A stretch of DNA of 39,811 bases, taken from positions 1-39,811 of the IMG/VR virus record IMGVR_UViG_3300045988_064194. The stretch is one strand, 5' to 3'. The notes under the pieces are model-generated. The model ran no database searches, had not been told where the DNA came from, and worked only from the letters and a program-made list of their open reading frames with translations. Position 1 is the first letter of the stretch. Each line of letters starts with the position of its first letter. A program made the position numbers and the translations under genes. Source of the DNA: a virus. Positions 1 to 39,811 of the stretch are shown here, piece after piece.

Positions 1-141
1 ATGTCCGTATGGGAAGCGTATGAGGGCTACACGCTGAACGCGACCGACGAATTCCAGAAGGGCGGTATCGAGGCCAGCGTCCAGAAGGGAATTGACCGGC
101 TCTACGAGAATGGCAAGATCACCGATGACTCGCTCCGCAAC
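1..141. repeat. Terminal overlap copy 1 (identical to 39671-39811)
   Basis: Compared base by base; all 141 nt are identical. Confidence 0.95.
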
Positions 142-2424
142 GCGGGCGAGCAGGAAGCGCTTTACCGCACATTCCAGGATAAGACCGTCCTGTCCGACGC
201 CGCGATCGGCGTCCGGAACGCGCTCAACAAGGCGCATATCGGCGACATTGGCGCGGGTGACATCATGCTCCCGTTTGCGCAGGTCCCGTCGAACCTCGGC
301 GCGCGGGCGATCGAGTATTCCCCTGCCGGGCTGCTCGTTTCCGCAGCAGATTTCATCAATATGCTTGATTCCGCGAAGAAGGGCAACCTGACTGCGGCCC
401 AGCAGGCAAAGGCGGTGCAGGGCGTAGGCCGCGCGCTGACCGGCTCCGGCATGATCGCCATTGCGGCGGCAGGCGCGCTGCGTGGCTGGCTGAAAGTCAC
501 CGGTGACGATGACGACAAGAACAAGGACGCGCTCGGCAAGACGCACGGCCTTGACGGCACGCAGCTCAATATCAGCGCGGCTCTGCGGGATCTGCGCGGG
601 GAAAGCACGCAATGGCAGGCGGGCGACCAGCTGCTTTCTATTGGCTTCCTCGACCCGCTCAACGCGCAGCTCACGACCGGCGCGCTTATTGCAGACGATA
701 TCCGCAGTGAGGCTGGCGTGACGGCCGGGCGTGTGCTCGGAAACTCGCTTTCCGGCGCGCTGCAGTCTGTTTTGGACACGCCCGTTATGTCCACGTTCCA
801 GGACGTGGCGACGAACTATGAGTACAGCGGAGCCAGCACGCCGGGTGGGAAGATGATGGACGCGGCGCAGAAATACGCGGCGAACCAGCTTTCCAGCGTC
901 ATTCCGAATTCGCTGCGCGGTATTGCGCAGGGTCTCGACGACACGGAGCGGAATGCCTATTCCTCGGATAACGTCTGGCAGCAGGCAGTCGACAACGCGA
1001 AAGCGTCCATCCCAGGCCTGCGGGAGACGCTTCCGGCGAAGACGGACGTCTGGGGAAATCCGGTCAAGAACGAAGGCGGCATCCGCAACTTCATGAACCG
1101 GAATATCAATCCCGGCAACGTCACAACGTACAAGCCGGACGCGGTATCCTCCGAGATCGAGAAAATCAGCGAGGCGACGAACACCTCTCTGTATCCTGAC
1201 CGCACTGCCCCGCGCTCTTTGAAGGTCGACGGCGAGGCTGTCAGCCTGACGTTCGAGCAGCGCAGCATGTATCAGAAAGCCTACGGCGATGCGTATTCCG
1301 CCGCCGTGACCTCGCTCATGAACGACAAGAACTACAAGGCCATGCCGGACAGCATGAAAGCCGAGATCCTGCAGCAGGCGAAGGACACCGCTACAGAGCA
1401 GGCGCGGGACAGCCTCGGCATCGGGTATGAAGTGAAATCCTCTGCACAGAAGATCTTGGAGAAGTCCGGCGCGGAGCGCAACAACGCGCTGATCTCCGCC
1501 GCCGTCAAAGCGCAGCACTATTTGTCTCCGGAGACGCAGAAACAGCTTTCTGACGTCGACCGGCAGTTCGGCGGCGCTGACTATGTCGGCTTGTCTGACG
1601 AGCTTTTCAACGCTGCGAAGGAAAAGGCGAACACCTACTTCTCGGCGGTCGAGGCTGCCAAGTATGGCGGCGAGCTGAACGAGACGCAGAAGGAGCTTGC
1701 GGACAAGGACAGCAAGGAGATGGCGCGGTACTTTATGGAGCAGGCTATCGAATCCCGCTATACCGACACGAACAAGAGCGGGACGAAAGCCGACGAGTAT
1801 CTGAAAGCATACCGGCATGGCGAGCTCAACGATGCAATGGCGCTGGCTGTTCTGAGCGACAAGGAGGTCATGGCATACGATCGCTTCGGCCGGAGCGCGA
1901 AGGTAACGCCGGAAATGGCGCTGCAGGCGGCAAACGCTCATGCCGGGATGAAGGATGTCAAGGACGAGGACGGCAAGGTCACAAGCAGCGCGCAGGACCA
2001 GTTCGACGCATGGCTCGACAAACAGAGCTGGACGGACGATCAGAAATCTGCTGTCCGCATGGGCTTCTACTCTGACAGTGTCAAGACCTACAGCTATCTG
2101 GCAGACCAGCTCCACAAAGGGAACATCAACACGGCGGCGGCAAAGAGTGAGCTTTCCGCGACGTACCAGTCCGGTTGGACGCATAACGTCAAGGATACCG
2201 GCGCTAAGATGGTTGATTACGTGGACGCCATTGTTGAGTATGAAGACCGGCCAAGCAAAGAGGAACTCGACGATGCAGGGTATAGCTATGTATGGCAGTG
2301 GTTCTGTGACTATCTCAATACTACGGACCTGACCAGAGAACAGAAGTATGCTATGGCGATCAGCATCAAGAAGAACGACTATGGCGACGGCACAAAGCAG
2401 AAGATCTGGAACAGGCTCAGATAA
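1..2424 (+). CDS. C-terminal 807 aa of the giant (about 2200 aa) virion/ejection-type polyvalent protein; same gene as 35492..39811
   Basis: The frame is open from nt 1, and the same frame has been open since ATG 35492 at the other window end. TAA at 2422-2424. Gly/Ala-rich hydrophobic helix GSGMIAIAAAGALRG. Confidence 0.8.
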   Translation: MSVWEAYEGYTLNATDEFQKGGIEASVQKGIDRLYENGKITDDSLRNAGEQEALYRTFQDKTVLSDAAIGVRNALNKAHIGDIGAGDIMLPFAQVPSNLGARAIEYSPAGLLVSAADFINMLDSAKKGNLTAAQQAKAVQGVGRALTGSGMIAIAAAGALRGWLKVTGDDDDKNKDALGKTHGLDGTQLNISAALRDLRGESTQWQAGDQLLSIGFLDPLNAQLTTGALIADDIRSEAGVTAGRVLGNSLSGALQSVLDTPVMSTFQDVATNYEYSGASTPGGKMMDAAQKYAANQLSSVIPNSLRGIAQGLDDTERNAYSSDNVWQQAVDNAKASIPGLRETLPAKTDVWGNPVKNEGGIRNFMNRNINPGNVTTYKPDAVSSEIEKISEATNTSLYPDRTAPRSLKVDGEAVSLTFEQRSMYQKAYGDAYSAAVTSLMNDKNYKAMPDSMKAEILQQAKDTATEQARDSLGIGYEVKSSAQKILEKSGAERNNALISAAVKAQHYLSPETQKQLSDVDRQFGGADYVGLSDELFNAAKEKANTYFSAVEAAKYGGELNETQKELADKDSKEMARYFMEQAIESRYTDTNKSGTKADEYLKAYRHGELNDAMALAVLSDKEVMAYDRFGRSAKVTPEMALQAANAHAGMKDVKDEDGKVTSSAQDQFDAWLDKQSWTDDQKSAVRMGFYSDSVKTYSYLADQLHKGNINTAAAKSELSATYQSGWTHNVKDTGAKMVDYVDAIVEYEDRPSKEELDDAGYSYVWQWFCDYLNTTDLTREQKYAMAISIKKNDYGDGTKQKIWNRLR

Positions 2425-2435
2425 GGGGGGTATTT

Positions 2436-2714
2436 ATGGTACAGAAGATCAAAAACGTCCTGTATATCACGATGCGAGGCGTAGATCTGACACAATGCAC
2501 AAATCTGAGCTTCAAAATTGTGCAGGGTGACAGCTTTTCAAAGACCTACACGCCGACGGTCGCCAGCGCTTCCCGGTTCACGGTCGAGGTCCCGAAAGCC
2601 GACGCGGACAGCCTGACTGTCCGACCGGCCCGCTGCCAGCTGACGTTCACCGATGAGTCGGGCAATTCCCGGGCAACGGAGATCGCCGTCGTTGACGTGG
2701 AAGAGTTGCTGTAG
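2436..2714 (+). CDS. Hypothetical small structural-module protein (92 aa)
   Basis: ATG 5 nt after AAGGGGGG; tightly packed between the giant gene and the fibre gene; beta-rich composition. Confidence 0.55.
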
Positions 2715-2725
2715 GAGGTGGGCGC

Positions 2726-3646
2726 ATGTCTGATGCAGTATTTGAACAGCGGCTGAATATGGCCGTGGAGCCGGACACGGCGACGCTTGTTGTCCGCGAC
2801 GCCATCAAAGGTGACAAGGGCGACAAAGGAGATAAAGGGGACACCGGGCCGCAGGGGCTGCAGGGGGAAACTGGCCCACAGGGCGAGAAAGGTGCAACCG
2901 GCGAAACCGGCCCGCAAGGCCCACAGGGCGAGAAGGGCGACACCGGCCCGCAAGGCGAGACCGGCCCGCAGGGCGAGCAGGGAAAGCAGGGCATCCAGGG
3001 GCCGCAGGGCAAACCCGGTTCCAGCGTCACGGGAATCACGCTTGTTGGGACCGTCGACGACACGACGACCTATCAGGTCTCGATGTCGGACGGGCAGTCG
3101 TTCTTGTTCTCGGTGAAAGCCGTGCCCGGCCCTGCCGGTGCGGCCGGTTCCCCCGGCACGCCGGGCACGAACGGAACGACCTTCACGCCGTCCGTCTCCG
3201 AGGACGGCACGCTCAGCTGGTCTAACGCAGACGGCAAGGAAAACCCGGCGAGCGTCAATATCAAAGGCCCGCAGGGCAGCCCCGGAGCAAAGGGCAACAA
3301 GGGTGATACCGGCCCGCAAGGGCAGACTGGCCCGCAGGGTGAGCAGGGGCCACAGGGAGAGCCCGGCCCCACCGGCCCGCAGGGCCCGACCGGCCCGAAC
3401 GCTGTCTCGACCACCACGGCGAGCAACATCACCGGCCTGCTCAAAGGCAGCGGCGGGAAGGTTGCACAGGCGGTAGCAAATACCGACTATATCAGCCCGG
3501 CCAACATGAAGACCTTCTTGAACCGGCAGACAGCGGTCAACGCCGCCGATACCAATTATACAACGTTGATGGCACGCGGCATGTCTCTGAATTCTGCTGA
3601 GACTACCCCAGCCGTGAACGGGGCCATTGCATGGCAATACGAATAA
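2726..3646 (+). CDS. Collagen-like repeat tail/virion fibre protein (306 aa)
   Basis: Two long Gly-X-Y blocks ([25 protein letters not shown]... and [19 protein letters not shown]...). AGGAGG RBS. The C-terminal module is shared with ORF 31782..31967. Confidence 0.8.
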
Positions 3647-3657
3647 AGGAGAACCGT

Positions 3658-3933
3658 ATGTACATCAACTGGGAGACCATCATCACTGTTGGCAAGGTCA
3701 TCGGCGCACTCGGCGTCATTATCAGCTCGACCGTCGCGCTGTACAAGACGGTCGAGAGCATCAAGCTGCAGAAACAGGATATCCGCAGCATCCAGGAGGA
3801 ACAGACGCTTCTTTGCTACGGCCTGAAAGGTGCGCTGCAGGGGCTGATCGAGCAGGGCTGTGACGGCCCGTGCAAGGACGCTTTGGACAAGCTGGAAAAG
3901 CACCTGAACAAAGAAGCACACGACCAACATTAA
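3658..3933 (+). CDS. Small membrane protein of the lysis cassette (N-terminal TM helix plus coiled coil; BhlA/holin-accessory-like)
   Basis: AAGGAGAA RBS 5 nt before ATG 3658 (the track start at 3631 lies inside the preceding gene). TM segment IITVGKVIGALGVIISSTVAL. Sits directly upstream of the holin. Confidence 0.5.
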   Translation: MYINWETIITVGKVIGALGVIISSTVALYKTVESIKLQKQDIRSIQEEQTLLCYGLKGALQGLIEQGCDGPCKDALDKLEKHLNKEAHDQH

Positions 3934-3971
3934 CACCGCCGCAAGGCGTAAATTTGAAAGGAGCACATACT

Positions 3972-4166
3972 ATGAACGCAAAATGGTGGAAAGCCGCGGG
4001 TATCCGCGCGATCAAGACCGTCGCCCAGACGGCGGTAGCAACCATCGGCACGTCGGCAGTTATCTCGGAAGTGAATTGGCTCGTCGTCGCCTCGGCCTCG
4101 GCGCTGGCGGGCATTTTGTCCCTGCTGACGAGCATTGCGGGCCTGCCGGAGGTCAAGGAAGAATGA
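3972..4166 (+). CDS. Holin (r1t-type-like, 64 aa)
   Basis: Internal ATG 3972 with a GAAAGGAG RBS. WWKAAGIRAIKTVAQTAVATIG...LAGILSLLTSIAG resembles r1t-family holins. Two hydrophobic helices. The stop overlaps the endolysin start (ATGATGA). Confidence 0.7.
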   Translation: MNAKWWKAAGIRAIKTVAQTAVATIGTSAVISEVNWLVVASASALAGILSLLTSIAGLPEVKEE

Positions 4167-4861
4167 TGGAGATCGACAGCTCCATCCGAGCGAAGTGGCA
4201 CGGCGGAAAGCGCAAGCTCTCCGCCATCACCGCCATCGTCATGCACTACACGGCAAACACGGGCCAGATGGCGACGGCCAAAGGGAACGCCCGCTATTTT
4301 GAGGGCGGCAGCGAGGGACGCAAGGCCTCGGCCCACTACGTCGTCGACGAGGGCAATGTGGCCTACGAGTGCGTGCCGCTCGATACCGTCGCCTGGTCCG
4401 TCGGAGACGGCAATAAGGGGCCGTATGGCAAGCTCGTCAACAACTACAACTCGGTATCGATCGAGATGGTCAGCCACACGGACGCCGCCGGGCGGTATTA
4501 CATCCCCGTCGAGACGCAGAGGCACGCGGCGGAGCTGTACGCGCAGCTGAAAAAACAGCTGCCGAACGTCAAGTATGTTGTTCGGCACTACGATGTCAGT
4601 CTGAAAAAATGCCCTGCGCCGATGATCGACGAGGGCGCATGGGCAAAATTCAAAAACCTGCTGGAGGAGGCAGAAGAAGTGAGATACGAAAAGCTGAAAG
4701 ACGTTACGAACCAGACGTACCGCCAGACGCTGGACAAACTGGTGGAGAAGGGCCTGCTCAAAGGCAAGGGCGGCGAGGGGGAAGACCTGCTGCTGGATCT
4801 GGCAGAGGACAACGTCCGCATGCTGATTATTCTCGACCGCACCGGTGTGTTCGGGGATTAA
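4163..4861 (+). CDS. Endolysin, N-acetylmuramoyl-L-alanine amidase (Amidase_2/PGRP type) with a C-terminal putative wall-binding module
   Basis: Motifs IVMHYTAN, ASAHYVVD, AWSVGD, SVSIEM, VVRHYDVSLKKCP. Position immediately after the holin. Confidence 0.85.
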   Translation: MMEIDSSIRAKWHGGKRKLSAITAIVMHYTANTGQMATAKGNARYFEGGSEGRKASAHYVVDEGNVAYECVPLDTVAWSVGDGNKGPYGKLVNNYNSVSIEMVSHTDAAGRYYIPVETQRHAAELYAQLKKQLPNVKYVVRHYDVSLKKCPAPMIDEGAWAKFKNLLEEAEEVRYEKLKDVTNQTYRQTLDKLVEKGLLKGKGGEGEDLLLDLAEDNVRMLIILDRTGVFGD

Positions 4862-4864
4862 GGT

Positions 4865-5080
4865 ATGCAGCGCGGTCTTCCGACGAAGCCGCGCAGCGAG
4901 TGGGAGCACCTAATCTCCGAATGGATCCTGAACGCCCAATACCGGGAGATCATGCGCCGGAACATCTGCGACGGCGCGACGGCGGAGCAGCTGGCCGAAC
5001 GGTACGGCTTTTCCGTGAACGGCATGAAGGGCATCATCAAACGTTGTACAACGATCTTATTAGAGGCAGGCGCGGAATGA
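4865..5080 (+). CDS. Small sigma-70 region-4-like HTH protein (71 aa), possible late regulator
   Basis: ...GATAEQLAERYGFSVNGMKGIIKRC... has an HTH pattern. Starts 4 nt after the endolysin stop. Confidence 0.45.
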   Translation: MQRGLPTKPRSEWEHLISEWILNAQYREIMRRNICDGATAEQLAERYGFSVNGMKGIIKRCTTILLEAGAE

Positions 5081-5099
5081 TCCGCGCTTGCCTCTTTTT
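5064..5099 (+). terminator. Rho-independent terminator after the lysis operon
   Basis: 13-bp stem (AGGCAGGCGCGGA / TCCGCGCTTGCCT, one G-U pair), loop ATGA, then CTTTTTG. Confidence 0.6.
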
Positions 5100-5199
5100 G
5101 TGCTTTTTATGGGCCTGCGCTTGGTTTTTTGTGATGACGTTTTCCCTCAGAATGACGGTAGGAGCTGGCCAGCTTACTACATCTTCGGAGGTATTTCTC

Positions 5200-5697
5200 A
5201 TGGAATACGCAAGCAATGGCAAGGGTAATCTGGGCGTGACGCTCGGTGCGATCGGCACCGGTCTTGGCGTGCTGAACGGCGGTCTCGGGGGCATTCTCGG
5301 CGGATTCGGCGCGAATCCTGCTGCAGCTGCGGCTATGGCTGCGGGTAACAGTGACAACCACTATGTCAGCCGTTATGAGGCTAGTCAGTCCGCACGAATC
5401 GCAGAGCTGGAGACGGAAGTGAAGCTGCGCGACGCGAACGCTTACACTGATAAGAAAATTCTCGAGGTGTACCAGTACACGGACGGCAGAATGCGCTCGA
5501 TCGAAGAGCAGCTTTGCCAGCAGCGCGTTATCAACGCGCAGACCACGGCGAACCTGTCCTGCATGCAGAACGAGATCGCGACTCTTTCCGGCATGACCAA
5601 GACGGTTATCCCCATTGCCAACATCTGCCCGGAACCGATGCAGCGGTATAACAGCTGGACGGCTCCGACCGGCACGGCTACCACCAGCGAGGGCTAA
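5200..5697 (+). CDS. Hypothetical protein, Gly-rich hydrophobic N-terminus plus coiled coil (165 aa)
   Basis: GGAGG RBS before ATG 5200. Only the 3' third of track ORF 4609..5697 looks coding. GC-rich hairpin at 5704-5723 after the stop. Confidence 0.55.
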   Translation: MEYASNGKGNLGVTLGAIGTGLGVLNGGLGGILGGFGANPAAAAAMAAGNSDNHYVSRYEASQSARIAELETEVKLRDANAYTDKKILEVYQYTDGRMRSIEEQLCQQRVINAQTTANLSCMQNEIATLSGMTKTVIPIANICPEPMQRYNSWTAPTGTATTSEG

Positions 5698-5745
5698 ATG
5701 CGAGGGGCGGCTATTGCCGCCCCAACTTAAAACGGAGGTATCTGT

Positions 5746-6084
5746 ATGACAGTGACAATAGATCAGGCCATGCGCGGCGCAGTACGGTTCGCTGATACTG
5801 AGGTCATCCCGCACCTGCCGGGCGGCAAGGGCATCGGGGCCGGGATCATGCTGGCGTTAATCATGGAGGGCAGCCGCGAAAAGATCCTTGCGCTGCGTGA
5901 GCATCCGGCTGTGAAGCTCATGCAGATCATGGACGAGCAAGGCAATATCGACCTTGACCGCCTGTACAACGCAGCAAGGCCGAAATTCGAAAACAAGCTG
6001 TCTGTGTCAGTTCCGCTCATTGGCGATTTGAAATTCGATCAGAACGACGTGGACAAGCTTTACAAATACATGCAGGAGGCGTGA
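5746..6084 (+). CDS. Hypothetical protein (112 aa) with one hydrophobic segment
   Basis: GGAGG RBS; coding-like composition; 1-nt gap to the next gene. Confidence 0.55.
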   Translation: MTVTIDQAMRGAVRFADTEVIPHLPGGKGIGAGIMLALIMEGSREKILALREHPAVKLMQIMDEQGNIDLDRLYNAARPKFENKLSVSVPLIGDLKFDQNDVDKLYKYMQEA

Positions 6085-6085
6085 T

Positions 6086-6559
6086 ATGGGAAAAGCGCAT
6101 TACATTGAGCAGCTCAAAGAGCAGATGCATGAGATAATGGAACGCCCGGTGACGCTGGGGCGCGCGGAAGAAGTTACGGTATATGCAGATGCTATCTGCG
6201 CGCTGCATAAGCTGGATGGTGACCATTTTCGTGAGTCCACGAAAATGATGGAATTTACCGAGGACGACGCAAAAGCGTGGACGGCCCGCATGGAGAACAC
6301 GGACGATACAACCGGCCAGCATTGGCCGATAGAGCAAACCACAGCAGTCATGCGGTCGCGCGGCCTGCACTATGATCCTGCTGTCTGGTACGCGGCAATG
6401 AATATGATCTACAGCGACTACTTCAAAACCGCAAAGAAGCACGGCGTCAACACCGTTGAATTTTTCGCGGACATGACCGACGCATTCCTCGACGATAAGG
6501 ATGCAGGCACCCCGGAAGAGAAAATCAGCTCGTATTATCATTGCGTAGTTTTGCCATAA
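6086..6559 (+). CDS. Hypothetical protein (157 aa)
   Basis: AGGAGG RBS 6 nt upstream of the ATG. Last gene before the attP-like region. Confidence 0.6.
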   Translation: MGKAHYIEQLKEQMHEIMERPVTLGRAEEVTVYADAICALHKLDGDHFRESTKMMEFTEDDAKAWTARMENTDDTTGQHWPIEQTTAVMRSRGLHYDPAVWYAAMNMIYSDYFKTAKKHGVNTVEFFADMTDAFLDDKDAGTPEEKISSYYHCVVLP

Positions 6560-6568
6560 AATTTGCCA
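6550..6568 (+). repeat. Tandem TTTGCCA sites (12-nt spacing), putative arm-type recombinase binding sites (left)
   Basis: TTTGCCAtaaaaTTTGCCA. The near-identical block TTTTGCCA(Y)(R)A(W)(W)TTTGCCACAG(G)AAT recurs at 6779-6803. Confidence 0.4.
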
Positions 6569-6641
6569 CAGGAATAAAATGCCTAGTATTTTCAACGGGT
6601 TTATCGTTTGATTTGATATTTCAAATCTCTCCTTCCGCGCC

Positions 6642-6686
6642 AGAAAGAAAACCCTGCAATCTCACGGATTGCAGGGTTTTTCTTTG
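6642..6686. terminator. Bidirectional Rho-independent terminator
   Basis: 14-bp stem AAAACCCTGCAATC / GATTGCAGGGTTTT with loop TCACG, an A-run upstream and a T-run downstream. Confidence 0.65.
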
Positions 6687-6724
6687 CACACCAAGGATTT
6701 CAGGCGTTTCTGCCGTTAACATTT

Positions 6725-6764
6725 TTCTGCTATGCGTATCATTATTTTGATACGCATAGCAGAA
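6725..6764. repeat. Perfect 16-bp inverted repeat with an 8-nt AT spacer; candidate attP core (or strong hairpin)
   Basis: TTCTGCTATGCGTATC-attatttt-GATACGCATAGCAGAA, 47 nt from the integrase stop. Confidence 0.4.
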
Positions 6765-6778
6765 TTTTGGTACGCGTT

Positions 6779-6797
6779 TTTGCCACGATTTTTGCCA
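6779..6797 (+). repeat. Tandem TTTGCCA sites (12-nt spacing), putative arm-type sites (right)
   Basis: TTTGCCAcgattTTTGCCA, in the same orientation as 6550-6568. Confidence 0.4.
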
Positions 6798-6810
6798 CAG
6801 AATCAAGAAG

Positions 6811-7821
6811 CTACGCAAAGAAGTTTTTGATCTGCTGAACAGAATCGGAGATATCCGCCTGCGCAATGTGTGTATATATTTTTCGCATGGTTCCGTAGTC
6901 CGACCAGCCCCCAAGCTGCATTGTGACTTTTTCAGATATCCCTAATTTATAGGCGAGGGAGCAGAAAGAATGCCTTAGTCCGTGTGTCCCGACTTCCGGC
7001 AGGTTCGCTTTTCTGCATATTTTATTTGCGGAGGCTCGGATGCTATTCGGGTTTGCGATTACGACAAATTCACTGGTTCTTTCTGCGTCAGAAAGCAGCT
7101 GAAATAGTCTTGGTATCATGATCGGGATCGTCCGCCGGGAAGAACGGTTTTTGTTCGTTGGCTTGTTTACCAGCTTGTTATTTTCGTCAAACAAGGTTGC
7201 CCCCCGAACTGTTATGGACTGCTTTTTCAAATCAACGTTTTCCCAACGTAAGCCTAAAATCTCGGATACGCGCAAAGAGTGCAGAGCAAGCAAAAATGCA
7301 ATTTCGTATTTGCTTCCTTCTGCCTCTTTGAGGAATACCGGAATTTCTTCTGCGGACAAAAATGCATGCTCGTCGGACTGAACAGCGGGAAGCGATACGT
7401 CATAAGATACGCTGTATTGTTTAAGAGCTGGGCGTATCAGTGCCCATGTTTCGCGAATGGTCTTCGGGCTGCATTTTTCGGTGTTGATCGCCTGCTGGAT
7501 GGCGCTTACAGAAAGTTTAGATAAAGGAATGTCCATGATGGACTGTAGATAACAACGCTGCTTGATTCTGTGCCCACGCACAGAAGCTGGGGAGAGCACC
7601 CCGCTTTTCAGGGTCAGATACTCGTCAATCGCTTTTCGTATTGTGATTTCCGGTTTTTCGTTTTCTTCGGCAAGAAGCCCTATTTTGTACTCCAAAGCAG
7701 CCTGTTCCGCTTCCCGTTTTGTAGGGGCTGTGAAAGACTTCTTTTGCCCATTCACCATCACGCGGCAGCGGAAGGAGCCGGAGGGGAGTTTTTCAGCTTC
7801 GGGGACTTTGACTTTCTTCAT
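6811..7821 (-). CDS. int: Tyrosine recombinase / phage integrase (336 aa)
   Basis: C-terminal catalytic pattern ...LRVSEILGLRWENV...HGLRHSFCSLAY...GGWSDYGTMRKIYTHI. ATG 7821 preceded by AAGGAGAA (the track start at 7869 is further upstream). Confidence 0.9.
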   Translation of the reverse strand: MKKVKVPEAEKLPSGSFRCRVMVNGQKKSFTAPTKREAEQAALEYKIGLLAEENEKPEITIRKAIDEYLTLKSGVLSPASVRGHRIKQRCYLQSIMDIPLSKLSVSAIQQAINTEKCSPKTIRETWALIRPALKQYSVSYDVSLPAVQSDEHAFLSAEEIPVFLKEAEGSKYEIAFLLALHSLRVSEILGLRWENVDLKKQSITVRGATLFDENNKLVNKPTNKNRSSRRTIPIMIPRLFQLLSDAERTSEFVVIANPNSIRASANKICRKANLPEVGTHGLRHSFCSLAYKLGISEKVTMQLGGWSDYGTMRKIYTHIAQADISDSVQQIKNFFA

Positions 7822-8365
7822 GTTGGTTCTCCTTGCGGATGATGCGGAGGATGGTGATACCGGCAGCAACGGCGGAGGCGACGATCAGGCCGATGAAGGC
7901 CCAAGCGGCGCCGGACAGTCTGCCGCCGCGGATGATACCGGCGTCAGTGATCTGGGAGTCGATCATGAGATAGACAATGAGCGACAGCGCCAGAATGATG
8001 CAGAAGAAGACGAGCACATAGCAGATCGTGTGCGTGGATCTGATCTGTGCTTTCTGCGCCGCGTTGGCTGTGACGAGCTTGGCATTTTCGAGTTCGAGCT
8101 GGTGGTTGCGTTCCTGCAGCTCGCTTGGGCTGTCGGCAGGTTTCTCCAGCCCGCAGAGAGCATCAAGCGATAGCCCAAGCGTATCAGCGATTGCAGCTTC
8201 GTTGTACAACAGTGGGTTTGCCTGCACACCAGAGTTGACGCGGCTCACATTCGAGTACGGTACACCAGACCTTTCCGAAAGCGCACTGATCGTCATTCCG
8301 ACTTCGTTTCTTCTTCGCTTTATTTTTTCTGAATAGGCTTCAAAAAACGGTGCAAGCTTCTCCAT
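7793..8365 (-). CDS. XRE-family HTH protein with a coiled coil and two C-terminal TM helices (membrane-anchored regulator)
   Basis: HTH MTISALSERSGVPYSNVSRVNSG. TM segments ICYVLVFFCIILALSLIVYLMI and AAWAFIGLIVASAVAAGITIL. The 3' end overlaps the int start by 29 nt. The start may instead be TTG 8374, which lies 8 nt after GGAGG. Confidence 0.7.
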   Translation of the reverse strand: MEKLAPFFEAYSEKIKRRRNEVGMTISALSERSGVPYSNVSRVNSGVQANPLLYNEAAIADTLGLSLDALCGLEKPADSPSELQERNHQLELENAKLVTANAAQKAQIRSTHTICYVLVFFCIILALSLIVYLMIDSQITDAGIIRGGRLSGAAWAFIGLIVASAVAAGITILRIIRKENQHEESQSPRS

Positions 8366-8425
8366 TGATGTCAAAATAAACGCCTCCAACAACAAGATTC
8401 CAAAAATAGGTTAAAATTGCAATTT

Positions 8426-8439
8426 TGAACACACGTTTT
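8426..8439. promoter_or_regulatory. Cheo-like (LexA-box-like) site upstream of the XRE-TM/int operon
   Basis: TGAACACACGTTTT fits the core GAAC-N4-GTTY of CGAACRNRYGTTYC, but both flanking C positions are mismatched. AATTTTGAACA is repeated at 8421-8431 and 8444-8454. Confidence 0.3.
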
Positions 8440-8540
8440 CTTAATTTTGAACAGCGATTTGCAATCTGGGGTGTAGACATTTCCAAATATTATCTGCTAC
8501 GCTGGAAACGTACTCAAGCGTGGCTCCTACTCGCTGCGAG

Positions 8541-8576
8541 GGAAACCCCGCCGCTTTCCAGCGGGCGGCGGGGCGG
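8541..8576 (-). terminator. Rho-independent terminator of the SLH gene
   Basis: 9-bp GC stem CCCCGCCGC / GCGGCGGGG, followed on the minus strand by TTTCCC. Confidence 0.6.
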
Positions 8577-8578
8577 AT

Positions 8579-9832
8579 TTACGGGTTACAGTTCTTGCAG
8601 GGGACATAGCCCATGTTGATGACGCTGTCGCGTGTGCCGGTATAATACCACTTGTTTTTCTCAGACATCTTCGCAACACTCTTGCACCAGCTGTAATGGA
8701 ACTTGCCGGTGTTGGTATTGATTACATAGTTGCAGTTCGCCGGGGGTGTTGTGGTGCTGGTGGTTTGATTTGATGATGCGGTGTTTCCAGAGCCCTGCGG
8801 CTTCTGCGGAGTCTGAGAGGAAGAAGAACTATTTGCAGAGCTTTGAGAAACTGATACATCTACAGTAACGGTCGCTGTATTACCTGCTGCATCAGATATT
8901 TTTAAGTCTGCACTCCCCGCAATCTCCTTGCTGGCGATTATAACCATACGGTGGTTTGCGGGATGATCATCAAGCCTGTTTACGCTGCTTACAGTAACGA
9001 TTGATTCATTGCTGCTTTTGCATGTGACCGTGGAATTCTGCACCGACTGGCCTACATATACATCGAAATAAATCAAACGATTCGCATCATCGATATAAAG
9101 ATTGCCTTTGTCATTGAAGTAATTTGGATCCGCATATACAGAAATGTCCCGTGCTTTTACAGCTCCTGTTTTGCGAAGGTCTGGAAGAATAACTCTTGAA
9201 AGAATGGCACTAGCTTCTGCTCGGGTGATTCTCTCATCTTCATTAAAAGTGCCGGAGGAATCAGAACCAGTAAGAATGCCCGCATTAAACAGCTGATAGA
9301 TTTCCTCAGCATATGTAGTGTAAATTGTAACGCCAGGAATCAGGCCGAACCCAATATGGTTGATGTCTTTATAAGCGTCCTTCGGCAGAGCATGGGTTAT
9401 CAGATAAGCGAAGATCTCCTTTGTAATAATACCGGTATAGAAATCAGCAGTTGGGGGATTCGTAAAAGAAAGTATGTCATTTTTTGCGGCATAATCTACA
9501 TAAACTTGGAACCACGGGGAAGACTGTTCGAATTCGCCTGTTCCACCATAGTAGATGTTATGCAACCGACATGCGATCGCTAGCCCTTCCGCAAGTGTCA
9601 TTTCTCCTTTTGGTTTGAATAAGCCTGCATCCGTTCCAGCCATCAAACCATACTCACAGACGGTTTTTACGCTTTCTTCATACCATGAAAAAATTGGTAC
9701 GTCCGAGAATCCGGTATATTCCGTCTGCTTCTTGAAGTTCGACAGGCCGGGGCTTGCTGCGCATACTGGCACGGCCAGCGCCAGTAGAAGAACAACTGCG
9801 AGGAATAGGCTGATAATCCGTTTCTGCTTCAT
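8579..9832 (-). CDS. Secreted SLH-domain surface protein with an Ig-like (Big_2-like) domain, a Ser/Thr linker and a C-terminal Cys-rich KFH...C...PCKNC module (moron)
   Basis: Signal peptide MKQKRIISLFLAVVLLLALAVPVCAA. SLH motifs FSDVPIFSWY...GLMAGTDAGLFKP and ...GILTGSDSSGTFNEDERITRAEASAILSR. Visibly AT-richer than the phage backbone. Confidence 0.8.
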   Translation of the reverse strand: MKQKRIISLFLAVVLLLALAVPVCAASPGLSNFKKQTEYTGFSDVPIFSWYEESVKTVCEYGLMAGTDAGLFKPKGEMTLAEGLAIACRLHNIYYGGTGEFEQSSPWFQVYVDYAAKNDILSFTNPPTADFYTGIITKEIFAYLITHALPKDAYKDINHIGFGLIPGVTIYTTYAEEIYQLFNAGILTGSDSSGTFNEDERITRAEASAILSRVILPDLRKTGAVKARDISVYADPNYFNDKGNLYIDDANRLIYFDVYVGQSVQNSTVTCKSSNESIVTVSSVNRLDDHPANHRMVIIASKEIAGSADLKISDAAGNTATVTVDVSVSQSSANSSSSSQTPQKPQGSGNTASSNQTTSTTTPPANCNYVINTNTGKFHYSWCKSVAKMSEKNKWYYTGTRDSVINMGYVPCKNCNP

Positions 9833-9915
9833 TGTATCACTTCTCCGGTCTGTAAAAATTGTATAAAAAATTCTTTCGTAGAAATTGAGCGACAGATTTT
9901 GTGAAAACTTCCGTA

Positions 9916-9944
9916 TTGAAGAAAACGAACATATGTTCTAAAAT
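9916..9944 (+). promoter_or_regulatory. Sigma-A-type promoter (TTGAAG-17-TAAAAT) with a LexA box in the spacer
   Basis: -35 at 9916-9921, -10 at 9939-9944, 17-nt spacer AAAACGAACATATGTTC. Confidence 0.55.
9926..9939. promoter_or_regulatory. LexA (Cheo/SOS) box
   Basis: CGAACATATGTTCT matches 13 of 14 positions of the idealised Firmicute box CGAACATATGTTCG. The core GAACATATGTTC is a perfect 12-nt palindrome. Confidence 0.65.
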
Positions 9945-9976
9945 AAAAACAAGCCAAAAGGAAAGGAGCCAGCCGC

Positions 9977-10108
9977 ATGACACGTGAGGAAGCGCAGAAG
10001 TACATAGCCAAGCTGACCTACGAGGAAAAGAAGAAGCTTAACGATTTGCTAACAGCCCTTGCACAAAGGCGTCAACCTTCTGCATCTCCTCAGGCGTCAA
10101 AGAAGTAA
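9977..10108 (+). CDS. 43-aa ORF downstream of the LexA-controlled promoter; candidate micro-antirepressor (may alternatively be a non-coding antisense RNA)
   Basis: AAAGGAAAGGAG RBS 8 nt before the ATG. MTREEAQKYIAKLTYEEKKKLNDLLTALAQRRQPSASPQASKK. Convergently overlaps the last 71 nt of the repressor gene. Too short for the ORF track. Confidence 0.4.
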   Translation: MTREEAQKYIAKLTYEEKKKLNDLLTALAQRRQPSASPQASKK

Positions 10109-10358
10109 GCTTCGAAACAAGTTCATCGTCCAAAGCTCTCTCGTCCGTAGGGACGAGGGGGCTTTTTTCGTCCCCAAACAGGAGGTATTGCGAGTCAACC
10201 CCAAAATAGTCTGCAATTCTCTGCAAGACGGCCGGGCGAGGCGTCGAGCCGTTTTTCCATAGGACAACATTTGAAGAAGAACAGCCTAGTTTTTGCGCAA
10301 CCGGAGTCGGCTTCTCGCCGTTTCGCTCACACAGCATTTTGAAATTGTCATAAAACAT
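10038..10358 (-). CDS. CI-like XRE-family repressor (106 aa, no S24 peptidase domain)
   Basis: HTH PTPVAQKLGCSSSNVVLWKNGSTPRPAVLQRIADYFGV. GGAGG RBS 8 nt upstream. Divergent from the early operon. Confidence 0.8.
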   Translation of the reverse strand: MFYDNFKMLCERNGEKPTPVAQKLGCSSSNVVLWKNGSTPRPAVLQRIADYFGVDSQYLLFGDEKSPLVPTDERALDDELVSKLTSLTPEEMQKVDAFVQGLLANR

Positions 10359-10390
10359 AAATAGAGCCTCCGTATTTTGTGCAATACGCC

Positions 10391-10413
10391 AAAAGTAATA
10401 TATTATTACTTTT
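10391..10413. promoter_or_regulatory. Candidate operator: inverted repeat AAAAGTAAT-N5-ATTACTTTT
   Basis: 9-nt perfect arms in the repressor/early-operon intergenic region. A related half-site AAAACTAAT lies at 10421-10429, next to the -35 of the rightward promoter. Confidence 0.45.
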
Positions 10414-10417
10414 GAAC

Positions 10418-10446
10418 TTGAAAACTAATAAAATATGAGTTATTAT
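10418..10446 (+). promoter_or_regulatory. Candidate early rightward promoter (TTGAAA-17-TATTAT)
   Basis: -35 at 10418-10423, -10 at 10441-10446. Followed by a leader of about 170 nt with an 8-bp hairpin at 10478-10498. Confidence 0.45.
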
Positions 10447-10621
10447 ATACATGTACCCGGGAGGTGCAACAAAGCGACAGTGCCGAGGGGCGGCACTGCT
10501 GTGGTGAAAGATAGACGGTAAAGCCTGATTTACTTGTTTATGTAGCACTTTCATCTTAGCACTAACGTCTCCGGCCTGTCAACACAAAACTCATGTTTAT
10601 GAGGCATAAGGAGGAAAAAAT

Positions 10622-10888
10622 ATGAATTTCAAACCGTGTTCCATTGAGGAAACCAAGAAAGCCGCAACCAAAGGCATTTATGCAGACTTCGTTGAGAGCT
10701 TCCGCGCGAGCGGCGCAGAATGCGCCAGAGTTGACGGTCTCACAACAAGGACGGACAGTGCGTATGCTTCGCTGAGTATGGCAGCCAGAAGGGCGGGCGA
10801 CGTTCGCTGCATGATTCGGAAAGGCGTGATCTATTTGGCGCGTGTGGATGCGCTGGATAAGATGGAGGCGGCAGGATGCCAGCGGTAA
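10622..10888 (+). CDS. Hypothetical early protein (88 aa)
   Basis: Strong AAGGAGGA RBS; first gene of the rightward operon. Confidence 0.6.
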   Translation: MNFKPCSIEETKKAATKGIYADFVESFRASGAECARVDGLTTRTDSAYASLSMAARRAGDVRCMIRKGVIYLARVDALDKMEAAGCQR

Positions 10889-11118
10889 AGATGGGGCGGG
10901 ATAATACGTCCCGGAACCTGTCCCGGCTGATCTACGGGCGGGTCAAGGAGCGCGACGTGAAGCTGGACGATCTGCTGAAACCGGCGGGCGTCAGCAGCAA
11001 GACGACGCTCCGGAAGTGGATGAAGGATCCGCAGGATTACCAGATGAAGGGCGTGAAGAAGATCTGCAAGCGCCTGGGCATTACACGCGAGGAATTCTTC
11101 GCAGCATTTGATTATTAG
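10876..11118 (+). CDS. Small putative DNA-binding early protein (80 aa; Cro/regulator-like)
   Basis: GGAGG RBS. HTH-like stretch VSSKTTLRKWMKDP...ICKRLGITREEF. Confidence 0.5.
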   Translation: MPAVKMGRDNTSRNLSRLIYGRVKERDVKLDDLLKPAGVSSKTTLRKWMKDPQDYQMKGVKKICKRLGITREEFFAAFDY

Positions 11119-11128
11119 GAGGTCCGAT

Positions 11129-11356
11129 ATGAGAAACGCACTTGCGGTCGTGGAGACGACTGAGGAGCGCAGACAGCGCATCAATGAGGAATTGGAGCAG
11201 CAGCGGGCAATGGTCCGGATGGTCAAGCGGCTGTGCCTGTGGATCGGCGGGGCGGCGGCTGCGCTGGCCGTGCTGGCCTGCGGGGCAGAGATGGTCAATG
11301 AGGCCGTCGCGACCGGCGCAATCGCGCTGGGAACAACGCTGTTCGGGCTGCTGTGA
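11129..11356 (+). CDS. Small membrane protein (75 aa)
   Basis: AGGAGG RBS 6 nt before ATG 11129. Hydrophobic C-terminal half LWIGGAAAALAVLACG...ALGTTLFGLL. Confidence 0.5.
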   Translation: MRNALAVVETTEERRQRINEELEQQRAMVRMVKRLCLWIGGAAAALAVLACGAEMVNEAVATGAIALGTTLFGLL

Positions 11357-11538
11357 TGGACATCAAGGAAAAGGCGCTGCTGATGACGCCGTGCGAGGTC
11401 TGCGAGATGCTGGGCCAGAAGCGCGGATGCCGCCCGGAAGACGACTGCTACACCTGCGGCATTTACGCCGAGATCATGTTTGCGCAGTGGGACGCGACCT
11501 GCAGGCTCATCCGGGAGCGCACGGGCAAAAAGAAATGA
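11356..11538 (+). CDS. Hypothetical Cys-rich protein (60 aa)
   Basis: The ATG overlaps the upstream TGA (TGATG), suggesting translational coupling. Confidence 0.45.
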   Translation: MDIKEKALLMTPCEVCEMLGQKRGCRPEDDCYTCGIYAEIMFAQWDATCRLIRERTGKKK

Positions 11539-11618
11539 CCCCTGCCGCGTTGCCGCGCGACAGAGGCCGAAATGAAAGGACATTATGTCGGCTTCTATTA
11601 TAAGCCAGAAAGGAACCT

Positions 11619-11966
11619 ATGTCAAGTTTAACGGATTCCCGCGTCCGGCACGGCGCAAAGGCCTGTGTCGAGGCGGTTCGGGCCGACTACCCGAAGTTCA
11701 ACAAATGCTTGCTTTCGCAGTGCGAAGCGCCGGAGAAATACGGTGTTCAGCTCGTGCCGGAGGCCGCGGCCTCCATCAAGGCGCTGGACGCGCCGAAGAA
11801 CCGTGTTGAGCGCAGGAAGAAGACGAATCGGTATTATTTCCGGCTGACGGACGATCAGGCGAAGATCCTCGACCGGCTGCTGAAAAAGAACGGCTACGCC
11901 ACGGTGCAGAGCTTTTGTGAGGAGCTGATCCGGAGGGAGGCATTATGCAATGGCATTACCGCTTGA
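11619..11966 (+). CDS. Hypothetical protein with an RHH-like C-terminal half (115 aa)
   Basis: YYFRLTDDQAKILDRLLKKNGYATVQSFCEELI resembles ribbon-helix-helix/MobC-like modules. Confidence 0.5.
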   Translation: MSSLTDSRVRHGAKACVEAVRADYPKFNKCLLSQCEAPEKYGVQLVPEAAASIKALDAPKNRVERRKKTNRYYFRLTDDQAKILDRLLKKNGYATVQSFCEELIRREALCNGITA

Positions 11967-12177
11967 TAACCTCTACCTCGGCATTCAGGAGAAGGAACCG
12001 GCGGTCATCGGAACATGCGCGCACTGCAAGGAGGAAGTCCGCGAGGGAGAGGAAGCTTTCGTCTGCGATACGGTCCTTGTACACGCGGAATGCATGCTGG
12101 AATACGTCTCCAATACCTACAGCGTAGACGAGATCGCGAACGCGCTGCTGTTTGAGAGGGTGCGGCATGAAGGATGA
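11950..12177 (+). CDS. Hypothetical Cys-containing protein (75 aa)
   Basis: GGAGG 9 nt upstream of ATG 11950. The alternative ORF 11945..12127 is Arg-rich and looks off-frame. Confidence 0.5.
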   Translation: MALPLDNLYLGIQEKEPAVIGTCAHCKEEVREGEEAFVCDTVLVHAECMLEYVSNTYSVDEIANALLFERVRHEG

Positions 12178-12418
12178 AGTTTATATCCCGTTTGAATGCC
12201 GGGTGTCGGTCTTCTTCCCGGCCGGGCATGTCGAATGCAATTTATGTCCGCTGCTGGAAACATACAGCCGCAGACAGTGCAGACGGACGGGGGAGTATCT
12301 GACGAGCGGGCAGCTCCGCGGGATGTACTGCCCGCTGGAGATCCCGGGAGAACTGATCACAGACACGGCCACGGGGGCCGTGATCGAGAATAAGGAGGAT
12401 AAGGATGAAGGTTTATAA
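12167..12418 (+). CDS. Hypothetical Cys-rich protein (83 aa)
   Basis: ATG 12167 overlaps the upstream gene end by 11 nt. CxxC-type cysteines. Confidence 0.5.
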   Translation: MKDEVYIPFECRVSVFFPAGHVECNLCPLLETYSRRQCRRTGEYLTSGQLRGMYCPLEIPGELITDTATGAVIENKEDKDEGL

Positions 12419-12442
12419 AGGCACGGATGTGGAGGTAAACAG

Positions 12443-13063
12443 ATGAAGCTTACGGAAAAGCTGATCGCCATTCAGGCGCAGCTGAAAGCGCCAAAGGACA
12501 AGACCAACAACTTCGGCGGCTACAAATACCGCTCCTGCGAGAGCATTTTAGAGGCTGTAAAGCCCCTGCTGCAGGCGCAGGGCTGCATCCTGACGATCTC
12601 GGACGAGATTGTAGAGAGTGGTAACCGGATCTATGTCAAGGCAAAGGCGACTCTGTCCGACGGCGAGGGCGAATACACCACGTTCGGTTTTGCCCGGGAG
12701 CCGGAGAGCAAGAAGGGCATGGACGAACCGCAGGTGACCGGTACGGCCAGCTCCTACGCCAGAAAGTACGCATTGAACGGCTTGTTCGCCATCGACGATA
12801 CGAAGGACGCCGATACGGATGAATATGCCAGGGAGACCGGGCGAGCGTCCGGGCGGAAAGCGCCCGCTGCTGCGAAGCCCGCCGAGGCTGCAAAGAAGCC
12901 GGAGATGCTCTTTAAGTGTTCCGCATGCGGGAAGGAGATCACCGGCGAGACGATCAACGGACATGCTTACTCTGCAATGAGCATTGCGGAGCAGACAACA
13001 AAAAAGTTTGGGCGCTGCTTCTGCTGGGGCTGCGCACAGAAACAGGGAAAGGGGAATACATAA
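12443..13063 (+). CDS. erf: ERF-family single-strand annealing recombinase with a C-terminal zinc ribbon
   Basis: LKAPKDKTNNFGGYKYRSCESILEAVKPLL...TGTASSYARKYALNGLFAIDD is the ERF hallmark. CSACG...CWGC tail. Confidence 0.85.
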   Translation: MKLTEKLIAIQAQLKAPKDKTNNFGGYKYRSCESILEAVKPLLQAQGCILTISDEIVESGNRIYVKAKATLSDGEGEYTTFGFAREPESKKGMDEPQVTGTASSYARKYALNGLFAIDDTKDADTDEYARETGRASGRKAPAAAKPAEAAKKPEMLFKCSACGKEITGETINGHAYSAMSIAEQTTKKFGRCFCWGCAQKQGKGNT

Positions 13064-13504
13064 ATGCTGAACGAAGTGATCTTGATGGGCCGCCTGACGC
13101 GTGACCCGGATGTCCGCATGACGCAGAACGGAACCACCGCTGCGAACTTTGCACTGGCCTGTGAGCGCGACTATGCACCGCAGGGGCAGGACCGGGAGAC
13201 TGATTTCTTCGATATTGTCGCGTTCAGAAATACCGCCGATTTCGTCGGCCAGTATTTTGCCAAAGGGCAGCTCGTGGCAGTCAAAGGCCGTCTGCAGCAG
13301 CGCGACTGGACAGACAAGCAGGGCAATAAACGCCGCACGACGGAGATCCTTGCAGATCGGTGCTATTTTGCCGAGAAGCGGCAGACGCCCGCAGCAGTAC
13401 AGCCTGCGGATTTCTCGCAGATTCCCAGCACAACGCCAGTTCCGTTTTCCGAACCGGATATGCCGCAGATGGAGCTCGGCGACGTAAACGAGCTGCCGTT
13501 CTGA
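13064..13504 (+). CDS. ssb: Single-stranded DNA-binding protein
   Basis: OB-fold N-terminus MLNEVILMGRLTRDPDVR...FFDIVAFRNTADFV...LVAVKGRLQQRDW and an acidic tail ending DVNELPF. Confidence 0.9.
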   Translation: MLNEVILMGRLTRDPDVRMTQNGTTAANFALACERDYAPQGQDRETDFFDIVAFRNTADFVGQYFAKGQLVAVKGRLQQRDWTDKQGNKRRTTEILADRCYFAEKRQTPAAVQPADFSQIPSTTPVPFSEPDMPQMELGDVNELPF

Positions 13505-13518
13505 CGGAGGGCACTGCG

Positions 13519-13683
13519 ATGCTTTTTGATGTTTGCATTGAGGAATTTGTTACAGGCTGCGTGGAAGTTGAGAATCAGATCAATTTTTACAACGTGATTG
13601 TGGAAGAACTCGAAGTCCTGACAAAACTTGTTGACCGGTGCGATCAACTGCTTATTATCTGTCAGCCGAAAAGTGAGGGCTGA
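13519..13683 (+). CDS. Hypothetical small protein (54 aa)
   Basis: GGAGGG RBS 7 nt before ATG 13519; fills the gap between ssb and the next gene. Confidence 0.35.
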   Translation: MLFDVCIEEFVTGCVEVENQINFYNVIVEELEVLTKLVDRCDQLLIICQPKSEG

Positions 13684-13686
13684 CGG

Positions 13687-14406
13687 ATGGGAGAGAAAAA
13701 GGAATACGTCAAGCTGTGGCTGAGTTACAGGAGCTATTTCGAGGCGTACAGTGCCGCTGAGGTGGGGCGCTTGGTGCTGGCCGCGATGGATTATCGCGAG
13801 TCGGGAGCAGAGCCAGAGTTCAGCGGGAGTGAGCGTTTCATTTGGCCTGCGATTCGACGGGACATTGACGAATCCGTAGCGGCTCAAAAAGCCATCTCCG
13901 CGTCCAGAAGCGAAGCAGGAAAGCAGGGCGGTCGGCCTGAATCAGAAAAAGCAAATGCTTCACCGGAAAGCGACGAAAAGCAAAAAAAGCAAATGCTTTC
14001 CGATGAAAGCAAAAAAAGCTATGGACAAAGGAAAAGGACAAAGGAAAAGGACATGGACAGTGTTCTTTCCCCCCTACCCCCCACACTGCGCGAATCCGTT
14101 GAGAAATGGGTGGCATACAAGGGGGAACGACGGGAGGAGTATAAGCCTGTCGGCCTGCAAAGCCTTGTCACGCAGATCACGAAAGCCGCGGAGGAATACG
14201 GTGAGGAAGCCATGATCGACGTGATTAGCCGATCTATGGCCGCAAATTACAAGGGGATCGTGTTTGACTGGCTGAAGATGAGGCCTATATCGAAGGGTGC
14301 CGCGAAGATGCAACATGGCGTACAGCGCCACGGGGATGAGTTGGACCCGATCCAGCAGGCGGCAATAGACCGGATGCTTGCGGAAAACGAGGAGGATAAG
14401 ACATGA
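13687..14406 (+). CDS. Hypothetical protein, DUF6291-like N-terminus; possible replication/DnaD-like organiser (239 aa)
   Basis: YVKLWLSYRSYFEAYSAAEVGRLVLAAMDYRESGAEP pattern. Position after erf/ssb. The functional call is weak. Confidence 0.5.
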   Translation: MGEKKEYVKLWLSYRSYFEAYSAAEVGRLVLAAMDYRESGAEPEFSGSERFIWPAIRRDIDESVAAQKAISASRSEAGKQGGRPESEKANASPESDEKQKKQMLSDESKKSYGQRKRTKEKDMDSVLSPLPPTLRESVEKWVAYKGERREEYKPVGLQSLVTQITKAAEEYGEEAMIDVISRSMAANYKGIVFDWLKMRPISKGAAKMQHGVQRHGDELDPIQQAAIDRMLAENEEDKT

Positions 14407-14672
14407 AAATGCTTGGAAAACTGGCAGGGGCACTGGCAGCACGCTATGTCTGCCAGAACTGTGAGAAGGAAAAAGAACGAAGGGCCGTGGCTCACAACGC
14501 CACGAAATGCCTGGAGCGCAACACTCTTTTGGCCGAAAGCAATCAGGCTGCGTCAATCGAGATCCACCGCCTCGAAAAGGCGCTGGCGAAAGCAGAGCTG
14601 GAGCGCGACGTTGCACGGGAGATGCTGATCGAGAGAAGCACGCCGGACACCCGGCCGGGGGCGCTGGTATGA
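14403..14672 (+). CDS. Hypothetical coiled-coil protein (89 aa)
   Basis: ATGA overlap with the upstream gene. Confidence 0.5.
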   Translation: MKMLGKLAGALAARYVCQNCEKEKERRAVAHNATKCLERNTLLAESNQAASIEIHRLEKALAKAELERDVAREMLIERSTPDTRPGALV

Positions 14673-14839
14673 GGTTTGTGTGCGACGCCTGCCAGGATAT
14701 CACGAACATCGAGGCAGACAGGATGGAGATCCAGGGCGAGAAGCTGATGGTGTACAGCCGCGGGCGGCTGGTCTACGTTGCGGATCTGGGGCAGATTATG
14801 CTGGCCAAGCTTACGCCGGGGAGGGAGGAGGCAAAATGA
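14669..14839 (+). CDS. Hypothetical small protein (56 aa)
   Basis: ATGA overlaps at both ends link it to its neighbours. Confidence 0.4.
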   Translation: MRFVCDACQDITNIEADRMEIQGEKLMVYSRGRLVYVADLGQIMLAKLTPGREEAK

Positions 14840-15960
14840 AAGAGAATGTGCTGGAGCGAAATGCAAGGCTGGATACCGAACGGAAGATTGCGGATTTTCG
14901 AGTAAAACAGCAGATGGATTATGCGTTCAAGGTGAAATACGCCAAAATCCGCGCATGGGAATTCTACGATCACCCAGACGTTGCAGGTAGCTGCTACGTA
15001 GCTGTCGGCGGGCTGGATTCCATCACGCTGCTCCTGTTCCTTCGCAGCATCGGTATTGACGTGCCTGCCATCTCGGTATCGTCGCTTGAGGATAAAAGCA
15101 TTCAGCTGATTCACAAGCAACTCGGCGTGAAGCCGCTGAAACCGCTGAAAAGCAAAGTGGAAGTGCTGCGAGAGTACGGATGGCCGGTGATCTCCAAGGA
15201 AGTTGCGGGGAAAATCTCGCTTTTGCAAAATCCAAGCGAGAAAAACGCAACGGTACGCCATGCGATCATCACTGGGGAAACAGGGGCTTACGGCGGGTTC
15301 CGCACGGGGACGCGGATGAAGCTGGCGCAAAAATGGCTGGAGATCTTCGGCGGATACGAAAATGAGAATGAAGGCGTTAGCTACAAAACGCCGGATTTTC
15401 TCGTATCGGATAAGTGCTGCTATTACCTGAAAGAAAAGCCTTGCAGCGATTATGCCAAAGAAACCGGAAGCTTCCCGTATATGGGCCTGATGGCGTCCGA
15501 AGGAGGGCGCAGGCAGAAAGCGTTGATGATGCACGGGTGCAACTACATATCGCCGGGAACGAAACGCAGCTGTCCATTCGCGATTTTTTCGCGGCAGGAT
15601 CTTTTGCAGCTTGCGCTGGATTTGCAGGTTCCGGTGCCGGAAATCTACGGAGAGATCGTGCGCGACGCAGACGGAACACTCAGGACGACAAAAGCACAGA
15701 GAACCGGGTGCTCCATGTGCGGGTTCGGCGTGCACATGGAAAAACGCCCACACCGGTTCGACCGGCTGTGGGAGCGGAATCCAAAGGAGTGGGAAATGTG
15801 GATGAATCACGTAATGCAGGATGATCGCGGGAACTGGTACGGCTGGGGCCGTGTGCTGGACTACATCGGCGTCGAGTGGCGGGATCCGGAAGCCGCGCTG
15901 TTAAATCCGGATGAACTGCCCGGCCAGATGATTTTTGATGGAATGGAGGATACGATATGA
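14836..15960 (+). CDS. PAPS-reductase-family protein (IbrA/DndC-like ATP-pyrophosphatase fold with a DUF3440-like C-terminus)
   Basis: P-loop-like CYVAVGGLDSITLLLFL. Cys-rich C-terminal half ...AQRTGCSMCGFGVHME...FDRLWERNPKEW. GGAGGAGG RBS. Confidence 0.75.
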   Translation: MKENVLERNARLDTERKIADFRVKQQMDYAFKVKYAKIRAWEFYDHPDVAGSCYVAVGGLDSITLLLFLRSIGIDVPAISVSSLEDKSIQLIHKQLGVKPLKPLKSKVEVLREYGWPVISKEVAGKISLLQNPSEKNATVRHAIITGETGAYGGFRTGTRMKLAQKWLEIFGGYENENEGVSYKTPDFLVSDKCCYYLKEKPCSDYAKETGSFPYMGLMASEGGRRQKALMMHGCNYISPGTKRSCPFAIFSRQDLLQLALDLQVPVPEIYGEIVRDADGTLRTTKAQRTGCSMCGFGVHMEKRPHRFDRLWERNPKEWEMWMNHVMQDDRGNWYGWGRVLDYIGVEWRDPEAALLNPDELPGQMIFDGMEDTI

Positions 15961-16490
15961 AAGCTGTTTTGATCAGCATTCGCCCGGAGTGGTGCCAGAA
16001 GATCATGGAAGGGCGGAAGACCATTGAGGTGCGCAAGACGCGACCGAAGATGAACACACCGTTTAAGTGCTACATCTACTGCACGGCAGGCAGACCTGAT
16101 CTGAACATCCCGATTTCTCAGGAGCGGCTTATGCGTGATTATCTGGAAACTGGTTCAATGAAATCGATGAACTGCCCACTTGGAAACGGGAAGGTTATCG
16201 GAGAGTTTACCTGCAACAGGGTAACGAACCTTTTTTCAAACAGCAGATTTTGGCTGGACGAGGATGATGTTTTACACACATGTTTGTCTGCTGCGGAAAT
16301 GCGAAAATACGCAAATGGTGCGCATGGGTTATGCGGCTGGCACATCTCAGATTTGCGCGTTTACGATCACCCGCGCGATCTGTGGGAGTTTACTGGTCTG
16401 CGGGAGACAAAATTCGGAGCAGAACCGGTGCCAATTACCCGCCCGCCGCAGAGCTGGCGGTATGTGGAGAAAGAGCTATGGAACGACTGA
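15957..16490 (+). CDS. ASCH-domain (PUA-like) protein
   Basis: MKAVLISIRPEWCQKIMEGRKTIEVRKTRP is a typical ASCH N-terminus. ATGA overlap with the PAPS-reductase gene. Confidence 0.7.
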   Translation: MKAVLISIRPEWCQKIMEGRKTIEVRKTRPKMNTPFKCYIYCTAGRPDLNIPISQERLMRDYLETGSMKSMNCPLGNGKVIGEFTCNRVTNLFSNSRFWLDEDDVLHTCLSAAEMRKYANGAHGLCGWHISDLRVYDHPRDLWEFTGLRETKFGAEPVPITRPPQSWRYVEKELWND

Positions 16491-16596
16491 CAAGACCCAA
16501 TCTCAACGTAGATACGGACACTGACCGATTTCTGCACGCCGCTTCTTGCATTGCCGTATGAAATGCAAAACAGAATCGGAAGGGAGTATATGGATT

Positions 16597-16878
16597 ATGA
16601 CTGATTATATCAGCCGCGAGGCGGCGCTGAAAGCACTATTTGCACCTGAAATGTGCTACGCTCCAATGCAGTTGCAGATTGTTAAGGACTTGCCCGCCGC
16701 TGACGTTGCGCAGGTGGTGCAGTGCAGGTACTGCAAGTACGGAGACTACGACAGCAAGCCGAACGGCGCTATGGTCTGCCTGAGAACAAATGATGGATTC
16801 TGGCGGAAGGAAACGGATTTTTGCAGTTACGGGGAGTATCAGACAAATGTGGGAGGTGTCAAAAATGTGGTTGATTGA
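16597..16878 (+). CDS. Hypothetical Cys-rich protein (93 aa), paralogue of the next gene
   Basis: ...VVQCRYCKY...FCSYGEY motif. GGAAGGGAG RBS. Confidence 0.55.
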   Translation: MTDYISREAALKALFAPEMCYAPMQLQIVKDLPAADVAQVVQCRYCKYGDYDSKPNGAMVCLRTNDGFWRKETDFCSYGEYQTNVGGVKNVVD

Positions 16879-17158
16879 TGCGAACCGGCTATACGACGCA
16901 GCAGAAGAAAAGTACATGGAAGATCGGAGCAAAACCGAGAATGTTATCACGCGCGCAATGTTGAGCCAAGCGCGACAGAAAATTCAGGAGCTGATTGCAT
17001 ATGCACCCTCGGTAGACGCTGAACCGGTCGTGCGTTGCCAAGATTGCAAGAATTTCCGTCGGAATGAAGAAAATGACCCGTACTGCGCAGATCGGAGAGG
17101 GCTTTCAGACCCGGAGCCTGACGGGTATTGCAGCTACGGAGAACGGAGGGAAGAATAA
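16865..17158 (+). CDS. Hypothetical Cys-rich protein (97 aa), paralogue of the previous gene
   Basis: ...PVVRCQDCKN...YCSYGER motif; overlaps the upstream gene by 14 nt. Confidence 0.55.
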   Translation: MWLIDANRLYDAAEEKYMEDRSKTENVITRAMLSQARQKIQELIAYAPSVDAEPVVRCQDCKNFRRNEENDPYCADRRGLSDPEPDGYCSYGERREE

Positions 17159-17161
17159 AGG

Positions 17162-17932
17162 ATGAGCCTAACAGACGCTGCCAGATACACCACAATGATT
17201 ATGGCGCAGAATCCAGACTGGTGCGCCAAAAGAATGGAAAACTTCGAGAAGTACATCACGGAAAATAGTGCTGGTGCTGCCGAGGTGTGTAATGAAAGGA
17301 AAGACAACTCCGCGATGAACACACACATTACAAACATCAAGGGCGATTGGCAGGAGGTCGTGGACACCTGCCGCGCCACTTCCGGAAAAGGGCCGCTCGG
17401 GCATGAGCCAAGCAAGGAGTTCAAGCGGCGGATCCTGATCGCTGAGCACTCGCCCATCCGCCGGATCTCGGTATCGTGGATATGGGAGGGGGTCAAAAGC
17501 TGGATCGCTACGCACTGGAGCCGCCATAAGTGGGAATGCTTCATTTCCACGCAGCGGACAGATCGGACAGGCACACCGCGGGACAAGCTGCCGCAGGACG
17601 CGCCGGTGATCTTCGAGGGAGAAGCGAACGTACAAGCCCTGATCGATTCCATGCGCAAGCGGTTATGCAGTCAGGCAGCCCCTGAGACGCGCGCGTATGC
17701 CGAGGATTTCAAAGCGGCGCTGCATGAGATTCAGCCGGAGATCTCGGACGTGTTGGTGCCAAACTGCATTTACCGGTGCGGATGCCCGGAGATGCAGCCA
17801 TGCGGGATGTACGAATGGTGGCTGAAATTTCACCCGGACATTGCAAGCACGGACATTCAGAAGCGGTATAACACTTACAACGAACTGTTTTGGAAAGCGA
17901 GGGCAAAACGTGGGAACGATACTGGCGATTGA
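17162..17932 (+). CDS. Divergent ThyX-like (FAD-dependent thymidylate-synthase fold) protein
   Basis: AEHSPIRR...WSRHKWECFISTQRTDR resembles the ThyX RHRx7S..R signature. The downstream NVQALIDSMRKRLCSQAAPETRAYA resembles the ThyX N-x3-L...R..S.A..E helix. Confidence 0.55.
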   Translation: MSLTDAARYTTMIMAQNPDWCAKRMENFEKYITENSAGAAEVCNERKDNSAMNTHITNIKGDWQEVVDTCRATSGKGPLGHEPSKEFKRRILIAEHSPIRRISVSWIWEGVKSWIATHWSRHKWECFISTQRTDRTGTPRDKLPQDAPVIFEGEANVQALIDSMRKRLCSQAAPETRAYAEDFKAALHEIQPEISDVLVPNCIYRCGCPEMQPCGMYEWWLKFHPDIASTDIQKRYNTYNELFWKARAKRGNDTGD

Positions 17933-18419
17933 CCCCGGCAATATTCAATCCGGCTATGTAATCGTAGAGCATGACGGCGAGGAGATCCGCCGTGTGCTGG
18001 AGGTCGGGAAAATCGAGAACAATGTGCTGCTCCCGCTAATCGCGCAGAAGCTTTACGGGAACGGCTACGACGTTGCAATCGAGATGATCGCGGGCATGGG
18101 CATGACGGTAGGCCAAGAGGTTTTTGATACTTGCGTCTGGATCGGGCGGTTCTGGCAGACCGTATTGTGGCAGACTGGATATGGGCCGACGCGAATCTTC
18201 CGCCGGGAAGAAAAGCTGGATCTGTGCGGCTCACTATCTGCCAAAGATGCAAACATCCGTCAAGCCCTCGTCGACCGCTACGCGCCCGGCCAGCCGAACT
18301 TCGGAAAGGGGACGAAAAAGGATCCCGGTTTCTTCTACGGTTTCTCGGCGGACATGTGGGCAGCTATGGCCGTTGCAACCACATATTTTGATAAGTACAT
18401 CAAGGGGGTAAAGCTGTAA
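17910..18419 (+). CDS. RuvC-like Holliday-junction resolvase
   Basis: GTILAIDPGNIQSGYVIV, VAIEMI and ADMWAAMAVA give a RuvC-type acidic-residue pattern. GTG 17910 is chosen as the start and is uncertain. Confidence 0.7.
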   Translation: MGTILAIDPGNIQSGYVIVEHDGEEIRRVLEVGKIENNVLLPLIAQKLYGNGYDVAIEMIAGMGMTVGQEVFDTCVWIGRFWQTVLWQTGYGPTRIFRREEKLDLCGSLSAKDANIRQALVDRYAPGQPNFGKGTKKDPGFFYGFSADMWAAMAVATTYFDKYIKGVKL

Positions 18420-18754
18420 TGGCAAATATCACGGCGACCTGCCCGGTTTGCGGGAAAGTGTTTACCCGGCCCTGCAAGCCGCGCGCGGATGGCCGGTATC
18501 TCTGCAGCCGGGCGTGTGCCGGGGCATGGCGCAAGCTGCATCCAATCTGCACGGGCAAGCGGCGAGATCGCGCATGGGATGAGGTACGGGTCCAGATCAC
18601 GGCGGTCATTCCGGTCTATCCCGCCATGCGCCCACGCATGGGCGAAGTGTACGACGCGGAAAAATATGAATACGTCAGCAGCATGCCCGGGTATGTTGTG
18701 CGCGTCGGAGACAAGCGGGTCTGTGTGAGGGTGGACGAATGCAGGGAGATTTAA
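18419..18754 (+). CDS. Hypothetical zinc-ribbon protein (111 aa)
   Basis: CPVCG...CSRAC. TAATG overlap with the resolvase stop. Confidence 0.55.
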   Translation: MANITATCPVCGKVFTRPCKPRADGRYLCSRACAGAWRKLHPICTGKRRDRAWDEVRVQITAVIPVYPAMRPRMGEVYDAEKYEYVSSMPGYVVRVGDKRVCVRVDECREI

Positions 18755-18972
18755 GAATCAGCCCATATTCCGCTCCGTGCGGCAGCTGCCCCGAGAAAGG
18801 CTGCGGGGCAAAGCATACGACCTGCGAGGCGTACATAGCGTTCCGGGCCTCCGTGGACGAGTACAAAAAGAACAAGGCTGAATCCGCTGAGCGCAAAAAG
18901 GCGACGGGCAGCCTGCGTTCACGGGTCCGGAAATACGACAGAGCAAAACGCGAAGGGAGGGTGCACTATTGA
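18739..18972 (+). CDS. Hypothetical Cys-rich basic protein (77 aa)
   Basis: Overlaps its neighbours; CGSCPEKGCG...C. Confidence 0.5.
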   Translation: MQGDLRISPYSAPCGSCPEKGCGAKHTTCEAYIAFRASVDEYKKNKAESAERKKATGSLRSRVRKYDRAKREGRVHY

Positions 18973-19232
18973 TGAGCGGGATCACAGAGCAGGAATATGC
19001 GGCGTGGCTGGAAAAGGCGTTGCAAGCGCTCTATAAATCCAAGCCGCTTGCAATCGCGATTGTGGCAAAAACAGGAGCGGGAAATACGCTTACGGGCTAC
19101 TACAATGCGGACGCACAGGACAAGGCCGTGTTTGCCCACCATATCCAAAGCGATATCGTGCTGGACATTATCAAGGCAAATGCCGCAGAAATCAAGGCCA
19201 TGATGGAGGGCGTAGACGATGGAACAGATTAA
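18972..19232 (+). CDS. Hypothetical protein (86 aa)
   Basis: The ATG shares one nt with the upstream TGA. Confidence 0.5.
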   Translation: MSGITEQEYAAWLEKALQALYKSKPLAIAIVAKTGAGNTLTGYYNADAQDKAVFAHHIQSDIVLDIIKANAAEIKAMMEGVDDGTD

Positions 19233-19734
19233 GGGGGCAAAGTACGACGAGGGCAAGCCCCGCCCGTCGCTCGTGCCGGTGGAGGGCATCGAGGCGATCA
19301 TGCAGGTGCGCGAATATGGAATGCGGAAGTACGGTGATGCCGAGGACTGGCGAAGTATAGCCCCTGAAAGGTGGCACGACGCCCTTCTGCGCCACGTTCT
19401 GCATATCTGGGATAATCCGCTGGCGCTTGACGATGAGAGCGGCCTGCCGGCTCTGTGGCATGTTATAACTAATGCTGCGTTTCTGTGCGCGGCGTACAAA
19501 GATGATATCGATGAATTTTATGCTGAAGCAAAGGAGCTGAATGAAGCAGCGGGCGAACGGTGGGATAAGATGGTGCAAAGCGCATTAAACAATCCAATAG
19601 CGAAGGATATTCACGTCGACTGGGTCTGGACAGGGCCAGGGCCCGACCCGCGCGGGGAAGAAGGAGATCTTGGGCCTGGTGTTACAAAGGAGGCGAAGCA
19701 ATGCGGGGACGCGAGCGGACGCGGCAACGACTGA
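19219..19734 (+). CDS. DUF5664 / dATP-dGTP diphosphohydrolase N-terminal-domain-like protein
   Basis: KYDEGKPRPSLVP...REYGMRKYGDAEDW...WHDALLRHVLHIW...DESGLPALWHVITNAAFL matches the pattern of that family as I remember it. Confidence 0.5.
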   Translation: MEQIKGAKYDEGKPRPSLVPVEGIEAIMQVREYGMRKYGDAEDWRSIAPERWHDALLRHVLHIWDNPLALDDESGLPALWHVITNAAFLCAAYKDDIDEFYAEAKELNEAAGERWDKMVQSALNNPIAKDIHVDWVWTGPGPDPRGEEGDLGPGVTKEAKQCGDASGRGND

Positions 19735-19910
19735 GGGCGGAGCTGCACCGACGCAATATCAGGATCAATCAACTGCCGGAGTACATACCGTACTCCGGCA
19801 AGACGTGTTACAAATACCTGTCAGGCAAGGGCGAAATCTCCAAAGAGTTTGTGGACGCTGTGCAGATCTTGCTTGATAGATGGGATAATAAGCGAAGCGC
19901 CCGGCCTTAA
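19701..19910 (+). CDS. Small basic HTH-like protein (69 aa)
   Basis: AAGGAGG RBS 7 nt upstream; last gene of the rightward early operon. Confidence 0.45.
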   Translation: MRGRERTRQRLRAELHRRNIRINQLPEYIPYSGKTCYKYLSGKGEISKEFVDAVQILLDRWDNKRSARP

Positions 19911-19925
19911 TTGGCTGGGCGCTTT
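19894..19925. terminator. Bidirectional terminator hairpin between convergent operons
   Basis: Stem of about 12 bp, GAAGCGCCCGGCC / GGCTGGGCGCTTT, with loop TTAATT containing the TAA of 19701..19910. Confidence 0.55.
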
Positions 19926-19928
19926 CGT

Positions 19929-20135
19929 TTATTCTCCGCGCATGATGGCTTTGATGGCTTCCGACTGGCTGCGGCCGTTGACAATATGGCGGTCGATGGC
20001 GTCTATCAGCACCGCGTCTTCCGGGTTATCCATTCGAAGCGTAAGCGTAAACTTGCGGTAAGTCTTCGCATTATAGCGCATTTTTACTTCGCTGCTGGTA
20101 TGCGTTTTCCGCGTTGGCTTCTGTTCTTCTGGCAT
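19929..20135 (-). CDS. Arc/CopG-like ribbon-helix-helix protein (68 aa); island gene D
   Basis: AGGAGG RBS before ATG 20135. YRKFTLTLRMDNPEDAVLIDAIDRHIVNGRSQSEAIKAIM has an RHH pattern. The upstream part of track ORF 19929..20333 looks non-coding. Confidence 0.6.
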   Translation of the reverse strand: MPEEQKPTRKTHTSSEVKMRYNAKTYRKFTLTLRMDNPEDAVLIDAIDRHIVNGRSQSEAIKAIMRGE

Positions 20136-20199
20136 GGTGTTTCCTCCTGTCAGCGCTCTCATGCTTGCAATATCCTTTGTTTCTTGTGCCTCGTCTGAA

Positions 20200-20982
20200 T
20201 CATAAAAAATGAATATGGATTTCTCCGCTTCTGATTTTTGTGTTGAGAAACGCGGCCTCTGGATTCGGGGCGTTCTCAATGCTTTTCTTGCATAAATAAA
20301 GTACGATCTGCAAAGCCTGTCTGTGCGCGGCAAGCTCGGCGTTTCTCAACTCCAAAGTTGTGATCATGGCTCTGCGGATCTCTGGATTATCATCCGATAG
20401 ATTTTTCAGCGCTTCGTTTACCGTATGAGATAAGCTCGAACGAACCGTTTTTTTTCCAAGATGGATTGGGATGCCGATGGTTTTGCCGGTTTCCTTGAGA
20501 TACAGCAGCCGCAGCTCGTGGTCGCCGCTATTTACATCATCCTCAAGATGCACAAACACACCGTGGCACGGAGAATCAATATACCGAAAGCCGTCAGCGA
20601 ATTGCACATAAAAAGATCGGTACGGGATATGGTACAGCGCCTTGCTATCGATCTCAAACTCCTCATCTTCTTGTGCAAACAATCGTTCCTGCAAAGAACG
20701 GCCAACGATAAACACATCCTTGTTTTCAATCCATGGTGCAAGGGCGGCGATCTCTTGCGTTGCCTTTGTGGCGGCAGAAATGTTTTCGTATGTGCCAGGA
20801 GAATCGCCCATCGCAATCGCCATTGCCGCGGACATTGGTGCATAGCACCATTGATTCCATCTCGGAAGCCCGTTCTTGCCGTTCATTTCATGGAACAGTT
20901 TCATTTTCTCCCAGGCATCAGGGTATTCTTCTGTTACTCTCTGCAACAGAGCAAGCGGTGGATATGATGGATCAATTCGCAT
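20200..20982 (-). CDS. Hypothetical protein (260 aa); island gene C
   Basis: GGAGGAG RBS. The start overlaps the gene B stop by 11 nt. No motif recognised. Confidence 0.65.
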   Translation of the reverse strand: MRIDPSYPPLALLQRVTEEYPDAWEKMKLFHEMNGKNGLPRWNQWCYAPMSAAMAIAMGDSPGTYENISAATKATQEIAALAPWIENKDVFIVGRSLQERLFAQEDEEFEIDSKALYHIPYRSFYVQFADGFRYIDSPCHGVFVHLEDDVNSGDHELRLLYLKETGKTIGIPIHLGKKTVRSSLSHTVNEALKNLSDDNPEIRRAMITTLELRNAELAAHRQALQIVLYLCKKSIENAPNPEAAFLNTKIRSGEIHIHFL

Positions 20983-21736
20983 TCTTGATCTCCTCCACCT
21001 TTTCCTTGTACGCTGCCAGCGCGGACTTGTAGTTTTTTATGGCTGAAACATCTTCATCGGAAATACTTGTTTCCGTATTATCCAGGTAAATGCGCCAGTT
21101 TCCGGGCCTTCCATAGAATTTCCCGTTCCAGCGTCCTGCCGGGTAGCATACAGGGCGTTCCGGTTTTTCGAGCGCTGCTATTGCGCTCGCAACAGCGGCG
21201 TCGCCTTCTGCGAGGTGCTTTGCCATATCGCAGAAGAGCATATGATCCATCTGCGTGAAAGCGTTCTTGGATTCGAGTTCAGGGATGATCTCTTTCAGCG
21301 AGCGGATCGCATCGGAAACAGCAGAGGAAACGGCTTCTGAAAATTCTTTTGCAGTGGTATATTTGGGCGCCGGAAGTTCCTTGCTCCAACACGCGTTGAA
21401 TCGAGTTCCCATATCCAGGATGCCGGACAATCCTGTTTCAAACGGAACATCCCAGCGATAGCCGCGAGATTTGAGTGCATCCTTCACGGGCCGGGTGTTC
21501 CCGGTAATGGAGATCACGATCTGTGCATTGAGAACATCAAGCCCAACGAGCGCCGTGATCGGATTCTTCGATTCTTCGGAGCGCATACGCTTTGCGTAGC
21601 AGGCAGGGCATTCCGTATAGTGGTCTGCCGCCCACAAAGCCCAGCTATCAGCTTCGGCGCGGAGCCCTTTGTTGGCCGTTCTCGTAAATTCTGTTCCGCA
21701 TGTTTCACATTTGCAGTAAGCTGTTGCTTTTGCCAT
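20972..21736 (-). CDS. Hypothetical protein with an N-terminal zinc ribbon (254 aa); island gene B
   Basis: GAGGGGG RBS before ATG 21736. CKCETCG...CPAC. The ITGNTRPVKDALKSRGYRWD segment resembles small DUF5710-like beta-alpha modules. Confidence 0.65.
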   Translation of the reverse strand: MAKATAYCKCETCGTEFTRTANKGLRAEADSWALWAADHYTECPACYAKRMRSEESKNPITALVGLDVLNAQIVISITGNTRPVKDALKSRGYRWDVPFETGLSGILDMGTRFNACWSKELPAPKYTTAKEFSEAVSSAVSDAIRSLKEIIPELESKNAFTQMDHMLFCDMAKHLAEGDAAVASAIAALEKPERPVCYPAGRWNGKFYGRPGNWRIYLDNTETSISDEDVSAIKNYKSALAAYKEKVEEIKNAN

Positions 21737-21825
21737 GATATTTGCCCCCTCATTTTTATTATACTGCTCCAATGCGGTTGCACCGAAGCAGTTTTTGTTG
21801 GAATGGAATGTGGTGGATCTAAAAC

Positions 21826-22041
21826 TCAGATCTTCTCGCCGCAGCATACGCGATACTGGATCTCTGCGGGTATATTGTGTTCAGTCCGCCCGCAATACCA
21901 ACGGGAGAGGATCTCGCCGCTATCATCGTAGCTGGCTTTTTCGGCCAGCTTAAGAAGCCGGCTTGCAGAGTTCGAGCGGTGGAAGAAAAACATCTGGCCG
22001 TTTTCGTCATATGCCTTAAAGAAGTATTTATACTGTTTCAT
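21826..22041 (-). CDS. Hypothetical small protein (71 aa); island gene A
   Basis: AGGAGG RBS before ATG 22041; about 50 nt downstream of the sigma-A promoter. Confidence 0.5.
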   Translation of the reverse strand: MKQYKYFFKAYDENGQMFFFHRSNSASRLLKLAEKASYDDSGEILSRWYCGRTEHNIPAEIQYRVCCGEKI

Positions 22042-22096
22042 TTTGTGTTCCTCCTGTGTTCCAGCACCGGGGCGGATTCTTTGTTTCTGTGGCTTC

Positions 22097-22125
22097 ATCA
22101 TAGCGCATACACCGGAGTATGTCAA
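22097..22125 (-). promoter_or_regulatory. Near-consensus sigma-A promoter of the minus-strand island (TTGACA-17-TATGAT)
   Basis: Minus strand reads cTTGACAtactccggtgtatgcgcTATGATgaag. -35 at 22120-22125, -10 at 22097-22102. Confidence 0.6.
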
Positions 22126-22147
22126 GAGGTTTCCCGAAAAAATTTTC

Positions 22148-22162
22148 TTGACCATGTGTCAA
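22148..22162. promoter_or_regulatory. Palindrome TTGAC-N5-GTCAA just upstream of the island promoter (possible operator)
   Basis: TTGACcatgtGTCAA. Confidence 0.3.
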
Positions 22163-22361
22163 TAGCTTTATTTACCCATTTTCAAACGGGCTCAAACCAT
22201 TGCGGCGCAAGGCTTTCAGGCGTTTTGTGCTGTGGTCAAATTCTTTACCATGAATCAAAATCGCTGTTATGCTTGCGCTAGCAGCGCAGCGCTGCAAGCC
22301 AGCTTGCAAGCGTGCGCAGGCGACGCGCAAGCGCAATTTTCACGCCTCGGGAGGTGGCAGC

Positions 22362-22775
22362 ATGGCGAAGGGCGAGCGGGGAAAGCGGATCAATATTGAG
22401 CAGAAAGCCGCCGTCATTGCCGAGTATGCCAACAGCGGAACGATCACAGATGCTGCAAAAGCAGGCGGCGTATCTTGGGAAACGGCGCGGAAGCTCATTA
22501 ACAACAATATGGATGTCGCTGAAGCGGTAAAAAAGACCGCCGAGGAGCGCATGAAAGAGTTTGCAAACAGCCGCCTGGACAAGGTGCAGGCCGCCATTGA
22601 TGTTGTATTGGATGATCTCCCGGACAAGCTGCAAAAGAGCAATGCGCTCCAATCTGCAACGGTTCTTGGCATTCTGATGGACAAATTCGGAGGCCAAAAG
22701 GACTTCAACGGCAATGCCGTACAGGTCAATGTAACATTTGGAAATAAGGCCGGAGACATGGACGCTTTCAAGTGA
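22362..22775 (+). CDS. terS: Putative terminase small subunit (137 aa, N-terminal HTH)
   Basis: GGGAGGTGG RBS. HTH-like QKAAVIAEYANSGTITDAAKAGGVSWETARKLI. Position upstream of terL. Confidence 0.55.
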   Translation: MAKGERGKRINIEQKAAVIAEYANSGTITDAAKAGGVSWETARKLINNNMDVAEAVKKTAEERMKEFANSRLDKVQAAIDVVLDDLPDKLQKSNALQSATVLGILMDKFGGQKDFNGNAVQVNVTFGNKAGDMDAFK

Positions 22776-22810
22776 ACGCCACCAAATACTCATTTTGTGG
22801 CGTTCGTTTT
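22775..22810 (+). terminator. Terminator-like hairpin directly after terS
   Basis: AACGCCAC(c)AAA...TTT(t)GTGGCGTT followed by CGTTTTCTTC. Confidence 0.5.
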
Positions 22811-23211
22811 CTTCGAGAAGTTCAGATAACTACTAGAATTACGTAGATATCAGAACTATATTCAGATATACGTGCATACCGCGTATATTATGCAGTGCAT
22901 AAGCAGGGCAGAAGCATGCATAAAGCTATGTGCTGCGCGTGCCTGGGCTGCGTGCGTACATCAGTAAGCCCAGGCTGCGGGCCATTAAGGCCCCGCGCTG
23001 CGCGTGTGTGCAGCCGTGTGTGCGTACCCCTCCACCAAATCAAGAGAGGCATAGGGGAGGGTGGCGGAAAAACACCCGGGTAGTTTCATACTAGTATATA
23101 TATAATATCCCATCCACGTGTGCATCCCATCCCAAAGAGGGTACCTACAAAACTGACGGCACCCTTCTGAAACATGCCTCTGAAAAATTTCAAAAACCAG
23201 ACAAAAAGACC

Positions 23212-23332
23212 GTGCTGTGTTGGTCTTGCCTGTCTTCGGCAGGCAGGTGAATCCTCCTTGTTTCATCTTTCTTCCCTTCATCTTGTTCTGCCGGGTGCCA
23301 GGAACACCCGGCAGGCAAGACGAGCACAGCAC
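23212..23332 (+). other. Long-range 21-nt inverted repeat enclosing local hairpins just upstream of the terL RBS (candidate structured RNA/DNA element)
   Basis: GTGCTGTGTTGGTCTTGCCTG (23212-23232) pairs with CAGGCAAGACGAGCACAGCAC (23312-23332) with 1 mismatch and 1 G-U. An inner 10-bp hairpin CTGCCGGGTG/CACCCGGCAG lies at 23288-23314. Confidence 0.4.
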
Positions 23333-23343
23333 AGAGGTACTGC

Positions 23344-24741
23344 ATGGGCAAGCAATCGTACAAGCGAACAGCGCCGGGTGAGACGGTAAAGATCGACCTC
23401 GGCAAGCCGAACAGCGAACCGCAGCGGCAGTTCTTTGCCTCGACGGTGAAGTACACCTGCTACGGCGGCGCGCGAGGCGGCGGCAAGAGCTGGTGCACGC
23501 AGAGAAAGCCGGTCGGTGCCTGTCTGTATTATCCGGGATTGAAGATCCTGATCCTCAGACGACGGTACGAGGATCTGGAGAACAGCGTCATCGATCCGAT
23601 TGTCAAACTGGTCCCGGAGACTGTTGCCGTGTACAACGTGCAGAAGCACCTTCTGTCGTTCAAAAACGGCTCGACGATCAAATTCGGCAACATGGACGGC
23701 TTCGGATCCGCTGTCGCCGGTAAGTATCAGGGCCAGGAATACGACTGGATCTTCATCGAGGAAGCGACGCAGTTTACCGAGCAGGAGTTCCGCGGGATCG
23801 CGGCCTGCTGCCGAGGCGCCACGCCGTTTCCAAAGCGGATGTACCTGACGTGCAACCCGGGCGGCATCGGGCACCAGTGGGTCAAGCGCCTGTTTGTCAA
23901 GCGCGACTTCCTGCCGAACGAGAACCCGGACGATTATCTGTTCATTAAAGCGACAGTCGAAGACAACGTCGACCTGTTGGAAGGGTCCCCCGACTATGTC
24001 AATGCGCTGGACCTTCTGCCGGAGGATGTGCGCAGGGCGCACCGGTACGGCGACTGGGACGCGCTGTCCGGCGGCTTCTTCCCGGAGTTCCGGCGCGGGG
24101 TGCATACCTTCCCGGAAGACTTTCCGATTGACCCGCGCTGGGCGAAATACCGGGCGTTCGACTACGGCCTCGATATGTTTGCCTGCCTGTGGATCGCGGT
24201 TGACTTTTCCGGGCGCTGCTATGTGTACAGGCAGTACAACGAATCCAAGCTCATTGTCTCCGAGGCAGCGAGTGCGGCGATCTCGCTGACGCCTGCACGG
24301 GAGCGCATCGAATACACCATTGCCCCGCCGGATATGTGGTCGACGCAGAAGGACACCGGCAAGACGATGGCGCAGATCTTCAGCGAATGCGGGTTGCCGG
24401 TCTTGAAAGCGGCCAATAACCGAGTGCAGGGCTTCATGTCCGTCAAGGAAATGCTGAAGCTGCTGCCGGACGGGAAGCCGGGGCTGATGATCTGCGAGAG
24501 CTGTAAGAGCCTGATCGACGATATTCAGGCCATCCAGCACGACGAGAAGAACCCGAACGACTGCGCCAAGCAGCCGCACGAGCTGACACACGACGTCGAC
24601 GCCTTGCGCTACTTCTGCGTCATGCGGACACTCAAACCGGAGAAGCCAGTCGAGGTGGACGACTACGAGGAAGACCAGCTGGACGACTACGACGAATATA
24701 TGACCGGAGGCGCGCCGAGCGCTTCTTATATCGGCTATTAA
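23344..24741 (+). CDS. terL: Terminase large subunit
   Basis: Walker A CYGGARGGGKSW, Walker B-like DWIFIEEATQF, and a C-terminal nuclease region ...FDYGLDMFACLW...HELTHDVDALRY. Confidence 0.92.
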   Translation: MGKQSYKRTAPGETVKIDLGKPNSEPQRQFFASTVKYTCYGGARGGGKSWCTQRKPVGACLYYPGLKILILRRRYEDLENSVIDPIVKLVPETVAVYNVQKHLLSFKNGSTIKFGNMDGFGSAVAGKYQGQEYDWIFIEEATQFTEQEFRGIAACCRGATPFPKRMYLTCNPGGIGHQWVKRLFVKRDFLPNENPDDYLFIKATVEDNVDLLEGSPDYVNALDLLPEDVRRAHRYGDWDALSGGFFPEFRRGVHTFPEDFPIDPRWAKYRAFDYGLDMFACLWIAVDFSGRCYVYRQYNESKLIVSEAASAAISLTPARERIEYTIAPPDMWSTQKDTGKTMAQIFSECGLPVLKAANNRVQGFMSVKEMLKLLPDGKPGLMICESCKSLIDDIQAIQHDEKNPNDCAKQPHELTHDVDALRYFCVMRTLKPEKPVEVDDYEEDQLDDYDEYMTGGAPSASYIGY

Positions 24742-24777
24742 CCTATTTACCTACAAGAATACACGGGAGATATGTTT

Positions 24778-25200
24778 ATGAACACGACGACTGCTGCATG
24801 GGTGTTTGCCCGCGCGATCCATCTGATGGACGAGCAGAACGAGTCAACCGGCGAGACCTCCACCGCGGACACCGCCGAGTATAAACTCCGGACGCTGTCT
24901 ATCCTCAACATCCTGCGGCACGAGCTGTTCCCGTATTCCGACACCTACGAGGCGCAGGACGACGGCACGCGGGATATCTGCAGGGAGATCACGAACTTCA
25001 CGGACGTCATCGACCTGGACGACGTGCTCGCGCAGGGCATCATGCCCTACGGCCTCGCGGCACACCTGCTGCTGGGGGAAAACGACTCGATGGCGGCGTT
25101 CTTCAACGCCAAGTATTCCGAGCTGATCCAGACGCTGGCCGCGAAGAAGGCTTCAAAGTGGGAGGACATCACGCCCTACTACGGCGGACTGTGCTGCTGA
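24778..25200 (+). CDS. Hypothetical head-module protein (140 aa; possible head-tail adaptor)
   Basis: GGGAGA sits 7 nt before ATG 24778; ATG 24772 is too close to the RBS. Lies between terL and the scaffold gene. Confidence 0.5.
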   Translation: MNTTTAAWVFARAIHLMDEQNESTGETSTADTAEYKLRTLSILNILRHELFPYSDTYEAQDDGTRDICREITNFTDVIDLDDVLAQGIMPYGLAAHLLLGENDSMAAFFNAKYSELIQTLAAKKASKWEDITPYYGGLCC

Positions 25201-25214
25201 TTATGTAAACAAAC

Positions 25215-25250
25215 GGCCTACCATAGCCGTTGAATTGGCCTACCAGAGCC
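25215..25250 (+). repeat. Two 14-nt direct repeats GGCCTACCA(T/G)AGCC with a 22-nt period upstream of the scaffold gene
   Basis: Copies at 25215-25228 and 25237-25250, 13 of 14 identical. Confidence 0.4.
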
Positions 25251-25269
25251 AAATACAGGAGGACATTGC

Positions 25270-26145
25270 ATGAACGAGAACGAAACCGAAGTTGTTGTGG
25301 ATGACGACAACTACGACGTGGATCTGAGCGAATACGAAAATCTGACGGAAGACGACGGCGACGGCAACCAGACCGAGCCGACCGAGACGGAGGAGACTAC
25401 GCAGGAGCAGGAATCTACGCAGGGCGAGGACGAGCAGGCGCACGAGGACACGGCCGCTGACGAGCAGCCCGGCACCGAGGAACCGATGTTCGACCTCAAG
25501 TACAACAAGGAGACCAAGCAGTACACCCGGCAGCAGGTCACAGAGCTTGCCCAGAAGGGGCTGAACTATGACCACGTTACGGAGCAGCGCGATCGTCTGC
25601 AGCAGGAGAATGCAGACCTTGCCAAGTTCCGTGATGAAAATTCTGCCATTCTCGACACGCTGCGCGCGGCGGCGGAAGCATCCGGAAAGAGTGTTCCGGA
25701 GTATCTGACTTCCATCCGCACGAATCTTCTCGTCGCGCAGGGGATCAGCCCGGAGACGGCACGAGAGCGCATTTTGCGCGAGGACGCCGAGCAGCGGCTC
25801 CACTCGCAGCAGAAGGCCGAGGAAGCCGAGGCCAGCAGCAAGCGCGATGCCGAGCAGCGGCAGAAGGACGATATCGCCCGGTTCCAGAAGAAGTACAAGG
25901 ACGTCGACCCCAAGACCATCCCGCAGGAAGTGTGGGAGGCGGTCCGCGGCGGCGAGCTTCTGACGGATGCCTACGGAGACTATCAGCGCCGGGATCTGGA
26001 ACGACAGCTCAGGGAGGCCAACGAGAAGTTAGCAATCCGGGCCAAAAACGAAAGCAACAGACAAAAATCGCTGGGAAGCCTGCAGTCTACGAAGCAGGAG
26101 ACCGGCAAAGACCCGTTCCTGGAGGGCTTCCTTAGCGACGACTAA
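25270..26145 (+). CDS. Putative scaffolding protein (291 aa)
   Basis: Very acidic N-terminus and a long charged coiled coil. Immediately upstream of the capsid gene. Confidence 0.6.
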   Translation: MNENETEVVVDDDNYDVDLSEYENLTEDDGDGNQTEPTETEETTQEQESTQGEDEQAHEDTAADEQPGTEEPMFDLKYNKETKQYTRQQVTELAQKGLNYDHVTEQRDRLQQENADLAKFRDENSAILDTLRAAAEASGKSVPEYLTSIRTNLLVAQGISPETARERILREDAEQRLHSQQKAEEAEASSKRDAEQRQKDDIARFQKKYKDVDPKTIPQEVWEAVRGGELLTDAYGDYQRRDLERQLREANEKLAIRAKNESNRQKSLGSLQSTKQETGKDPFLEGFLSDD

Positions 26146-26160
26146 ATAGGAGGTCTACAT

Positions 26161-27228
26161 ATGGCAGGAGTTATCCATCTTGCAGACAAGTATTCCAGTC
26201 AGGTACTGGAGAGATTTTTTCAGGACAGCTATACGCAGGGCTCGTTCAGCAAGAAGTTTGACGGCGAATTTATCGGCGTAAAGTCTGTCCGATTCCACGA
26301 GGTCGGCACTGTGCCGCTCGTTGACTACAACCGCAGAGGCAACGGCAACCGGTACGGTGTTCCGAAGGATCTGACCGACGTGGAATACGAGCTCCCGATG
26401 GAGAGGGATCGTTCGTTCTCCTTTGTCATTGACAAGGGCGACATGAAGGAGCAGATGGGCATCAAGAAGTCTGGCGAATGCCTGCGCCGCGAGATGCGCG
26501 AGGTCGTGACCCCGGAAATCGACAATTACCGCATGGATAAGTGGGCGGAAAAGGCCGGCCTGCACGTTGCGCTGTCGGCGGAACCGTCCAAGACTACGAT
26601 TGTCGAGAACATGCTTGACGCGAATGTTGCGCTGGACGAGCACAACGTTCCTGCGGAGGGCCGCACGTTCTACATCAATCCAAAGTATTACAAGTTCATC
26701 AAGCTTGCGTCCGAGTGGAACAACATCGAGCCGCTGGCGGCGAAAGCACTCGGCAAGGGTATTGTCGGTGAATTTGACGGTGTCCCCGTCAAGAAGATCG
26801 CAAGAATGCCCGCCAACGTGTACTTCATGCTGGTGTTCAAGAACGCTGCGATTTCCCCTGTGAAACTGCATGAGTACAAAATGCACATCGACCCGCAGGG
26901 CTACAGCGGCGCGCTTGTGGAGGGCCGTTTCCTGTACGACGCATTCGTTATGCCGACGATGGCAAACGGCATCTATGTTGCCTGCGCGGCTGGCAAGGTC
27001 TGCACGAAGCCGACGATCGCGGTTGCCAGCCACACCGTCACGCTGACGGCTGGCACCGGCGAAACGATCAAGTACACGCTGGACGGCTCCGACCCGCGTT
27101 TCTCCAAGACTGCGATCGAGTATGATTCCTCGACCAAGCCGACTTCTGCGGCGGGCGATACGATCCGCGCAGCGGCTTTCAAGTCCGGCATGTTCTGGTC
27201 TGATATGGCCGAAGCGGTCGACGCGTAA
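26161..27228 (+). CDS. Major capsid protein (N4-gp56-family-like) with a C-terminal CHB_HEX_C-like decoration domain
   Basis: The N-terminal and central pattern resembles the N4-gp56 capsid family as I remember it. The tail TIKYTLDGSDPRFSKTAIEYDS...TIRAAAFKSGMFWS matches the chitobiase C-terminal-like fold motif. A strong terminator follows. Confidence 0.75.
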   Translation: MAGVIHLADKYSSQVLERFFQDSYTQGSFSKKFDGEFIGVKSVRFHEVGTVPLVDYNRRGNGNRYGVPKDLTDVEYELPMERDRSFSFVIDKGDMKEQMGIKKSGECLRREMREVVTPEIDNYRMDKWAEKAGLHVALSAEPSKTTIVENMLDANVALDEHNVPAEGRTFYINPKYYKFIKLASEWNNIEPLAAKALGKGIVGEFDGVPVKKIARMPANVYFMLVFKNAAISPVKLHEYKMHIDPQGYSGALVEGRFLYDAFVMPTMANGIYVACAAGKVCTKPTIAVASHTVTLTAGTGETIKYTLDGSDPRFSKTAIEYDSSTKPTSAAGDTIRAAAFKSGMFWSDMAEAVDA

Positions 27229-27235
27229 GCAAAAC

Positions 27236-27270
27236 ATAGGGCGTACAGCAATGTACGCCCTATTCCTTTT
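27236..27270 (+). terminator. Rho-independent terminator after the capsid gene
   Basis: 12-bp perfect stem ATAGGGCGTACA / TGTACGCCCTAT, loop GCAA, then TCCTTTT. Confidence 0.7.
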
Positions 27271-27285
27271 GAAGGAGCAAACACT

Positions 27286-29070
27286 ATGGCGACAATTTCC
27301 ACCAAAGATGACAGCAAGGTCTTTACCATCAAGAAGTTTCTCGGGCTGAACGAGTCCAACGACGGCGATACGCAGCTGAAATTGGGCGAGGCGTCGGTCC
27401 TCAAGAACTTCGAGATCACAAACGAATATCATCTGCGCGTCAGACCGGGTTATAACACCCTGCACGCCTTTACCGGCGCTGTCCGCGGCATGTGGCATGG
27501 CTACGTTGCCGGTGGCGAGGTGACGGTCTGTGCGGCTGACGGCGCAGTTTGGAATATGACGGAAGACGGAGCGGAGAACATCGGCGACATTCTGGACGCC
27601 CCGACAACGTTTTTCGGCTTCGGAGATAAACTCTATATCCTGAACGGCTCGGAGTATCTGGTATGGGACGGGATCGGATACGTCGACACCGTACACGGGT
27701 ATGTGCCGGTCGTCGTGACCGCTTCCGCGCCGGGCGGAGGCGGTACGACGCTGGAACCGGTCAATATGCTGACCGGCAAGCGCCGGGTACGGTTCTCCGC
27801 CGACGGCACGTCGACGGTCTATCAGCTGCCAGAAAAGGGCGTATCCAGCATCGACTTTGTATTCGTGGAGAAGACGGAGAAGACGACCGGCTTCACCATC
27901 GACAAGGAGGCCGGGACCGTTACATTTGACGAGGCCCCGGCACAGGGCAGCAACAACGTCGAAGTCTTCTATAACGTGGCGAACACGCTGCGTGCGAAGA
28001 TCGAGAAGATGCGATTCAGCGAATTTTTCAACGGCGCATCGGATACGCGCGTGTTTCTGTACGGCGACGGCAGCAACAAGGCGTACTACTGCGGCGTGAC
28101 AGAGACGGGCGAGGCCAGCGCCGAGTATTTCCCGGACCTGTATGAAGTGCAGATCGGCACGGCAAACACGCCCATCACTGCCATGTCCCGGCACTACTCG
28201 AAGCTGCTGGTCTTCAAGCCGGAAGCGGTCTATGCCACCAGCTATTCGGCTATCACGCTGGAAGACGGCAGCACGACGGCAGGCTTTTACACGGTGCCCA
28301 TTCACAGGGAGATCGGCAACGAAGCACCCGGACAGGTGCAGCTCGTCAACAACTACCCGCGCTCGATCTGCGCGGGCAATGTGTTCGAATGGCGGCTGGC
28401 GACGACGCTGTACGCCGACGAGCGCAACGCGAAAAACATCTCCGCCCGCGTGCAGCAGACCATGAACAGCGCGGACGTGTCGAAGATCTTCGCCTTCGAC
28501 AACAATATGACGCACGAATACTTCCTGTTTCTGAACGACGCGGAGGGGACCGTGCTGGTCAACAACTACGAGACGAACGTCTGGTACATGTTCACGGGCC
28601 TCCCGGCGACCTGCGCGTGCGCGGACGGGATGGCAATGTATCTTGGCTTCTCCGACGGGCGGCTGGTCGACTTCGACCATATGCACACGTCGGACGACGG
28701 CGTGGCGATCGAATCCCGGTACGAATCCGGGAACATGTCGTTCAACGCCGACTACAAGCGCAAGACCAGCTCCATCATCTGGGTCTCGATGAAGCCTGCG
28801 ACGAATGCGCGGATTTTGATCTCCGCCCGGTCGGACAAAAAGAGCGACTACGCGGAGAAGGAAGTGGCCTCGAGCCTGTCCGGCTTCGATCACGTGAATT
28901 TCATTCACTGGTCTTTCCTGACGAACCGCGCGCCGCAGATCGAGCGGATCAAGCTGAAGGTGAAGAAGTTCGTCTATTACAAGATCGTCATTACAAGCGG
29001 CTCGACCTTCGGCGACGTGACCGTGCTCGGCATCGACCAGAAGGTCCGCTACACCGGAAATGTGAAATAG
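27286..29070 (+). CDS. Large virion structural protein (594 aa; possible tail tube/knob or adaptor, beta-rich)
   Basis: GAAGGAG RBS. Lies between the capsid and portal genes. No catalytic motif recognised. Confidence 0.55.
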   Translation: MATISTKDDSKVFTIKKFLGLNESNDGDTQLKLGEASVLKNFEITNEYHLRVRPGYNTLHAFTGAVRGMWHGYVAGGEVTVCAADGAVWNMTEDGAENIGDILDAPTTFFGFGDKLYILNGSEYLVWDGIGYVDTVHGYVPVVVTASAPGGGGTTLEPVNMLTGKRRVRFSADGTSTVYQLPEKGVSSIDFVFVEKTEKTTGFTIDKEAGTVTFDEAPAQGSNNVEVFYNVANTLRAKIEKMRFSEFFNGASDTRVFLYGDGSNKAYYCGVTETGEASAEYFPDLYEVQIGTANTPITAMSRHYSKLLVFKPEAVYATSYSAITLEDGSTTAGFYTVPIHREIGNEAPGQVQLVNNYPRSICAGNVFEWRLATTLYADERNAKNISARVQQTMNSADVSKIFAFDNNMTHEYFLFLNDAEGTVLVNNYETNVWYMFTGLPATCACADGMAMYLGFSDGRLVDFDHMHTSDDGVAIESRYESGNMSFNADYKRKTSSIIWVSMKPATNARILISARSDKKSDYAEKEVASSLSGFDHVNFIHWSFLTNRAPQIERIKLKVKKFVYYKIVITSGSTFGDVTVLGIDQKVRYTGNVK

Positions 29071-29079
29071 GAGGGTGCT

Positions 29080-29343
29080 ATGGAAACGATTCTTGGACTG
29101 GTTTTGCAGCTGCTGATTTTGGGCTGCCAGATCGCGGTCTGTATTCTCGGCTATGTGCTCGTCACGCGCGGCACGGCCCCGCAGAAGGAGCGGGAGCCGG
29201 AAGCGACGCAGTCCGCGCTTGGGGCGACGGACTCGGCGCTGGCCGAGGAAGAACGCCGGATGCAGGAGCAGATGAAGCGCATGATGGACGGCATGAACAA
29301 TATTCTGGGCTATGACGGCCATCCGCAGGGTGACAGAGAATGA
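29080..29343 (+). CDS. Small membrane/structural-module protein (87 aa)
   Basis: GGAGGG RBS. N-terminal TM helix ILGLVLQLLILGCQIAVCILGYVLV. Confidence 0.5.
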   Translation: METILGLVLQLLILGCQIAVCILGYVLVTRGTAPQKEREPEATQSALGATDSALAEEERRMQEQMKRMMDGMNNILGYDGHPQGDRE

Positions 29344-31037
29344 AAGAGAAAATGACGCCGGAAAAGGCGTACCGCAGATATGACCGGGGCGTACAGGTCA
29401 ACACGCAGCTGAATTTGTACGACACGGTGCAGAAAAACGAAAACTTTTTTATCGGCAAGCAGTGGGAGGGCGTGGAGAGTAACGGCCTGCCGACGCCGGT
29501 CTTTAACTTCCTCAAGCGCGTCGCGCTGTTCCAGATTGCGACGATCTCGAGCGACAACCTCTCCATGCAGGCTTCGCCGCTCGGCTCGACCAGTATGTAT
29601 TCGCTCGGCGATCTTGAGAAGGTCGCCGACGTTATGAATAAGCAGTTTGCGGCTATTTTTGAGCGGAACAAGGTTGTGACGTTGACGCGCCAGTTCATGC
29701 GCAACGCGGCGGTCGACGGCGACGGTGCGACCTACACCTACTTTGACCCGGACATCGAGACCGGGCAGGAGGCGAAGGGCGACATCGTCACCGAGATCAT
29801 CGAGAACACGCGCGTGATCTTCGGCAACCCGAACGACCGGCGCGTGCAGACGCAGCCCTATATCATCATCCCCCGCCGCCTCATGGTGGACGAGGTAAAG
29901 CGCCTTGCCAAGCGCAACGGCGTCAAGAAAGACGATATCGACCGCATCCGCCCGGACACGGAAGACTACAACAACCAGATGGATACCCTGCAGGATAAAC
30001 TCTGCACGCTCATCGTCTATCTCTGGAAGGACGACGAGACCGGCACCATCCACAGCTTCCAGTGTACGAAGGACGTGGAGATCGAGAAGGAGAAGGACAC
30101 GGGCCTGAAGCTCTACCCGATCACGTGGATGCCGTGGGACTACGTGCAGGACTGCTACCACGGACAGGCGCTCATTGCCGAGCTGATCCCGAACCAGATC
30201 TTCGTCAATAAGCTGTTCGCCATGTCGATGCTCTCGCTCATGACCACGGCGTTCCCGAAGATCGTCTACGATAAGACGCGCGTGCCGCGCTGGGACAGCC
30301 GCGTCGGCGCGGCCATCGGCATCAACGGCGGCGACGTCAACAACGTGGCGAAAATTTTGGACCCGGCGACGATCTCCCCGCAGGTCTCGCAGTTCATCGA
30401 CTCCGCCATCAACTACACGCAGAACTTCATGGGCGCTTCTGACGCGGCCCTCGGCGATACCCGGCCGGACAACACGTCCGCCATCGTGGCCCTGCAGCGC
30501 GCGTCCAACGCGCCTTTGGAGCTGGTGAAGCTCAACATGTACGAATCCATCGAAGACCTCGGCCGCATCTACCTTGACCACATGCGCGTGTACTACGGCA
30601 CGCGGTATGTGCAGGTGAAGATGCTGACGAAGGACCAGCTCAATTCGCAGCCGCTCGGCATGACGCTGCCGGAGCAGGATTTCAATACGCCCTTCGATTT
30701 CGACATTCTCAACCGCATCCCGCTTTCTTTGAAGCTCGACGTCGGCGCGTCGGCCTACTGGTCGGAGATCACGACGGTGCAGACGCTCGACAACCTGCTC
30801 ATGCAGGGCAAGATCGAGCTGGTCGACTACCTCGAGCGTATCCCGGAGGGCTATGTCTCCAAGCGGCAGGAGCTGATCGACAAGCTGAAAGGCAATCAGG
30901 CCATGTCGCAGATGAATCAGGGCGCGACGAGCGGGAACCTCATGCCCGAGGTCCCGCAGGCCGGGCAGATCCCGGTCAACGGCGGCAGCGGCTACGGAGA
31001 GCTGCAAAGGGCGCTCAACGAAACGGGGGTGGCATAA
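29340..31037 (+). CDS. Portal protein (565 aa)
   Basis: NENFFIGKQWEGV...GLPTPVFNFLKRV near the N-terminus and ...GASDAALGDTRPDNTSAIVALQRAS... are portal-like. Size and context fit. Confidence 0.7.
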   Translation: MKEKMTPEKAYRRYDRGVQVNTQLNLYDTVQKNENFFIGKQWEGVESNGLPTPVFNFLKRVALFQIATISSDNLSMQASPLGSTSMYSLGDLEKVADVMNKQFAAIFERNKVVTLTRQFMRNAAVDGDGATYTYFDPDIETGQEAKGDIVTEIIENTRVIFGNPNDRRVQTQPYIIIPRRLMVDEVKRLAKRNGVKKDDIDRIRPDTEDYNNQMDTLQDKLCTLIVYLWKDDETGTIHSFQCTKDVEIEKEKDTGLKLYPITWMPWDYVQDCYHGQALIAELIPNQIFVNKLFAMSMLSLMTTAFPKIVYDKTRVPRWDSRVGAAIGINGGDVNNVAKILDPATISPQVSQFIDSAINYTQNFMGASDAALGDTRPDNTSAIVALQRASNAPLELVKLNMYESIEDLGRIYLDHMRVYYGTRYVQVKMLTKDQLNSQPLGMTLPEQDFNTPFDFDILNRIPLSLKLDVGASAYWSEITTVQTLDNLLMQGKIELVDYLERIPEGYVSKRQELIDKLKGNQAMSQMNQGATSGNLMPEVPQAGQIPVNGGSGYGELQRALNETGVA

Positions 31038-31769
31038 ATGAGCATTCCGAAACTCGACACCGATCTCAGCATCATCCAGAAGCTGGACGACTACCCAAAC
31101 GACATCGGCGGGCTATCCGCCGCGCAGCTGAAAGCGAAGTTCGACGAGGGCGTGCTTACTCTGCAGACGTATATCAATACCGTTCTCATCCCGGCACTGA
31201 TCGCTTCGAACGTTTCGTTTACGCCGACGGCAGCAGTCAATGCCGAGACCGTTCAGGCCGCGATTGAAAACGTGCAGGCGCAGCTTGCGGGCATTTCCGC
31301 CGGTACCATCCCGAACAATACCGTCGGCATGGAGAAGCTGACCAAGACCGTGCAGAAAGCCATCGCCTCCGGCGGCGGCGCGGCTGAGGCGGTCTCGGCG
31401 CTTTCCAAGACCGTCGCGCAGAACGTGGCGGCGACGAACGAAAACACCACGGCCATTGCCGCCATCAACACCGCGAACGTGAACCGCGACGCAGAGATCG
31501 CCAAGATCGGCAATAAGGCGGAAAAATCGCAGGGCGCGACGTTTGTTCTGACCGCGGCGGGCTGGACGGAGAACAAGCAGACCGTGGCCATCAACATCGG
31601 CAGCGGGCGCAACGACGCCGTCGGCCTCGACACGTCGGCGACGCTGGCGCAGTGGCAGGAGGCTGCGAAGTGCGGCGTCAAGGTCTACAGCGCGAACGAG
31701 GAGGGCATCACCTTCTCCTGCGAGACCGTGCCGACGCTCGACCTGCCGTGCGCGTATATCTTGATGTAA
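31038..31769 (+). CDS. Fibre-like virion protein (243 aa)
   Basis: N-terminus LDTDLSIIQKLDDYPNDIGGLSAAQLKAKFDEGVLTLQTYINTVL is typical of Firmicute phage fibre N-termini. Ala-rich coiled stalk and a beta-rich C-terminus. Confidence 0.6.
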   Translation: MSIPKLDTDLSIIQKLDDYPNDIGGLSAAQLKAKFDEGVLTLQTYINTVLIPALIASNVSFTPTAAVNAETVQAAIENVQAQLAGISAGTIPNNTVGMEKLTKTVQKAIASGGGAAEAVSALSKTVAQNVAATNENTTAIAAINTANVNRDAEIAKIGNKAEKSQGATFVLTAAGWTENKQTVAINIGSGRNDAVGLDTSATLAQWQEAAKCGVKVYSANEEGITFSCETVPTLDLPCAYILM

Positions 31770-31781
31770 GGAGGGCGAACC

Positions 31782-31967
31782 ATGCTCGATTTATTCCCCA
31801 AGCTGATCAGCCCGGACGAGACGGCCATCAACACCAAGCTTGGCCGCACCACCGCCGTCACCGAGGACGACACGAACTACACCTCGTACATGGCGCGCGG
31901 CCAATCTCTGAATTCTGCTGAGACGACGCCCACGAAGAACGGCCAGATCGCCTGGCAGTACGAATAA
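31782..31967 (+). CDS. 61-aa protein homologous to the C-terminal about 50 aa of the collagen-like fibre
   Basis: GGAGGG RBS 6 nt before the ATG. ...[53 protein letters not shown] aligns with the fibre end ...[51 protein letters not shown]. Confidence 0.5.
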   Translation: MLDLFPKLISPDETAINTKLGRTTAVTEDDTNYTSYMARGQSLNSAETTPTKNGQIAWQYE

Positions 31968-31980
31968 GGAGGGACGGCAC

Positions 31981-32439
31981 ATGGCACATATGGCACGAGC
32001 GGCGGGGACGGATTACGCCGTCGCAGGCGGCAAGACTCTCATCGACGGCACAGCGTACAGCGTCGTCGCTACGCGAGAGGTGGAGAAGACCATTGTCATT
32101 ACTGGCAAACTGCCGTCCACTGTGAGTGGCAGCTTCACGGTTAATGATGCACGCTTAGATTACGACAAATATGAAGTCGTGCAAGCGCTGTACGTAACTG
32201 CCGGATATTACAATATGACTGGGGTGACAGTCTTAATTGTGTATGAGAAAGATTATCAGAAAATGAATGGAATAGTTTCTGGCGGAAAATACAGCGGCAT
32301 CTCATCTAAAGATAGCCCAAGTGTAACATCAATGTTTAATTTTTCACAAAACGGAAAAGCGGTGCTCCCAGCGTTCCCATCTGCAAATTTACTTGTTGAG
32401 GGTAGCATATACACCATCGTCTTGGAGGCCAAAACATGA
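31981..32439 (+). CDS. Tandem paralogue 1 (152 aa) of a virion-module family
   Basis: GGAGG RBS. N-terminus MAHMARAAGTDYAVAGGKTLIDGTAYSVVATREV is shared with paralogue 3. AT-rich C-terminal part. Confidence 0.6.
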   Translation: MAHMARAAGTDYAVAGGKTLIDGTAYSVVATREVEKTIVITGKLPSTVSGSFTVNDARLDYDKYEVVQALYVTAGYYNMTGVTVLIVYEKDYQKMNGIVSGGKYSGISSKDSPSVTSMFNFSQNGKAVLPAFPSANLLVEGSIYTIVLEAKT

Positions 32440-32957
32440 GTCACAAAACCCTGATATCCGGCACGGCGTATGAGGTCGTGGGCGGGGCGCAGATGATAGA
32501 TGGAACGAAATTCCAAATGGGGGGGGGTAAAACCCTTCTGGGCGGGACGGCATTCGATATCCTGTTTGCCAAAGGATCGTACACGATTGATATGTCGTGG
32601 AAGTACCAAATTAGTCAATACGACAGCGTTAAAGACATTCAAATGCCTACGCTCACTTACCCGAGCACGGAGGGGAGCGTATCATTTGGTTCGAAAACGC
32701 AATACGTGTATCTAAACAGAAACTCGATGACAATCCAGATGACACCTGGCATTTTGCAATTACAGGTCACAGGAAACTGCAATACCATTACTGGCGATGG
32801 TGTCACTGATTATCATGCGGCGAGTGACAACAAATCAATGATTTTTACTATACAAGCGACAAAAGAAGGAACCTATATACCTAATTTCAACATGATAAAT
32901 CCGTGCTTGGGCGATTTAAGCGCGTATGTGAAGGTTTTATCTTTCGAGCCAGCATAA
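32436..32957 (+). CDS. Tandem paralogue 2 (173 aa); contains a G9 tract
   Basis: ATGA overlap with paralogue 1. N-terminus ISGTAYEVVGGAQMIDGTKFQMGGGKTLLGGTAFDI repeats the family motif. Confidence 0.6.
   Translation: MSHKTLISGTAYEVVGGAQMIDGTKFQMGGGKTLLGGTAFDILFAKGSYTIDMSWKYQISQYDSVKDIQMPTLTYPSTEGSVSFGSKTQYVYLNRNSMTIQMTPGILQLQVTGNCNTITGDGVTDYHAASDNKSMIFTIQATKEGTYIPNFNMINPCLGDLSAYVKVLSFEPA
32519..32527 (+). repeat. Homopolymeric G9 tract inside paralogue 2 (codons 28-31, M-G-G-G)
   Basis: caaATGGGGGGGGGTAAAacc. A +1 G gives an immediate TAA, and a -1 G shifts into the junk frame listed as track ORF 32500..32715. Confidence 0.95.
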
Positions 32958-32970
32958 AGGAGGAATCAAC

Positions 32971-33438
32971 ATGGCACACGTTGCACTTTTAAATGGTACG
33001 AATTACCAAGTGGGGGGGGGTAAAGTCATGATCGACGGCACAGTCTACAGCATCATGGCCACCCGCGAGGTGAACGACACGGTTGTTGTTGAGATGAACC
33101 CGACGGCGATCAGCAGGGAAGTGATGACGCTCGAAAATGCTTCGTTCGACTGGACGAAATACGATCTTGCTGAATACTTTGTTTTCGGAGAACAATCTTT
33201 ACATTTCATAGCCGTAAAAACATCCATAGAAAATTCGATTAGGTTTAACAAAATGTACACCACCACTCCTATTAGCCAGGGATATGAACTTCTCGCTTTT
33301 AAAATAACAGAAAACGCGACTGTAAACGGGAAGCTGACGATAAACGCCAAATATTCACTGGGATCAAGTTACATGGGGTGGCCGATTAGCGACAAATCAA
33401 AGCTGGTTTGCACAGTCATACTGAAAAGAAAGGGATGA
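32971..33438 (+). CDS. Tandem paralogue 3 (155 aa); contains a G9 tract
   Basis: AGGAGGAA RBS. N-terminus MAHVALLNGTNYQVGGGKVMIDGTVYSIMATREV. Confidence 0.6.
   Translation: MAHVALLNGTNYQVGGGKVMIDGTVYSIMATREVNDTVVVEMNPTAISREVMTLENASFDWTKYDLAEYFVFGEQSLHFIAVKTSIENSIRFNKMYTTTPISQGYELLAFKITENATVNGKLTINAKYSLGSSYMGWPISDKSKLVCTVILKRKG
33012..33020 (+). repeat. Homopolymeric G9 tract inside paralogue 3 (codons 14-17, V-G-G-G)
   Basis: caaGTGGGGGGGGGTAAAgtcatga. A +1 G gives an immediate TAA, and a -1 G gives TGA four codons later. Confidence 0.95.
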
Positions 33439-33442
33439 CAAT

Positions 33443-33808
33443 ATGACATACTTCAAAACCAATGGAACCGAATACCCGGCGAGCATTGCCGGGCGGATGG
33501 CGGATCGCGACTGGGACGGGCGCGCGTCCAAGTCCGTCACGCTGACCATGACCCACGCTGCCGCCGTGCAGCTGTTTGTGGACGGACTGAGCTGGTCCAT
33601 CGTCCAGCGTGATACTGTCCCCGTCTACGGCACCGACGGAAACCCCACCGGCGAGACCGAGGAGCAGGTGCAGGAATGGGACAACGCCGACTACTGCGTC
33701 GCCGGTCCCATCACCGACAACCGCGACGGCACGTGCACCTGCAAGATGGGCAAAAAAACGGCCAGCGACGTGCTGGCGGAACTGGAGGCGGCATATGACA
33801 GAGGCTAA
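33443..33808 (+). CDS. Hypothetical virion-module protein (121 aa)
   Basis: RBS AGAAAGGGA; coding composition; overlaps the next gene by 14 nt. Confidence 0.55.
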   Translation: MTYFKTNGTEYPASIAGRMADRDWDGRASKSVTLTMTHAAAVQLFVDGLSWSIVQRDTVPVYGTDGNPTGETEEQVQEWDNADYCVAGPITDNRDGTCTCKMGKKTASDVLAELEAAYDRG

Positions 33809-34121
33809 ACTGGCACAGGTAAAGAAAGCAATTACGGACGGCAAGCTCGTGCAGGCCGCAGGCGGCATCACGGAGGACGTGACGCAATCGGACAAGCTGG
33901 GCTATGACTGGCGGAATACCTACGTCAACAAGATCCTCGTCCGGCAGGTGTACGTCGAGCAGGACGTAAAACAGGGCACGGCTGACAATCCGATCGCGTG
34001 GGAACCCAGAATGGCCCTCATCCAGAACGCCTACTACACGCACAACGGCGAGATCAAGGTCTGGATGGGCGCGGCAGGCGCGAGTGCCAATTGGTCGAGC
34101 AGCGATTTTGTTTCCAACTGA
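33795..34121 (+). CDS. Hypothetical virion-module protein (108 aa) with a CBM5/12-like aromatic pattern
   Basis: GGAGG RBS before ATG 33795. ...NPIAWEPRMALIQNAYYTHNGEIKVWMGAAGASANW. Confidence 0.5.
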   Translation: MTEAKLAQVKKAITDGKLVQAAGGITEDVTQSDKLGYDWRNTYVNKILVRQVYVEQDVKQGTADNPIAWEPRMALIQNAYYTHNGEIKVWMGAAGASANWSSSDFVSN

Positions 34122-34138
34122 GTTTGTGAGGTGAGCAC

Positions 34139-35476
34139 ATGCCGACAACCGAAGAGCTGCTGAAGCAAGTCTACAAGCAGCAGACGCAGAGCCAGCAGGG
34201 GCAGAACGGCAATATCGCCACGACCAGCGCCGCCTCCGCCGCAAACCCGCCCGCCAGCACCGAGGCCCCCGCCGCCGGAGCCGGTACGGAAAACACGCCG
34301 CAGGCCCCGGCCAACGGCGAATCCACCGCCCCTGCGGCGGGCGCCACCGGCACGGGCGGCACCGGCCCGACAGGCGAGGCCAGCGGTAAATCCCTTTGGG
34401 ACCGATACCGCGAGTCTCTGAGCGGTCTGGGCGACTACAAGACCCCGACGGCAAACAGCCAGGAAGAGCTGATCCGGAAGATGTACGAATCCAACCTGGA
34501 TTCGAACAAATCCCAGCTCGAGAGCGACTACAACCAGAATCTTTCCGACCTCGGCGCGGAGGAAAGCAAGCTCGGGCAGATCTATTATGAGCAGCAGCGG
34601 CAGGCGCAGGCGGAGTCCGACCGCAACCGGCAGGCGTTTCAGGAGTACGCGAACGCGCGCGGCCTGAACTCCGGCACGGGCGGGCAGGCAGAGCTTGCGC
34701 AGAGCAATCAGCTGTCGGCGAACCTCAACGCCCTTCGCCAGTCTGAGGCAGAGAAGCGGGCAGAGGTCGAGCGGCAAAGGCAGCTGCTCGGCCAGCAGTA
34801 CCAGCAGGCCATCCAGAAAGCGCAGGCCGACAACGACCTGAATCTGGCGAAGGCCCTGTACGAGGAGGCCGTGCGCGTCGACGAGTCCATCAACTCCGCC
34901 GCGCAGGCCGACGCAGACCGGGCGCTGCAGATCTTCAACATGCTCAACAATACCGCCCTCTCCGCTGCGGGCGCGTATGCCTCCAAATCCGGCGACATGT
35001 CCCTCTACGAAAAGCTTCTCGCCGGTGACAGCACCTCGGAGCTCGAAGACCTCTACAACAAAGCCCAGCAGATCGTATCCTCCGGCGGGTATTACTCCGG
35101 CGGCGGTGGCGGAGGAAGCTCCGGCACGTACAAGAAGGCTACCAGTGACGAAATGGAGTGGGCGCAGTATTACATCGACATCATCCGCGCCGCTGGCAGC
35201 GTCGATAACGTCAAGGATTACCTCAACACGAATTACAAGAGCTACGGTATCCCGTATCAGTCTGTCAGTAAGACGACAGAAAGCATGGCTGAACGTGCAA
35301 AAAAATATTCGACGAACGAATATCAGATCGGCTCTGAGAAGGGCAGGGATATTGCCAGCAGCCTCGGCGTTGGCAATACGTACCGGGCTGCGGACAATTC
35401 CGTGTGGCGCAAATCCTCGAACGGCAATATCTACGTCACAAAGGACGGCGTGACCATGAAAGCAAACATCGTATAA
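34139..35476 (+). CDS. Q/A-rich coiled-coil virion protein (445 aa; candidate internal/ejection protein)
   Basis: Low-complexity N-terminus, a long Q-rich coiled coil and a G-rich linker. The C-terminal 34-aa motif recurs twice in the next gene. Confidence 0.6.
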   Translation: MPTTEELLKQVYKQQTQSQQGQNGNIATTSAASAANPPASTEAPAAGAGTENTPQAPANGESTAPAAGATGTGGTGPTGEASGKSLWDRYRESLSGLGDYKTPTANSQEELIRKMYESNLDSNKSQLESDYNQNLSDLGAEESKLGQIYYEQQRQAQAESDRNRQAFQEYANARGLNSGTGGQAELAQSNQLSANLNALRQSEAEKRAEVERQRQLLGQQYQQAIQKAQADNDLNLAKALYEEAVRVDESINSAAQADADRALQIFNMLNNTALSAAGAYASKSGDMSLYEKLLAGDSTSELEDLYNKAQQIVSSGGYYSGGGGGGSSGTYKKATSDEMEWAQYYIDIIRAAGSVDNVKDYLNTNYKSYGIPYQSVSKTTESMAERAKKYSTNEYQIGSEKGRDIASSLGVGNTYRAADNSVWRKSSNGNIYVTKDGVTMKANIV

Positions 35477-35491
35477 CGGAGGCACTTGCCA

Positions 35492-38400
35492 ATGGCAGAT
35501 TATTATATCAATTCCGACTACGGCAAACAGCTTGCGGGCAGCCTGAAAGCGGGCGATATGGCGGAAGCCTCCGACGGCTCGACGTGGCGGAAGGAAGCCG
35601 ACGGCAGCGTCACGGTATGGAAGAACGGCCAGACCATGACCGGCAGGGTGGGCGTGTCCGCGCCCGCCGTGTCGGAAGCGCCGTCGTCCATCGCCTCCCC
35701 GACGGTCGAGACGCCGACGCTCGACGCCGCGACCGGCGGCAGCTCGCAGCAGCTCACCGCCGCAGATTATACCGGCAGCGCGCAGGAACAGCGAGACCAG
35801 GAGCAGGCGCAGGCCCGCCTTGCCTCTGAAAAGGCAAAGGCCGCGACCGAGAAGGTCACGGCCGGTCTCGACCAGTCTTCCAGCGACGAGCTTTTGAATC
35901 AGGCCATCCAGCAGGCGTCCACCCCGGAGTACAAGATCAGCTCCGCGCAGGGCGCATTGCTCGCTGATGAGCTGCGCATGGCGGGCGATATGGCGGAAGC
36001 CTCGGACGGCTCCACATGGCGGCGCGAGGCCGACGGCAGTATCTCCGTCCGCAAAGGTGACAGGACCTACAAGGCAAATATCGACCGCGCGGCAGCGAAG
36101 CAGGACCCGCAGTGGGCAATCCTGACCGCCCCGGCCCCCGCCGCGGCGGAGACCGGCAGCGGGAAGAAATCTTCCGGGAAATCCTCTTCCGGCAGCGCTT
36201 CTTCCGGCGGCTCTGGTACATACACATTCCCGGCTGCCTCCACAGGCACGCAGAAGACGCCGACGGCCACTGCCACCGGCACCGACCGCGCGTCCCTGCG
36301 CAAGCAGGCCGCGACGGCACAGAAGGAAATGGGCGACCTCGCCCGGCAGATCTCCGTCGCGAAGATCCGCGGCAAGGACACGTCCGCCCTGCAGGCAAAG
36401 TACAACGAGGCCAAAGCCCGGTACGATGCGGCGAACACGCAGATCCAAGCCCCGCAGCAGCTTTCGACCTCCGGCGCGCGGCAGGAGCAATTCAGCCAGC
36501 GGCAGACGCTGATGGAGCTGGCGACGCAGCAGGCGGCGGAGCGGAAGGACGCATGGAAGAGTCTGCCGACCGTGCGGGATTCGGAGCGCTTTTCCGATAT
36601 CGACAATGTGACCACCGGCCGGATGCGCGGTGCAGAACAGCAGCAGATCGCCGGAGCTGTCAAGGAGCTGCAGAAGGACGCATGGCGGAGCCTGCCGACG
36701 GTACAGGATTCCGGACGCTTCAGCATCCCGTCTCAGACGGACAGCCTCATGCAGCAAGCGATTGCGCAGCGGCAGAGCGCAGCCCAGCCGCAGACCGACA
36801 AGGGGATCGGCGGAAAGCTTTTCACCATGCTTGGCGCAGGCCTCGGGCAGTTCAACGCTTCTATTGCCAACTTTGCCGACGCCGCAGCGACGGCAGTCGA
36901 AACAGTAGAAGGTTATTTAAACGGCGGGTTTACAAAGGATGGGAAGTTTGTAAAAGGAGATTCGGCGTTCACAAGTTCCCTTTTGCAGCCGATCCATGAT
37001 TGGGCAAAGTACACTCAGAGCACGTCCGATTCGCTGAACGAACGCTCCGCAGCAAACTGGAGCGATACGAAAGCGGGCAGCGTTGCAAACACGATCGGAA
37101 CCGGTGTCATTGCAGCGCTGCCGCAGGCTGCGCTTGCGCTTTTGACGCTCGGCACTTCGAGCGCAGGAACGCTGACGCAGGCCAGCTCCGGCCTTGCAGG
37201 CAGCATCGAAACCGTTATGCGGCGGATCTCCAGCGACCCGTCGTATTGGCTTTCATTTATGCAGGAAACCGGCGGTAACTTTGCAGAGGCAAAGGGGGCC
37301 GGAGCGACAGACGAGCAGGCCATTCTGGCTTCTACGATAGCTGGCCTTGCAAATGCCGCGATCGAAGTCGGCGGCGGTCTGGAAAACAACAACTGGATGA
37401 ACGACGGCACGCTTTCTGCGCTCAGTAAGGCGAAAAATCTGATCAAGGGCGCGATCGAAGAGGGCGGCGAAGAACTCATTCAGAACCCGATCAGCCGCGC
37501 CATGCAGAAGCTTGTCTATGACGGAGATCGGGAGTGGCTGTCACTCGACAATACGGCGCAGGGCCGGGACGCTGTTTTCAATCCGTATCAGTCAGCCGAG
37601 GAATTTGCAACCGGCGCAGCAGTCGGCGGCATCCTCGGTGCGGGGAACTTTGCGCTGAATCGCGCGCTCGGTTCGCGCAGCCAGAATCAGGCGCAGAACA
37701 CCCAGCCGACACAAGATGAACTGCTCGACGCAGCCATGCAGGCAGCGAACCGCGGTGAGACGCTTACAGGCCCTGTACAGGCCGCGAACCAGACCACCCA
37801 GCAAACGACGCAGGGCACAGCGGAACGTGGCACAGAGGGCGTTATAACAGGCAATGAGGCGTCTGCATTGGACGAGGCCATGCGCAGCACGTTTACTGAG
37901 GCACTGAGCGGCATTTCTTCAAATGTTGCAACGAATAAGCCGCAGAACGTGAAAAATCTGCTCAATGCAACGAAAGAGCAGATCACAAGATTTATTCAGA
38001 ATGCGTTCAATAAGCAGAACCAGTTCCAGTATCTAAAGATCTCCGACGTTTCGCCGGAGCTGGCAGAAACGCTGCGTGCAGCTGGAATCAATGTTGATGG
38101 GTATGCGCATGCCCTCCGCGACAACGATATCCGGCACGTGGAAAGCTCGCACGGCTCGCAGTCGAACGACAAGTACAAGGTCACGGCCGATATGCTGGGG
38201 AACGCGCAGAATGTCATTGACAATTACGATGTTCTGTACCGCGGATACGACACAAAGAACGGGAATCCCACTATCGCATATGAAAAACGCATGGGGACCC
38301 GGACATTTTATGTCGAGGAAGTGCTTGATGATGGAGTGCTCGGAACGAAGCAGATGCTTGTTACGGGTGAGGACAGCAAACCTAGCTTCCTGAAAAAAAT

Positions 38401-39811
38401 GCAAAAAATAGCTAGTGTTTCCGACGATACCGATGTGCCCGCTCGAAGCGGATCAACAGGCCAAAGCCCCCCCGGCAAACACGTCCCAGACGCCCCGTAT
38501 AACACTAGCTACAATCCCACTGTAGCACAACCGGGGAATCCTGTCAACCAGAATGTTTCGGCAAATGATATGGGCGCGATGCGCAGCCAGTTCGAGTCTG
38601 TGCCGAAGCAGGCGCAGACGCAGAGCAATACCATCAATAGCATGGAAACCGGCTGGGACGTGCCGGAGGCACAGCGCACGCCCATCATGTATGATACCAT
38701 TTCCGAGGCAAAGAGCCTTGATAATGCCCGGCTGCGGCTGGCGCAGGACTACGCCGGGGAAATGGAAGAGCTGCGCGGGAAGCACAACTGGAGCGGTGAA
38801 GAGGTCGACATGGGTATGACGATCCTCGACAACTACCGCCGGGCAGCAGAGCAGACCGGCGACTGGACGGAATATTCCAACTGGCGCAAAGAGGTCTCCG
38901 CGCACGGCACGGCAGCCGGTCAGGCGCTGCAGGCGTATGCCAAATACTCTAGGCAGACGGGCGGCGGTATCGTTGCGGACGCTTCGGCGGCGCTGGAGCG
39001 CGCGGCGAAGAAGACCAACAAGGCCGAGATCATGAACCGTGTCAGCGCGCTTGCACAGCAGTACGACGCAGCGATCGGCACCGGGCAGGAGAACGCGAAG
39101 GTCAACGTCAACGATCTGGTCGACATCATCAAGAGCGCCAGCACGGCCCGCCAGACCGGTACGCTCATCGGCAACAAGACCCCGCCCATTGTCAACTGGG
39201 CCATGAACCGCATTGCGAACTACGCCCGGGCGGAAGCGCAGTCCGGCGGCGGGGAAAATCTCGACTTCCTCCGGACGTTCGCGGCAGACAGCATCTACAA
39301 TATCGCCGCTGATACGCGGGCGGTATCCGCTGGGGAGCAGGTCAAGACGGTCCGACGCATGGGCATGCTGTCCAAAGTGTCGACAGTCATGCGGAACCTT
39401 GTTTCGAACAACGTTTTCGATCCCATTGACAGTATCGCACGAAACGTCTCTGTCCCGCTCGACATGCTGGTATCTACGATCACCGGCACGCGCAGCGTCG
39501 CGGGCGATGCGTCGTGGTTCTCGGCGGCGAAGCGCAAGGGGTCTATGGACGGACTCGCACGGGCGTGTATGGAAGTCGGCCTCGACGTCGACGCTTCCGG
39601 CACGGCCGGAAAGTACGAAAACACGTCCAACCGGACCTTCAAAATGTCCGGCGGCGTCTTCTCTAAGCTCATGTCCGTATGGGAAGCGTATGAGGGCTAC
39701 ACGCTGAACGCGACCGACGAATTCCAGAAGGGCGGTATCGAGGCCAGCGTCCAGAAGGGAATTGACCGGCTCTACGAGAATGGCAAGATCACCGATGACT
39801 CGCTCCGCAAC
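35492..39811 (+). CDS. N-terminal 1440 aa of the giant (about 2200 aa) polyvalent-type virion/ejection protein; open at the window end and continues at nt 1..2424
   Basis: GGAGG RBS 8 nt before ATG 35492. My manual translation found no stop up to 39811. The ORF track lists no frame-2 ORF here, which is consistent with an ORF lacking a stop. The last 47 codons equal the first 47 codons of ORF 1..2424. Confidence 0.8.
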   Translation, partial: MADYYINSDYGKQLAGSLKAGDMAEASDGSTWRKEADGSVTVWKNGQTMTGRVGVSAPAVSEAPSSIASPTVETPTLDAATGGSSQQLTAADYTGSAQEQRDQEQAQARLASEKAKAATEKVTAGLDQSSSDELLNQAIQQASTPEYKISSAQGALLADELRMAGDMAEASDGSTWRREADGSISVRKGDRTYKANIDRAAAKQDPQWAILTAPAPAAAETGSGKKSSGKSSSGSASSGGSGTYTFPAASTGTQKTPTATATGTDRASLRKQAATAQKEMGDLARQISVAKIRGKDTSALQAKYNEAKARYDAANTQIQAPQQLSTSGARQEQFSQRQTLMELATQQAAERKDAWKSLPTVRDSERFSDIDNVTTGRMRGAEQQQIAGAVKELQKDAWRSLPTVQDSGRFSIPSQTDSLMQQAIAQRQSAAQPQTDKGIGGKLFTMLGAGLGQFNASIANFADAAATAVETVEGYLNGGFTKDGKFVKGDSAFTSSLLQPIHDWAKYTQSTSDSLNERSAANWSDTKAGSVANTIGTGVIAALPQAALALLTLGTSSAGTLTQASSGLAGSIETVMRRISSDPSYWLSFMQETGGNFAEAKGAGATDEQAILASTIAGLANAAIEVGGGLENNNWMNDGTLSALSKAKNLIKGAIEEGGEELIQNPISRAMQKLVYDGDREWLSLDNTAQGRDAVFNPYQSAEEFATGAAVGGILGAGNFALNRALGSRSQNQAQNTQPTQDELLDAAMQAANRGETLTGPVQAANQTTQQTTQGTAERGTEGVITGNEASALDEAMRSTFTEALSGISSNVATNKPQNVKNLLNATKEQITRFIQNAFNKQNQFQYLKISDVSPELAETLRAAGINVDGYAHALRDNDIRHVESSHGSQSNDKYKVTADMLGNAQNVIDNYDVLYRGYDTKNGNPTIAYEKRMGTRTFYVEEVLDDGVLGTKQMLVTGEDSKPSFLKKMQKIASVSDDTDVPARSGSTGQSPPGKHVPDAPYNTSYNPTVAQPGNPVNQNVSANDMGAMRSQFESVPKQAQTQSNTINSMETGWDVPEAQRTPIMYDTISEAKSLDNARLRLAQDYAGEMEELRGKHNWSGEEVDMGMTILDNYRRAAEQTGDWTEYSNWRKEVSAHGTAAGQALQAYAKYSRQTGGGIVADASAALERAAKKTNKAEIMNRVSALAQQYDAAIGTGQENAKVNVNDLVDIIKSASTARQTGTLIGNKTPPIVNWAMNRIANYARAEAQSGGGENLDFLRTFAADSIYNIAADTRAVSAGEQVKTVRRMGMLSKVSTVMRNLVSNNVFDPIDSIARNVSVPLDMLVSTITGTRSVAGDASWFSAAKRKGSMDGLARACMEVGLDVDASGTAGKYENTSNRTFKMSGGVFSKLMSVWEAYEGYTLNATDEFQKGGIEASVQKGIDRLYENGKITDDSLRN
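39671..39811. repeat. Terminal overlap copy 2 (identical to 1-141)
   Basis: Exact 141-nt identity with the window start. Confidence 0.95.

Follow-up and report, generated by a model that had tools for sequence, protein, structure and literature searches.

A candidate LexA-controlled micro-antirepressor gene convergent with, and overlapping, the gene of an S24-less repressor in a prophage of gut Clostridia

The window, that is, the whole stretch of viral DNA analysed here (39,811 nucleotides, IMG/VR record IMGVR_UViG_3300045988_064194), contains a prophage and adjoining host genes. From left to right are found a tyrosine integrase gene (6811-7869, minus strand), a gene for a 200-aa HTH protein with membrane segments (7793-8395, minus strand), a cargo gene encoding a 417-aa secreted protein with SLH domains identified by Pfam (8579-9832, minus strand), a small-gene unit, a repressor gene and early genes transcribed rightwards from 10622 (plus strand). 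The cargo gene is located downstream of the repressor gene and is divergent from the promoter of the small gene. Using the repressor and the small protein as queries, scans yielded about 70 loci, in which 36 further distinct versions of the region are represented. The related contigs originate from human-gut metagenomes, and one of them belongs to the metagenome-assembled genome (MAG) of an uncultured Oscillospiraceae (class Clostridia). In the relatives, other genes occupy the cargo position and the small-gene unit itself stays in place. An AimR-like ORF between the integrase and the repressor was searched for among the window ORFs and with Pfam; none was detected, either in the window or in the relatives.

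An earlier note on this DNA had described the small-gene unit as a rightward promoter with a near-perfect LexA box in its spacer, followed by a 43-codon ORF opening at ATG 9977 and running 71 nt into a convergent repressor gene, with a hairpin and T6 run antisense inside that gene; the 106-aa repressor was read as an HTH domain with a short tail and no S24 domain. All these parts are recovered in the present analysis at the coordinates given there, and the hairpin proves stronger than had been claimed. The order of the parts, namely a TTG-type -35 element, a 17-nt spacer with the box, TAAAAT, AAAGGAG, the ORF and a hairpin with its T-run, is kept in all relatives but one, the short and divergent contig L073.

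The promoter of the small gene is made of the -35 hexamer TTGAAG (9916-9921, plus strand) and the -10 hexamer TAAAAT (9939-9944, plus strand), 17 nt apart. Both are reported by a promoter scan; the TTG is present in 36/36 related sequences and the -10 hexamer is identical in 35 of 36. Transcription would start near position 9951. The spacer carries a LexA-type (Cheo) box, CGAACATATGTTCT (9926-9939, no strand assigned), which includes the perfect palindrome GAACATATGTTC and has its last T in common with the -10 hexamer. The box agrees at 13 of 14 positions with the ideal Firmicute Cheo box CGAACATATGTTCG, a consensus that may not be the one recognised by the LexA of the host. The LexA operator of Bacillus and Clostridium corresponds to GAAC-N4-GTT(C/T) and was verified in clostridia (PMC4234289). 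The two arms of the box are the GAAC and GTTC of Firmicute LexA operators, with the central N4 free.

Within the 40-kb window alone, such a match is not statistically remarkable. GAAC-N4-GTTC occurs twice, as compared with 0.52 expected copies, and two or more copies are obtained in 9 of 100 shuffles. The second copy (25480) and the second boxes of the relatives are inside coding sequence, of a structural gene and of the integrase; all are most simply viewed as chance matches. The significance of the box comes instead from the comparison among relatives. In 36 distinct relatives, the arms are about 90% or more identical, whereas the central N4 is about 50% identical and takes 13 forms; the position of the box in the spacer, overlapping the core promoter, is kept throughout. 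Conserved arms around a free centre are the footprint that would be expected of an operator bound by a dimer. On these grounds, we infer that LexA binds the box and that the promoter is SOS-inducible. The distant family members L087-L091 have no recognisable Cheo box, though their ORF, tail, overlap and terminator are kept; LexA control therefore does not extend to all members of the small-protein family.

Downstream of the promoter, a Shine-Dalgarno motif, AAGGAG (9963-9968, plus strand; AAAGGAG in nearly all relatives), is placed 8 nt before ATG 9977. This codon opens the 43-aa micro-ORF MTREEAQKYIAKLTYEEKKKLNDLLTALAQRRQPSASPQASKK (9977-10108, plus strand), a candidate antirepressor gene documented by coding selection, by a protein family and by AlphaFold2 modelling, which overlaps the convergent repressor gene by 71 nt. 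An intrinsic terminator follows (10135-10168, plus strand), antisense inside the repressor gene. Its stem has 12 bp (10135-10146 paired with 10151-10162), its loop is GUAG and a T6 run follows the stem immediately (10163-10168). Its folding energy is -27.1 kcal/mol (z = -4.9), and 0/200 shuffles fold as well; a simple terminator scan missed this hairpin. Across the related sequences, the stem is paired in 93.5% of cells, and 8 of its pairs have changes in both partners. Many pairs of the stem are G.U, and an RNA made from the opposite strand would have C.A mismatches at these places; the structure is therefore selected on the plus-strand transcript. Promoter, box, ribosome-binding site, 43-aa ORF and hairpin with T6 form one transcription unit of about 218 nt, from about 9951 to 10168. 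The transcript is complementary to the repressor gene over 10038-10168, i.e., over the last 130 nt of that gene.

A possible long-range stem may also form within the transcript, between a 5' arm at 9978-9990 (plus strand), which covers the U and G of the start codon, and a 3' arm at 10087-10099 (plus strand), which is the antisense of the tail codons LTPEE of the repressor. In the related sequences, 95% of cells are paired and two pairs are compensatory (CG/GC/UA and AU/GC/GU). The outer part of the 23-nt inverted repeat to which this region belongs (9994-10000 with 10077-10083) lacks conservation, as pairing there drops to 57.5% of cells, and a pairing of the Shine-Dalgarno region with the U-run of the terminator proposed by alifold was judged to be an artefact of A/U runs. 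No Rfam match was obtained in 9700-10700.

The coding character of the micro-ORF is best seen outside the repressor gene. Over codons 2-20, pN/pS is 0.26 in frame versus 2.05 and 1.28 in the other frames. This signature points to a real gene, under purifying selection at the protein level outside the overlap. Within the overlap, the frame with low pN/pS is that of the repressor. There, the wobble positions of the repressor coincide with the second codon positions of the small ORF, and this is why peptide residues 33-43 vary freely. AlphaFold2 predicts two helices in the micro-protein, at residues 3-11 and 15-32 (pLDDT 90-95), followed by a disordered end. The functional core of the micro-protein is made of residues 1-32, residues 33-43 being both variable and disordered. 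The sequence contains no membrane-spanning hydrophobic segment.

A profile of the small protein was searched against 1.8 billion representative proteins. At E <= 0.001, the family comprises at least 96 clusters at 50% identity, nearly all with sizes of 35-80 aa, and corresponds to a MT.EEA..YI..LT.EEK..LN.LLK.LEQ.RQ consensus. None of the 96 clusters carries an annotation. No relatives were found in Pfam, PHROGs, the PDB or GenBank phage records, the latter having been searched with both DNA and protein. When the alignment of the small protein was used to scan a genome collection, two MAG contigs were the only matches. Those family matches that are longer result from over-extended ORF calls and not from HTH fusions.

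The convergent gene (10038-10358, minus strand) encodes a 106-aa XRE/HTH_3 repressor, in which HTH_3 is the only Pfam domain; the PHROGs families that it matches are transcriptional repressors and regulators. The AlphaFold2 model shows a five-helix HTH domain (residues 1-61, pLDDT about 95), a flexible linker (62-72) and two helices (73-85 and 89-104). Pfam detects no peptidase S24 domain, the C-terminus being made of two short helices, and the protein is not a repressor of the self-cleaving CI/LexA type (S24, Ser-Lys dyad). Many repressors of gut Clostridia phages are devoid of a self-cleavage domain. The two helices of the micro-protein have lengths similar to those of the two helices of the repressor tail.

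The tail is a conserved stretch of 44 aa (DEKSPLV...LTPEEMQKVDAFVQGLLANR; 10041-10172, minus strand), antisense to the small transcript, which we propose as the target of the micro-protein. Its consensus across loci is DEK...LTPEE.QKVDAFVQGLLANR. The same 44-residue tail is carried by at least 7 unrelated HTH domains, and the small gene always accompanies it, in the same 71-nt overlap. When the window is compared with loci having another HTH domain, nucleotide identity is 78-94% over 9950-10150 and only 30-40%, the background value, after about 10170. The breakpoint of this mosaic is the T-run of the terminator, which on the opposite strand reads GAC GAA AAA, the DEK codons. Since identity falls off at the T-run, the conserved block is exactly the small transcription unit. 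Moreover, since the breakpoint coincides with DEK, the tail is encoded entirely within the antisense strand of this unit. Direct comparisons of the small protein of the window with the repressor gave no BLASTP alignment. Hhalign aligned it with the tail at P = 7.7e-4 and a probability of 25%, and its Smith-Waterman score against its own tail is weakly significant (z = 2.9, p = 0.016). For three other variants of the window's family, the same comparison of small protein and tail gave p = 0.06-0.23.

The HTH domain of the window is also joined to no fewer than 8 different tails besides its own. Scoring covered seven loci whose tails differ from that of the window, each with its own convergent micro-ORF. 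The micro-ORF overlaps the end of the repressor gene in L075, L082, L083 and L084; it lies beyond this end in L078, L077 and L086, at a distance of 1 kb in the case of L077. A LexA-box promoter of like design is present at the micro-ORFs of L075, L077 and L086, as well as in L080, which is a variant of the family to which the window belongs. Against shuffles, significant similarity between a micro-ORF and the tail of its cognate repressor is seen at four of the seven loci (z = 8.2 for L075, 6.6 for L078, 4.7 for L084 and 3.8 for L077) and not at the three others (z = 1.4 for L086, -0.6 for L082 and -1.0 for L083). Permutation of the cognate assignments over the eight tail types (window plus seven) gives p = 5.5e-4. 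In L085, a clear candidate micro-ORF was not found.

These observations are best explained if the unit serves to induce a temperate phage that has a repressor incapable of self-cleavage. By analogy with SinI and AimX, we consider it likely that the micro-gene encodes a LexA-derepressed antirepressor that binds the tail of the repressor. In the lysogen, host LexA would sit on the CGAAC-N4-GTTCT box in the spacer of the sigma-A-type promoter and keep the promoter shut. Upon DNA damage, LexA would be cleaved and the promoter would fire. The resulting transcript of about 218 nt (from about 9951 to 10168), ending at the terminator located antisense in the repressor gene, would be translated into the 43-aa protein, the first 32 residues of which are predicted to form two helices. 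As in SinI-SinR and AimX-AimC, these helices could then bind the pair of helices at the C-terminus of the 106-aa HTH repressor, taking the place of a second repressor tail. Following the same analogies, a repressor with its tail occupied would neither oligomerise nor bind its operators, and the lytic genes would be turned on. The effect may be reinforced by antisense pairing and by convergent transcription over the final 130 nt of the repressor gene; the model needs neither. The identity of the target is suggested indirectly: the small gene is linked to the tail, and resemblance to the tail is seen in 4/7 sister systems.

The overlap of the two genes leads to another reading, in which the ORF is secondary and the repressor gene is affected either by the RNA, which is fully complementary to the repressor mRNA over its final 130 nt, or by transcription as such, through polymerases colliding with those on the repressor-cargo operon. 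The transcript indeed covers 10038-10168 of the repressor gene and has its terminator inside this gene, the DNA conserved among loci matches the transcription unit in extent, and covariation in the long-range stem suggests that the RNA itself is constrained. However, the 20 codons outside the overlap are under clear purifying selection at the protein level, the Shine-Dalgarno motif and the ATG are conserved, and members of the family can be recognised at the protein level with identities of about 40%. In addition, the micro-ORFs of L078, which has no overlap, and of L077, 1 kb away, still resemble their own tails. It should also be noted that an antisense effect in phage phi106 was judged most likely not consequential (bioRxiv 10.1101/2025.11.23.689978). 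We therefore regard an RNA effector as unlikely. An antisense or collision component is a possible addition, not favoured as the main mechanism, and the pattern of selection points to a protein effector. The earlier note had proposed a combined switch, in which a LexA-box SOS micro-antirepressor also acted through antisense RNA and transcriptional collision. The antirepressor half of this proposal is upheld by the conservation of the unit, the coding signal, the plus-strand terminator, the S24-less repressor and the co-inheritance with the tail; the antisense and collision half is not.

SidA, YneA and SosA are LexA-controlled small proteins that act on cell division. An SOS effector of this kind, or one directed at LexA or RecA like gp7 of GIL01, would place the target of the micro-protein elsewhere, and its vicinity to the repressor would reflect genome packing. 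LexA-controlled small proteins with such roles do exist (GIL01 gp7, PMC4551915). Nevertheless, we find this reading rather improbable for the present locus. The micro-protein lacks a membrane-spanning segment, its gene is always associated with one repressor tail, whatever the HTH domain or the cargo gene, and micro-ORFs resembling the tail are found with 4 of the 7 scored repressors having other tails.

Finally, it is very improbable that the palindrome is not a LexA site and serves as the operator of a phage protein or mainly controls the leftward SLH cargo gene: it does lie between divergent genes, with the start codon of the cargo gene 95 nt downstream of it, its match is not significant within the window alone and it is absent from distant family members, but its arms are exactly those of a Firmicute LexA operator around a free N4, it is inside the spacer of the rightward promoter, the promoter scan gives no convincing leftward promoter over it, the cargo gene changes among relatives while the box stays, and the presence of the same box beside unrelated repressor DNA-binding domains makes a phage repressor an unlikely ligand.

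The closest known counterpart of the proposed antirepressor is AimX, described with its repressor AimC in extended arbitrium systems of the Bacillus phages phi106, BMBtp14, Wbeta and Waukesha92 (Kabel et al., bioRxiv 10.1101/2025.11.23.689978; PDB 9SF2, 9IAQ). In phi106, AimX has 29 aa, its gene overlaps the convergent aimC gene and a LexA site is located upstream; the protein was shown to bind the C-terminal oligomerisation domain of the repressor (bioRxiv 10.1101/2025.11.23.689978; PDB 9SF2). This layout is the same as that of the window, so the earlier note's view that an overlapping micro-antirepressor had not been described does not hold. Like AimC proteins (80-140 aa), the repressor of the window is short, with an HTH domain, a linker, a small helical C-terminal domain and no autocleavage domain. 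Like AimX proteins (29-80 aa), whose genes can overlap the 3' end of the repressor gene, the 43-aa product of the window is convergently encoded, has two predicted helices and shows a 71-nt overlap; as with phi106 AimX, which has its LexA site just upstream, a LexA-type box precedes the gene. AimX is a small helical protein that binds the C-terminal domain and blocks oligomerisation, and the micro-protein of the window may do so by analogy. AimX-AimC pairs are highly divergent and specific. Unlike them, the window has no AimR or AimP genes, a leftward cargo gene being found on that side, and LexA would therefore be the only input. The hosts also differ, with a gut Oscillospiraceae of the class Clostridia for the window and Bacillus for AimX-AimC. 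Moreover, the micro-protein has no detectable sequence relation to any solved chain, AimX included. By analogy, the element of the window would work like AimX-AimC, but it is not an arbitrium system. According to the authors, very few AimC/AimL homologues occur outside arbitrium systems (bioRxiv 10.1101/2025.11.23.689978).

Kabel et al. also compare AimX-AimC to SinI-SinR (bioRxiv 10.1101/2025.11.23.689978). SinI is a small helical antagonist related to the C-terminal domain of SinR, and formation of the heterodimer abolishes DNA binding (PMC3163267). Like SinR (PDB 1B0N; PMC3163267), the repressor of the window combines a five-helix, phage-repressor-like HTH domain with a two-helix C-terminal domain. 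Foldseek places 9SF2, 9IAQ and 1B0N (chain A for the latter) among the full-length fold matches of the repressor model, the matches to SinR and AimC being weak (E = 0.01-0.15) and driven by the HTH domain; similarly, the repressor profile matches 9SF2 over the HTH only (E = 3e-4). The Pfam SinI domain matches neither the micro-protein nor the repressor. Unlike the phage unit of the window, SinI-SinR of Bacillus subtilis is chromosomal and governs biofilm formation under the control of Spo0A rather than LexA, and its genes are neither convergent nor overlapping.

The logic of a LexA-controlled antirepressor is known from other phages. Tum of phage 186, GfoA/GfhA of the Gifsy phages and AntC of N15 are LexA-repressed antirepressors that inactivate a non-cleavable repressor without proteolysis (PMC3121763). 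Sar of SPbeta-like phages is a LexA-controlled small antirepressor that mimics the DNA recognised by an integrase-fold repressor (10.1101/2025.11.27.690993). The unit of the window would share the logic of these proteins, which are however larger or act differently, have no sequence relation to the micro-protein and are not encoded antisense to the 3' end of a repressor gene. The TF-smORF modules of Vibrio plasmid-like phages encode small proteins devoid of known homologues, each of which inactivates its own cI repressor without proteolysis and in a strictly specific manner (Silpe et al., Nature 2023, PMC10432266). The micro-protein of the window would act in a similar way. Unlike the unit of the window, TF-smORF modules depend on a dedicated transcription factor or on quorum sensing, are SOS-independent and belong to Gram-negative hosts. 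With the precedents of AimX-AimC, Sar, 186, Gifsy and N15, the new part is thus an arbitrium-free system, in another bacterial class, with a sizeable unannotated family.

The proposed antirepressor would give temperate phages of the dominant gut Clostridia a concrete induction switch of four parts, the LexA box, the 43-aa peptide, the repressor tail and the compact cassette of about 250 bp that holds them. It would also carry the principle of AimX-AimC and SinI-SinR beyond the Bacillus arbitrium phages, the only ones in which it has been shown to date, into phages of another class that have no arbitrium system, and it brings in a family of at least 96 protein clusters, which are overlooked or called wrongly by annotation pipelines. 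The modular pairing of tails with micro-genes could help to predict the specificity of induction and the cross-talk among co-resident gut prophages. The sister loci invite a broader proposal, which we put forward tentatively. S24-less XRE repressors of gut Clostridia phages might be assembled from an exchangeable HTH immunity domain and a tail, each tail coming with its own convergent antirepressor micro-gene, a mimic of the tail that arose by inverted duplication of tail DNA. In the clade of the window, the unit would then be a single recombination cassette of LexA-box promoter, micro-gene, terminator and antisense-encoded tail, perhaps operating at the level of the peptide and at that of an antisense or structured RNA. 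If true, such an organisation would offer phages a general, arbitrium-independent route to SOS inducibility, and would define a large, unannotated class of overlapping micro-proteins.

As a side observation on the public data, the recorded gene tables of some contigs show the micro-ORF yet omit the repressor.

Compared with the relative L023, the window carries a different segment at positions 10170-10450, where identity falls to 30-54%, and both flanks of this segment are 82-94% identical between the two sequences. Only the stretch that encodes the repressor's HTH, together with the operator region beside it, has been replaced. The pattern is that of an immunity-cassette mosaic.

The window's HTH domain is found joined to different tails in the repressors of five other loci (L075, L077, L078, L084, and L086), each of which has its own convergent micro-ORF of 42-56 aa. 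These micro-ORFs all lie on the minus strand of their loci, at positions 3272-3400 (L075), 4398-4544 (L077), 3399-3539 (L078), approximately 1683-1850 (L084), and 2077-2232 (L086). In the first four, the micro-ORF product resembles the cognate tail, that is, the C-terminus of the repressor that it faces. A box of the GAAC-N4-GTT(C/T) type is present in the micro-ORF promoter of L075, L077, and L086; no box of this type was found in the L078 micro-ORF's own promoter. Among the distant family members L087-L091, the Cheo box was not found upstream of the micro-ORF, and other palindromes are embedded in the promoter, such as TTACATTTTTGTAA in L088, a hint that another regulator is at work or that the LexA motif differs in those hosts.

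Between the repressor start and a rightward promoter (TTGAAA-17-TATTAT, 10418-10446, plus strand), the window contains a perfect 11-bp inverted repeat, CAAAAGTAATA-TAT-TATTACTTTTG (10390-10414), overlapping a leftward promoter (TTTTCA-16-TATATT, 10424-10397, minus strand). It is likely that this repeat is an operator of the 106-aa repressor. Scanning of the sequence also revealed a strong leftward promoter with a TG element (TTGACA-18-TAAGAT, 10582-10553, minus strand). About 50 nt beyond it comes a hairpin that resembles a terminator (10499-10477, minus strand), an arrangement pointing to either an attenuator or a short RNA transcribed leftward, upstream of the repressor gene; the minus-strand region 10477-10582 has no match in Rfam.

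Comparison of related sequences points to a possible long-range RNA stem at the start of the micro-ORF (9978-9990 with 10087-10099), in which the U and G of the start codon and the following 11 nucleotides pair with codons 37-41. Across the alignment, 95% of the cells are paired, and two pairs covary (CG/GC/UA and AU/GC/GU). Both fall on wobble positions in the codons for the peptide's 'TREE' and, on the antisense side, for the tail's 'TPEE'. The stem could be a translational control element. Alternatively, it could be a remnant of events that involved both coding segments, either an inverted duplication or gene conversion from one to the other.

Overlapping convergent gene pairs may be an annotation pitfall. 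On the ENA contigs of the relatives L019-L022, the gene tables on record contain the 43-aa micro-ORF and no gene at the overlapping 100-aa repressor ORF.

The cargo gene downstream of the repressor varies between phages at one position, encoding an SLH protein in the window (8579-9832, minus strand) and a lipoprotein or membrane protein elsewhere. The cargo proteins of the window and of L087 (430-1449, minus strand) have in common a Cys-rich motif at the C-terminus (...C..V....W.........Y.PC..CNP); it produces a weak hit to Ada_Zn_binding. Finally, the gene at 7793-8395 (minus strand), next to the integrase, encodes a second HTH_3 protein, which also has two membrane segments and a coiled-coil region. 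The 3' end of this gene overlaps the beginning of the listed integrase ORF, and homologues of 190 aa occupy the equivalent position in relatives.

Follow-up and report, generated by a model that had tools for sequence, protein, structure and literature searches.

An accessory operon with the look of counter-defense cargo in an exchangeable genome slot of an Oscillospiraceae gut phage

The phage genome analyzed here (the window, all 39,811 nucleotides of IMG/VR record IMGVR_UViG_3300045988_064194), which belongs to a gut Oscillospiraceae phage, raises the question of what a four-gene island, read from the minus strand and lodged between the early and packaging modules, contributes to its carrier. 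A sequence-only reading had taken the island for a self-contained unit and a candidate novel defense or exclusion cassette, or a toxin-antitoxin-like module, in which none of the large proteins resembled a nameable system. The comparisons reported here lead elsewhere: the island looks like counter-defense cargo residing in a swappable slot, not like a new defense system.

Layout of the island and its slot

The physical description of the island has stood up well. Four minus-strand genes run from a sigma-70-type promoter to a terminator within a block of lower GC content (0.48-0.52, against 0.55-0.59 in the flanks); the ORF coordinates bear out the 11-nt overlap between the stop of B and the start of C, and strong, AGGAGG-like ribosome-binding sites precede all four genes (4/4). 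The near-consensus promoter and the terminator, a hairpin, were likewise confirmed (Table 1), and in the sister phage L054 a homologous hairpin follows D, with a T-tail better than that of the window. An accessory cassette with a host-type promoter, opposite orientation, and lower GC is, accordingly, supported, as is the AT-richer composition of the block, whereas the claim that all flanking genes lie on the plus strand holds from ~11.1 kb onward. On that strand, terS (at 22269) and terL (at 23344) are located 3' of the island. At the nucleotide level, the region 17000-24800 had no match among GenBank phages.

Table 1. Coordinates and character of the features of the island
Feature	Position	Strand	Description
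Gene A	21826-22041	-	71 aa; real coding gene
Gene B	20972-21736	-	254 aa; large uncharacterized zinc-ribbon family
Gene C	20200-20982	-	260 aa; AcrVA2/FinQ family, short form that lacks the C-terminal HxRxxH domain
Gene D	19929-20135	-	68 aa; slot anchor gene, RHH-like sequence pattern
A-B-C segment, imported	20194..22056	-	begins 15 nt before the start codon of A and ends 6 nt beyond the stop of C
Promoter TTGACA-17-TATGAT	22125..22097	-	11/12 match; top-scoring site of the region
Hairpin terminator	19894-19925	.	shared by the minus-strand operon and the plus-strand early genes that converge on it
Dyad CATACTCCGGTGTATG	22106-22121	.	16 bp, arms CATACTCC/GGTGTATG; inside the promoter spacer; candidate D operator
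Palindrome TTGAC-N5-GTCAA, TTGACACATGGTCAA	22148-22162	.	found in the window

What did not survive comparison is the self-contained character of the four genes. Judging from the pattern of sequence relationships, the island is a hybrid, in which a conserved slot, consisting of the promoter, the dyad, D, and the terminator, holds an imported A-B-C segment. The slot occupies a fixed position, with the early module on one side and the packaging module on the other, and the same promoter is followed by different cargo in L054, L058, and L089-L092. Counting the window and its sister phages, four cargo sets precede the same D gene, namely, A-B-C in the window, proteins of 159 and 145 aa in L054, of 81 and 145 aa in L058, and of 159, 60, and 75 aa in L089; one of the alternative cargoes is a J-domain protein that shares a mini-domain with B. 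The homologs of D, which are confined to the phage lineage of the window and nearly invariant in their N-terminal 34 residues, always come last in the operon, after the variable cargo.

The DNA of A-B-C, in turn, is 97.3-98.7% identical to cassettes in L017-L034 and L061, an identity that excludes the promoter and D and that shows A-B-C to have come in as one block from a mobile cassette found in other phages of Oscillospiraceae. In those phages, the donor cassette adjoins lysin and comes with a promoter and dyad of its own, different from those of the window, and with its own CopG-like regulator (PHROG 7325, E=3.2e-6). Given that donor and window differ in promoter, dyad, and regulator while their cargo is 97% identical, candidate regulator and operator co-vary, and the case for a cassette that is mobile between phages is supported by the same comparison.

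The dyad in the promoter spacer occurs once in the window, against 0.06 occurrences expected by chance; it is identical in L089-L092 and becomes a perfect palindrome, CATACACCGGTGTATG, in L054 and L058. A different palindrome, just outside the promoter, had been proposed as the operator; it is present, but its right arm is missing in L054, L058, and L089 despite the same D gene and promoter, and it is probably not the operator of D, the conserved element being the spacer dyad instead.

The view of D as a small, terminal, autoregulator-like gene also stands, in contrast to its assignment to the RHH fold, for which Pfam and PDB searches yielded no model support. Neither an RHH nor an HTH model of Pfam or NCBIfam matched D, Pfam searches with 13 D homologs gave no support for RHH, a PDB profile search returned no RHH match, the comparison with PHROGs produced a weak match only (PHROG 10566, E=0.1), and hhalign supported no relationship between D and the CopG-like protein of the donor cassette. 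From its sequence pattern and place in the operon, D is probably an autorepressor of the Aca-like kind, with a putative RHH fold and presumed DNA binding.

The cargo proteins

The family of one large protein can be named. Profile and structure searches concur in placing C in the AcrVA2/FinQ family (Pfam PF26125). The family profile of C retrieves PDB entry 7ci1 (E=3.7e-16), and Foldseek comparison of the AF2 model of C (pLDDT 87.6) with the PDB finds only the AcrVA2 entries 7ci1 and 7ci2, with probability 1.00 and TM scores of 0.52-0.56 over 245-251 aligned columns, the next match being at E=0.34; sequence identity between C and AcrVA2 is 12-13%. The annotation 'AcrVA2-like' (PF26125) is on record for P0001, which is 98% identical to C, and for P0036, both members of the 90%-identity cluster of C. 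In PHROGs, C alone of the four proteins found a family, PHROG 6160, of function not known, which matches C at 3e-17 and a full-length AcrVA2-like protein at 1e-35. The Pfam set searched with A-D excludes PF26125, and the Pfam, NCBIfam, and PADLOC searches were empty for all four proteins; in the literature, we found no paper naming PF26125.

C belongs, however, to a short form of the family, one that retains the body of the fold and has lost the HxRxxH tail. In the alignment, the motif RPHMRRGHWH is present in 20/20 long forms, the domain that contains it is missing in C, P0002, and P0003, and an HMM of this tail domain matched neither C nor any frame of the window. Within the body, W84 of C aligns to W79 of AcrVA2 in an invariant column, and the D89 column, occupied by Asp in all long forms, has Gly in the window and Ser in P0002 and P0003. 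A split gene, with the tail encoded separately, was considered and rejected for B (hhalign of the tail against B was empty), for D (E=0.084 over 22 columns, not significant), and for the rest of the phage (tblastn, like an HMM search in all six frames of the window, gave noise only). Decay of C into a pseudogene was rejected as well, given a pN/pS of 0.27 and a short-form clade that is monophyletic (support 0.999) and 60% diverged; together with the purifying selection on A and B, these observations imply that C is maintained rather than decaying.

B has a Cys-rich zinc ribbon at the N terminus and a WNGKxYG module at the C terminus, together with a mini-domain of the beta-beta-alpha-beta type (GNTRPVKDALKSRGYRW); its family includes 1151 representatives at E<=1e-3. 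It evolves under constraint (pN/pS 0.23), and its AF2 model is of high confidence (pLDDT 94.7); neither this model nor a PDB profile search found a fold match among PDB structures, and in BFVD the zinc ribbon alone matches. The label 'DUF5710-like' previously attached to B was not upheld, as PF18974 has no match in B (E<=1) or in the whole window (E<=10), and the sole support for it is a weak Foldseek match to one protein annotated as DUF5710 (E=1.8e-3). In one relative (P0264), the core of B is fused to an SNF2 helicase. The B family adjoins AcrVA2-like genes in two phage lineages, in the other of which a B homolog, an HTH protein, and a full-length AcrVA2-like gene make up an analogous opposite-strand island. 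An obligate link between the two families was considered and rejected, several B homologs being without an AcrVA2-like neighbor; three more look-ups of B contexts yielded nothing or, at most, a contig of 1 kb. A, at a pN/pS of 0.27 (13 distinct alleles), had no matches in Pfam, PHROGs, PADLOC, NCBIfam, the PDB, or GenBank phages, and has no relatives that can be detected outside the cassette and these phages.

Host context and competing explanations

A lysogen, available as a metagenome-assembled genome (MAG), carries a type I-C-like CRISPR-Cas system. Spacers of its type I-C array target the window's phage group with a TTC PAM, the correct one, and offer a concrete host system in which candidate anti-defense genes could be assayed. 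One MAG spacer matches the MAG's own prophage, with one non-seed mismatch; such self-targeting could reflect a mixture of strains in a metagenome bin, and it does not pinpoint the prophage gene responsible. The window phage itself is matched by none of the seven MAG spacers. A search for Cas12a (TIGR04330) gave no match in this MAG, the one host MAG searched, and none in the control genomes either.

We consider it somewhat better than an even bet (a probability of about 0.55) that the island is an accessory operon anchored by its regulator and organized in the manner of an acr-aca locus, with a role in counter-defense or inter-element conflict. The strong host-type promoter, with the dyad in its spacer, would drive A, B, and C, and D, the last gene, RHH-like in sequence, would most likely bind the dyad and turn the promoter off after an initial burst. 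The slot is filled with different cargo in sister phages, A-B-C having arrived as a block. C is probably a specific binder of one protein of host defense or of a rival element, and B, which is coupled to C in translation and repeatedly linked to AcrVA2-like genes, may therefore serve as a co-factor or a second inhibitor. The type I-C CRISPR-Cas of the host is a candidate target, in which case the net role of the island would be protection of both phage and prophage. Several considerations count against this explanation: C has no copy of the domain on which the only characterized activity of its family depends; FinQ, of the same family, acts on a rival plasmid rather than on host immunity; B often occurs without an AcrVA2-like neighbor; and the spacer evidence has the limits given above.

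The FinQ precedent also suggests another explanation, that the island is an exclusion or defense moron expressed in the lysogen, where C (with B) would protect the lysogen by silencing or blocking some gene of a phage or plasmid that superinfects it, much as its homolog FinQ reduces the mRNA of the transfer genes of a rival plasmid. A host-type promoter, opposite orientation, and a terminator of its own suit a prophage moron; the cassette elsewhere occupies a lysin-proximal moron position at the prophage end, and a distant homolog in Lactobacillus phage JCL1032 lies between lysin and attP. However, C is devoid of the tail required in its family for mRNA down-regulation, a small conserved regulator that follows variable cargo is a hallmark of acr-aca loci, and the self-targeting spacer of the lysogen suggests an anti-CRISPR in the prophage. 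The defense models of PADLOC-DB, moreover, match 0/4 proteins of the island at E<=1, and both the family of C and the architecture of the operon point to counter-defense or inter-element conflict, so that the proposal of a defense system is not borne out, and we regard an exclusion or defense moron as possible, if rather doubtful. A toxin-antitoxin or abortive infection module, in which D would be the RHH antitoxin and the toxin would be either B or C, would account for an RHH-like small gene in the operon, the translational coupling of B and C, and the dyad in the promoter. Yet toxin domains are absent according to Pfam, NCBIfam, and PADLOC, C falls within an anti-CRISPR family, D stays constant while the cargo varies, and A-B-C moved without its cognate RHH protein to a place beside an unrelated one, which would uncouple toxin from antitoxin and argues against such a pair; this explanation, advanced in the sequence-only reading, is highly improbable.

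It seems unlikely, too, that the cargo serves host takeover or regulation apart from immunity, for instance, in host proteostasis or nucleic-acid metabolism, with C as a repurposed scaffold. The J-domain protein that carries the mini-domain of B, the fusion of the B core to an SNF2 helicase, and the missing effector tail of C are compatible with such a role, but the only characterized relatives of any island gene work in genetic conflict, and turnover and mobility of cargo are typical of arms-race genes. Returning to the acr-aca-like reading, a more specific version of it, to be taken as a tentative and rather long-odds conjecture, is that the short AcrVA2-like C and B constitute a new two-part inhibitor of the host's type I-C CRISPR-Cas, in which C would retain of AcrVA2 just the body that recognizes the target and in which either B replaces the HxRxxH effector or C acts as a pure binder, and that the D slot and the CopG cassette represent two new families of Aca-like regulators. 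Were this the case, D-anchored and CopG-anchored slots would flag undiscovered anti-defense genes in gut Oscillospiraceae phages, the J-domain protein included.

Relation to known systems

Among the closest known systems is AcrVA2, the anti-CRISPR of a Moraxella bovoculi prophage (7CI1/7CI2), which shares with C the family and the fold over ~250 residues, as well as the encoding by a temperate phage in an accessory locus. AcrVA2 inhibits Cas12a through recognition of the nascent N-terminal peptide; its C-terminal domain is needed for down-regulation of the Cas12a mRNA, and the residues H286, R288, and H291 are indispensable for its activity, though not for binding (bioRxiv 10.1101/2022.11.29.518452). 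C keeps the equivalent of W79, has Gly in place of D89, and ends before the domain of H286/R288/H291; without a domain essential to the only characterized activity of the family, C may act weakly or otherwise. The short forms, a natural clade under purifying selection that retains the body and not the essential tail, set the peptide recognition of AcrVA2 apart from mRNA destruction, and could reveal either the activity of the body alone or a partner that replaces the tail. FinQ, a homolog of AcrVA2 on a mobile element that is used against another element, retains the conserved C-terminal HxR region (bioRxiv 10.1101/2022.11.29.518452); it is borne by IncI1 plasmids, where it inhibits the fertility of F, and, unlike C, to which we liken it on the description in that preprint, has the HxR region.

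With the moron and defense hot spots of prophages, the island has in common a fixed position, opposite orientation, lower GC, and exchangeable content. It differs from them in that the slot possesses a conserved promoter, candidate operator, and probable regulator of its own, and in that the one cargo gene that can be identified is of an anti-CRISPR family while no defense model matched. The acr-aca operons provide a further parallel. RHH-type Aca regulators exist, as exemplified by Aca14 (NAR 2026, PMC13551039), whose repeat overlaps the -10 element (PMC13551039), whereas the dyad of the island lies in the spacer between -35 and -10; D, with its putative RHH fold, is without detectable sequence similarity to the described regulator families. 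Both have a strong promoter that carries an inverted repeat, cargo that varies upstream, and, in the last position, a small conserved gene, in the island that of the probable regulator D. Conserved slots of this promoter-dyad-regulator type with exchangeable cargo offer a practical handle for finding anti-defense genes in uncultured phages that are very common in the human gut.

A slot with exchangeable cargo

The phage that carries the island is temperate, with a complete 39.8-kb genome and direct terminal repeats. At 6.8-10.4 kb the minus strand encodes an integrase and HTH repressors, after which the plus strand encodes ERF, SSB, PAPS-reductase-like and RusA-like genes and then terS (22.3 kb) and terL (23.3 kb). 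The interval between the end of the last early gene (19910) and terS contains four ORFs on the minus strand, each preceded by an AGGAGG-type ribosome-binding site, with an 11-nt overlap of B and C. The sequence-only reading described this layout correctly, including the promoter, the hairpin and the lower GC content of the island (0.48-0.52 vs 0.55-0.59 in the flanks).

Features of the island, and cargo of the equivalent slot in sister phages (compared loci L054-L058 and L089-L092)
Feature	Position	Strand	Description
Gene A	21826-22041	-	71 aa
Gene B	20972-21736	-	254 aa
Gene C	20200-20982	-	260 aa
Gene D	19929-20135	-	68 aa
Promoter TTGACA-17-TATGAT	22125..22097	-	11/12 score, top site of the region
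Hairpin	19894-19925		13-bp stem
Slot cargo, L054-L057			159-aa J-domain protein and 145-aa protein
Slot cargo, L058			81-aa and 145-aa proteins
Slot cargo, L089-L092			159, 60 and 75 aa

The promoter, the start of the 5'UTR, D and the terminator are common to sister phages whose slot, flanked by a dGTP-diphosphohydrolase-like gene and terS, contains other cargo, so that the slot is conserved and its cargo exchangeable. The 159-aa cargo protein (L054 4039-4518, L089 2564-3043) combines an N-terminal J-domain (weak Pfam DnaJ match, strong PHROG 15863 match) with a C-terminal mini-domain (GNTREHKESLKALGCKW) in common with B, where the motif GNTxxxKxxLKxxGxxW is central, and may be another accessory or anti-defense candidate. 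The 75-aa gene (L089 3259-3486) corresponds to the C-terminal half of the 145-aa one (L054 4549-4986), which points to ongoing rearrangement or decay of the slot cargo.

The island is a hybrid, with A-B-C from a mobile cassette and the promoter, D and terminator from the slot. High-identity DNA matches elsewhere are limited to 20194-22056, a span that begins 15 nt ahead of the A start codon and ends 6 nt beyond the C stop. A cassette with 97.3-98.7% identity to this span occurs in two further contexts. Among relatives of the window phage (L023-L030, L034, L061), the cassette directly follows the amidase gene, a position that is empty in the window, where a small gene and a terminator come directly after the amidase (4861-5200). 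The second context is an unrelated, tape-measure-bearing prophage (L017-L022, L031-L033), in which the cassette has the lysin on one side and the prophage end on the other, with host polC just past that end in three loci (L019, L020, L022). The earlier proposal of a self-contained four-gene unit does not survive this comparison because only the A-B-C span matches the donor cassette.

All 19 donor copies have a promoter of their own, TTGACATATACGGTA(A/T)TACAGTATATA(C/A)T, with the dyad ATACGGTA-N-TACAGTAT, and 18 of them have a terminator and a terminal gene that differs from D; in L029 this gene is truncated. The 59-70-aa product of the terminal gene matches a CopG-like repressor PHROG (E=3.2e-6). 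In the window, the candidate operator CATACTCCGGTGTATG (22106-22121) lies within the -35/-10 spacer and occurs once, vs 0.06 expected by chance; it is the same in L089-L092, and in L054 and L058 all 16 bp form a perfect palindrome, CATACACCGGTGTATG. Even L089, the closest relative, lacks a conserved copy of the palindrome TTGAC-N5-GTCAA, previously put forward as the operator. Residues 1-34 of D, a putative RHH protein, are nearly invariant among homologues. Each of the two promoter-dyad pairs is paired with its own small terminal gene, while the cargo is still 97% identical, and this co-variation around a constant cargo is the strongest available argument for D and the donor CopG-like protein as putative regulators of their own promoters.

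Genes C and B

The view that none of the large proteins resembles a nameable system fails for C. Its homologues carry the precomputed Pfam assignment PF26125, "AcrVA2-like"; a profile of 23 homologues matches the sequence of the AcrVA2 crystal structure 7ci1 with E=3.7e-16; and AcrVA2 is the sole PDB match of the structure modeled for C with AF2 (pLDDT 87.6; probability 1.00, ~250 columns). The C-terminal residues H286, R288 and H291 of AcrVA2 are essential for Cas12a mRNA down-regulation, their mutants keep Cas12a binding, and mutants of W79 and D89 lose activity in part (Marino et al., bioRxiv 10.1101/2022.11.29.518452). The sequence RPHMRRGHWH is present in 20 of the 20 long homologues aligned; C and its relatives P0002 and P0003 (59-61% identical to C) stop short of this domain, and no tail domain is encoded elsewhere in the window phage. 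All three short forms have Gly or Ser at the D89 equivalent and retain the W79 equivalent; C differs from AcrVA2 in lacking both the D89 equivalent and the essential C-terminal region.

In the tree, the short forms branch from within the long forms as one monophyletic clade (support 0.999). A comparison of 13 distinct alleles of the cassette gives pN/pS values of 0.27 (A), 0.23 (B) and 0.27 (C). Together, the clade and the pN/pS value mark C as a maintained tail-less variant, as opposed to a gene in decay. Long and short forms occur at the same position, with the same small downstream gene, in L004 and L007. An IS605 OrfB/TnpB (Cas12f-like) gene (L007 4976-6091) lies ~3.3 kb from another short-form gene. 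The invariant VKMRYNAKTYRKFTLTLR of D (residues 14-35, window 20030-20097) resembles IKDRYAEIRKWDVGVRIG, a linker that the long AcrVA2-like proteins have past the truncation point, but the match is not significant (hhalign E=0.084) and is probably due to chance.

The B family comprises 1151 cluster representatives (profile search, E<=1e-3), none of which carries a relevant Pfam family. The model of B is very confident (pLDDT 94.7), and the PDB contains neither a fold match nor a sequence match to it; of its parts, only the N-terminal zinc ribbon is seen again in BFVD, where it occurs in small phage proteins. The label "DUF5710-like" comes down to a weak BFVD match (E=1.8e-3) to an 865-aa protein with that annotation, the DUF5710 model itself giving no match. 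In one representative, P0264 (850 aa), the post-ribbon family core (profile positions 41-237) follows an SNF2-type helicase as a C-terminal fusion. An analogous opposite-strand island, also located between early genes and terS, occurs in another phage lineage (L013-L016 and many IMG/VR contigs). It comprises a full-length AcrVA2-like gene, a B homologue with 35% identity and a gene for a protein of 213 aa that gives a weak HTH signal; some other B homologues have no AcrVA2-like neighbor, and the link is recurrent, not obligate.

CRISPR context in a host

The cassette is present in an uncultured Oscillospiraceae MAG that encodes cas1, cas3 and an eight-repeat CRISPR array with seven spacers (L087 10759-11262; contig C10 of G001), the repeat of which resembles type I-C repeats. 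There was no match to Cas9 in this MAG, and none to Cas12a in a search run without a positive control. Of the seven spacers, three have matches in relatives of the window phage, at protospacers with 5'-TTC, the canonical type I-C PAM, and one of the three matches the MAG's own prophage (L061 4234-4267), the only mismatch being at position 10. Self-targeting is a classical pointer to a prophage anti-CRISPR, and the L061 match would be a signature of this kind, based on a metagenome bin and pointing to no particular prophage gene. The oldest spacer (spacer 0, L087 10792-10827), TTGACTTATACGGTATTACCGTATATTATAAAGTT, consists of a promoter and perfect dyad of the same family as the donor cassette promoter, which suggests that the donor-type regulator and operator also exist in other elements. 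It has 5-6 mismatches to the cassette copies (L017 8850-8884, L024 4604-4638), which lack a TTC PAM at this site.

A proposed counter-defense role and its rivals

We consider it somewhat more probable than otherwise (about 0.55) that the island is an acr-aca-like counter-defense operon. The strong promoter would produce a burst of transcription by host RNAP, after which D would autorepress it; C would use an AcrVA2-derived scaffold to bind a specific target, with B as its co-factor or as an additional inhibitor. Aca regulators of the RHH type, with repeats embedded in their promoters, were described in 2026 (Aca14, PMC13551039).

The majority of AcrVA2 homologues occur in bacteria without Cas12a, and the homologues include the IncI fertility inhibitor FinQ (Marino et al., bioRxiv 10.1101/2022.11.29.518452). 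A tentative alternative is a function in the lysogen by which rival elements are excluded in the manner of FinQ, and a host-takeover role outside immunity seems unlikely. A toxin-antitoxin module is highly improbable because the cargo was transferred unaccompanied by its cognate RHH and the searches of the island proteins gave no toxin domain.

C belongs to a known family, and both the operon logic and Aca regulators of the RHH type are likewise known. Established here for the window are a tail-less, D89-less C clade under purifying selection, the transfer of A-B-C as a block into a second, differently regulated slot, a D-anchored slot with variable cargo, and the type I-C spacer evidence.

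What the first reader, a model, noticed from the sequence alone, without database searches (positions are those of the whole stretch)
32519..33020. In-frame G9 homopolymers at the homologous GGGK position of two paralogues are candidate slipped-strand ON/OFF switches for virion proteins
Paralogue 2 has ATG GGG GGG GGT AAA (G9 at 32519-32527) and paralogue 3 has GTG GGG GGG GGT AAA (G9 at 33012-33020). These were the longest homopolymers I noticed while reading the genome by eye. Both lie in the first 31 codons, at the same motif position, and both are followed by TAAA. Gaining one G therefore creates an immediate TAA. Losing one G terminates after 4 codons (paralogue 3) or enters a junk frame (paralogue 2). 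Paralogue 1 encodes the equivalent Gly-Gly-Lys as GGC GGC AAG, and from what I saw while reading Gly is mostly encoded as GGC, so the GGG-GGG-GG runs look selected rather than incidental. Poly-G phase variation of receptor-binding proteins has been described in Campylobacter phages. An equivalent switch in a temperate Firmicute phage, acting independently on two members of a tandem cassette (four expression states), would be new.
Basis: partly seen in the sequence, partly recalled or inferred. Interest (0 to 1): 0.75.

Follow-up and report, generated by a model that had tools for sequence, protein, structure and literature searches.

The report
Poly-G switches in phage fibre genes
Two neighbouring genes of a common human-gut prophage each carry a run of nine Gs that changes length between otherwise identical relatives, turning the genes on or off. 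This is a mutational switch so far documented in phages only for Campylobacter phages and, in a preprint, T-even coliphages.

Summary
G9 runs lie at 32519-32527 and 33012-33020, in codons 28-31 and 14-17 of two tandem paralogues, and they are the only homopolymers of 9 or more bases in the window.

Across 37 non-redundant loci, 96 tract-bearing paralogues carry G6-G11 at the homologous Gly-Gly-Gly codons: 37 are in frame and 59 are out of frame. Of the 59 out-of-frame alleles, 58 keep an intact downstream ORF of at least 101 codons. Seventeen allele pairs with identical 300-nt flanks differ in tract length. Control homopolymers never vary, and 34 of 34 tract-less paralogues are intact. In the ten relatives sharing the window's backbone, the first cassette gene always lacks a tract (constitutive); later genes (up to five) are switchable.

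The proteins have a conserved N-terminal 14-residue repeat and swappable beta-sandwich C-termini. They sit in the morphogenesis module, and in other backbones next to Mtd_N tail-fibre-like genes. A virion-surface or receptor-binding role is inferred, not shown.

This is a new variant of a known kind: Fletchervirus polyG receptor-binding proteins and T2/T4 contingency loci. It occurs here in a prevalent temperate gut Clostridia phage, as a mobile multi-gene cassette.

Read-level heterogeneity and phenotype remain untested.

The parts
31981..32439 (+). Paralogue 1 (152 aa). This is the tract-less family member in the first cassette position. It encodes the motif as GCA GGC GGC AAG and is presumed to be constitutively expressed.
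   Evidence: This exact protein is listed in 169 blocks of the collection. Tract-less family genes were intact in 34 of 34 cases across loci.
32424..32428 (+). Shine-Dalgarno sequence GGAGG for paralogue 2. The ATG at 32436 overlaps the par1 stop codon (ATGA).
   Evidence: Read directly from the sequence.
32436..32957 (+). Paralogue 2 (173 aa). It has an N-terminal repeat region (residues 1-43) followed by a beta-sandwich C-terminal domain. It is in the ON state in this window.
   Evidence: The AF2 model has pLDDT of about 88 for residues 45-173 and below 50 for residues 1-43.
32519..32527 (+). G9 tract in par2, spanning codons 28-31 (ATG GGG GGG GGT). ON length is 9. Relatives with the same flanks carry G8, G10 and G11 (OFF).
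32528..32531 (+). TAAA immediately 3' of the par2 tract. It becomes an in-frame TAA stop when one G is gained.
   Evidence: Observed as 31-aa peptides in L028, L017, L039 and L042.
32500..32502 (+). ATG in the +1 frame inside the conserved DGT codons. It comes into frame with the par2 body at G10 or G7. Gene callers use it, producing 'MERNSKWGGGK...'. It has no Shine-Dalgarno sequence.
   Evidence: P0075, P0076.
32957..32963 (+). Shine-Dalgarno sequence AAGGAGG for paralogue 3.
   Evidence: Read directly from the sequence.
32971..33438 (+). Paralogue 3 (155 aa). It has an N-terminal repeat followed by an all-beta C-terminal domain. It is in the ON state in this window.
33012..33020 (+). G9 tract in par3, spanning codons 14-17 (GTG GGG GGG GGT). 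ON length is 9. Relatives carry G7, G8 and G10 (OFF), and also T-interrupted variants.
33021..33024 (+). TAAA immediately 3' of the par3 tract. It becomes an in-frame TAA stop when one G is gained.
   Evidence: Observed as 17-aa peptides in L001, L002, L011 and L028.
32993..32995 (+). ATG in the +1 frame inside the conserved NGT codons. It comes into frame with the par3 body at G10 or G7, producing 'MVRITKWGGGK...'. It has no Shine-Dalgarno sequence.
   Evidence: P0022, P0026, P0027.
31038..31967 (+). Conserved upstream neighbours (243 aa and 61 aa) that mark the 5' boundary of the cassette.
   Evidence: The exact 61-aa protein is listed in 643 blocks of the collection.
33443..34121 (+). Conserved downstream neighbours (121 aa and 108 aa) that mark the 3' boundary of the cassette in this backbone.

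Best explanation
The two G9 runs are contingency loci: hypermutable simple-sequence repeats.

**Mechanism.** Slipped-strand mispairing during replication of the phage or prophage DNA adds or removes G residues. Each run lies within the first 31 codons of its gene, so its length sets the reading frame.
- G9 gives the full-length protein (ON).
- G10 gives an immediate TAA stop.
- G8 gives a short out-of-frame peptide (OFF).

Each gene has its own Shine-Dalgarno sequence and its own tract, so the genes toggle independently. The window is in the ON/ON state. The upstream paralogue has no tract and is always expressed.

**What is shown.**
- DNA-level tract-length polymorphism among near-identical alleles.
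- Its frame consequences.
- Retention of intact ORFs in OFF alleles.
- Conservation of the tract across five diverged N-terminal types.

**What is inferred.**
- The rate and reversibility of switching within one population.
- The nature of the products. I infer they are small, probably trimeric, virion-surface fibres. The conserved N-terminal 14-residue repeat [GG(G)K-T-L-I/V-D/N-G-T-x-Y-x-I/V-x] would act as shaft or anchor. Interchangeable C-terminal beta-sandwich heads would bind host or environmental ligands.
- The consequence: a lysate or lysogen population would be a mixture of particles displaying different head combinations (bet-hedging on adsorption or host range).
For: 1. **The tract is conserved but its length is not.** Across 37 non-redundant loci, 96 tract-bearing paralogues carry G6 (2), G7 (20), G8 (24), G9 (42), G10 (6) or G11 (2) at the homologous GGG codons; 37 are ON and 59 OFF.
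2. **Same flanks, different length.** Of 84 allele pairs with 3 or fewer mismatches in 300 nt of flanks, 49 differ in tract length. Seventeen of these have 0 mismatches. Alignments A2 and A3 show no other indel in about 170 nt around the tracts.
3. **Controls.**
   - Six other homopolymers of 5-7 nt in the same region with recoverable orthologues are invariant across 2-17 relatives each (two further controls found no orthologue); the par2 tract varies in 6 of 15 and the par3 tract in 4 of 5.
   - Tract-less family genes are intact in 34 of 34 cases.
4. **OFF alleles are not decaying.** 58 of 59 keep a downstream ORF of at least 101 codons.
5. **Independent protein-level signal.** Gene callers produce truncated or alternative-start products for 15 of 41 par3 homologue clusters and 9 of 23 par2-body homologues. 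In par3's own 90% cluster, 7 of 15 listed members are the 136-aa truncated form.
6. **Codon bias argues for selection of the run.** GGG is 18% of Gly codons, and the other Gly runs in the window never use GGG. A distant family member in Oribacterium encodes the same GGK repeats with mixed codons.
7. **Virion-surface inference.**
   - The cassette lies between the portal gene and a roughly 2,250-aa polyvalent protein in the late operon.
   - In other backbones it abuts Mtd_N (PF18454) tail-fibre-like genes.
   - Some par2-type alleles carry DUF6273, which matches a Hoc-like decoration PHROG at 1e-8.
   - The N-terminal coding segment is about 99% identical across backbones, while at least four different C-terminal domains are attached to it.
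Against: - No reads were available, so heterogeneity within one population, switching rate and reversibility are unobserved.
- The ON fraction (37 of 96, 39%) is close to the 1/3 expected if tract length drifted without selection on state.
- pN/pS in the C-terminal domains is high (0.6-0.9, and above 1 in one group) and is the same for ON and OFF alleles. Amino-acid-level constraint is therefore weak, which fits either diversifying selection or relaxed selection.
- No family, structure or fold match identifies the proteins. All Foldseek hits had E above 1e-3 and TM below 0.4.
- AF2 gives no confident model of the N-terminal repeat.
- The allele pairs are not phylogenetically independent.
- All comparison sequences are metagenome assemblies.
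Confidence: 0.78

Rival explanations
1. **Mutational hotspot without an adaptive switch.** On this reading the G runs are a by-product of the Gly-Gly-Gly-Lys motif in accessory cargo genes that are under relaxed selection. Frameshifts accumulate simply because the genes are dispensable, and the ON/OFF patterns are noise on the way to gene loss.
For: - The ON fraction of 39% is about the neutral expectation of 1/3.
- pN/pS is 0.6-0.9 or higher and equal in ON and OFF alleles.
- One copy (L006, start 6990) has an additional CGA-to-TGA nonsense change.
- Cassette gene number varies from 1 to 6 between phages.
- Point interruptions of tracts occur: GT, TG and GA variants.
Against: - 58 of 59 OFF alleles keep intact ORFs of 101-236 codons with no other indel. 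This holds even at pairwise synonymous divergence of up to about 0.3.
- The tract is maintained as pure GGG-GGG-GG in five diverged N-terminal types, against a codon bias of 18% GGG.
- Tract-less paralogues show that the motif does not need a homopolymer.
- The cassette is widespread and spreads between unrelated backbones.
Confidence: 0.12
2. **Expression-level recoding.** On this reading RNA-polymerase slippage, or ribosomal frameshifting or re-initiation on the G run, restores the frame. DNA 'OFF' alleles would still yield product, so the tract acts as a rheostat or yields N-terminally different isoforms rather than acting as a genetic switch.
For: - A +1-frame ATG inside the conserved NGT/DGT codons (32993 and 32500) comes into frame at G10 or G7.
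- In par3 an in-frame ATG (Met20) lies 5 nt after the +1 TAA, so alternative products are conceivable.
- Long homopolymers are known slippage sites for RNA polymerase (general knowledge, not tested here).
Against: - Programmed recoding sites are conserved in length, whereas here length varies from G6 to G11.
- The alternative ATGs have no Shine-Dalgarno sequence.
- Documented bacterial transcriptional slippage mainly concerns A/T runs (my knowledge, not tested).
- DNA-level polymorphism is directly observed and is sufficient to explain the pattern.
Confidence: 0.06
3. **Sequencing or assembly artefact.** On this reading the tract-length differences between contigs are homopolymer errors, and all real genomes carry in-frame tracts.
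For: All comparison sequences are short-read metagenome assemblies, some at low coverage (3-12x in contig names).
Against: - Lengths differ by up to 3-4 nt, and 61% of alleles are out of frame.
- The same lengths recur in independent samples and assemblers (SPAdes, MEGAHIT and Logan contigs).
- Control homopolymers are invariant.
- The frame-specific ON length differs by gene type (8 for the MGTHHILK type, 9 for par2 and par3), which errors would not respect.
Confidence: 0.03

Closest known systems
Hypermutable polyG tracts in receptor-binding-protein genes of Campylobacter Fletchervirus phages (Sorensen et al. 2021, Cell Rep 35:109214; cited in PMC11959909 and PMC10579305; the paper itself is not held)
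   Same: - An intragenic poly-G run in a phage gene whose length sets the reading frame.
- Several tracts per genome.
- The proposed outcome is a phenotypically mixed phage population.
   Different: - Fletchervirus phages are lytic myoviruses of a Gram-negative host that itself uses polyG switches.
- Here the phage is a temperate, podovirus-like phage of gut Clostridia.
- There is no sequence homology: tblastn of par2 and par3 against 50,697 phage records hits only two unannotated gut contigs.
- The tracts here sit at one homologous codon of a tandem paralogue family, with a tract-less first copy.
- The receptor-binding function is demonstrated there and only inferred here.
Contingency loci in coliphages T2 and T4 (Gomez, Barrick and Waters, bioRxiv 10.1101/2025.10.21.683753)
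   Same: Homopolymer slippage gives reversible frameshifts in phage genes and is framed as bet-hedging.
   Different: - Those are poly-A runs (for example agt bases 288-296) scattered through genes of every functional class, and they were measured by deep sequencing.
- Here G6-G11 runs are concentrated in one mobile gene family at a conserved position, and they were detected by comparative metagenomics only.
Bacterial SSR contingency genes (Campylobacter, Neisseria and Haemophilus surface-structure genes)
   Same: - A poly-G/C tract near the 5' end of an ORF.
- ON/OFF switching by frame.
- Multiple independently switching paralogues that give combinatorial surface states.
- OFF alleles keep intact ORFs.
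   Different: The locus is carried by a phage morphogenesis module rather than a bacterial surface-biosynthesis locus. The host is a Firmicute, in which such tracts are not a known general feature.
Invertible tail-fibre segments (Mu Gin/G segment, P1 Cin) and the BPP-1 Mtd diversity-generating retroelement
   Same: These are phage-encoded mechanisms for presenting alternative receptor-binding ends on a constant N-terminal part. Mtd_N-domain genes are physical neighbours of the cassette in some backbones.
   Different: - No invertase was identified next to the cassette, and no inverted repeat flanks it.
- All cassette genes are co-oriented.
- No TR/VR repeat pair lies at the cassette.
- The switch is a frameshift, not an inversion or mutagenic retrohoming.
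Short trimeric fibres with a beta-spiral shaft and a globular head (adenovirus fibre, reovirus sigma1, PRD1 P5): an architectural analogy recalled from memory
   Same: A short Gly-containing repeat with alternating hydrophobic residues is followed by a compact beta-sandwich head. AF2 monomer models leave the repeat unfolded, as is typical for obligate trimers.
   Different: No significant sequence or fold match was found. The sigma1 head, TNF-like heads and CBMs appear only at E above 0.1. This is a lead, not a membership claim.

Membership tests
SSR-mediated contingency locus (slipped-strand phase variation) | A homopolymer or SSR long enough to be hypermutable (for G/C, about 7 or more bases), located in an ORF or promoter. 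| tested here: met
   G9 runs lie in codons 28-31 and 14-17.
SSR-mediated contingency locus (slipped-strand phase variation) | Tract-length polymorphism among closely related genomes that exceeds the variation in the flanking sequence. | tested here: met
   Tracts range from G6 to G11. 49 of 84 near-identical allele pairs differ in length, 17 of them with zero flank mismatches. Control runs are invariant.
SSR-mediated contingency locus (slipped-strand phase variation) | Length changes toggle the reading frame, and OFF alleles retain an intact ORF. | tested here: met
   37 alleles are ON and 59 OFF. 58 of 59 OFF alleles keep a downstream ORF of at least 101 codons.
SSR-mediated contingency locus (slipped-strand phase variation) | High-frequency, reversible switching within a clonal population. 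| not testable with these tools
   No reads or cultures were available.
Fletchervirus-type polyG phase-variable receptor-binding proteins | The polyG tract lies in a gene for a virion receptor-binding protein. | tested here: inconclusive
   The polyG part is met. The RBP role is only inferred from position in the late operon, Mtd_N neighbours, a Hoc-like DUF6273 variant and modular C-termini. There is no diagnostic family or fold hit.
Fletchervirus-type polyG phase-variable receptor-binding proteins | Sequence homology to the Campylobacter phage proteins. | tested here: not met
   tblastn of par2 and par3 against 50,697 phage records gave no Campylobacter phage hit. There was also no PHROG match.
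Programmed recoding site (transcriptional slippage or ribosomal frameshift) | A slippery run of conserved length, with the out-of-frame arrangement fixed in the DNA. | tested here: not met
   Length is not conserved (G6-G11), and both in-frame and out-of-frame DNA alleles coexist.
Invertible-segment tail-fibre switch (Gin/Cin type) | Inverted repeats flanking alternative C-terminal exons, plus a site-specific invertase. | tested here: not met
   No inverted repeat flanks the cassette. All genes are co-oriented, each with its own start codon and Shine-Dalgarno sequence.
Diversity-generating retroelement target | A TR/VR repeat pair and a nearby reverse transcriptase. | tested here: inconclusive
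   No direct repeat resembling a TR/VR pair lies in 31000-39811 around the cassette. Not every ORF in the window was screened for a reverse transcriptase.

The most novel reading that the evidence does not exclude
The cassette is a mobile, plug-and-play host-recognition module. It consists of one constitutive mini-fibre gene followed by up to five paralogues. In each paralogue the conserved N-terminal adaptor coding segment carries a built-in poly-G switch, and the C-terminal heads are exchanged by recombination just downstream of the tract. The module moves between unrelated gut-phage backbones. It would let a temperate Clostridia phage present up to 2^5 combinations of surface heads from one genotype. 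This would be the first contingency-locus system described in phages of Gram-positive gut commensals, and it can be read directly from public metagenome reads.
Probability: 0.45. Interest if true: 0.85.

Novelty: new variant of a known kind. Interest (0 to 1): 0.72.

Why it matters
A 2025 review treats phase variation encoded by phages themselves as 'an exceptional case' (PMC11959909), and only T-even coliphages have been added since.

Here the same principle appears in a very prevalent human-gut temperate phage lineage:
- the exact 61-aa neighbour protein is listed in 643 blocks of the collection;
- the portal cluster has 824 members;
- one MCP variant is found on 715 contigs.

It is organised as a multi-gene family with a constitutive member, switchable members and swappable heads.

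If the products are adsorption or adhesion proteins, three things follow:
- the host range or mucosal binding of gut phages can differ between particles of one genotype;
- gene callers systematically mis-annotate these genes as fragments or alternative-start proteins;
- metagenomic 'strain' comparisons should treat these sites as switches.

The hypothesis can be tested immediately with existing public reads.

Tried and rejected
**Function by homology (nothing found).**
- Pfam, PHROGs and PADLOC scans of par1-3 and their neighbours gave nothing above noise.
- PDB sequence searches with the par2 profile and with a three-repeat family member gave nothing below E = 0.3.

**Function by fold (nothing significant).**
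- AF2 models had pLDDT 63.5 (par3) and 72.4 (par2).
- Three Foldseek searches gave no hit with E of 1e-3 or better.
- TNF-like heads, the sigma1 head, the Tuc2009 tripod and CBM entries appear only at E above 0.1, so I do not use them as evidence.

**A possible poly-A version of the switch.** The 'AKKKGR' variant turned out to be encoded GCG AAG AAG AAA GGC. It is not a homopolymer but a tract-less first-position gene.

**Exact OFF-state forms of the window's own alleles.** None is in the protein collection; only the ON forms are present, on 6 contigs.

**DNA similarity to cultured phages.**
- blastn found only a 74-nt match.
- The nearest portal is that of Bacillus megaterium podophage Page, at 29% identity, and its gene order is not informative.

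**Promoter and terminator scan around the cassette.** Counts were no higher than in shuffled sequence.

**Similarity of the 243-aa upstream protein to the Mtd_N protein of other backbones.** None was found.

**Two extra IMG/VR pattern scans.** They added only one new contig.

**pN/pS as a test of selection on OFF alleles.** The result was uninformative: values were high and equal in both states.
Full report
**1. Observation**

The window contains three tandem paralogues: par1 at 31981..32439 (152 aa), par2 at 32436..32957 (173 aa) and par3 at 32971..33438 (155 aa).
- Par2 reads ATG GGG GGG GGT AAA, with G9 at 32519-32527.
- Par3 reads GTG GGG GGG GGT AAA, with G9 at 33012-33020.
- These are the only homopolymers of 9 or more bases in 39,811 nt. 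The next G run is G6.
- On composition alone this is only mildly unusual: 2 found against 0.23 expected, and 6 of 100 shuffles gave at least 2.
- The codon argument holds. GGG is 18% and GGC 58% of Gly codons in 25 other genes. The six other Gly runs of three or more residues in the window avoid GGG entirely. Par1 encodes the motif as GGC GGC AAG.
- The cassette is a low-GC island (39-47% GC) between flanks of 60-66% GC.

**2. Comparative test of tract length**

I collected relatives in several independent ways:
- tblastn-confirmed loci from IMG/VR, JGI/ENA metagenomes and GTDB genomes (L001-L019);
- contigs encoding the exact 121-aa neighbour protein (L020);
- contigs encoding the exact par1 protein (L021-L030);
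- contigs encoding the exact 61-aa upstream protein, which share the window's backbone (L034-L043);
- two further contigs from variant proteins (L031 and L032).

Results:
- In 37 non-redundant loci there are 96 paralogues with a G run of 6 or more at the homologous Gly-Gly-Gly codon. Lengths are G6 (2), G7 (20), G8 (24), G9 (42), G10 (6) and G11 (2). Of these, 37 are in frame with their SD-preceded start codon and 59 are not.
- For the two genes of the finding, alleles with the same immediate flanks carry different lengths.
  - Par2-type, ...CCAAAT-Gn-TAAAAC: n = 8, 9, 10 or 11.
  - Par3-type...CCAAGT-Gn-TAAAGT: n = 7, 8, 9 or 10.
- The closest relatives show every state.
  - L020 is G9/G9, like the window.
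  - L012, L021 and L023 are G8/G8 (both OFF).
  - L028 is G10/G10 (both OFF).
  - L034 is G11/G9.

**3. Is this hypermutation rather than ordinary divergence or error?**

- Among allele pairs whose 300 nt of flanks differ at 3 or fewer positions, 49 of 84 differ in tract length. Seventeen of these pairs have zero flank mismatches. The pairs are not independent, but the contrast is large.
- Alignments of about 130-175 nt around each tract show no other indel.
- Six control homopolymers of 5-7 nt in the same region with recoverable orthologues are invariant in every relative where the orthologous site could be found, while two further controls had no orthologue found.
- Family members without a tract are intact in 34 of 34 cases. 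Eleven of these were selected by exact protein match and are uninformative, leaving 23 of 23 informative cases.
- OFF alleles are not decaying. 58 of 59 keep a downstream ORF of at least 101 codons. The exception, L006 start 6990, has a CGA-to-TGA change.
- The protein database independently shows the footprint. Many homologues are called as truncated or alternative-start products, as expected when the native start is out of frame:
  - par3-type forms 'MIDGT...' (136 aa) and 'MVRITKWGGGK...';
  - par2-type forms 'MERNSKWGGGK...' and 'MSW...' (121 aa).
- In par3's own 90% cluster, 7 of 15 listed members are the 136-aa form.
- Some tracts are interrupted by point changes (GTT-G8/9, GTGT-G8, ATGT-G8, ATGA-G8). 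These shift the ON length or lock a state.

**4. Organisation of the system**

- In all ten relatives that share the window's backbone, the first gene after the 61-aa gene lacks a tract and is intact. The following genes carry tracts.
- The first-position N-termini are GC-rich and come in at least two types, 'MAHMARAAGTDYAVAGGK...' and 'MAHKTLISGTGYDVSGGRELIGGTGYAKKKGR...'. The latter can be fused to the same C-terminal domain that par2 carries (L010, L031, L038).
- The tract-bearing N-termini fall into five types: MSHKTLIS, MAHxALLN, MANALVNG, MGTHHILK and MSHKTIIA. Each has its own ON length: 9, 9, 9 (or 8/11 after GTT), 8, and 6/9 respectively.
- The par2-type N-terminal coding segment is about 99% identical across very different phage backbones. 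Sequence diverges about 35 nt after the tract into at least four unrelated C-terminal domains: 142 aa, 112 aa, and 203-236 aa carrying DUF6273.
- Relatives carry up to five switchable genes, and all five can be OFF, as in L002.
- A more distant family member in an Oribacterium genome has three GGK repeats encoded with mixed codons and no tract, so the homopolymer is a derived feature of this subclade.
- The whole family is small: 22 representative clusters among 1.84 billion proteins.

**5. What the proteins are**

- Nothing in Pfam, PHROGs, PADLOC, PDB sequences or Foldseek identifies them.
- AF2 gives an all-beta C-terminal domain (par2 residues 45-173, pLDDT about 88). The N-terminal repeat region gets no confident structure (below 50), which fits an oligomer-dependent fibrous segment.
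- The N-terminus is a 14-residue repeat, GG(G)K-T-L-I/V-D/N-G-T-x-Y-x-I/V-x, present in two or three copies across the family. The poly-G encodes the Gly turn of the last repeat before the head.
- Context in the window:
  - TerL at 23344;
  - MCP at 26161;
  - a P22-type portal at 29340;
  - genes of 243 aa and 61 aa;
  - the cassette;
  - genes of 121, 108 and 445 aa;
  - an ORF that runs from 35477 off the end of the window and presumably continues as 1..2424, about 2,250 aa in all (relatives have 2,090-2,255 aa with PBECR3);
  - a collagen-like tail fibre at 2726;
  - an endolysin at 3983.
- In other backbones the cassette lies directly after genes with the Mtd_N domain (PF18454) and tail-fibre or tail-spike PHROG matches. 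The DUF6273 variant matches a Hoc-like head-decoration PHROG at 1e-8.
- On this basis I infer exposed virion appendages, either receptor-binding mini-fibres or decoration adhesins. This is inference, at roughly 55-60% confidence.

**6. The phage**

- It is temperate: tyrosine integrase at 6811..7869(-), an HTH protein at 10038..10358(-) and an ERF recombinase at 12443.
- It has an SLH-domain protein at 8579..9832(-), which points to a Firmicute host. One relative comes from a 'Clostridiales bacterium' MAG.
- It is very common in human-gut assemblies.
- It has no cultured relative closer than 29% portal identity (Bacillus megaterium podophage Page).

**7. Mechanism and rivals**

The best-supported mechanism is slipped-strand mispairing at the G run during DNA replication. 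This gives heritable, independently toggling ON/OFF states of each paralogue, alongside a constitutive first paralogue.

Rivals:
- **A hotspot in dispensable genes with no adaptive role.** The roughly 1/3 ON fraction and the high pN/pS (0.6-0.9 and above 1, equal in ON and OFF alleles) fit this. The intact OFF ORFs, the maintained pure-G runs against codon bias, and the spread between backbones argue against it.
- **Expression-level recoding or alternative starts.** The +1-frame ATGs at 32500 and 32993 are real but lack a Shine-Dalgarno sequence, and tract length is not conserved.
- **Assembly error.** Differences of 3-4 nt, recurrence across samples and assemblers, invariant controls and type-specific ON lengths argue against it.

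**8. Comparison with what is known**

- The closest system is the polyG-controlled receptor-binding proteins of Campylobacter Fletchervirus phages, which a 2025 review calls exceptional.
- A 2025 preprint reports poly-A contingency loci in T2 and T4.
- My full-text searches found no description in phages of Firmicutes or gut commensals.
- The present case works like those systems but is not homologous to them.
- It differs in three ways: the host clade and lifestyle, the placement of the tract at one homologous codon of a tandem mobile paralogue family, and the constitutive-plus-switchable layout.
- I therefore rate it a new variant of a known kind.

**9. Verdict**

The virion role and real-time switching remain to be shown. 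Interest is 0.72.

Noticed in passing
window 31950-33450: The three paralogues form a low-GC island (39-47% GC) inside a late operon of 60-66% GC. Only the first roughly 100 nt of par1 have backbone-like GC. This suggests that the heads were acquired horizontally and exchanged between phages of hosts with different GC content.
   Followed up: partly
window 35477-39811 and 1-2424: One open frame runs from 35477 off the end of the window, and an 807-aa ORF starts at base 1. Together they would give a protein of about 2,250 aa. Relatives have 2,090-2,255 aa proteins with a PBECR3 domain at this position. The window therefore looks like a complete, circularly permuted genome cut inside this polyvalent-protein gene.
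   Followed up: partly
L007 2435-2443, L004 4544-4550, L017 2486-2493: A poly-C run of variable length (C9, C7, C8) lies immediately after a gene's TGA stop. It forms the 5' arm of a perfect hairpin (CCCCCGGA-GAAA-TCCGGGGG). This is a second length-variable homopolymer in related phages, about 2-4 kb upstream of their cassettes, and it may modulate a terminator-like structure.
   Followed up: partly
L010 5466, L031 4001, L038 3696, L032 1280: These are hybrid genes: a tract-less, GC-rich first-position N-terminus ('...GYAKKKGR...', encoded GCG AAG AAG AAA GGC) fused to the same C-terminal domain that par2 carries in the window. The same head can therefore be either constitutive or switchable, depending on which N-terminal module it is joined to.
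   Followed up: yes
window 32500-32502 and 32993-32995: The conserved DGT/NGT codons create an ATG in the +1 frame (xATGGxAC). At G10 or G7 it opens into the gene body. Automatic gene callers then report chimeric proteins ('MERNSKWGGGK...', 'MVRITKWGGGK...'), which are annotation artefacts typical of this family.
   Followed up: partly
window 8579-9832 (-): A 417-aa protein with an S-layer homology (SLH) domain lies between the integrase and the repressor-like gene. It is a candidate lysogenic-conversion or cell-wall-anchored protein.
   Followed up: no
window 35549-35616 and 35981-36048: A 68-nt direct repeat (84% identity, 432 nt apart) lies inside the giant ORF, indicating an internal domain duplication. 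A second repeat pair lies at 36541-36591 and 36670-36720.
   Followed up: no
L006 6990-7120: This is the only tract-bearing copy with a second lesion: a CGA-to-TGA change right after the tract, so no tract length restores a long ORF. It is probably a genuine pseudogene.
   Followed up: yes
window 20448-20455 (T8) and 38467-38473 (C7): These are the next-longest homopolymers in the window. They were not compared across relatives but would be useful as within-genome controls for read-level tests.
   Followed up: no
C-terminal domains of par2-, par3- and MANALVNG-type alleles across loci: Pairwise pN/pS is unusually high: 0.6-0.9, and 2.8-4.5 in the MANALVNG group (which has very few substitutions). 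It is the same for ON and OFF alleles. This is compatible either with diversifying selection on a binding surface or with relaxed constraint.
   Followed up: partly
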